From contig JWZX01002822.1 of the NCBI GenBank assembly GCA_001275005.1, forward strand, positions 1-36,000: a stretch of 36,000 nt of DNA, in the 5' to 3' direction. The position numbers were made by a program, and so were the translations under genes. Position 1 is the stretch's first letter. The number at the start of each line of letters is the position of its first letter. The notes beneath the pieces were generated by a model, which saw nothing but the letters and a program-made list of their open reading frames with translations, did not search any database and was not told where the DNA came from. The stretch is from Chrysochromulina tobinii (lineage: Eukaryota). This document shows positions 1 through 36,000 of the stretch, piece after piece.

Positions 1-1473
1 AAACTGCTCAAGGAGGCGAAGCACCTGCCCGCGGCCGAGCACGCGGCGACGCTCGAGCGGCTCAAGCGCGAGGGCAACGAGGCCAAGGAGGCGCAGCAGG
101 CCAAGAAGAGCCTGGATGCGCAGGACACGGTACTGTCGGACGAGGACATGATCGAAGGCATCTTGTTCTCCATTGGAGGACGTGTGCCACGGCCGAACAT
201 GAACGACGTGATTGCGGTGAATAATGGGATTTTGTCTGCGCTGCTCGGATGCAGTGCCGTCTGCCGTGTGTGGCGCATAGCTGCAGCGAGGCCAATACTC
301 GCGGCCGCGCTGGACAAGGTCCTTTCCAGTTACAAGCTCATCATGGACTTCTTTCGCACGAATCGCCTTAAAGAGATGGCAAGGATCGTCATAAAGAGTG
401 GGAAGTTTGTCAAGAAGCCTGCGCCGAACACGCCCGCGCTTGCCGCGAGCGAGAAGGAGCTCGCCTCTTGGCTGGTCAGCGGCTATGAGAGCGGTTGTGG
501 CTCCATTGTTGCCGACGACATTGGCCTCGACAGTGCTGGGCCGTGCGCTCATCTCATCTTGCACTTGTGGCAAAATGGAATTCACGGCCCTTTTGTGATC
601 GTCGCGCCCGAGCCGAGCTGGCCTTCGTGGCAGGAGGCGGTGCTGCAGCTGGTCAAGCTGCGAGTGGGTCTGGTTCGCACCGCCGACGAGCTCGTGTCCA
701 TGTCTCGTGTCCGCCTCATCGAGCCGCGGTCCAGCTCCACACCGAATCTTCTGCTCGTGTCCATGTACCCGGCGGCTGCAGACGACCTGAAGGTGCTGGT
801 GGAAGTGTTCGAGCAACTCAACTCGACGTTCAAGTTGATGATCTTTGACGAGCGGCAGTTCAGACCCCCTGGTCTCAGCTTGCGCCACGTGAACGCCTTC
901 GCGGACAGCGTGAATGGGGTGAGAAAAGACGGCGTGAGAAAAGAAAACGTGATACGGCTGACGAACGAGCATCTGCCTGGCGACGCGAGCGGTGTCATGC
1001 AAACCGTCAGCGACGCTTGCAAAGGTTTTGGCGGGCACGGCTGGCGGGACGAGCTCTTGGCGAATGTTAAACATCAGATGGACAGATTTTGCCAAGGCGA
1101 GCGAGCACAGCTGTTGCGCCAGTGGGCCATGGGTCATGTCGTGTTGCCCATCATGCAGACCCAGCTCTCCGGTGCACTCGTCATGCGTCGAGTCAACCGC
1201 GGTGGCCGACCTCATATTGTCGAGAGGGAGGTGCCGGAGCACATGCTGGTCGACGTCCACAAAGATCGCCACTGGATGGTCAACTCGGAGGTGCGCCTCG
1301 AGGGCCTCAAGTCGAAGCCTGAGTACAATGGTCGGGTGGGCCACGTGCATAGCTACGACGAAGAGGCCGAGCGGCTGCACGTGCTACTGGATGCGAGCGA
1401 GGCGGAGCCCGCGGAATGGGTCAAGGTGAAGGACGAGAACGTGGTTACGATCGCCAACATCAGCAATCGATGA
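1..1473 (+). CDS. 5'-truncated protein: F-box-like motif, degenerate SNF2_N (ATPase lobe 1)-like domain and C-terminal SH3-like beta module
   Basis: Frame is open from base 1 (KLLKEAKHL...) into the 148..1473 ORF. VLSDEDMIEGIL...LLGCSAVCRVWR resembles an F-box. SWLVSGYESGCGSIVADDIGLDSA...HGPFVIVAP...W, LMIFDE, IRLT and MRRV follow SNF2 motif order. Ends in VRLEGLKSKPEYNGRVGHVHSYDEEAERLHVLLD. Confidence 0.7.
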   Translation, partial: KLLKEAKHLPAAEHAATLERLKREGNEAKEAQQAKKSLDAQDTVLSDEDMIEGILFSIGGRVPRPNMNDVIAVNNGILSALLGCSAVCRVWRIAAARPILAAALDKVLSSYKLIMDFFRTNRLKEMARIVIKSGKFVKKPAPNTPALAASEKELASWLVSGYESGCGSIVADDIGLDSAGPCAHLILHLWQNGIHGPFVIVAPEPSWPSWQEAVLQLVKLRVGLVRTADELVSMSRVRLIEPRSSSTPNLLLVSMYPAAADDLKVLVEVFEQLNSTFKLMIFDERQFRPPGLSLRHVNAFADSVNGVRKDGVRKENVIRLTNEHLPGDASGVMQTVSDACKGFGGHGWRDELLANVKHQMDRFCQGERAQLLRQWAMGHVVLPIMQTQLSGALVMRRVNRGGRPHIVEREVPEHMLVDVHKDRHWMVNSEVRLEGLKSKPEYNGRVGHVHSYDEEAERLHVLLDASEAEPAEWVKVKDENVVTIANISNR

Positions 1474-1846
1474 CGGCCGCCTGCAACCGCGGTGCTCTTT
1501 GCAGGTGGGTCCGTGTCGCCGCCGTTAGCTCGGCTTACGGCTAGTCGGCTTTTAAGTCGGCTTTCTGTATAGTACAAGTCTTGCGGCGCTCTTGAGTCGC
1601 TTCACGCTTGTCGTGTGTATTGTGAATGAAATGATAACATCTCATATATCGAACCACGAACAGTTCTAGGGAGATTCGGTCTGAAAAACGTCGTCCTGAC
1701 ACGCGGCGCATACGCGCGCCGGCGCACATCACGGCGCCGGCGCGCGCGGCGCGGACAGGGTGACCGCAGGGCCGAGCCGCTAAGGGAAGCGGGGAACCCA
1801 GCCTCTCTGTGAGTGTTCTCCGAATCTCTCGTCGCTCTGCGGTCTC

Positions 1847-3072
1847 TCAATCTTCTTCCGCCTCCTCTACTTGTTGCCGCTGCTCCTGGTCCTGCTCCGC
1901 AATAGACCTCGCCAGTCCACGCACAACGTCGACGTTGCTCTCCATGATCTCGCGAATGCGTTCGAGGTGTGCCGCCATGCGACTCTCAAGGATCAGATCG
2001 GAAGCCGCGCCCACCAGCGCCGCATCGTCCGCCGCCGAGCCCCCGCCCTCGTCCGCCGCTCCCGAAGCCGCTGTGCGGCCTTCTTCTCGACGTAACGACT
2101 CAAGCCACTGCGCCACTGGCAGCGAGCCGGCCGTCGCCGCACGCGTGCCGCCCGGGGTTGCACCGACCGACTCGAGGCCCCAGAAGCGCGCTGCGCCGGG
2201 CACTCGTGGTGAAGGCGCCGCGACGGCGGGCGTGCGGCCCGGAGCGCCCTCCTGAGCTGCTTGCAGCCGTCCAGCCATTCGCGCCAGAGCGATGCGCGTC
2301 CGCAAGGTTGGGCGTACACCTGCAAGGGCCATCAGCCTCAGAGCCTCGATGGCGGATTCCAAATGGGTGGGAGAGCGGACCGCACTCAGCAGGGCGAGAT
2401 AGGGCGTCTCCACGGACACCAGTGCGGGTGCGGGAGTGCCGTGGAGTGCCCAGGACGACGGCGGCCGCGGCGCCGCCGCGCCCGGCGCGGAGGCGGCCGC
2501 ATCAGGAACGTCGTCGTCCGCCGCCTCGGGCGCATTGCCCGGCGCAACGGCCTGCTCCGCCGCTGGGTCCCGGGCGCCGGGCGGGGCCTTCAAGGCCCGC
2601 AGTGCCGCCTCGAAGTCACCCGACGCTGCATGCATGTGCACCAGCGTGGCGAGCAAGCGCGGGCGCGGCGCGACGTCGACCCTCGCGAGGCGCGAGAGCG
2701 CCAGCTGCTGTGCGTCTGCGGGCTGGCGCAGCCTCGCACGCCATTCAGCTCGCGCGAGGACACGGACGAGCTCATGCTCCTCGGTCGCGGTGCGCCGCGC
2801 TCCGCCTCGCTGCACGCTCGCCGTCAGACCATTCCCCAAAAGCGCCGCCGTCGTCGCTTGTAGGAGCGCGAGGGCGCCGGGTGAGCGCCTGCGCACACCC
2901 TCGCCGCTCTCGTGCAGCAGCCGTCGACAGGAGCGCTCGTCTACTCGGAGCCCCGCCCCCCAGAACGCGTCAAGCAGCGCAACGCACTGGTAGTACTCGC
3001 GCGCCGCCACGCAGCCGAGCAGTAGAGCACGCCGCGCCGCCGGCGGCGGCAACGGCGCCAGTTGCGAAGCTG

Positions 3073-3110
<38 letters not shown>

Positions 3111-4141
3111 GATGCGTGAGCGGCCGGTTTGGCCATCTCCCACTCGCTCGTCCCACCATACTCCTCGATGAACTCTGCCCTCGTGTACGCGTTGCCGTCC
3201 GCCGTGTCGATGCGCCTCTCCACATCGCCGGTCGCCGCCTTCGGCTTCCGCGCGGTTGCCAAATTTGGGTCGCTCGTGACGAAACCAATGGCGCGCATCC
3301 GGAGCGTGACGAGTGCCGCGTCCGCCGTCTGAGCCGCGTGCACACGCGCACGCGCCGCGACGAGCGCATCGTCGCGCAGTGCGCGCTGCGGCGCAAAGGG
3401 CAGCTTCGCCACGAGTGGTTCAACGACCGTCAGAGCTGAAGGAGTGTGCACCAGCCGCAGCAGCGCCCTGACCGTCTGGCCGCTCGGCGTGACCTGGCAG
3501 ATCTCGCAGGTCTTAATGAGAAGCAACGGCAGCCGGTCCAGCTGCCGGCCCGCCGTCGACGCCCAGGCCGCCGGCGCGCACGCCTCGATCAGCGCATCGA
3601 ACGACGCTCGGTTTGGCCGCATGCCGGCGCGCATCTGCTCCTGCAGGATCTTTAGGAGCTGCGCGGGCTCATTCGATGGCTCGCGCCGCGCCGCGGCGAA
3701 GACATGCTGCAACGTGTACGAGCTGGGCGCCACGCGGTCGGCACGCATCCTCTCGAGGATGCCGAGGACGCGCTCCACGCGGCCACCACCCACGCCCGAG
3801 CGAGTGTCGCGAGCAAGCATGCGCGCAGCCTCGTTGTACACGCGCTGCCGACCCGGTAGCGCCCGGCCGCCCAGTTCGTGAGTTGCAGCCCGGTTGAGCA
3901 CCTCGGGGATCAGCGAGATATGGCCAGCCGAGCCAAGCGCTCGCACCGCCGCCGTCAGGACCGAGGTCGTCAGCCACGGCCGTTCCAAAGCGGCGTCGCC
4001 GACGGCGCGATCAATGGCCGCGAGCGCCACGCGACGCTCGAGCATTGGTGTGCACAGCTCTGCCGTCAACCTATCGTGAAGGCGCAGGGGATTGGAGGCG
4101 GTCTTGGTGACGACGCGCACACGGGCCGACGTGGTAGCCAT
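1847..4141 (-). CDS. Pentatricopeptide-repeat (PPR)-like protein, 764 aa
   Basis: Long ORF with PPR-like units: VYNEAARML...LERMRADRVAPSSYTLQHVF, LQEQMRAGMRPNRASFDALIEAC, PYLALLSA...LRLMALAGVRPT. Start codon uncertain. Confidence 0.7.
3076..3110 (-). repeat. (GAGGAC)n hexamer microsatellite encoding poly-Ser in the PPR protein
   Basis: gaggacgaggac... on + strand; SSSSSSSSSSSSS in the minus-strand ORF. Confidence 0.85.
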
Positions 4142-4347
4142 GTGTACGGTACCTCAGGACGTCGGCCCCACGTGGCTCGAAAACGGTATGTGTGAACGTT
4201 AACACGACAGACGCGACAACCGGTGCTACGGTGGAAGTGCCGAACGGGATCCCTGTTTCACTGACTCTCGCTCAAATGCTCAAATGATCTACCTGATCAT
4301 TCACGGCCTATTCATTCATACATCTCGACATAGGCGACCCAACCGCC

Positions 4348-7300
4348 ATGGAAGCGAGACCGCTGCGGGCGTGGGCCGACCCTACTCTTGTTCAGCAGGC
4401 TCCAGCAGCGAACCCACAAGCACACGCCTCCGCAGTGCGTCGGCAGCAGCCGCCGCCGCCGCCGCATACTCTTGTTCATCATCAAATGGTGAACCCGAAT
4501 GAAATTGAACGGAGGGCTGCTGCTGAGCGCTCCCTCTCGCTTCGTGTGACGCAAATGGTGGGCGCCCGTCCAGCGCCAGTGCTAGGCAGCGCCGCGCCCG
4601 ACAGCAGCTGTGGCTATTCACAGCAGCAGATGCCGATGGGCTATCCGCCACCGCCGGGCTATTACCAGCAGGGTCCGGCCGCCGCTGGTCCGCCGTTGCC
4701 GGGCTACTACCCGCAAGGTCCGATCGCTGCCGGCTCAGCCGTGAGGGCCGTGTACAATAATCGGCCGCAGAGCCCGGGGCCATCGGCCCTGAGCCGCTCG
4801 CAGCAGTCCTTGATGGCTCCCGCTGGCGCTCCCGCTGGCGCTCCGATGGGCGCTGAGCATATGTGGCGCTCGAGTTCGGGCGCGTCGATGAGCCACCGCG
4901 ATGCGCTCAACGGCAGTGGGCTTGCGGCGCCGCAGGTGCGCACGGGGCCGGATCCGGACTTTCGGTGGCGTCTCGACCCGGCCGTGGCCGCGGCGAGCAG
5001 CGGCGGCGGCGGCGAGCCACGACCCGGCGGCAGCGCCGAGCAGCGCGCGGAGCGAATGGCCGCTGAGAATGCCGTGCTGCGCGAGGAGCTGCGCCGCATG
5101 CCCGAAGAGCTGCAGCGCTCGTCGCGGCTGGACCAGAAGCGGCTCGAGGGCCAGATCTCTCGGCTGCAGTCCGAGGTCCGTACGCTCCTCGCCGACGTGG
5201 TCGCCGCCAAGGAGGGACTGAAGCAATCCGAGCTGCGCATCGAGGCGGAGTGTGCGGCCGCCGCCACTGTGGCCCACGATGAGGCCTTCGAAGCCGCGAG
5301 GGAGGAGAAGGAGAAGGCGCTCCGGCTCGCCGCGACCCATGCGGCCACGGCGCTCGAGGACGCGCTGTCGCGGGCGAAGGCGGAGCGCGATGCGGCCCTT
5401 GCGGCGGCGGCAACGCGATCGGAGAGAGCGCTCGCAGAGGAGAGGCAGCGCTCGCAGCGCGAGATCGCGGACGCGATCGCGCGAGCGAAGGTGGAGGCGG
5501 CCGAGGCCATGGCGGCGGAGAAGGGCGAGCTGCATGCGCGTCTCGAGAGGGTGGCGCAGGAGGCCGAGGCCATCCGCGACGAGCTTGGTCGCTCCAAGCG
5601 CGCGATGGAGGACACGGTGCAGGCCGAGCGTGCTAAGGCGCAGCACGAGCTGCAGGCGGCGGCGGAGCGTGCGGCGGCGGACCTCGCGGCGGCGGCCGAG
5701 AAGGCGCAGCGTGAGCAGGCGGTGGCTCTCAAGGCGATGGAGGAGAGCTACCTGGCGAACCCCATCATCAAGGAGGTTGAGGTCATCAAGCAGGTCGTCA
5801 AGGTCAAGGAGGTCATCAAGGAGGTCCCTAAGCCCGTGTACGTCGAGGTCGAGAAGGTGGTGTACCGCGAGAAGGGCAAGCCCAAGACGGCGCTGCCTTG
5901 GGAGCAGCCACGGCCCAGGACGGCGCCCTCCGGACTGCCCAGGACGGCGCCATCAGGGGTCGCGGACTCGGTCACCATACCCGCGGCCGAGGCGATCGCT
6001 CTCGATGCCGCGGAGCGTTTGACGTCGCTGAAGCTCGCAGGCGTGCCAATGAGCCCGGGGCAGCGCCCGCCATCGGGGGCGGCGGCCCGCGCGTCGTCGG
6101 CAGGGGGGATAGGGAGGCTTGCCATCCCGCCGGCGGTGCCCGGTACAGCGCTGCCACTCATGCTTACGGGGACGGGGCCGGCGCCGGCGCCCGGTACAGC
6201 GCTGTCCACGCAGCCATCTGTCGAGTACATCATGCCGCCGGCACCGCAGCCCTCCGAGGCGGGCCCGTTGCCGCCGCAGCCGTTGCCGCCGCAGCCCGCG
6301 CCGCCGCTGCTCCCTGTGGATGAGGAGGCGCTTCTGGCGGCCATGCGGCTGTTGACGAAGCTCGAGCAGCAGGCGGCGGAGGCGGCGAGGGGACCCATCT
6401 TACCGTCGCCACGACGCTCGCAGCCCTCGGCGGACTGTAATCAGCTGATGGGGCCGAGCGCGCTCATGCCCAAGACGGCGCCGAAGGAGCCCGAGGGGCG
6501 CGCCCAGGACGGCGGGGGTGCCCAGGACGGCGTCTTTGTGACGCAGGCTTGCGCCGACAGCATCAACTTCGAGGGCGGTGCCACGGCCGCGCTCGGCATC
6601 GGCGCGCCCTTTTTGGCGGCGCTCGAGACATTCTATATGCAGCACGGTGTTGCAGGTGAGACGACGATGGCGGAGCTATGCGGCGGCGGTGAGCGCATGC
6701 CGCTGAGCGCGACGGTGCAGCAGCTCACCGCGCACACGGGCACTTCTCTCGCGCGCGCGTGCTTCGATCTCGCGCGTCTCGAGCAGGTAATGGCCACTGA
6801 TGACCCCTGATGAGCACTGACCGCCTACGAGTGCCAATGAGCTGAGTGCCTCTGAGTGTCACTGATTGCCTCTGAGTGCCACTGATTGTGGCACTCGCGC
6901 TGTTTGTTCGAGCAGGTGGACACGTCGAGGCTGTTTGGCAGACCGACGCTCCTCCTCAGCTACCCGTCCTCCTCATGCATCGCCGACCTCATCGGCGCTG
7001 CGCAGAGTAGGCTTGGGCGCGCCGCGAGCGCCGCCGCGAGCGCGCCGCCGGCGGCGTTCGCGTGGGTGGACGGTTTCTGCGCCTCTCAGCATGCATCGGC
7101 CGCGGAACTCCATGCGCAGGTAATGAGCCCTGATGAGCCCTGATGAGTATTGACGAGTATTGATGAATACGGATTGCCTATGATTACCCCTGATTGCCAC
7201 TGATTGCCACTGACGTGGAGCTCCATGTGCTGATTGCCACTGATTACCCCTGATTGCCACTCATTGCCAGTGACGTGGAGCTCCATGTGCTGATTGCCAC

Positions 7301-9525
7301 TGATTACCCCTGATTGCCACTGACTGCCAGTGACGTGGAGCTCCATGTGCAGCGGCCCGCGTGCAAGGAGGTGGTGCTCTTCTGCTACCCGCTCGTAGGC
7401 GCATGGGCCCGCCCGGACGAGCCGTTCATGTTGACCAAGCCCGCCACGCCACGTGGCGTCAGCCCGCCGCGCCACGCCCAGGCTACGTCGGGCCTCGGCG
7501 CGAGCAGCGGTGGGGTGGAGGGCGCTGCCATTATGGGCGCCGGTACGGCGCTCAACGGCTCGACGCAGCGCTCGGCCGAAGGGCCGATGGCGCTGAGCCG
7601 CGCTCAGTGCGTGCTCGAGGCGGCGGCGGTGCTCGCCTCGGGCGGCCGTGTGCACGTCGAGCTTGCGACGCATGAGTGGTCGGACCTGCCCGCTCTGCTC
7701 GAGACGTCGCTGGGTCAACTCGATCAGAGCATCCGAAGCGCGAGCGTCGATGGACTCCAGCTGCCCTCCTCCGCCTCTGCAGGCGCGATGCGAGCCCGGT
7801 TCGAGGCGCTCGAGGGGGGCGCTCCAGGCGCGCTTGCCGCTGATGAGCCCTGATTGCCTTTATTGAGTACCACTGATTGCCACTGGTTGCCACTGGTTGC
7901 CACTGATGGTGGCGCTCGCGCTTCTCGCTCCAGGCGCGCTTGCCGCTGTGCAGAGGGCTGTGCGCGGATGGCTCGCAGCTGAGGGTGCGGCGGCGCTGCG
8001 TCGGCTCGAGGTAGAGCGTGGGCCGCGCACGCCGCTGCCACTCCGACTCGAGCTCGCGCAGGTGTGCTGATGACCTCTGATGACCTCTGATGACCTCTGA
8101 TGACCTCTGATGACCTCTGATGACCTCTGATGATCTCTTGTGCAGTTGCTCGCGGCGCTTGGGCGACCCGCGGAGGCAGAGGCACTCCTCGTGCATGAGG
8201 CGACGGTGCGAGAGGAGCACTCCGGCGCTCGGAACGCCGAGACGCTCGCTGCGGTCAGCTGTCTCGCGAGGCTGCTTGCCCAGGAAGGGAGGACTGCCGA
8301 GGCGACGCAGCTCTACCGGCACGCCCTCGCCGAGTACGAGCAAGGCTTTGGAGTGTCGTCACCCCTCACTCTCCGTACGAGCGTCGCCCTCGCCGAGCTG
8401 CTCGCCGATCAACGGCTCACCGACGAGGCTGCGTCGCTGTACCGCGGCGCACTCAAGGGGCTCGAGCTCACGCTGGGCCTCGCGCACCCGCTCACGCTGC
8501 AGACGACCGATGCGTACGGGATGGTGCTCGCGGAGCAAGGCAAGCGCGCGCTCGCCGCGTCCGTCTTCAAGCGTGCGCTCGAAGGCTACCAGAAGGCCTA
8601 CGGCGCACGCCACCCGGAGACCCTCGGTACCATGAGCAACCTGGCCAACGCGCTGCGCCTTCAAGGGAAGCTCGAGCCGGCGGCGCTCTACTACGCGCAG
8701 GCGAGCCGTGGGTTGATGCTCGCGCTCGGGGAGACTGATCGAGAGACGCTACGGGCACTCCATGGGTTCGCGCAGGTGCTCGCCCTGCAGAAGAAGCACG
8801 ACGAGGCCGCTGAGTACTTCCGGAAGGCTTATGAGGGGCGCCAGGCGCTGCTAGGGGATGAGCACGTGAGTACGCTGCGCACGCTCGGAGAGTACGCGCA
8901 GTCTCTGGTCGTGCTCGGGCGTGTAGCTGAGGGGATCGAGGGGCTTCAGCGCTGCCTGCATGGCGCCGAGCGCGTGCACGGCCCTCAGCACGAGGACACC
9001 CTCAACGCCATGGAGCGCCTCGCCGGTGCGCACGACAAGGCCAAGGAGTACGTGAGCGCCGAAGGCTACTACCGGCACGTGACCGAGGCGCTGGCGCGCA
9101 CTCTGGGCGTACGGCATGAGCGCACCCGACACGTGGCCGCGAAGCTCCTCGACAACCTTGTGCAGCAAGTCAAGCTTGTCGAGGCGCAGGACGTGGCCAA
9201 GCATTACAAGCTCGATCTCGCGCTGAAGCAGCCCAAGCGCACGCCGCCCGCATCGTACAGCGCCCTGAGCGCTCAGGACGGCGCGGGAGCAGCCCCGGTG
9301 CGCCCCGCAAACGGCGCTGTGGTCAACGGAATGGGAGGGCCGCCCCTCGTGCCGCGCAAACCCACCGTCGAAGCTGTCGTCACGCAACGGGCCATGGCGG
9401 CCGCTTCGGCCGCTTCGGCCGCTTCGGCCGAGCCAGCTGCGAGCTTGCCCGCGCCCGCGCCCGCCTTGTCACCGTGGGGCACGACCGACGCACCGCCGAG
9501 TTCGCCGAACGCTGCCGGCCGATGA
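4348..9525 (+). CDS. ~1541-aa protein: Pro/Gln-rich N-terminus, long coiled coil, HET/TIR-like domain, kinesin-light-chain-type TPR repeats; exons 4348-6786, 6916-7119, 7353-7827, 7934-8061, 8146-9525
   Basis: Four introns (three GT-AG, one GC-AG) join ORFs 4348..6810, 6886..7143, 7314..7853, an unlisted short exon and 8140..9525 without frameshift or stop. TPR_10/12-type repeats such as YGARHPETLGTMSNLANALRLQGKLEPAALYY. Confidence 0.82.
6787..6915 (+). other. Intron 1 of TPR gene (129 nt, GT-AG, phase 0), decamer-repeat type
   Basis: CAG|GTAATG...TTCGAGCAG|GTG; filled with TGATGACCCC/TGAGTGCCTC-like units; TCGAGCAGGT repeated at both boundaries. Confidence 0.85.
7120..7352 (+). other. Intron 2 of TPR gene (233 nt, GT-AG, phase 0), decamer-repeat type with 60-bp higher-order repeat
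   Basis: CAG|GTAATG...ATGTGCAG|CGG; strict 10-nt register; frame preserved into ORF 7314..7853. Confidence 0.85.
7181..7350 (+). repeat. ~2.8 copies of a 60-bp unit (four TGATTGCCAC-like decamers + TGACGTGGAGCTCCATGTGC)
   Basis: Units at 7181-7240, 7241-7300 and 7301-7350, read directly. Confidence 0.9.
7828..7933 (+). other. Intron 3 of TPR gene (106 nt, GC-AG, phase 1), decamer-repeat type
   Basis: CCAG|GCGCGC...CTTCTCGCTCCAG|GCGCGC; removal gives continuous GAPGALAAVQRAVRGWL. Confidence 0.8.
8062..8145 (+). other. Intron 4 of TPR gene (84 nt, GT-AG, phase 0) containing (TGATGACCTC)6
   Basis: GCAG|GTGTGC, six perfect decamers 8068-8127 plus one variant, then TTGTGCAG|TTG. Confidence 0.85.
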
Positions 9526-9926
9526 GAGTAACATGAGAGCATAGAGCATGCACTGATGTGTGCAGCGGCATCCGTGTTGAGATGACAGGCATCAGACCGT
9601 AACGAGTGTTGGCCACGGCCCCTCGTATCCGGGATCTAGTCGTCAGGTTGGCGGCCGACGCCGCGGGGCCGCGCGTGATACATATGCGCGCGGCGGTTCG
9701 CGGGGCGCGGGCGGGGTCGGGGTCGTCGCACGTCGGCGTCGCCGCGCCGGGCCGATGTGACTTGTGTGCGAATTTGTGGTGATGGAACCTACTTTAACTG
9801 GATTCGAATCCACTTGGCGGGATCCCCTACACACGACTTCACCACTCAGACGTTCGTGCGGGTCTTCGACGTCGACCGGCGCGGTATTCGCACGTTGCCG
9901 GCACATGCCTCGGCTGGCCTCGGGTT

Positions 9927-10391
9927 TCATGTCACTGAGGATGGAACCAGCAGGTCGGGCAGTCCAAGCGAGTGGCGACGTGCAAGCGTGCCGTCCAGTT
10001 CGGAGAGCAGCCGGAGAAAGGCTGCATTCTTCAATAGAAGTTCGACCTCAGCTTCAAGCTGAGCCGGCGTGAGAGTCGTAGGCGGTGGCGGCCCGTTGAT
10101 CACGATCCCCTTGAAGCGAAGATGCTGAAGCACGACCGCTACGTCTCGCTCGGAATGACACTCGGCTAGGAGCGCTGGGCCGCGCGATGCGGGGACGAGC
10201 ATGATCTTGGAGTCCAGGCTTCCGAAGATAAGAGCGCCCAGCGGCTGATGCAGAACCACTGTTCCACCAGACTGGCAGACGGTGCAGTTCACATCGCTGA
10301 GCACAAGGGTTGCTGCGTCCGCCAGAGCTGCGAACTGGCCCGTGAGCACGTCCTCGCGCGCGACGCGGACGGGCACGGTGAGCGACGGCAT
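9927..10391 (-). CDS. 154-aa hypothetical protein, PH-like beta-rich N-terminus and C-terminal helix (possible REC114/PHS1-like)
   Basis: First ATG in the 9927..10490 ORF is at 10391. Globular, non-low-complexity composition; C-terminal VELLLKNAAFLRLLSELDGTL. Confidence 0.5.
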   Translation of the reverse strand: MPSLTVPVRVAREDVLTGQFAALADAATLVLSDVNCTVCQSGGTVVLHQPLGALIFGSLDSKIMLVPASRGPALLAECHSERDVAVVLQHLRFKGIVINGPPPPTTLTPAQLEAEVELLLKNAAFLRLLSELDGTLARRHSLGLPDLLVPSSVT

Positions 10392-10632
10392 GGGCGCTGA
10401 CCTCCGAAGGAAGAGACGGCGCCGCTCGCTCTCGCTCGTTCCTTCGCCGCCTGTGGACGGCCGCCGATCGATCGGCCCCTGTCCACACACATGTGTGAAT
10501 GTGAAAGTGTGTCTAACGACGCACAGTCAAGTATAGACTTGTCTTGACACATGTGCACGGCACGGCGCCAACCGCCCACCGGGTCTCTACACGACGACAC
10601 AGACGTGGTATGACGACACACCGCTGGGCGAA

Positions 10633-12540
10633 TCAAACGACCGCTTCGTTCGGTGAGTTGCTTGTTCTCACCCTCTCCCCTGGTGCTCGCAGGCCGGCGA
10701 AGAATTCCAGGTCGAGTGGTTCGTTCTTGTTCGTCCGCAGATGCTGCTCTGCGCGCAGCTCCCGCAGCACCTCGCGCGTCTGCTCGATGCTGAGAACACC
10801 CGAGTTACCAAAGTCCTTGTCGCGGAAGCGCGCGCGCATTGCAGTCTTGCTCAGCCCCGTGCGCTTGCTCAGCTCGCAGAACTCGGTGATGTCGATGGTG
10901 TTGCTACCGTCGACGTCGAGCTGTTTGATGATGGCCGCATCTGCCTCGGCAACGTTGCGCTCCAGGGTCGCTTCCCGACATTTGAGCACATCTTCGATCC
11001 ACTGGATGAGCCGCGACCTTGTCTCCCTCGTGTCCTTCGGGTAGTACAGGCGGAGTGCCTCCTCAAAGTTGGATGGCTCAAAGCTGGGCAGGCGGGCGGC
11101 GTGCCAGGGCACGCTGCCACCACCGCTTTTAGTTGCCTTTTGCTGCGCGATATCCTTGTAGAGGTTGAGGACATCACGGCGTCGCGGTTGAAGATCCTTG
11201 GGCAAAGGCTTCACCACGAAGGCGTTTGTCGCGATGGTGTCCTTCTTTCTTAGCGTGAGGATCAACTCCTCGTACGAGATAGAGCCATCGCCAGACTCAT
11301 CGAACTCGCTAAAAATAGCGTGAATGTCGACAATCCTCGTCTCCGGAAGAATGGACTTGATGGTATCGGTAAACTCTTTTAGCGAAATCTCGCCGTTGCC
11401 ATCGACGTCGCACTTGTGGAAGAGGTCGATGACGCGGTCGAGCACATCGGCGCGCCGCAGCGCCTCGCGAAGCGACTGAACCTGGGCCCTGATCTCGTCC
11501 GTCCCTTGACCCTTTTTGGCCAGCTGCACCTCGTAAGCTGTCGGGACGAGCGAATCGTCGAGCATGCGCGCGAGCGCTTCGACGGAGTTTTTCCTGTCCT
11601 TTTTGCGCTTCTGCATTGCCGCTACCGCATCCGACGCATGTTGCGGACCAGACTCTTCAAAGCGCGAGTCAACTGCGTTGAGAATCGCTCCGAGCAGCGT
11701 GTTTTCGAGACCTTCGACTATGAGCTCATCTCTTTCGTTGCTCGCGTTGAAGTAGGAGTGAGCTGTGGCGGCTGTGACAGCTCCAAGATTGGCCGCTCTG
11801 TCCTTAGCATCGCTGCTGGGTTTGGGCGCACTCGAGAGCGCTGGCAGCGCCGCACTCGAGAGCGCTGGCAGCGCCCCTTCGCTCCGCGAAGCCTGCATGC
11901 GGCCAAAGCCCAAGGCAGCTGCCCCGAGGGCGACGGCCGATTGGCGCCGGAAAAAGGCTTTCGCGGCGCCCACATGCAGATTGGGCAAGGAGCCTTTTTC
12001 CGATGGATCAGCGGACACGGCAGCAGATGGGTCAGCGATCTCCACCCATTCCGGTTGTTCCGGCTTCTCCTCGCCAAAGACAGCCGCCAAGGTATTTTGC
12101 TCGAAGATGGGATCATCGAGCACTTCGAGCAGGCAAAGTGGTTCCGCCTGAGCCGCTGGGCTGCGCCGCTCGACAGCTGGAAGCTCCACGAGTAGTCGTG
12201 ACGGCGAGCCTTTAGTCTTGGCAAAGGAGCTGGAGCTCAGCGAGGCACTGGTTTGCAACGGCATCCCTGGCGGCACCCTCAGGGAGCCACCCACGCGCCG
12301 CGGTGGGCTGAGGCCTTTGGGACTAGGGGACGGCGGTTTGGTCATGGCAGCTGCAGCTGCAATAGAACCAGGCAGTGGCGGCAGGAAGAAGGGGAGCGGG
12401 ACGGCTAATATGGGCGGTGCCACGGGCCTGCCGAGACGGTCCCCGGGCAGCAGCGTCAACGGAGAGCCTTGGAAGAAGGCAGCACTGCTCTGCGAGGACG
12501 TGATCGACGTCCGCGCCCCAGAGAGAGCCGTCCCGGGCAT
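10633..12540 (-). CDS. EF-hand calcium-binding protein with two EF-hand pairs (start may be ATG at 12345)
   Basis: Loops DVDGNGEISLKE, DESGDGSISYEE, DVDGSNTIDITE, DFGNSGVLSIEQ. Confidence 0.8.
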   Translation of the reverse strand: MPGTALSGARTSITSSQSSAAFFQGSPLTLLPGDRLGRPVAPPILAVPLPFFLPPLPGSIAAAAAMTKPPSPSPKGLSPPRRVGGSLRVPPGMPLQTSASLSSSSFAKTKGSPSRLLVELPAVERRSPAAQAEPLCLLEVLDDPIFEQNTLAAVFGEEKPEQPEWVEIADPSAAVSADPSEKGSLPNLHVGAAKAFFRRQSAVALGAAALGFGRMQASRSEGALPALSSAALPALSSAPKPSSDAKDRAANLGAVTAATAHSYFNASNERDELIVEGLENTLLGAILNAVDSRFEESGPQHASDAVAAMQKRKKDRKNSVEALARMLDDSLVPTAYEVQLAKKGQGTDEIRAQVQSLREALRRADVLDRVIDLFHKCDVDGNGEISLKEFTDTIKSILPETRIVDIHAIFSEFDESGDGSISYEELILTLRKKDTIATNAFVVKPLPKDLQPRRRDVLNLYKDIAQQKATKSGGGSVPWHAARLPSFEPSNFEEALRLYYPKDTRETRSRLIQWIEDVLKCREATLERNVAEADAAIIKQLDVDGSNTIDITEFCELSKRTGLSKTAMRARFRDKDFGNSGVLSIEQTREVLRELRAEQHLRTNKNEPLDLEFFAGLRAPGERVRTSNSPNEAVV

Positions 12541-12843
12541 GCCTGCAGAGGTAGCCGAAGGACTCGACCAGTGCGGAACCTCACTGACTCCTCACTGACA
12601 GTGTTGGACGGCAGCCGCCGACGAACACCGCGTGACAACGCGCCCGCTCGGAATCCGGCTACAATGTATGTACTGTGTACCGTCCAAGGGACGCGGTTTC
12701 ACGATGCGAAACTGAAACCGCGGAGAATTGGAAAGACGTCCAGCGCAGCGTGCAGAACAAAATGTGTGGTCCAGAGACTGCGGCGACTGGGAGGTCTTTG
12801 AGCCGCACCATCTGTAAACTCATCAAGTTCCGTTTAATTTGTC

Positions 12844-13923
12844 ATGAAAATACCTGATACGTCGTCAATTCATCAATCATCAAGCCTTTCTGCATCGGAT
12901 CAGCTGCACCTTTCGTCGATGTCGCGTGAAAATGGCGGGATCGTCACCTCCAGGTCGCGGGGAAATGATGAGGCCGTCCACCCGCTTTCGCATCTGACCG
13001 TGCTGCCGCACGAACTCTGCTGCGCCATCATGCACCACATTGGCGACACGATGTCCATCGTCGCAGTGACAGCCACCTGTAAGCCGCTGATGGCCATGGC
13101 AGACTCGGACTTCTGGCGAGTGAGGCTTACTGAACGCTATCCCGGCGCTGAGCCGAGCGGCGACGCGAGCACGGTGCGCGACTTGTACAGCGTGCGATGG
13201 AAAAAGGCGCGCATGGAGCTCAATGACCTGAGTATCCCGGGCAGCAACGCTCCGCCAGTCGCGATGGTGAGCAGTAGCACTGGCTTGAGTGCGCGCAGCG
13301 CGAGCAACCCCCTGGAGTGCTCCGCGCGCGTGCTCCATTCCGCCAGCGTGATCGAAGGCGAGTTCAAGCGTGATTGCGACCAGCTCGCGAGCCTCGTCGC
13401 CAACGGGCAGATAGCGGCGGACGACATCGTCGAGTGGCTGCGCAGTGACGCGGCGACGCGTGCCCCGCTGACCGCGTGCGCTGCCATTGCCGTGCTGCAG
13501 CGCCGCCGCCTGCGCTCGGAGTGCGAACCGCACGCCCTCGACCTGCGCCTGCGGCCGCTGGCCCGCGCCCTGCAGCGACTTCGCCAAGGCACGCACGCCA
13601 CGCCGCCGCGCGTACTCTCGCAGCGCGTCGTGCTCAAGTGGACGGCATGGTCGTCGGCGCGCGACTGCCGAGGGTTCCGCGCGCGCGACGACCTGCGGCG
13701 GTTGCAGCCCACCTTGCAAGAGCTTCTCCTGTGCGTTGCCGATGAGGAGAGATCGATGGCACTCGAGGAGCCAGCGTCACCGCACAGCACGCCGCCGCGC
13801 ACGCCGCCCGGCACGCCTGAGTCGCATTCGGGAGACGCCGAGGCCTTTTGGCGCGTGCTCGCCCGCGGGGTCGTGCACGAGGTCCGATCCATCAGCCTCG
13901 CATCAGATGTAGAGGCGATGTGA
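12844..13923 (+). CDS. F-box domain protein, up to 359 aa
   Basis: LTVLPHELCCAIMHHI...IVAVTATCKPLMAMADSDFWR matches the F-box pattern; true start may be a downstream Met. Confidence 0.7.
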   Translation: MKIPDTSSIHQSSSLSASDQLHLSSMSRENGGIVTSRSRGNDEAVHPLSHLTVLPHELCCAIMHHIGDTMSIVAVTATCKPLMAMADSDFWRVRLTERYPGAEPSGDASTVRDLYSVRWKKARMELNDLSIPGSNAPPVAMVSSSTGLSARSASNPLECSARVLHSASVIEGEFKRDCDQLASLVANGQIAADDIVEWLRSDAATRAPLTACAAIAVLQRRRLRSECEPHALDLRLRPLARALQRLRQGTHATPPRVLSQRVVLKWTAWSSARDCRGFRARDDLRRLQPTLQELLLCVADEERSMALEEPASPHSTPPRTPPGTPESHSGDAEAFWRVLARGVVHEVRSISLASDVEAM

Positions 13924-13981
13924 ATGGCGGCCAACGCAGCTCAGTGCCAGAGATGGCGGCCAACGCGGCTTTCAGTGCCAG
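13924..13981 (+). repeat. Tandem duplication of ~28 bp immediately after the F-box stop codon
   Basis: atggcggccaacgcagctcagtgccag / atggcggccaacgcggctttcagtgccag. Confidence 0.75.
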
Positions 13982-14223
13982 TGCGGATGCTGTGCGGGGA
14001 CAAGGATAGCGATCAATATCCCTTATCGTGTACCATGTGTATATTTGCCAATCGGCGGTGTGATGCGTGGTCATAGTGAATTTTGGAGACTTCGTGCAAC
14101 GAACCAAATGTTCGACAAGTTAGAAAGTTGACGAAATGCCCAGTACGGCGCACCGTCCATCTAGATGGCCCTGGGAGCCCTGGGAGCCCAGCCTTGTTCC
14201 GTCGTGCTCGTTGGCCTCGACGA

Positions 14224-17200
14224 ATGCTTGGGCTCACGAAAGCAGCCCAAAGAGAATTTTCTAAGGCAGCTCAAACCGTAGAGCAGCTCAAAGGGCTGGT
14301 CGAAGATAAGATAGGGAAGAGCGGCGACGTGATTGTGCCGCCATCGCGGCTGACGCATGGGCTCAAGGATGAGCACTTTGTTGGCGATGTGACGACCTTG
14401 CGCTACCCGGCGACGCTCGACTTCTCGCACGCCAACTTTAAGCTGCGGGACATCTCGCTGCTGGCGCAGGTGCCTAAGGGCGCGCCGCAGACGATCAACC
14501 TTGGTGGCAACGAGCTGACATCGCTCGAGGAGGTCAATCGCTTCCAGGCGCTGCGGTCGCTGGTGGCATGCGCGAATTCACTGCAGGTGGGCGGCGGCCT
14601 GATCCTGCGGCTGCCAAAGCTGACGGACCTCGACCTCGCATCCAATCGACTGGTCGCGATCCCGCCGCTCCAAGAGCTGCCGCAGCTGCAGACGCTGCAC
14701 CTGCAGCGCAACCAGATCCATCGGAATTGGGCTGAGCTCCAGGCAGTGGCAAGCTCGCTGCGCGAGCTCGACGTCTCGCAGAACCGGCTCGTATGGTCGA
14801 AGTCCACAGGCGAGTTCGACGCCGCCTTGCGCGTGCTCAGTTCTCTCAAGAAGCTCAAGGAGCTGCGAGTGGGCGGGAATCCCGTCTCTGACACGCCCGC
14901 ACTTCGCCACCTCGTGATCACGTACGCGCAGTCGCTACAGCGTCTGGATGGCGTGGCGGTGACCCCTCAGGAGCGGCGCGGCGTCTCGAATATGGAGCGT
15001 CCAGTGGCAGCAGCGGCGATCATGGTGTTGCCCGGCGCCAGCGATGAGGAGGACGACGATGATGGCATCAGTCTGAAGGATTTCGGCGCCGCCAGCGGCG
15101 CTGCCGGCGGCGCTGCCGGTGGCGGCGGCAGCGGGTCGTCGGCGCATGAGAGTGGCAGTCATGGCGCGTGGGTGAGCATGAAGGCTCTCATTGGAGGCAG
15201 CGCCAAGTCGACGAAACCTGGCGCTGTACTGGGCGTGAGCATCCCGAGCGGCGCGGGTGCGATGCAGCCTGGTCCCCAGGGATGGCTTGATGACTTGGAG
15301 GACGGCGCCAACGGGCGCGCTGTAATGGGCGCCAAGGGACGTGGGCGCGCCTCCTCGTCGGATCGTGCTCTGGCAGCCATGAGCAGCCGCGCGCGAAGCG
15401 AGCCGCCGAAAGGGCGCGCTGGCGGCAGCGGCGGCGGCTCGTGCCGAGAACCGCTGGACGATGGCGCGGGCGTCGGCTTCAAACGCGACGCACCACGGCA
15501 GCAAGCAGCTGAGACACGCCCGTGGGGTGGCGCGGGCGGCGAGGCGCGCTTGATCGCCGGCCGCGCCGGTGCCACTGCCGGCCGGAGCGCCACCGACATT
15601 GAGATGGACTCCCATTTGGACGGCGATGGCTTCGTAAGTGATGGAGGTTCGAGCGATGTAACGGGCGAGGACGAGGACGAGAAGGACGAGGAAGAGCTTC
15701 CTAGTTGGGTACTGCAGGCAACAGGCAGCGGCGGGCGCGGCGCTGGGGGTCGCGGCGCCGGGGGCCGCGGCGCCGGCGCATCCGGCGCGGGCCGCGGCAG
15801 CTCGCGTGCCAACACGGCGCGTGCCAACACGGCGCGTGCCAACGGCCCCGACAAAGGTCGTGGGGACTCGCGCGATGACGAAACCGAGATGAGCTCCAGG
15901 CGTGTGGCAGCCTCGCAGCCGCCGTCCCCGGGAGGGCGCCTGCCTAGTTGGCGGGAGGCGCCGGACGACAAGAAGACGCGCGAGCGTATGGAGCGTGAGG
16001 CGGCGGCCACCGCTGCGGCCGAGCGGACGGCCGAGGCGGCCGAGGCTGCGCGCGCGGAGGCGGAGATGGCCGCGCTTGCCCGTCGTGAGGCTGGTGAGCG
16101 TCAGATGGCGCTTGAAGAGTCCGAGAGAGAGAAGATGAAGCAAATGGAGCGTGAAGCCTTTGAACGCACGCAGCGCGCAGCGGCAGGAAGCGGCACTGCG
16201 CCGAAGGCGGCCAGGACTGCAGGTGCATTGGCGGCAGCGATGCCGGGGAATGGCCCTCTGCCCGCTCGGGCTGGCGGATCGTCATCCATGGTGTCCATGG
16301 TGCCGATGGCCACGATGGCCTTTGAGTTTGACGACGACGATGGCGCCGCACAGAGCGAGCAGGAGGACAGCCAGGGCGGGCTCAGTGAGGACGAGGAGGA
16401 GGAGGACGATGATGATCGCTCCATTTATCTGGAGGAGGAGGAGGAGGAGGAGGAGAGGCAGCGCAGCTCCCGACGGGAAGGCGCCCGAACGAGCGCCCTA
16501 AAGGGCACCGGCCAGCCCCAGACTGACAAACGCTTCCCTCGCCCAGAGCGTGAACCACCGAACCACGCGGGCCACATGAGCTACGCGTCACCGGCGCCGG
16601 CACTGATGGCCACAGCTGATGCTGCAGCTGACAAGCGGGCAGTCAGGAGCGGCTCTGTCTTTGGCGCCATGCTGAGTACGCAAGAGCTTGCGCCGACGAG
16701 TGCGCCACCGAGCGCACCGCCGAGTGCGCCTAGCACCGCTCGGCCGGGCGCGCCTAGCACGGCGAGCGCGGCACACATTGACATGATGGGTCAGGCTGGG
16801 ACGGCAGCAGAGGGCAGCGGCAAGGCGGCAGGCGCTGCAGAGGGCAGCGGCAAGGCGGGCGGCGTTGTTGGCGGCACGCTCGGCGCTCTCCTCGCGGCTC
16901 GTCGGGAGAGCAACGCCAAGCCTATCCGTCAGCTCAATGTCGTGGAGGAGCAGATGCAGATGCTGGCGGCGTGGCAAGCGCAGCAAGCCCCCGCCCCCGC
17001 CCCGGCAGCAGTGCTGCCTATGGTCGGTTCGCCCTCGCCGGAGAACTGGTCCCCCGCGCCTGCGCCTGCGCCTGCGCCTGCGCCTGCGACGACCACGGCG
17101 CAGGCGCCCCATGCCTCTCCGATGCGTCTGAGCCCCGGGATGTCGCCGCAGATGGCGCCGTATCCGATGACACCGCTCAACACGACGCTTCACGGGTACG

Positions 17201-19284
17201 CCCAGACGCCTACGGCGCACTATGAGAGCGCCGTAATGGGCGGGGGCGGCGGTAGAGGAGTCGGCGGCGTTGAGCCTCCGTCCTCTGCAAGCAGCCCATC
17301 GGGATGGTCAGTAGGAACACCACGCTGGCCGGGCGGCGGCGGGATGGGCAGCGGCGGCCCTGACAGAGGCGGCTGTGCGCCTCACACGGGTAACGGTGCT
17401 TCGCGGGGGCCGCCGAGTCCCTCTGGGTCCACAGGTGCCCTCGCGGCGGCGCGTGCTGCGCTGCAGCGCGTCGAGGCACTCGAGCCCAGCAGCTCGTTGG
17501 AGCACGGCTTCGCTGACGACGATCGCTCCTTGTACGGATACGGATATGCCCCCTCCGCAGGCGGCCTGTCGGCCACACGCCAGGCAGCCGAGGAACGGAT
17601 CGTGGCGGCGGCGGCGGCGGCGGCGGGCGCGGTGATTGCGTCCGAATGCATCAAGTGGCGCGCGCGCGCAGACCGTCTCGAGGCGGAGCGCGCGGGACAG
17701 CTGGCGCAGCAGCAAGAGCTCTTAAGCGCCATTCGCGCCAAAGAAGTGTTGTTCCAGGAGGCTGAGGGCGCGCTGCAGGCGGTACGCCAGCAGGTGAACG
17801 CCGGCAGCGCAAGCACGAGCAGCAAGCAGCGCGAGGAGTACATCAGCCAAAAGGGGGCCCTGCAGCGCGAGCGGCAGGAGACGCTTGCCGCCGAGGCCGC
17901 ACTCGCAGACGTGCGGCGCGAGCTCGTGGAGCTCGAGACAACGCTTGTGGCGGTCGAGGACGCATGCTCGGCTCTGGAGGCCGAGTTGCCGGCCGAAGGT
18001 GTCACGCACGCCCTCGCACAGCGTACGCAGCAGGCTGAGCGCGAGGCTGCGCACCATCGGCAGCGGCTGGCCTCGATGACCGCAGCTCTCGAGGAGAAGC
18101 GCGCGCGCCAGCGGCGGCAGAGCGTCGGTGGTACGGACGAGAATCCTCTTGCGCCGCAGCATCGCGCCATTGAAGAGCTCGAAGGCGAGGTCGAACGAGC
18201 TCGGGCGGAGCTCGCCGAGCTGCGCCGGGCCATCCCATCGCCTTCGAAAGCCCGCGCCGCGCCACCGAGCATGGGGGTAGCGGCGGCTTGTGATCTAGCA
18301 GAGGCGACGGAGGCGGCGCGGGGCATAGATTTCGATGAGGAGGAGGAGGCGGCCGCGGCCGAAGACTCGGTGCGACGGCAGCTAGCCGCGATCAAGCGCG
18401 AGCGGCGTGAGCACGAGTCGCTGCGCTGCGTCTGGCGTCAGTCGGCGTGGCAAGCGGCGTGGGCCATCCTCGCACTCACATCGCGCATTCATGGCGGCGC
18501 AACCGCTGATGAGCAGGACAGCGGGGCCAGGAGCGCCGAGGCGGCGGCGTCTGAGGTCATCAGCAGTGCCAAGGAGGAGGTGGACGAGGAGGCGGAGCAC
18601 GACCCAAGCGCTGGGGATGGGGCTAGCATCGCAGCCTCGAGCACGGCGGCGGGCGGCGTCGACGTTGCATTCGATTGGGCTGCGGCGATGGAACGCGATG
18701 CCTTCATGGCGGCGGCGATGAAGCACGCATTGCTGGAGGAGGGAGGCTTTGCAGACAACGAGACCATCGACGCGCAAAGCGAGGCGCCCTCGAACACCCT
18801 GTCCTTCGCCCCCAGCACCATCGGAGGCGGCGGGGGGCGCGGCGGCAAGGCCGCTGCGGGCTCGGCAGCGGTGACGGCGCTCTGGCGAGAGATTGCGAAG
18901 AAGGAGGCACAAAGGCTGCTGCGTCTCAATGACGAAGTGTCCCGACGCGAGGCCGAGTGGCAACGCGAACGAGACGAGTGGATGCAATATCGCGCTGAGG
19001 TGCAAGAGGAAATGCGTCGCGATGCGCGGAACCAGGCCAAGGCCATCCGAGGTGGCGCAGGTGGCGAGGGAGGGAGCCCGCTGGTGGCATCAGCGGCCCC
19101 CGCTGGAGGTCAGGACCTCGCTGCAGTCAAGGAGGCTTTGCGCCGCGCACAAGCCCAGGCTCTCAACCTCAAACGCGAGCGTGCCAACATGGAGGGGGAG
19201 CTAGCGAAGCGAAGACAGGCCGCAGCGGCAGTGGAGGCGAAGCTCAATCGACTACGCGGCGCACTGCTCCACCAGGCAGAGTGA
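14224..19284 (+). CDS. ~1686-aa leucine-rich-repeat protein: N-terminal LRRs + LRRcap, long disordered middle, C-terminal coiled coils (centrosomal/ciliary-type architecture)
   Basis: First ATG of the 14083..19284 ORF. LxxLxLxxN units (INLGGNEL, LDLASNRL, LHLQRNQI, LDVSQNRL, LRVGGNPV) and cap LRHLVITYAQSLQRLDG. Confidence 0.82.
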   Translation: MLGLTKAAQREFSKAAQTVEQLKGLVEDKIGKSGDVIVPPSRLTHGLKDEHFVGDVTTLRYPATLDFSHANFKLRDISLLAQVPKGAPQTINLGGNELTSLEEVNRFQALRSLVACANSLQVGGGLILRLPKLTDLDLASNRLVAIPPLQELPQLQTLHLQRNQIHRNWAELQAVASSLRELDVSQNRLVWSKSTGEFDAALRVLSSLKKLKELRVGGNPVSDTPALRHLVITYAQSLQRLDGVAVTPQERRGVSNMERPVAAAAIMVLPGASDEEDDDDGISLKDFGAASGAAGGAAGGGGSGSSAHESGSHGAWVSMKALIGGSAKSTKPGAVLGVSIPSGAGAMQPGPQGWLDDLEDGANGRAVMGAKGRGRASSSDRALAAMSSRARSEPPKGRAGGSGGGSCREPLDDGAGVGFKRDAPRQQAAETRPWGGAGGEARLIAGRAGATAGRSATDIEMDSHLDGDGFVSDGGSSDVTGEDEDEKDEEELPSWVLQATGSGGRGAGGRGAGGRGAGASGAGRGSSRANTARANTARANGPDKGRGDSRDDETEMSSRRVAASQPPSPGGRLPSWREAPDDKKTRERMEREAAATAAAERTAEAAEAARAEAEMAALARREAGERQMALEESEREKMKQMEREAFERTQRAAAGSGTAPKAARTAGALAAAMPGNGPLPARAGGSSSMVSMVPMATMAFEFDDDDGAAQSEQEDSQGGLSEDEEEEDDDDRSIYLEEEEEEEERQRSSRREGARTSALKGTGQPQTDKRFPRPEREPPNHAGHMSYASPAPALMATADAAADKRAVRSGSVFGAMLSTQELAPTSAPPSAPPSAPSTARPGAPSTASAAHIDMMGQAGTAAEGSGKAAGAAEGSGKAGGVVGGTLGALLAARRESNAKPIRQLNVVEEQMQMLAAWQAQQAPAPAPAAVLPMVGSPSPENWSPAPAPAPAPAPATTTAQAPHASPMRLSPGMSPQMAPYPMTPLNTTLHGYAQTPTAHYESAVMGGGGGRGVGGVEPPSSASSPSGWSVGTPRWPGGGGMGSGGPDRGGCAPHTGNGASRGPPSPSGSTGALAAARAALQRVEALEPSSSLEHGFADDDRSLYGYGYAPSAGGLSATRQAAEERIVAAAAAAAGAVIASECIKWRARADRLEAERAGQLAQQQELLSAIRAKEVLFQEAEGALQAVRQQVNAGSASTSSKQREEYISQKGALQRERQETLAAEAALADVRRELVELETTLVAVEDACSALEAELPAEGVTHALAQRTQQAEREAAHHRQRLASMTAALEEKRARQRRQSVGGTDENPLAPQHRAIEELEGEVERARAELAELRRAIPSPSKARAAPPSMGVAAACDLAEATEAARGIDFDEEEEAAAAEDSVRRQLAAIKRERREHESLRCVWRQSAWQAAWAILALTSRIHGGATADEQDSGARSAEAAASEVISSAKEEVDEEAEHDPSAGDGASIAASSTAAGGVDVAFDWAAAMERDAFMAAAMKHALLEEGGFADNETIDAQSEAPSNTLSFAPSTIGGGGGRGGKAAAGSAAVTALWREIAKKEAQRLLRLNDEVSRREAEWQRERDEWMQYRAEVQEEMRRDARNQAKAIRGGAGGEGGSPLVASAAPAGGQDLAAVKEALRRAQAQALNLKRERANMEGELAKRRQAAAAVEAKLNRLRGALLHQAE

Positions 19285-19989
19285 CCTGTCGTTTATTTGC
19301 GCGCCCGCGCACAGTCCATCGACTCATCACGTGCGGCGGCATCGATCGAAAGCTTTAGTATCTAGTATCTTTAGTATGTTATAAGCGCGGAAGAACTTAT
19401 CCCGCGTATCGTCGTCTGCGAAAAGTTACTTAGTGCGTTCGGTGAACGAAACTTAGTAACTTTCTCGTGTCTGAATATAAGAATATACCCACGTGTCGGC
19501 GGCGTTGGTCTGGTCGCGCTTATAGTTCCGGCAGCGTCGACGGTCGAGCTTCGCACGTGCCTCGTGCGCCACGCCCACGGTCCGTCCGGGTGTGTCTCCC
19601 GGTCACGCATATCGCATTCGATTCGCACCGCGCGGCCACCGGCATGGCGGCGGGGCCGGGGCGCCCGCGCGCGCGTAGTTTGAAAAATCGAATGCAAGCA
19701 CGGTCTATGTGACGCACAGCAGCAGTCTGTGACAGTCTGTGACGCAAATCACACCCACTGTGCCCGGGGCCGCGATACGAGCCGAGCACGGTGGGTGCGC
19801 GGGGGCTGTGAAGTGCGATAATAGCTGTGGCCAGTGACCTGTCGTGTGTATGTGCAATGTTGCCACAGAGTGACCCTCCGTTGCACGCTCCTCGCCGCTC
19901 GCCACCGGAGTGCCACTGCCACACAGTGCGGGCAGTGGCCAGTGCGGGACGACAGTGGCGACAGGCCCCGAGCGAGGCCACACGGTCCG

Positions 19990-20382
19990 ATCGCAGCGCT
20001 CCTCCGCGGGCCGCAAACGACCGGACGACGACGACTGGACGATAAGGACCACGACGGCGAGAGCGCCATGGATGACAAGTGAATGCTTGGAGGTTGGCGG
20101 GATTGACGAGAGCGTCGCATGTCGCGCTGGCTTCCCCAAAGAGAGTGCAGACCCACCGGAGTGCCCCGCGGCCCGTCGCCCATGATCGTATGAGAGCTCG
20201 GCCGGCCGTGCAGCTGAAAGCCGGGCAGACACAGGAGCATGCAGGAGGCTTTTGCATGGCGGTACGCCCCACATGGAATGTGAGGAAACGGCCTCTGACA
20301 GTGAGCCTACAATTTGAAATGCTGTACCATTTTGGCCGAGACGGTTGTAATATGATGGGGGCGCGAGTTGTGTGTAATTATG
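19990..20382 (+). pseudogene. Degenerate inverted copy of the RB gene 3' coding end, stop codon and downstream region (22463-22853)
   Basis: For example gacggcgagagcgccatggatgacaagtgaatg (DGESAMDDK*) and long matches to the reverse complement of 22463-22853, with many small indels; weaker similarity continues to ~19880. Confidence 0.85.
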
Positions 20383-20481
20383 AAGGCGGCGTGAGTTCGA
20401 TATACACGTGCTTCGTTGACCAGTGGTCCACCACGTTCGTGCGGCTCCCGGACGCTCCGTTTCGTCACATCGTGCCGCTAC

Positions 20482-20830
20482 AGACATGCACGTCACGGAC
20501 CAGGGCAAAGCCCAGACCAGCGCAAACTCTGCTGCTCATTCCCACCACCTCTCTCCAGTTAGGCAGCCATAGACCCTCTCTCTGTACTTGCACTAGGCAT
20601 GCACGTCACGGACCAGGGCAAAGCCCAGACCAGCGCAAACTCTGCTGCTCATTCCCACCACCTCTTCTCGCCAGTTAGGCAGCCATAGACCCTCTCTCTG
20701 TACTTGCACTAGACATGCACGTCACGGACCAGGGCAAAGCCCAGACCAGCGCAAACTCTGCTGCTCATTCCCACCACCTCTTCTCTCCAGTTAGGCAGCC
20801 ATAGATCCCTCTCTCCGTACTTGTACTTGC
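20482..20830. repeat. Three tandem copies of a 113-116 bp unit downstream of the RRM gene stop (likely 3' UTR)
   Basis: Unit starts at 20482, 20595 and 20711 (AGRCATGCACGTCACGGACCAGGGCAAAGCCC...GTACTTG). Confidence 0.9.
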
Positions 20831-20890
20831 GACCACCAGAGTGCGCGAAATCCAGTGTTTGCTGCTGTATGTCCCCATGCGTAGTAGCCC

Positions 20891-22244
20891 TCAGTCTGCG
20901 CCGTGACGCACGCGTGGGGCGAGCGGTCAGCACGGATCGCAAGGCACATCCAGCCATGCGCAGCAGGTGCAGGTGCGGCACTCGCCGCACTCGCGGCAGG
21001 CAGCAGCAGCAGTAAAGATCCGGTGACAGCACAGCGCGCGGCGCATGCCGCGTGCACTTACAGCGGGGACGGTCGTATGGATCGCGTGTGGGTGGACGGT
21101 CGTAGGGGTCGCGCGGGGCAAGGTCACGAGGGTCGCGCGGCGGCGGCAGACGATCATATGGGTCGCGACCGTAAGGGTCGTCACGAGGATCGCGCGGCGG
21201 CGGGTAGTCGCGTTCACGTTCACGCTCCGGATCGCGCAGCGGTGGGTAGTCGCGTTCACGTTCACGCTCTGGATCGCGCAGCGGCGGGTAGTCGCGTTCA
21301 CGTTCACGCTCCGGTAAGGCGGGCCGCCGCTCTTCGTAGCGTCGATCGTCATAGCCGCGCGGAGCATACTCGCGTGGTGGATAATCGTCGTAGCGCGGCG
21401 GTGGCGGGCCGCGATCGCGCTCGTCGTACAGGCGGCGGTCGTCGTAGCGCGGAGGCGGCGGGGCGCGGTCGTCGTACCGGCGATCATCGTAGCGTGGCGG
21501 AGGCCCGCGGTCCTCATAGCGCGGCGGTGGCGGCCCCCGGTCGTCGTAGCGCGGCGGCGGCGGCCGATCACTGTAGCCGCCACCAGTCGGAGGGCCGGCG
21601 CCCTTGCCGGCGCCCTTGCCTCTGGCGTTGTAGTCGGTTCGCAGCTTGGAGTCAGCGATGATGTTGAGGGCATTGTGCGCCTCGCGCGCCTGGTCCACGT
21701 TGGCAAAGTCGACGAAGGCCGCCTTGGTGTCCGATTTTTTGGGCAAGAACTTGACTTGCAGCACCTCGCCGTACTTTGAAAAGTGGCGGCGGATGTCCTC
21801 CTCGAGCACGTTTTCCGGGATGTTGGCGACAAAGAGGTTGGCAGTGGCCACGCCGCTACTGCGGTCGCTGCGGCTGTTGCCACCAAACCCGCCGAAGCCA
21901 CCGCGCGAGTCTGCGCGGTAGTCTTCTTCAGGGTACCGCGAGGTCGGAGCAGCGCGAGGTGATGGCTTCTCGCCCTTGGGTGGGCGCCCCGAGAGTTCGA
22001 CAGTGATGGTGCGGCCGCCAATCTGCTTCCCGTTCATGCTCGCGATGGCGTCCTCGGCGTCGCGCTGGTCCGCGTAGTCGATGAACGCGAAGCCTTGCTT
22101 GTATGACATCGACGTGATCTGGCCGTACTCGGTGAACGCACTTCGGACCGTATCCTCGTGCAGCTCATAATTAATGTTGCCGACATAGATCCGTCGGCCG
22201 TCAGAGGCCTCGCCACCTTGGTACGGCTGCGGTGCGCGGGACAT
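20891..22244 (-). CDS. 395-aa RNA-binding protein with two RRMs and an RD/YDDR/Pro-rich tail (SR/hnRNP-like); exons 22244-21062 and 20895-20891
   Basis: RNP2/RNP1 motifs IYVGNI...GFAFIDY and LFVANI...AAFVDF. The intron GTAAGT...CTGAC...GCAG splits the last codon, giving ...YDRPRY*. Confidence 0.85.
20896..21061 (-). other. Conventional GT-AG intron (166 nt) in the last codon of the RRM gene
   Basis: Consensus GTAAGT donor, CTGAC branch motif, GCAG acceptor; no decamer repeats. Confidence 0.8.
21190..21312 (-). repeat. Three copies of a 42-bp coding repeat (PERERERDYPPLRD)
   Basis: Visible in both the translation and the DNA. Confidence 0.8.
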
Positions 22245-22762
22245 GGTCAGGGTGTGGTAACTGGATAGTTATACACCCCACGCACGGGGAGTGTCAGGCG
22301 GGCTGCTGACGCCGCAGGGACAGGCATGGCGGTCAGGCAGCGAGAGCGAGCACTGGACTCCGCACCATTTTGCGATTTCCCACTGACCACGTGGCGGGAC
22401 GCGAACTTCACGCGAAACGTCACAAAAGCGCAATCAACTATTCTCAACCTCCTGGACAACAACATAATCACACACAACTCGCGCCCCCATCATATTACAT
22501 CTCTCGGCCCCATCATTTCAAATAGGTCACGCGGGGCACGGTCAGAGGCCCGTAGGGTCCTCACATTCCATGTGGGGCGCACGCCATGCAAAGCCTCCTG
22601 CATGCTCCTGTGTCTGCCCGGCTTCCAGCTGCACGGCCGGCCGAGCTCTCATACGATCATGGGCGACGGGCCGCGGGGCACTCCGGTGGGTCTGCACGCG
22701 CGCTCTCTTTGGGGAAGCGCGACATGCGACGCTCTCGTCAATCCCGCCACGCCTCCGATCAT

Positions 22763-25700
22763 TCACTTGTCATCCATGGCGCTCTCGCCGTCGTCCTCAT
22801 CGTCGTCGTCGTCGTCGTTGGCGGCCGCGGAGGAGGAAGCTGAGCGCTGCGATGACGCGCTCACCTGCGACGCGTCGAAGACCTCATGTTTGCGCTTCAG
22901 GCTGCTCGCCAGGCTGCTGCCACCGCCACCGAGCGTCCGCCGCCCCGCATCGCCATTGGCCGCCGCCGCTACCGATGCGGGCGCTGCGCCGGTGGACGAG
23001 TGCATCGCGACGAGCGCATTCGCAGTGTCGGCCGAGCCGGCCGAGCCGGCCGCGCCGGTCGCGTTGATGTTCGCGTTGAAGTTGCGGAGCCGCTCGGCGC
23101 CATCAGCCGGAGTCTCCGAAAAGGACCAGAGCGTCCGAGTGCGCGGCGTCAGGTGGTGCGCGTTCGGGTTCCGATGCGACACGTACACCTCGGACGAGCC
23201 CACGTGCCGTGGCGACGCGGATCCTCTCGACTCGTTGATGTCGGGTGACGTCTTGCCCGTCGCTGAGGCGGCGGCGCTCACGCCGGCTGTTGAGGCGCCA
23301 GAAGCGGGCGCCGAGCCCGCGGCGCACACGGCGATCAGGTGCTCCTTCATCTTCGGGATGAAGATCAGGTTGTAGAACCGAATGATGTCTTGCGGCTCTT
23401 CCTCGGCCGTCGCCATGCGCACCTGATGAGTTACGCAATCAGTCAGGCCATCAGTAGCAATCAATGGTAATCAGGGCGACAGCTCGGCCGTTGCCATGCG
23501 CACCTCGCGGAAGGTACGCGGCGAGGCAATCATGGGTAATCAGCGGTCATCAGAGGTCATCATGAGCTTCTCGAGGCGCACCTCGCGGAAGGTACGTGGC
23601 GAGGCGCCCGGCTGGCGCTTGTACTGCTCGATGATCTGGCGGAAGGTCACTTGCCGCTGATTGACCTTGCACACGCCATACACGGCGCACATGAGGATCT
23701 GGTCCAGATGGCGCCCAACGAGCAAGTCGCGCGCGGAATCGATGACGAGCTTGGACACGTCCCACACTTGCTGCGTCAGCGCGGCGTCGAGCAGCAGCCG
23801 CAGGCACAGCTCCTGGATGCGCTTGGCGGCAAGGTAGAGGTACTTGCGCACAAACTGTTCGAGCGCCGCGCGCGCGCGAGACGGCGCTGCTGACGAAGCG
23901 CCCGCTACGGCGCTGCGGCTCGCCGAGAACGTCGCATCGTACTCGGCCATGAGTGAGTGCAGCGGAGAGTCGTCGCACCATGCGAGGCTCTCGATGATCT
24001 TGGACTCGACGTCGGCAAAGTGGAGCTTGAGGTGGGCGGGCAGGTGCGGCTCGTGTCGGATGAAGGACTCAATCACCTTAGCGAAATTAAAGGCCTTGAG
24101 AGAAAGGACACGGAGGACTTCGGGGAAGCCCATGCCCGGGGTCGAGTACGAGGCGAAGACGCTCTCGAGGCAGCACGCGAGCAACGAGGTGTGGAAGGTT
24201 TCATTGGCGAGGAGCTCCGAGAAGTCGCTGTTGCCCAGCCTCTTCTCCTCGGCCATCAAGAAAGAGAGCAGCATCTTGAAGTAAAGCCGCTCTGAGAGCT
24301 CGAGCTGCTCCTCGACGGCCTCCTTCGACGGACCTTGCTCGTTGTCGAGCAGCATGTTGCGTGCGGCACTCAAGAGCCTAGCAAGACGCTCCTGCACGGT
24401 CGCCTTCACATTGGGCAAGCCGGCGGCACATTCGAAAAACTTGGCGAGCCCCGACGAGGAGGCGCCATTGTCGATTGTCGCGGGCGCCGCGCGGGTGAGC
24501 CAGCCCACAGCGTCGAGCTGCGAGCTCATCGGCGTCTGCGGGATGGCCTGGGCCGGCCGGCCGCCCATGGGGTTGCTGCTGCGCAGGGGCGTGAGCGGCA
24601 GCGCCGAGGCGTGACGCGACGTGCCCGTTGCGGCAGGCGCCACCGTCCCCCTGCTGCCACTGCCCGGCGGGGAGCTCATCGAGGCGTTCATCGACGCGGA
24701 GGAGGCCGTGTGTGAGGGCCGGTAGGGCGACGCGGGCACCGAGGCGTTCGGCTGGCGCGGCGGCGCGGGCTGCGGTTGCAGGAAGTAGGCATCATCGAGC
24801 TGCGAACGAACAACCGATGAGGAGAGAAAGGGAACGAGAGGGCGGGGGAGAGCAGTTGAGCAGTTGATCTGCAGGGGTCAAACAGGGACGGGCGCGCAAG
24901 CGCAGGCGCAGGCGATTGCCGCCGGGCCGCAGCGATAGGTTGGCACGCGGGGCAAGGTGCGTACATGGCACTTGGTACGCCAATCCGCCTCGTAGCGCGC
25001 GCGCACAAGCGACACGGTGCCCGCGAGGGCACTTGGAGATAGCAGGGAGCGGAGCTTTGCGCCTCCCGCCGCCGAGAGCTTGCCCTCGGCTGAGACGGGG
25101 CCGAGCTCAGGCCAGATGGTGGAGAGGCTCTCGAGGAGCGCGGTGATGGTGGGCTGCTGCTTGGTCAGCTCCTCGGGCACCGTCTTCAGATGGGCCCCTA
25201 GGAGCTCTAGGGCCGCCGCGGGCAGCGGGTAGCAGGGCGCACTCACGGAGAAACGAGGGTCGAGCTTAGGCCAGAAAACGGTGGCGGTCATGGCCTCCTC
25301 GGGGATATGCGCGAGGAGCAGATGCACGACGCAGGCTAGCAGGTGGTACGCGGGCAGCAACGACGACGCGCTCGCGCGGCTCGCCTCGTGGAACCTCGCC
25401 AGGGCGAAGAGCCACCAGCCGAGGTCGAACGAGAGTTTTTTAATGCAGGCCTCCTCGTCGCTGGCCCTGGTGCCGGAGAAGCCGTTTGGGAAGAGGTCGC
25501 GTGAGAACGTCTTCCACTTGTCGTGCATCGTGGCCGTGGTCACGTAGGCCTGCATGACGGGCTGCAGCTCGCCCATCTCCTCGCCAGGGAAGAGGCGTGA
25601 GTGCACATCTTTGACGCTCGTGAAAAAGTCCTTCAGGTGTAGCGCCAGTTGCGTTGTGAGCTCAGCGACGGAGATGCCGGGCAGCGGCTTGCCCATGGTG

Positions 25701-26093
25701 CTCGCCAGAAACACGACTGCCGCCAGCTTGCCGTGGTCGCTCATCTGCGCAGATTCCGACAGGTGGCGCCCTCAGAGAGGATGGCGTAACAGACTCAAGG
25801 ACCCCACCGGCCGCAGGGAGGCTTCACAAGAGAGTCAGCCTTGGGAATCTTGGTGGCAGCGTTGGCCAACCGTCAGGCAGAGCCGATAGCGCGCTGCCCC
25901 GCCCGAGCGCAGGCGTTGCACGCGCCTGGGGTGAGACATGGTCGTCGGAGGTTTGGAGCCTCTGCAGAAGCTCGACGCTGCCCGCCCGGATGTCACTGGA
26001 GTAGCCCTTTTGCTGGCACAGATTATCCAAATGGGTGAATATATCTAGTCCGCCGGCCGTCGCCGCGCTCGAGACACGCTTTGGAGAGTCCAT
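22763..26093 (-). CDS. RBR: Retinoblastoma-related pocket protein, ~941 aa; exons 26093-25926, 25744-24965, 24799-23582, 23422-22763
   Basis: N-domain GWWLFALAR...AYHLLACVV and YE...LDDAYFL. Pocket A FHTSLLACCLESV...FNFAKVIESFIRHEPHLPAHLKLHF...IIESLAW..DSPL. Pocket B GRHLDQILMCAVYGVCKV...TFRQIIEQYKRQP...DIIRFYN. C-terminal VYVS and LTPRT. All splice joins are in frame. Confidence 0.93.
23423..23581 (-). other. Intron 3 of RB gene (159 nt, GT-AG, phase 0), decamer-repeat type with an internal copy of the exon junction
   Basis: GAG|GTGCGC...TCATCAG|GTGCGC; TGATGACCTC/TGATTACCCA-like units on the sense strand; removal restores TFREVRMATAEEEPQDIIRFYN. Confidence 0.88.
24800..24964 (-). other. 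Intron 2 of RB gene (165 nt, GT-AG, phase 0)
   Basis: CAT|GTACGC...TTCGCAG|CTC with a pyrimidine-rich interior; restores the YE..LDDAYFL motif. Confidence 0.8.
25745..25925 (-). other. Intron 1 of RB gene (181 nt, GC-AG, phase 0)
   Basis: CCCCAG|GCGCGT...GCGCAG|ATG; joins ORF 25824..26093 to ORF 24878..25744 in frame. Confidence 0.7.
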
Positions 26094-26135
26094 CTGGCCT
26101 GCAGAGCCGAATGAGTCTGCGCAATGGACAGGCCC

Positions 26136-26143
26136 TTTCGCGC
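26136..26143 (+). promoter_or_regulatory. Candidate E2F/DP site TTTCGCGC just upstream of the RB start codon
   Basis: Exact match to the TTTSSCGC consensus 43-50 bp upstream of the ATG; short motif, could be chance. Confidence 0.35.
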
Positions 26144-26491
26144 CTTTCCGTGTGGGTGGTGATCCGGAGTGCTCGAGCGCTCAGAGGTGGTTACAGCGTC
26201 CCAAACTTGGCCGTGAGCTTTCCCCTTCGTTGATATCATGTGACACTCCCAAAGCTATCAAGTTCGAGTTCAAGTTACATGTACTACATAAACAAACCTA
26301 ATCACAGGAGGCCAACGCCTAGACGTGACCTACATGTCCTGTAAAGCACGCGACGCTCTAGGTTCCCGGAGCCTAAACGTAACGGCGGTGACGCGGAAAC
26401 TCAGGAACGCGGATTACAGAAGACTCCTCCCCGGAACCCGATGTCAGTCTCTTCACGGTGTTTGTTTGGTGTTTTTTATGACGGTTTTTTT

Positions 26492-29400
26492 ATGGCGGAC
26501 CCACTCCTTCGCCTGCGTGTCCAGCCCAGTCGCGGCCGTGAAACATCTGCGCTCCGTCGCAGGCGCGTGATCGCGCACGACGAAGAGCCTGCCGAACGCG
26601 CACCACCGCCGGCAGAGGCACAGCAGCTGCCCACCAACAGCGTGCCCATCTCCGCCACCTCTACCTTCTGGCGGACTGTCTCATCGTACGGGCTCAACGT
26701 CTCCGGACCGGAGCAGCTGCGTCGGCTGCACGCTCTGTTCGACACACTCGGTGAAGCGGCCGCTGTTGCGGAGAACTTACAGCCAAAGAAGACCGCACCT
26801 TTGGCGACATGGCCAACTGCCGCGGAGATCGCGGCACTTGCAGAAGAGGTGCGCCGGCTCGACGACCTCGTTGTCGGCAGCGCGGGCAGCGCACGGTCGC
26901 TGCGACGTCGCTCTGGCCGTGCGCGCGCCGCGTCGCCGCCGCCGCCAGCCGAGGAAACGGAGGCGGACGAGCGCATTGCTCCGTTGCGCATCGGTGGCAC
27001 CAGCAGCATCGACCTTCCCGCCACGGCCACGGCCAAGGCGCACGCGACGATCAGCCAGCCGCCTGCGGCTCAGGAAGCGGGAGCTCATTCGACGCGTGCG
27101 CCCCTCGCTTTACTCGAGCGCTGTGAGCGCGTGGCCAACGGCGATGAGGCTCTGGCTGCTGTGGAAGCCATCGAGCCGGCCGAGGAGGCGGTGGCGTTGC
27201 GCGAGCTGCTCGGGGCGCTCGCCAAGGAGCACCGCGAGGTGCTTCGCCAACTCGCAGCCCGCGAGAGCAAACCGGCCGCCACCGCTGAGGCGCTCGCTGC
27301 AGAGCAGGCTAAGCAGGCGGCAGCGGCGGCGGCGCGCGAAGAGCGCGAGCTGTTCGCCGAGGAGCTCCGAGCGGCGGCGGCGCGCGAAGAGCGCGAGCTG
27401 CTCGCTGAGGAGCTCCGAGCTCTCACCTTCCAGCTGCAAGCACGCGCACGCAAGGCGCTGAAGCAGCAGTGCGAGGCTGCTGCGACCGAGGCGGCCGCGC
27501 GCGTGGCCAAGGAGTTCCAGCACCAGGCGCTCGTGGAAGCACAAGAGAGGGAGGAGGACGTTTTGAGAGCGGCCGCAGGCGGCGGCGCCGAGGGCGGCGC
27601 TACGGGTTCGTCAGGTTCGTCGGACATTGCGGCCGCCGCGGCCGTGGCGCTGCTGCCCACCACCGCGACCGCCGAGGAGCGTGCAGCGTTGCTCACCCAA
27701 GAGACGCACCATGCTGAGCAGCTGGCCGGTGACAACGACGCGGCTGCCATCCGTGGCGCCGCGGCGCTCATCGCGCTCCCCAGACTTGCAGCGCGAGCCG
27801 AGCCGGTGAACGAGCCGGCACCGTCGGGCGGCAGCGGTGGCCGCGCCGGTGTGACGGCCAGCGGCAGCGGCACGAAGCCCCAGGCGATCAAGGTGGTCAT
27901 CACCGCCTCGCCCTCGACGAAGGGAAAGCCGCCGTCACTGACGCTGCAGCGGGCGGCGAGGCGCGCACTTGAGCTCGTTCGTCGCCCCGCGCCACCCAAT
28001 TCACTGCCGGCCCTGCTGGGCGCGTTGGCGCGTGTCGCGGCACTCGACGCGCCGGCCGCGCTCCAGGCCATCGAGGACGGCGCGCTCTTGACGCTGCATG
28101 CGGCCATCACAGTGCTGCCACCCGCGCCATACACGCACGCGGTGCAAGCGGCCGCTTGCTGCGCACTCGGGGAGCTGATCGACGCGGCACGGCAGGCCGG
28201 CTCAGGCGCGCTGGCGACAGGTAGCCGGGCGCACGTCCTCCTACCACTCCAGCTTGGGCAGGCGCTCGCGAGCCTGCAGTGCGAGGGCGAGGAGGGCAGC
28301 AGCGCCGAGGGGGCGGCTGCCGCCAGCCCGGCGCCGCTGGCGGAGCGCTTGCAGGCGGCGCTGCTGCCTGCGGCAGGGCTTCACTCGACGGGTAACCCCG
28401 GCTCGATCTCGGGCTCGATCTCGGGCTCGATCTCGGGCTCGATCTCGGGCTCGATCTCGGGCTCGATCGCGGCAGACGCCGGCAGCAAAGGCGTCGTGGT
28501 GGGCACCAAGAGCGCAGGCGCTCGCGTGGCGGAGGCGGCCGCGGCCGCGGCGCTCGCGGCGCTCTTGCGCGCGAAGCCCGAGGGCGCGGCGCGGGTCCCC
28601 GCCTCGGCGGTGGTGACTCTCATCGGTCGAATCCTCCGTGATGGTGGCGGCGGTTCCGACGAGGCAGATCGCGACAGATCCGACGAGGCAGCAGCGGGGG
28701 CGCTGTGTTGGGCGGCGGGCTCCCCTTCACCTCGCGTGGCGGCGGCGGTGGGCGGCGCGCTGCTTGGAGAGCTCGTCCTTGCAGAGGCTCTTCGGAATGC
28801 TGGTGTCGATCTCGGACGCACCCTGCGGAACACTACCGGTTGGACGAAACTCGTAGGCATGCTCGATGCGCCGCCGCCCAACACAGCGACAGCCGCGCAC
28901 AAGGCTGCCCTGCAACTCGATCGCTTGGTGCGGGCGGAGCCGGCGGGGACATCCGAGTCGGCCGCCGCGCGTGCGGCCACCGCATTTGCCTTTGGTGAGG
29001 GGGTCGCCGGGCTGGGCGCAAGCGCCGTCGCCGGGCGGCGCGGCACGCTCAGTGGGGCTGTGAAGGCTCTGGGCGGTGTGAATCTCCTGTGCACGCGGAT
29101 ATGTGGGCACGAGAAGGCGCCGCCCAAGACGCTGCAGCTCGCAGCGGCGCCCCCGCGCACGCTCGCCGCCCTCGCCGGCTGCCTAGAGGTGCTCGTCGAG
29201 CACGAGGGCCCCGCGGCTCAAGCGGAGGCGGTGCGGAGCGGCGTGCTGCCCTTCATCATCAAGCTCATCAGCCTCGCGCGCGCCGACCTGCGCCGTCCTG
29301 GGAAGGGTGGCATCAATGACATCGAGCCCGAGTTGCTGCCCAACCTCGTGCTCGCCGCCACCGCTCTCATCCGTTCAGGGCCGCCGCAGCTCGGCACGGC

Positions 29401-29689
29401 GCTGCGCGAGGCTGGGGGCATAGAGACCCTCGTCTCGCTGCTCGAGATGCGAACCACCGGAGGTCCGTCGGAGCTTCACGTGCTTGCGCTGCAGGCGCTG
29501 CACGCTGCGGGCGTGAACCGGCCCGAGCTGATCGCGCGAGCGTTCGGCTCGTATGCCGCGCGCAAGGGCGGCGGGCCGAGCCAGGCCGTCGAGGCTGCCG
29601 CGACCGTGCGGGCGGTCCGAGCCATCGGAATCATGACAGCATCGCTGGACCCGGTCGAGCACCCGCACGCAGACCCGAGGGGCGCATGA
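26492..29689 (+). CDS. ~1065-aa Ala-rich coiled-coil protein with armadillo/HEAT-like helical repeats
   Basis: First ATG of the 26441..29689 ORF. ARM-like segments AVKALGGVNLLC, AVRSGVLPFIIKLI, LREAGGIETLVSLL. Divergent from RB. Confidence 0.65.
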   Translation: MADPLLRLRVQPSRGRETSALRRRRVIAHDEEPAERAPPPAEAQQLPTNSVPISATSTFWRTVSSYGLNVSGPEQLRRLHALFDTLGEAAAVAENLQPKKTAPLATWPTAAEIAALAEEVRRLDDLVVGSAGSARSLRRRSGRARAASPPPPAEETEADERIAPLRIGGTSSIDLPATATAKAHATISQPPAAQEAGAHSTRAPLALLERCERVANGDEALAAVEAIEPAEEAVALRELLGALAKEHREVLRQLAARESKPAATAEALAAEQAKQAAAAAAREERELFAEELRAAAAREERELLAEELRALTFQLQARARKALKQQCEAAATEAAARVAKEFQHQALVEAQEREEDVLRAAAGGGAEGGATGSSGSSDIAAAAAVALLPTTATAEERAALLTQETHHAEQLAGDNDAAAIRGAAALIALPRLAARAEPVNEPAPSGGSGGRAGVTASGSGTKPQAIKVVITASPSTKGKPPSLTLQRAARRALELVRRPAPPNSLPALLGALARVAALDAPAALQAIEDGALLTLHAAITVLPPAPYTHAVQAAACCALGELIDAARQAGSGALATGSRAHVLLPLQLGQALASLQCEGEEGSSAEGAAAASPAPLAERLQAALLPAAGLHSTGNPGSISGSISGSISGSISGSISGSIAADAGSKGVVVGTKSAGARVAEAAAAAALAALLRAKPEGAARVPASAVVTLIGRILRDGGGGSDEADRDRSDEAAAGALCWAAGSPSPRVAAAVGGALLGELVLAEALRNAGVDLGRTLRNTTGWTKLVGMLDAPPPNTATAAHKAALQLDRLVRAEPAGTSESAAARAATAFAFGEGVAGLGASAVAGRRGTLSGAVKALGGVNLLCTRICGHEKAPPKTLQLAAAPPRTLAALAGCLEVLVEHEGPAAQAEAVRSGVLPFIIKLISLARADLRRPGKGGINDIEPELLPNLVLAATALIRSGPPQLGTALREAGGIETLVSLLEMRTTGGPSELHVLALQALHAAGVNRPELIARAFGSYAARKGGGPSQAVEAAATVRAVRAIGIMTASLDPVEHPHADPRGA
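28400..28471 (+). repeat. (GGCTCGATCTCG)x~6 12-bp tandem repeat (GSIS repeats)
   Basis: Five perfect units plus one variant, read directly. Confidence 0.9.
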
Positions 29690-29759
29690 ATTCGTTAGTT
29701 GGTCGAAGAAGAGTTGAACCGAGAAAGAGCCTAAATTAGGAAACGATAGTCGACAAAAA

Positions 29760-31043
29760 ATGCTGTTTGCGGTATTTGTTATTCCTCTCGGCGTGGCGGT
29801 GCAGGATGAGTTCAACCCTGCTCATTTCCGCTCAGAGCTTTATTTGCGCGCTCATCCACTCCACAGCGGAGATGACGATGTCGCTAAGGAAGCTCCCAAA
29901 GCGGCACATGCGCAGGTCCTCGTAGTCGTCTCCGACCACGGAAGCGGCACGTCGAGCTTGGGGAATGCGCTCGAGACCCACCCGTGCGTCTTCAACGTCG
30001 GGGAGGGGTTCGGACGCGGGGACGGATACGCGATATGGTCACAGAGCGAGGTCGCTGAGTGCGAGCAACTCCCTGGAGCCATCTTCGACGCGGACTCTGG
30101 CAAGCTCGTGACCACGGCCAACGGAAAGATGAGGCTGAAGATCGAAGACGTGATCAGGAGGTTCGGTTCACGAGATGCCGGCAAGCCAGACTGGGACTCG
30201 CTGTATCATGGTCTGGAGAACAACGTCGCCGAGTACTTCGTGCGCGTGCGCGATCTTGTCTGCAAGACCATTCCAGCAAATGTGTGCCCCCCAACGGACT
30301 GCGCGGTCGTGCTCAAGTGGTTCCCGACCTACATCATGGCCGACACGGACCCAGTCTACACGAAGGAAGATTTCGCTCGTCCGGATGCGTGCACCCGAGC
30401 CAAGAACGAGAAGGCGTTCCCGGCGTGGAAGGATGCGCTCGAGACGTTTGCGCGCAACCCGAAGGTCGCCACGTTGCAGCTCGGTCGGGAGGAGCTGTCG
30501 AGGCAGTTTTCCAACTTCCACCGGTTCGACCCGGCCGGCACGGAGTTTGACTGCAGCATTCCGCGCCCCCCTTGCCCATTCGCGAGCTACGCGGCGGGCC
30601 ACACTGACGTCCAGTGGGACTCAGCCGCCTGCTGGAGGAATCCTGATGGATGCCTCGGCGACGCTCTGAAGCTGATCGGACTTTCAGAGCCCAAGGGGGG
30701 CGCGGGCACGCAGCTGATGGAGTCGGAGATCAAGGCACGGAAGGAGCAGGGCAAGATCGCGAGCAAGAGTTGCTCCACTGACCCCCTGGGCACCTTCAAA
30801 GTCGTGCAAAACAACGACGTGCAGCTCACCTCGACCGGGGGCGGGCACGAGAAGGCGCAGGAGCCTGGAGACATCTTCAACGCGTTCGACCCCCGATTTG
30901 AGAAGGACATGCAGTCCTCCAACATCTTGCAAGCGCAGCCGAGCCCCGAGCCTGACCCCGAGCCCCGATGGATGCCGATGAAGGAATACTCTTCTGTTAC
31001 GCCGCAGCTCAGCGCAGCAGACTCGCCGTTCAAAAATCTATGA
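29760..31043 (+). CDS. Secreted/Golgi sulfotransferase-like protein, 427 aa
   Basis: N-terminal hydrophobic signal. VLVVVSDHGSGTSSLGNALETHPCVFNVGE resembles the 5'-PSB region and LGREELSRQFS resembles the 3'-PB motif. Cys-rich. Confidence 0.62.
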   Translation: MLFAVFVIPLGVAVQDEFNPAHFRSELYLRAHPLHSGDDDVAKEAPKAAHAQVLVVVSDHGSGTSSLGNALETHPCVFNVGEGFGRGDGYAIWSQSEVAECEQLPGAIFDADSGKLVTTANGKMRLKIEDVIRRFGSRDAGKPDWDSLYHGLENNVAEYFVRVRDLVCKTIPANVCPPTDCAVVLKWFPTYIMADTDPVYTKEDFARPDACTRAKNEKAFPAWKDALETFARNPKVATLQLGREELSRQFSNFHRFDPAGTEFDCSIPRPPCPFASYAAGHTDVQWDSAACWRNPDGCLGDALKLIGLSEPKGGAGTQLMESEIKARKEQGKIASKSCSTDPLGTFKVVQNNDVQLTSTGGGHEKAQEPGDIFNAFDPRFEKDMQSSNILQAQPSPEPDPEPRWMPMKEYSSVTPQLSAADSPFKNL

Positions 31044-31270
31044 GTCGAAGTCCGGACAGTATTCAGACCACAGGATGTCGTGCTGCGTGTGAGATGTGTT
31101 CGCCCCAGGGTCGAGGGTGTCCCCTGCTTGGTTCTTTGCTTGCTTCCAGTGCTTGCCCAGCCATCCCAGTGTCTTCCATAATCCATTTTTGGGAACGACA
31201 CCGACGACGGTTTGTACCTTGCCGCTTGCGTCGACTTGCTGACCCGGCCGTGGTCGAGGTGCTGGCATCG

Positions 31271-33973
31271 ATGGCGCACCGCCGCGCCAAAGGTTCGCTG
31301 GCCGAGTTTGCTGGACTCGTGGAGCAGCTTCCGACTGGGAGTGGCCCTGCCACCACCGCTCGGCGCGAAGCGATGAGAGCACAGGCCAGTGCTGGTAAGA
31401 TAAGGCGCGGCCAGGCTCCCCTAGATGCGATGGACCAGGGCCTTCGATTTGTGCAAGAGCTCGAGCAAGGGTTACCAGCCGGCTCAAAGCCGCTCGTGAT
31501 GCATGCCTTCCAGGCGGCCTCGGACATCGCCGCTGAGTTCACACACTTTGCAACGACCGAGCGCGTGGAGAACGGCGAGATGTTCCGGCTGACACTCATC
31601 GCGATGCGCCAGTACCTGGAGCTGTACGCGGTCGTGTGTGGCGATGGCGGCGCGCGGCGCGCGCGCCCGGTCGCAGTCACCATCGCCGAGTTCGAGCAGG
31701 CGGTGCCGCTGCTGCGCCAGTGGGGCGTCCGCGTCGCCGACCCACGACTCACCTTCCAGCGCATCGACAAGCTTGGCGGCGGCGTGATCCGCTTCGACGA
31801 GCTCGCAAGGTGGGTGATGCGCACGCAGATGGAGGCGCTTTCGAACGCCGTACTCTTTCAAAGCTCGCCGGCAAAGGGGGGCGTCGGCGGCGGGCCTTCG
31901 CCCCGCGCGCCGCCGCAGCGGCCATCGAGTGCCGTTGCGCTCACTCGCCCGCCGGGGGCGCCAGCGCATCGCGCGCCCTCGCCCACGAGCGGCGGCGCGC
32001 GCTTGACGACGCACGCACTCACGCTCGGTCGGACGGATCGCAAGGCGGTGCGGCTCGCCGTCTACCGCCACGGAGGCGCGCGGCGCAGCCAGCTGGGCAG
32101 TGGTGCTGGCGGAGCCAACACGGCGAGGACGCACCCGGGCACGACAATCCCGACGATCCCAAAGGCGCGAAAATGGGACCTCGCCGAGCGGCTGAGCGAG
32201 GTGGGGCTCACCCAGTACGCGCGCCCGCTCCGGCAGATGGGCTTCGACGACGTGAACCAACTTCTCGCGCTGCAGCATGCGTACGACGATCGGGACTCGA
32301 AGCGACTCGACGTGCACAACGCGTCGTTCGCGTCCCTGCTCGACAGCTTGCGTCTCGCGCCTGGTCACCGAGTGCGCCTCGTGCAGTTCTTCCAAAACGA
32401 AGCGCGCAACGCGGCGCGCGCCGCGCACGAGAAGCTGCTTGAGCTTGCCAATGCCCTCCCAGACGACGAGGATGAGCCTCTCGAGCCTCTCGATGAGGCG
32501 CGTGATGTCGATGCTATGGAGCAGACGGCGTACGAGATGCAGCTGCTGCGTGAGCGCGTCGCCGAGCTCGAGGCACGCGAGCGCGAGCGCGAGCGCCAAC
32601 ACGGCAGGGGTTCCACGGAGGCAGCAGACCAGGCAGCGGCCGACAAGGCGGCGGCCGACAGGGCGGCGGCCGAGCGGGCTGCGGCCGAGCAGACGGCGGC
32701 CGAGCGAACGGCGGCCGAGCGGGCGGCAGCTGACGAGGATGTCGTGCGCAAGCAGAAGCTCTTCCTTCGTCGGCTCATCCGAAGAGACGTCGCGCGCGCC
32801 TTTACGACGTGGTCGGCCGTTTGGGAGGCCGTCGCGAGGATGCGCAGGGCCATCCGGCGTTGGGCCAATCGACCACTCGCGCGCGCCTTCAATCGGTGGG
32901 AGAGTCGCGCAACTAGCCTGAACGCATCAGGTGAGACGCTCGCGGCGGCGCATCGCTTCGTGCGCAGCCTGCTCTCGCGCAGCCTCAAGCTTGGCTTCGA
33001 GACTTGGAGGCAGCTCGCCGCGGCGCTCATGGCCTCCCTCGCCCAAGTTCGACGCGCGGCGAGCCGGATGATCCACACAGCGCTCGCGTACGCATTCGAC
33101 CTCTGGAGGGCAACCGCGGACAGCCACCGCCAGAAGCGCGCCGTGATGAGCAAGGTGCTGCGGCGCGTGGCCCATCCCGGCGTCGGCAAGGCCTGGGGTA
33201 CATGGGTCGAGCTTCTCGCCGTCTTCTACAAGCTGCGGGGCGTGGCGCGCTCAATCATGCTCCGTCCCGTGCGCCAAGCGTGGAACGGGTGGGTCGAGGC
33301 CGCCAAAGGCAGCGCGGGCGAGCAGGGCTACATGCTCGTCGCTCGCCAGTTCATCCGGCGGCTGCACCAGCAAGGCCTCGCGCGCTGCTGGCAGACGTGG
33401 GTCGCGCTTGTCGACGATCGCGGCCGGCAACTCGCAACCATGCGCGCCGTGTTCGCGCGCTTCCTCATGCAGAGCGCCATGCGCTCCCTCCACCTGTGGC
33501 GTGAGATCGTCGACCGTCAATTCGAGATCTTCGAGCTCATGCGCATGACCTCCATGCGAATGCTCACCAGGGGCGTTGCGCGCGCGTGGGTCTCGTGGCG
33601 AGAACGCGTAGAGGAGCTCAGGCAGTTGTTTCGCGTGTCCGCACGGTACAACAACAGGCTGCTCGTCAAGGTCTGGCTCGGCTGGTACCGCTACCACCGC
33701 CTCAGAAAGGCGGGGTTCGCGGGCAGGATCGGCTTCGCGCTGTGGAGTGCGGAGGACCGTGCCGCCAAAGAGCTCTGGGGCATCGAGCGACGTGTCGCGA
33801 GTCGACTCGTTTTCGGCGCTAGGGGGAAGTCCAGGGAGAGAAAGAGAGACGATGCCGTCGCCGAGGAGGAAGACTTCGACGAGGATGGTCGACCGGTAGT
33901 TGACCCGACGCAGCCGCTGATGCCAGCCATGGACGGGCCGTTTGTGTCAGGGCTCAGGCGATTGAGCGGTTAG
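31271..33973 (+). CDS. ~900-aa protein: calflagin/FCaBP-like EF domain, SAM-like domain, coiled coil, Sfi1-like Trp repeats
   Basis: KPLVMHAFQAA...FRLTLIAMRQYLEL...EFEQAVPLLRQWGVRVADPRLTFQRIDKLGGGVIRFDELARW; LSEVGLTQYARPLRQMGFDDV...PGHRVRL; repeated RAFxxW/KAWxxW. The ORF track start at 30968 overlaps the previous gene, so ATG 31271 was chosen. Confidence 0.75.
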   Translation: MAHRRAKGSLAEFAGLVEQLPTGSGPATTARREAMRAQASAGKIRRGQAPLDAMDQGLRFVQELEQGLPAGSKPLVMHAFQAASDIAAEFTHFATTERVENGEMFRLTLIAMRQYLELYAVVCGDGGARRARPVAVTIAEFEQAVPLLRQWGVRVADPRLTFQRIDKLGGGVIRFDELARWVMRTQMEALSNAVLFQSSPAKGGVGGGPSPRAPPQRPSSAVALTRPPGAPAHRAPSPTSGGARLTTHALTLGRTDRKAVRLAVYRHGGARRSQLGSGAGGANTARTHPGTTIPTIPKARKWDLAERLSEVGLTQYARPLRQMGFDDVNQLLALQHAYDDRDSKRLDVHNASFASLLDSLRLAPGHRVRLVQFFQNEARNAARAAHEKLLELANALPDDEDEPLEPLDEARDVDAMEQTAYEMQLLRERVAELEARERERERQHGRGSTEAADQAAADKAAADRAAAERAAAEQTAAERTAAERAAADEDVVRKQKLFLRRLIRRDVARAFTTWSAVWEAVARMRRAIRRWANRPLARAFNRWESRATSLNASGETLAAAHRFVRSLLSRSLKLGFETWRQLAAALMASLAQVRRAASRMIHTALAYAFDLWRATADSHRQKRAVMSKVLRRVAHPGVGKAWGTWVELLAVFYKLRGVARSIMLRPVRQAWNGWVEAAKGSAGEQGYMLVARQFIRRLHQQGLARCWQTWVALVDDRGRQLATMRAVFARFLMQSAMRSLHLWREIVDRQFEIFELMRMTSMRMLTRGVARAWVSWRERVEELRQLFRVSARYNNRLLVKVWLGWYRYHRLRKAGFAGRIGFALWSAEDRAAKELWGIERRVASRLVFGARGKSRERKRDDAVAEEEDFDEDGRPVVDPTQPLMPAMDGPFVSGLRRLSG

Positions 33974-34502
33974 TGCTAGTCTGCTTCTGCGCCGGGGATA
34001 TTAAGGCAGTATACGGCGTACATCGTCCCCGCCGCGCGCTAGCCGAGCGCCCGACCGCCCGTCTTGTGAAACCGCGTCGGCCGTCGCGCGGGGGCGCGCG
34101 GTCCTCGTTACGTCCTCGGTTCTTGGCGCCAAGTTAAGCGCCAAGACGAGCAAGACCAAGAGCCAAGTCCGCAAGACCCAACGAAGCGTCTTGCTGGGTT
34201 CTTGTCGGACGCTCTCGGCGAGCTCTGGAACACTGACTCTCACAGACTGGACTCTGAAGCGGTGAAGGCGACGATCTCAATCTATCTTCTATGAGCTCAA
34301 AGTAATAAGTATCTCTGGGACGCGGCTCGCGGGGCGGGACCGCGCCGACCATGCCGCACAAGGGAACTCCACAACGTATGGTACCAGCCCTATTTCAACT
34401 CCTAATCGCGCTATTTCACGAAACACTCTTTGTTTAGTTTTTGGGACAACGCGCCGTAGTGGGCTTTCACGCAGAGTTCACGCACAAAAGTGTTTGGGAA
34501 AA

Positions 34503-34862
34503 ATGGCGTACAGTCACTTTCCTCGCTGTGCCTTCTCGCGTTCAACCTTGAAGCAACTGCGGCGCCCACCATTAGCTCAAAGATGCTTCGCAACAGGATC
34601 CAAGGAGCCGGAAGGAGCTTTCGACAAGGGCTTGCCATTCCTGTTCAAATCCAATGCGAGCTTGATAACGCTCACGTCGCTGCTCATTGCTGTTGGAAGC
34701 TACAACGCCTACTTGGACGCGACGGCACTGCCCGATAGCGTTCAAGAAGCGGAAGCCATCGGGGGTGAGAATGCTGCACGGCTCTTGCCCGACGGGCGCG
34801 TGCTCATGAAAGATGGCTCAATCGTACGCAGACCGCCACTGCCAAAAAGTGGTGGTGACTAG
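34503..34862 (+). CDS. 119-aa small membrane protein, probable mitochondrial targeting peptide
   Basis: Arg/Ser-rich, acid-free N-terminus ending QRCFAT; one hydrophobic segment SLITLTSLLIAVGSYNAY; C-terminal LLPDGRVLMKDGSI. Confidence 0.6.
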   Translation: MAYSHFPRCAFSRSTLKQLRRPPLAQRCFATGSKEPEGAFDKGLPFLFKSNASLITLTSLLIAVGSYNAYLDATALPDSVQEAEAIGGENAARLLPDGRVLMKDGSIVRRPPLPKSGGD

Positions 34863-35065
34863 AACCGCAAGATAGTTAGTAGGGAAGTGAGCTATGAGTG
34901 ACCTTCGTCTAATTCACATGTCCAGTCACTTATCTGACATGCATGTGCTCTCACTACGTGGACCTCGGCGTTCGAGACGCCTCTGGCCCTGATGGCGTGA
35001 CAGTGGGGCCTGAGCGATACCCCACTCTCTGGTACTGTCCGGTCCGTGTCTGCCTTCTAAGGCAT

Positions 35066-35749
35066 CTAAGCGCAGCCCTCGGCAAACTCGTTCTGCTCGC
35101 ACTCGTCGTAGACCTTGTAGCGGTCACCTCCCGGATAATTGATGGCCTTGAGCTTCTCAAACTTGAGCGGCACAAGGTCTTTGGTGCCCTGCACAGGGCA
35201 CTTTTCCTTTCGCGTAGGGATGCAATCGTCACTCTGCTGTGCCACAAAGATGAACGAGACGTCCGACACGCCCGGTTTGATCACATCGATCATCGCAAAT
35301 TGGCCGGCATCGTTCTTGCCATCCTGCCCGTTTCCGAGCACGGACATGCCGGTGGCGGCCTCGTTCACGACGCCGAAGACGCCCGCGTCCTTGACCTCCT
35401 TGCCGAGGGTGTTGGACGCCGTCGCCTGAACCTCGACGCACTTTTGCGCGATGCCCGCGCCGCCGGCACCAGCACCGAGCGCTCCACCCGCCCGGCCCTG
35501 CCTGAGCGCCTCTGGGCACGTCACCTCCGCGTACGACTTGTACGTCAGGCCGATCGTCATGTCTTGTGAACCAACCGCAAAGGCTGGCGTGGTGGAGAGC
35601 ATGCCAGCGAGCAGTCCGGCCAGGAGCGGTGCTCGCGCATCGTGCACTGCCGACCGCAGGGCTGCGGCTACTGACCGTGCACCTATCTGCACTGGCTGTG
35701 GCGCGCCCGGGAGCATCGCCGACGTCGCAAAAAGCCAGATCGCCATCAT
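35066..35749 (-). CDS. 227-aa probable plastid thylakoid-lumen protein of unknown function
   Basis: Signal-like N-terminus, basic transit-like stretch, second hydrophobic segment ending in AFA (lumen peptidase site), then a beta-rich Cys-containing mature domain. Confidence 0.7.
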   Translation of the reverse strand: MMAIWLFATSAMLPGAPQPVQIGARSVAAALRSAVHDARAPLLAGLLAGMLSTTPAFAVGSQDMTIGLTYKSYAEVTCPEALRQGRAGGALGAGAGGAGIAQKCVEVQATASNTLGKEVKDAGVFGVVNEAATGMSVLGNGQDGKNDAGQFAMIDVIKPGVSDVSFIFVAQQSDDCIPTRKEKCPVQGTKDLVPLKFEKLKAINYPGGDRYKVYDECEQNEFAEGCA

Positions 35750-36000
35750 GTTCCACGTTTCGGAGAATCGATCTGCGGAAATTCGTTGCAGTCCGGGACG
35801 GTATGTAACTTCTGGCTTTTACTCGTGCAGAAGATCCCCTTCCTGTGGGTACTTGTGTGGGGTGCACTGCACGAGTTTGGTAGAAGAGCAGGGGTATCCG
35901 GATACATGTGTACGGCCGCCTGAGCGGTAAAGTGAGCGAAAATGGACGAAAAACCGTCGTTTGAAAATCATAAGCCGTGGTGATCACGGATGGGGCCCAA

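Follow-up and report, generated by a model that had tools for sequence, protein, structure and literature searches.

In Daphnia pulex, intron gain by double-strand-break repair has been described (PMC4202315; review PMC3443670). Introners of Chrysochromulina MAGs have a duplication of 4 bp and lack inverted repeats (Gozashti et al. 2022, bioRxiv 10.1101/2022.06.06.494994; PMC9860276). The origin of new spliceosomal introns and of their sequence is a long-standing question. Variable duplications, short joint overlaps and truncated inserts are features of non-LTR target-primed insertion and of Pol theta templated insertion. The Emiliania genome paper is said to mention intron repeats of 10–11 bp. 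The accessible portion of PMC2784329 holds no mention of such repeats.

The window analysed here is the whole stretch of 36,000 nucleotides from Chrysochromulina tobinii (contig JWZX01002822.1, positions 1 to 36,000). A preliminary description proposed that the four introns of one gene and the third intron of the RB gene share one design, in which a block of decamers lies between copies of flanking exon sequence, the copy supplies the acceptor and splicing restores the coding sequence exactly. The six strings and coordinates quoted there are all correct. The features of this host gene are as follows.

4348..9525, plus strand: host gene, five exons, 1541 aa from the ATG at 4348, C-terminal TPR_12/TPR_10 repeats
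6787..6915, plus strand: intron 1, GT-AG, 129 nt, decamer filler, acceptor from the exon-end copy 6908-6917 of 6779-6788
6888..6901, plus strand: 14-nt non-decamer piece, common to intron 3 (7909-7922), short hairpin with the last decamer
7120..7352, plus strand: intron 2, GT-AG, 233 nt, diverged exon-end copy 7334-7352 of 7101-7119
7828..7933, plus strand: intron 3, GC-AG, 106 nt, perfect 23-nt duplication 7820-7842 / 7926-7948
8062..8145, plus strand: intron 4, GT-AG, 84 nt, seven near-identical decamers, 4 exact shared bases only

Removal of the four introns leaves one open frame of 1541 aa. The orthologue P0254 aligns with 49% identity over 1354 columns and is gap-free at all four predicted junctions, and the exact restoration of the coding sequence stands. 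The same alignment prefers the acceptor of intron 2 at 7352 over the in-frame alternative at 7340. Both P0254 and P0256 extend across the four junctions. As they come without genomic context, they support splicing and not intron absence. RNA contigs stop at 6788 and begin at 6908 around intron 1, and begin at 8142 at intron 4; both are weak hints. In the comparison of RNA and DNA contigs with positions 1-19900, the four host-gene junctions were not among the 15 of 97 joints listed. Exact protein look-ups gave no match for 6 of 20 queries, exon 1 of the host gene included. Both public models of the gene terminate within intron 3, and one of them, the NCBI model KOO26649, covers only part of the gene. 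Introns of this class account for such broken models.

The 23-mer of intron 3 straddles the junction, with 8 nt upstream and 15 nt downstream. The perfect duplication is as described, but the intron is GC-AG and takes both splice sites from the duplication, not the acceptor alone. Searches with exon 3 gave two gene models and two clusters; the 30 strain records listed for the clusters all have intron 3, and intron 2 is present in all 27 informative records. In intron 2 the exon-end copy and filler are amplified as a 60-nt unit present three times (core 7212-7229, 7272-7289 and 7332-7349). For intron 4 the quoted string lies where it was placed, but the flank match is only 4 exact bases (7/9). 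A comparable match occurs in 2.8% of permuted pairs, in 21 of 132 decamer introns and in 4 of 59 decamer-free introns, and the intron 4 duplication is for this reason weak taken alone. Folding gave a significant structure for none of the five window introns.

The RB gene and the control introns of the window lie on the opposite strand.

23504..23581, minus strand: RB intron 3, first half, 78 nt, GT-AG, terminates in the upstream exon-end copy
23423..23503, minus strand: RB intron 3, second half, 81 nt, GT-AG, 21-nt downstream exon-start copy first, stock-like acceptor last
24800..24964, minus strand: RB intron 2, plain control, 0 shared bases, likewise missing in orthologues
25745..25925, minus strand: RB intron 1, plain GC-AG control, 3 shared bases
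20896..21061, minus strand: RRM-gene intron, plain control, 0 shared bases, boundaries predicted from sequence

The three plain introns are without duplication, in agreement with the preliminary description. RB intron 3 is not a single intron but a stack of two, 78 and 81 nt long, and the exon-exon junction recurs between these as a 44-nt copy. P0027 and P0003 are without the first half and carry the second half only. RB orthologues, at 52–60% identity, are gapless across the site and lie on DNA contigs of 247, 46, 39, 19 and 11 kb. By this comparison recent gain in the lineage is shown for RB intron 3, at this one site only. The plain RB intron 2 is also missing in orthologues, so gain is not peculiar to duplicated introns. 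The duplication-bearing introns are likely to be lineage-specific new introns.

The survey covered 650 kb of related loci with 240 decamer arrays, the loci having been picked for decamers. A flanking direct repeat of at least 10 nt is found at 81 of the 240 arrays, compared with 1.2% of 2355 permuted pairs, 0.4% for distal flanks and 1.7% for inverted matches. The duplication is 10–56 nt long, with no fixed value, and no terminal inverted repeats were found in the array flanks, where inverted matches stay at background; both points were anticipated, and both set these introns apart from cut-and-paste DNA-transposon introners, which have a target duplication of constant length and terminal inverted repeats. 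With a gene model blind to the duplication, 44 of 158 module-bearing introns have a long duplication versus 1 of 42 introns that lack both modules (P=1e-4), a control that includes false intron predictions, which lower its rate. Exact GT/GC-AG removal is permitted by 44 of the 63 duplications of at least 12 nt, against 20% in the null, and the edges often lie exactly at the splice junction. The coding flanks of arrays are sense-only in 165 cases and antisense-only in 13. Flank repeats exceed chance, but the design is not common to all, since 93 of 132 predicted decamer introns (~70%) are without a long duplication and have no residual match beyond +5. GT follows 56 of these 93, and many have stock-like ends on both sides. 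Introns with a duplication are shorter and narrow in size range; among single-unit cases 25 of 36 are 60–95 nt, versus 11 of 114 without duplication. Copy length trades off against filler length (rho -0.75, P=0.003 after a truncation null).

The filler ends in stock sequences common to unrelated loci. One acceptor end occurs in 44 introns of 24 loci, and others in 4, 8 and 12 loci. Two mirror forms are observed: in 25 cases the donor comes from the copy and the acceptor from a stock end, and in 15 cases these roles are exchanged. The stock 3' end is present in 20 of 22 donor-copy introns and in none of 15 acceptor-copy introns. It was claimed that the duplicate always gives the acceptor; in 25 of 44 cases it gives the donor instead. 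A splice site is thus either carried or recruited from the target duplication, a feature of introners. Duplication-bearing introns are alike at one end only and show no whole-length family similarity. The window fillers have runs of 16–25 nt in common with other loci; for the pure array the figure is 67. Inner joints overlap by at least 3 nt in 10 of 31 scorable cases, and many have 1–19 extra bases in place of overlap. Internal junction copies occur in 33 of 158 module introns: 29 introns have the unspliced type and 4, RB intron 3 included, the spliced type. The decamers look like branch-point motifs.

Strain records hold read-through (empty) alleles in 8 of 212 cases, at 4 of 14 sites, a pattern that assembly collapse would also give. 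Read-through is found in 7 of 97 records at repeats of at least 21 nt versus 1 of 115 at shorter ones, as is likewise expected from collapse. Intron-bearing and intron-less alleles are found on the same haplotypes. An all-against-all locus comparison, with few strain pairs only, gave no presence/absence cases. Decamer matches in viral contigs were 0, and a scan of prokaryote genomes gave 14 decamer loci, of which 12 are short chance arrays and 2 are alga-like contigs in bins. Locus L036 was considered as a possible source element, but neither of the two frames tested matched a Pfam family.

A repair-like origin, as first suggested, is the best reading, in the form of gain by DNA template switching (probability about 0.55), in which a copy or repair enzyme would borrow from another intron. 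From a break or stalled fork within an exon, a DNA polymerase would switch to another intron, copy a stretch of it and return to its own gene slightly upstream. The outcome would be a coding duplication of 10–56 nt whose two copies enclose a filler, and this filler corresponds to end sequences of other introns. The stock piece would provide one splice site together with a branch-point-like motif, and the second splice site would come from the duplication; unspliceable insertions would be purged. Newborn introns would measure 60–95 nt. Slippage and renewed local duplication would lengthen them later, as the original duplication decays. Where a duplication is long and perfect, recombination could also remove the intron exactly. 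The polymerase may be Pol theta-like or that of break-induced replication. Weighing against this reading are the decamer introns without a long duplication, the extra bases at many inner joints, the absence of the plain RB intron 2 from orthologues and the possible assembly collapse behind the empty alleles. The duplication, the common stock ends, the two mirror forms and the exact frame restoration are themselves observed.

The variant first preferred, telomerase-like addition of decamers de novo at staggered breaks, would account for the strict 10-nt period, for near-homogeneous arrays such as intron 4 and for the flanking duplication. It is very improbable, as there is no uniform single unit (106 variants among 859 units, the commonest 163/859) and the ends across loci are non-periodic and multi-part. 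In addition, a second stock module, which is free of decamers, comes with duplications of this kind in 7 of 26 introns, and the filler therefore represents copied intron parts and not newly added decamers. Equally remote is the reading that these are old introns in which minisatellites expanded and exon edges were copied by slippage. Local amplification is indeed common, as the share of module introns with internal copies indicates, and decamers resembling branch-point motifs would fit. However, slippage in an intron-bearing allele cannot put the start of the downstream exon right after the upstream exon, and the RB orthologues without the intron also disfavour this reading.

In retro-insertion, intron RNA or a short SINE-like introner would be copied by a non-LTR reverse transcriptase primed at a nick. 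This would give variable long target duplications and truncated copies, and is unlikely on the evidence here. The duplication length does vary, and in the commonest form (25 cases) the end at the acceptor, equivalent to the 3' end of excised intron RNA, is fixed and the 5' end is truncated and variable. The sense bias of the flanks would fit as well, but selection for splicing also yields it. Non-LTR introners are known, at ~5% of classified families. The 15 mirror cases, with fixed 5' and variable 3' end, are not predicted by priming at an RNA 3' end, and no poly(A) tails were seen among the introns inspected. Slightly more doubtful still is a two-step origin, in which a whole introner enters with a 2–6-nt duplication and aborted repair, from an empty homologue or spliced cDNA, later overwrites one end with exon sequence. 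It draws on the many decamer introns without long duplication and often with stock-like ends on both sides, on edges exactly at the junction, on the spliced-type copies in four introns and on the short-duplication introners reported for the genus. Against this, at the duplication-bearing sites examined the intron end is identical in every intron-bearing record and the older stock end appears in none. Duplication-bearing introns are also shorter and tightly sized, internal copies are mostly unspliced, and RB intron 3 is composed of two newborn-sized introns, the second of which stands alone in two records.

If template switching is true, it would be a way to make new introns without a transposase. 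A bolder extension, which we put forward tentatively, is that Chrysochromulina introns multiply with no need of an enzyme encoded by an element: host repair would copy a splice-signal cassette out of existing introns into exons, along with a long duplication, in a tract of near-fixed size (60–95 nt), new introns would be the next donors and be lost exactly through their own duplication, and the cycle would be ongoing in lake populations. Searches that need end-to-end intron similarity or a fixed duplication length would miss such introns. Where repair has been studied best, most filler is of unknown source, whereas here filler is traceable to other introns. The scars are long, many and graded in age, the organism is cultured and strain data are public, so that donor loci, allele polarity and enzyme dependence are directly testable.

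As in Daphnia, the end of the adjacent exon recurs as a direct repeat at the far end of the new intron, and internal repeats there come from repeated events (PMC4202315); the Daphnia repeats are 4–12 bp with a mostly unknown filler source, whereas here they reach 56 nt, with stock ends and constrained length. Tandem genomic duplication of an AGGT exon segment (PMC3443670) also draws both splice sites from the duplication and leaves coding unchanged, like intron 3, but here foreign filler lies between the copies and mostly gives one splice site. The non-LTR and Pol theta routes differ from these introns, which have two mirror forms, no poly(A) seen and filler from other loci, not from the flank. 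The Chrysochromulina introners, compared by description, share the genus, the lack of inverted repeats, one site carried with one from duplication, and a size of ~70–110 nt. They differ in a fixed 4-bp duplication and families of similar introns, where here the duplication is 10–56 nt on either side and interiors are mosaic, and they may overlap the short-duplication majority of this alga.

Intron gain by duplication plus filler, in a variant that is apparently undescribed so far, is real and genome-wide in Chrysochromulina tobinii. All sequence strings quoted in the preliminary description occur in the window where it placed them. The features discussed here are as follows.

4348..9525 (+), host gene of introns 1-4, 1541 aa
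6787-6915 (+), intron 1
7120-7352 (+), intron 2
7828-7933 (+), intron 3
8062-8145 (+), intron 4
17375-17434 (+), further predicted 60-nt plain intron in a long open frame, four shared bases
19999-20382 and 22463-22835, inverted copy (84.5% identical) of the RB gene end and downstream region, 2 kb apart
20482-20827, 116-nt unit, three repeats
23504..23581 and 23423..23503 (-), two halves of RB intron 3

Excision of the four host-gene introns leaves a single open frame with TPR repeats at its end. A gene model trained without any duplication term recovers introns 1, 3 and 4 exactly, places the intron 2 acceptor 12 nt upstream and adds a spurious 45-nt intron at 7934. We take 7352 as the intron 2 acceptor because the orthologue P0254 aligns there without gaps, as it does at all four junctions. 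RNA contigs end at 6788 (two runs) and start at 6908 (one run) and 8142 (two runs), positions at which introns 1 and 4 should make the contigs branch; one DNA run passes through, and other RNA contigs continue through intron sequence. The RNA backing for the predicted junctions is indirect. The single design proposed for all these introns holds in part. Intron 3 carries the duplication, a 23-mer, but its splice sites are GC-AG and lie inside the 23-mer, and the exon-copy match of intron 4 is weak. At intron 2 the exon end is present in three copies. GC donors are common in Emiliania, according to PMC4028052.

Intron gain is demonstrated at one site, RB intron 3. What had been taken for a single intron there resolves into two (78 and 81 nt), and in the middle the exon-exon junction is present as a 44-nt copy. 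Exact removal of the whole is confirmed by orthologues. The plain controls (RB introns 1 and 2 and the RRM-gene intron) indeed lack duplication, with 3, 0 and 0 shared bases. Orthologues without the intron exist at this one site: RB proteins of three lineages (52-60% identity), from contigs of 247, 46, 39, 29, 19 and 11 kb, read through it. The plain RB intron 2 is also read through in two of these lineages and in one further relative. Of the two RB intron 3 halves, two strain records hold the second alone; in strain alleles P0029 and P0032 this half has lost its in-frame stop. In P0014, a relative's RB, introns occupy two other positions, and one read-through resembles the decamer-free module, a second stock piece common to other introns; judging from this record, that module may have an earlier origin and a broader distribution. 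P0004 and P0048 (contigs of ~2.1 kb) are RB paralogue frames in which introns 1 and 3 are missing and a foreign insert of ~80 residues is present; they are either RNA contigs or a retrocopy.

The wider survey used 147 loci from one metagenome scan, a sample of ~5,900 matching stretches; 13 loci (14 in later analyses) were excluded because they overlapped others or were not algal, as were arrays in the last 120 nt at either end of a locus. Exact direct repeats between 50-nt flanks reach at least 10 nt in 81 of 240 arrays (650 kb; permuted pairs, 1.2%) and at least 15 nt in 46 (permuted pairs, 0.04%). A flank-support filter kept 226 of 577 predicted introns. Long duplications occur in 37/132 decamer introns, 7/26 with the decamer-free module, 6/26 intermediate and 1/42 with neither, a control group containing false predictions. 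Exact GT/GC-AG removal is possible in 44 of 63 flank duplications of at least 12 nt (null 20%) and not in the other 19; five more, containing stock sequence, were dropped from this set. Two duplication-plus-decamer inserts, L050:- 227 and L160:- 301, are not exactly spliceable, one being apparently antisense to a coding frame (by eye) and one having GG at the donor position. Alga-like contigs L008 and L013 bear decamer arrays within bacterial genome bins, likely through contamination.

The anatomy of the duplication-bearing introns is well supported. The duplicate had been thought always to supply the acceptor, yet in 25 of 44 cases the intron opens by repeating the start of the downstream exon and takes a stock acceptor, an intron end common to unrelated loci. 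In 15, filler comes first, often with a shared start, and the intron closes by repeating the end of the upstream exon; exon copies stand at both ends in four. Duplications are 10-56 nt long. A motif that is branch-point-like by its consensus occurs at a distance of 12-45 nt from the acceptor in 38 of 40 duplication-bearing introns versus 16 of 42 plain introns. Given this motif, the recurrence of stock ends at unrelated loci and the 106 variants of the decamer, we conclude that the filler is copied intron material; freshly added decamers, as first proposed, do not fit the stock ends and variants. Single-unit cases cluster at 60-95 nt, copy length trading off against filler length, and both halves of RB intron 3 fit this cluster. 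Greater length (median 170 nt) marks the introns that lack a duplication, as would be expected if they were older and expanded. Where introns hold internal copies of a junction, these match the unspliced type in 29 and the spliced type in four, some assignments resting on predicted boundaries. Inner-joint overlap of at least 3 nt is seen in 10 of 31 scorable cases against a one-sided null of 5.8%; the true null exceeds this, since chance can lengthen both matches. At L051:+ 4436, filler plus exon copy forms about five tandem copies within one intron. An element at L036:190-1700 and L097 is bounded on either side by short A-rich repeats, and a decamer array sits within one of its ends; its two copies share their ends, differ in the middle and gave no match in a Pfam search.

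We infer, with a probability of about 55%, that DNA template switching by a hypothetical enzyme makes these introns. It would account for both mirror forms (exon copy as donor with stock acceptor, or the reverse), the straddling form, mosaics and stacking. Retro-insertion would produce the commonest form, with the exon copy first and the stock acceptor last, but leaves the mirror form unexplained, and we consider it unlikely. Slightly less probable still is the overwriting of introners already in place, of which no intermediate was found, though it would explain the 70% without long duplications.

Strain records are suggestive of within-species intron polymorphism. Translated intron ends were read in the cluster members listed, at most 15 of up to 78 per cluster. 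Among these, 8 of 212 informative records (one contig may yield two) show a single copy of the duplicated sequence and read through; they come from 4 of 14 sites. At metagenome locus L040, 5 of 13 records listed read through, one on a 45.8-kb contig, and all end in the next unspliced intron. Read-through is concentrated at long perfect repeats (7/97 versus 1/115, P=0.025), a pattern equally compatible with young introns, with exact loss and with collapse during assembly. Haplotypes with and without the intron are interleaved. Window intron 2 is present in 27 of 27 records listed and intron 3 in 30 of 30.

A literature search, with subscription papers and bioRxiv supplements outside its reach, found no description of the duplication-plus-stock-filler design. 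In its accessible part, the C. tobinii genome paper (PMC4580454) mentions on introns only that there is one per gene, and the accessible main text of Gozashti 2025 (PMC12130899) has no mention of haptophytes. A 2026 preprint on nematode 10-bp periodic introns was judged, from its available part, not relevant. Gozashti 2022 reports introners with a 4-bp duplication in Chrysochromulina MAGs. Four decamer strings have no match in the available part of its supplement; the consensus sequences of those introners are given in another place, and some overlap between them and the decamer introns with short duplications, which are the majority, is possible. Repeats of 4-30 bp near splice sites are reported generally in PMC11782384. 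The intron-gain repeats of Daphnia are 4-12 bp, whereas the Chrysochromulina duplications extend over 10-56 nt.

Follow-up and report, generated by a model that had tools for sequence, protein, structure and literature searches.

How does an intron come to contain, in one contiguous stretch, the exon-exon junction that its own removal produces? How genes acquire introns is still unsettled, and there are few cases in which the steps can be read back. Intron 3 of a retinoblastoma-related (RB) gene, found in the Chrysochromulina tobinii DNA analysed here (36,000 nt, hereafter the window; eukaryotic DNA with a GC content of about 60-73%), appears to be such a case. The features discussed are collected in Table 1.

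Table 1. Coordinates of the RB gene, of the parts of its intron 3 and of the predicted decamer introns.
Feature	Positions	Strand	Basis or remark
RB (retinoblastoma-related) gene	22763..26093	-	homologues with PF01858/PF01857, named retinoblastoma-related
RB exons 1 to 4	26093-25926, 25744-24965, 24799-23582, 23422-22763	-	model, 941 aa
RB intron 3, GT...CAG, 159 nt	23423..23581	-	RNA joint; splicing restores conserved protein
30-nt repeat, first copy: last 24 nt of exon 3 and the used donor GTGCGC	23576..23605	-	repeat search
Filler 1 (48 nt of decamer units with an in-frame stop)	23528..23575	-	sequence
Intronic copy of exon 3 end, ends GAG	23504..23527	-	23/24 against window exon, 24/24 against L010 exon
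Intronic copy of exon 4 start, opens with second donor-like GTGCGC	23483..23503	-	20/21
Filler 2, 60 nt including final AG	23423..23482	-	sequence
23-nt repeat, second copy: acceptor AG and first 21 nt of exon 4	23402..23424	-	repeat search
Four predicted decamer-filled introns in one gene (4348-9525)	6787-6915, 7120-7352, 7828-7933, 8062-8145	+	

Anatomy of RB intron 3

The four-exon model of the RB gene agrees with the intron numbering of the initial annotation. Introns 2 and 3 are joints found in RNA and intron 1 was inferred from a homology alignment; their sizes are 181 nt (intron 1), 165 nt (intron 2) and 159 nt (intron 3). The predicted intron 1 (25925-25745, minus strand) has a GC donor.

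Read in the sense direction, intron 3 consists of GTGCGC, filler 1 (48 nt), a copy of the end of exon 3 (24 nt), a copy of the start of exon 4 (21 nt) and filler 2 (60 nt). Positions 23527-23504 differ at a single base from the 24 nt that end exon 3 (23605-23582), and 23503-23483 likewise from the 21 nt that open exon 4 (23422-23402). The 45-nt copy of the intron's own spliced junction with one mismatch in each half, as first described from the letters of the DNA, is therefore confirmed at 43 of 45 positions; the best match elsewhere in the window, as in 2000 base shuffles of intron 3, reaches at most 27/45. The repeats themselves are longer than had been described: the one upstream runs 6 nt past the first donor, to 30 nt, and the one downstream includes the acceptor AG, giving 23 nt. 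Two blocks can thus be drawn, an upstream block of 78 nt (23581-23504) bracketed by the 30-nt repeat (exon 3 end and GTGCGC) and a downstream block of 81 nt (23503-23423) bracketed by the 23-nt repeat (AG and exon 4 start), and the two repeats overlap by 8 nt. Among 926 control AG/G[TC]..AG pairs in exons none reached 20 nt of junction-spanning repeat. Each block carries an in-frame stop, so that both must be removed, and each on its own rejoins the reading frame when taken out in silico. As read from the sequence, the final decamer of filler 1 overlaps the following repeat copy by 5 nt. The last 19 nt of filler 2 (23441-23423) form a 3' end motif that is common to two unrelated loci, L045 and L070.

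Intron 3 is removed whole: the 159-nt joint, with the CT..AC ends of a minus-strand gene, was present in all three RNA runs, and its GT..AG ends together with this removal identify a spliceosomal intron. The sequencing runs in which the DNA of the window occurs are mixed-culture and freshwater samples, and a protein encoded in the window falls into a 90% identity cluster with one named Chrysochromulina parva; together they point to a freshwater Chrysochromulina or something very close. One DNA-run contig spans 22765-25900 without a gap, in a run that may come from the same culture as the window. A 21-nt word from the junction retrieved 10 metagenome loci, of which four were unrelated (L003, L004, L007, L008) and dropped, and the other six were the RB gene. 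All six contain the full two-block intron and four of them carry substitutions of their own. An assembly artefact, an objection foreseen in the initial annotation, is rejected by the gapless DNA contig and the six related contigs. The alleles with no filler block or only one that it had proposed to look for did not appear in these six contigs, a small sample, though the search word would match all such alleles. The RB copy in L010 (positions 687-1310) is 94% identical, frameshifted and truncated, and has the same intron; a stretch of about 200 nt of low divergence in it is suggestive of gene conversion.

Indications of an intron-less ancestor at the intron-3 site

The protein of a relative, P0002, has a 36-aa insert exactly at the position of RB intron 2 and runs uninterrupted through the intron-3 site. 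Since it retains intron 2 in frame, it is a read-through call from genomic DNA. Two further proteins, P0005 and P0008, show intron-like inserts elsewhere and also read through the intron-3 site. These relatives' proteins indicate an intron-less DNA ancestor at this site, loss in the relative being possible, and intron 3 would on the genomic read-through of P0002 be a recent gain.

With such an ancestor indicated, the contiguous junction requires no RNA template. The suggestion that the copy was templated from spliced RNA is thus unneeded, each half of it also matching the pattern of a single block. An internal "spliced junction" is by itself no proof of RNA-to-DNA copying.

Two stacked insertions as the preferred origin

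We consider it probable that intron 3 is a compound new intron, built by two successive insertions of decamer filler at one junction, the downstream block first. Two overlapping footprints of insertion with direct repeats (30 and 23 nt) are what a compound neointron should show, and of the origins proposed at the outset it is two duplication-plus-filler events at the same AG/GT that fit best.

In the mechanism we propose, a 58-nt filler would have entered an intron-less exon and duplicated 23 nt, namely AG and what is now the start of exon 4. The duplicate would have supplied a GT donor and the end of the filler a CAG acceptor, leaving the gene functional. At that donor a second filler would then have inserted itself, with a duplication of 30 nt (exon 3 end and GTGCGC) by which a new donor would have arisen upstream and the old exon end with its old donor would have become intronic. 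The 45-nt junction copy would be the overlap of the two duplications and as such a remnant of the gene in its intron-less state. If a duplication spans a working donor, it should be spliceable at once, so that second hits may survive selection more often than other insertions into exons. Candidates for the chemistry are a small mobile element and break repair in which a decamer template from elsewhere, one of a dispersed set, was copied. No inverted repeat pair bounding either filler was seen among the longest 25 of 52 pairs. Nor did the target appear as a structural hotspot: a hairpin stem can be drawn there, but its fold has a z of -0.17 against shuffles, and against GC-matched exon windows it lies at the 15th percentile.

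The downstream block is placed first because only it forms a well-built GT-CAG intron: it ends in CAG, like 7/7 modelled introns of the window, and the upstream block in GAG. Compared with L010, 6/60 positions differ in filler 2 and 0/99 in the upstream block together with the exon 4 copy (post hoc Fisher p 0.0025). This divergence is as expected of an older downstream block and is weakly consistent with it. The low-divergence stretch of L010 reaches into exon 3 (1/76 and 1/24); gene conversion may explain it, and the contrast of 6/60 with 0/99 does not settle the order. The mismatch in the exon 4 copy is present in 7/7 sequences, and the exon 3 copy is identical to the L010 exon.

The main rival is a single event of break repair with several template switches, in which filler, then 45 nt from an intact intron-less sister chromatid or homologue, then filler again were copied. 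The presence of both blocks in all six related contigs and of a single block in none would suit it, as would the 5-nt overlap by which filler 1 is joined to the copy, and Li et al. consider that internal breaks may have occurred while an intron was being formed (PMC4202315). We nevertheless regard it as unlikely: either block shows in full a pattern that is found singly, the filler of the downstream block has the family motif at its end and has diverged from L010 more than the upstream block has, and the exon 4 copy has its mismatch in every sequence while the exon 3 copy matches the L010 exon.

An ordinary tandem duplication around the splice site, following one insertion and with its outer parts since decayed, seems improbable. 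The blocks are of similar length (78 and 81 nt), and amplification of filler with an exon-end copy is seen as a 60-nt triplication at 7172-7350 and perhaps in L070. Against this, the two fillers are alike at the level of the decamer only, no more than 6 nt of the start of exon 4 lie in the upstream block, and the exon copies are preserved at 23/24 and 20/21 where equally old intronic parts should have decayed alike.

Capture of a piece of reverse-transcribed spliced RB mRNA inside a pre-existing 114-nt intron with an 8-nt repeat is quite improbable. Two points speak for it: the splice junction lies at the centre of the copy, and the whole of intron 3 is flanked by an 8-nt repeat from which such a simpler ancestor can be drawn. 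Against it, the copy bears no RNA-specific mark and an intron-less genomic state is indicated, it covers one junction only and has no poly-A as a retrocopy would, no junction copy is found in RB introns 1 and 2, which are older, the piece would have had to land inside its own 114-nt intron, and recombination with cDNA is generally expected to remove introns (PMC3443670).

It had been proposed to search all introns for copies of their own junction; within the window one intron in seven contains such a copy (RB intron 3, the other six being negative), so no rate can be given. Both duplications are preserved nearly intact and in several public contigs, which makes their order and mechanism testable with population data.

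The inner AG/GT as a possible splice site

The copy places an AG/GT (23505-23502) inside the intron, and the initial annotation saw in it a possible recursive splice site, at which intron 3 would be removed in two steps. In its favour, the frame is rejoined in silico on removal of either sub-block, and alleles differ little in the upstream block. We find a working recursive site very improbable, as the inner acceptor is GAG against the CAG of every modelled intron of the window, and the size of the intron is ordinary (159 nt against 181 and 165 nt for its neighbours). Ratchet points of large introns follow the consensus (y)nncag/gtaagt (PMC2773006); the inner site shares with them an AG/GT, but it reads GAG/GT and sits in a short intron of 159 nt where a strong YAG/GT in a long one would be looked for, and no intermediate was seen. 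A joint of 78 or 81 nt was absent from contigs of the three RNA runs, which consist of mostly mature RNA and easily miss intermediates. Occasional use of the inner donor, which is predicted to keep 78 nt with a stop, is a more plausible side effect than recursion. We also considered an RNA structure that hides the inner donor and rejected it: the fold of the whole region has a z of -1.75, equalled by 10 of 200 shuffles, and is not relied on.

Decamer introns at other loci

The single-block form is seen in the four predicted decamer-filled introns of a neighbouring gene in the window. Their junction-spanning repeats measure 10, 12, 23 and 4 nt; compared with controls, the three longer ones reach or exceed the top 1% and the 4-nt one does not. 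Removing the four predicted introns lengthens the open frame from 820 to 1541 aa. The third (7828-7933) has a GC donor. RB introns 1 and 2, which are without decamer arrays, have junction-spanning repeats of 0 and 3 nt. The duplications thus have lengths of 4, 10, 12, 23, 23 and 30 nt, where DNA-transposon introners would show one fixed length.

All five introns share decamers, and RB intron 3, L045 and L070 share the 19-nt 3' end; there is no end-to-end similarity. The recurrence of this end of filler 2 at L045 and L070 argues that the filler was copied from a dispersed family and is not random. The core decamer motif occurs 31 times in sense and never in antisense in the five introns. Its CTGAT resembles the branch-point consensus, which would explain why insertions in the sense direction are spliceable.

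Some details of these arrays deserve mention. At 7172-7350 a 60-nt unit made of decamers and a copy of the upstream exon end is tripled within one predicted intron. Comparing 7904-7933 with 7798-7827, 8 further bases match upstream of the exact repeat, and a purine run of the exon at 7798-7827 faces pyrimidines in the intron; a longer duplicate was possibly reshaped there into an acceptor tract.

A search of genome contigs for decamer arrays gave 27 loci, two of which (L041 and L029) look by eye like eukaryotic contaminants. Many genome records of bacteria (L017-L043) have similar arrays of CTGAT decamers, often apparently intergenic. In viral contigs the search for family members yielded one useful fragment (L057/L070) and otherwise matches that look like chance. 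L070, on the same contig as L057, is a GC-rich fragment with which an otherwise AT-rich viral contig ends, and is probably a chimeric join of haptophyte DNA. In its positions 1-280 the family 3' end occurs twice, with an identical 14 nt after each, a second stacked arrangement; in a short fragment at a contig end this could be a plain tandem duplication.

A single locus is of modest weight, and more is to be gained from the family of decamer introns to which it points. As a conjecture that we hold to be doubtful, freshwater Chrysochromulina may harbour an undescribed intron-making family, whose branch-point-like decamer arrays would be copied, through microhomology priming, either from intron RNA after its excision or from other such arrays. 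It would insert in sense only, duplicate 4-30 nt of target and preferentially hit splice junctions again, stacking introns with fossils of the intron-less gene inside them. We found no published description of decamer-filled introns with long and variable duplications, though the family may be listed in supplements, for example among the introners tabulated by Gozashti et al.

Relation to known systems

By analogy, RB intron 3 appears to work like a compound neointron of Daphnia combined with a target-duplicating introner. In Daphnia pulex, new introns were enlarged by secondary staggered insertions in or beside them, through staggered-then-staggered and side-by-side breaks (Li et al., PMC4202315). 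The likeness lies in a new intron flanked by direct repeats that received a further insertion, either at its own site or next to it. The Daphnia repeats are 4-12 bp, however, and their inserts are AT-rich and mostly unrelated (PMC4202315), whereas RB intron 3 has repeats of 23-30 nt and a shared family of decamer filler, and the overlap of its repeats rebuilds the junction. Intermediate or intron-less population alleles of the Daphnia type were found in none of the six related contigs.

Some known introners obtain a splice site from the target sequence that they duplicate, and one family with 4-bp duplications has been described from a Chrysochromulina metagenome-assembled genome (bioRxiv 10.1101/2022.06.06.494994; 10.1101/2020.10.14.339549). 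Further target-duplicating introners are treated in PMC12130899 and PMC11282704, in whose main texts haptophytes are absent. In introners as in the decamer introns, a repeated element gives one splice site and the duplicated target the other, and the 3' end is common across loci (Gozashti et al., bioRxiv 10.1101/2022.06.06.494994; Roy et al., 10.1101/2020.10.14.339549). The introner examples given there differ in having fixed duplications of 4 or 8 nt, and the Chrysochromulina one carries the 5' site; the decamer introns have duplications of anything from 4 to 30 nt and a variable decamer body, and it is the 3' site that is carried.

Tandem duplication of a segment containing AGGT is another known way of making introns (Hellsten et al., PMC3265369; PMC3443670; PMC3296678). 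There too donor and acceptor come from a duplicated AG/GT and the protein is unchanged, a form that the upstream block has. RB intron 3 differs by the foreign filler between its duplicates and by two overlapping events. Replitrons, whose account in PMC10288648 describes variable target duplications and mentions no decamer body in the parts drawn on here, are a remote lead. On introns, the parts of the C. tobin genome paper (PMC4580454) that treat them give a count per gene only.

Other repeats near the RB gene

The 3' end of the RB gene and the DNA downstream of it have an inverted duplicate of 84.5% identity (19999-20382 against 22463-22835). The pair brackets a gene resembling those of RNA-binding proteins and is also present in L001, L002, L005, L006 and L009. 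At 20482-20827 a 116-nt unit occurs in three tandem copies that are 96% alike.
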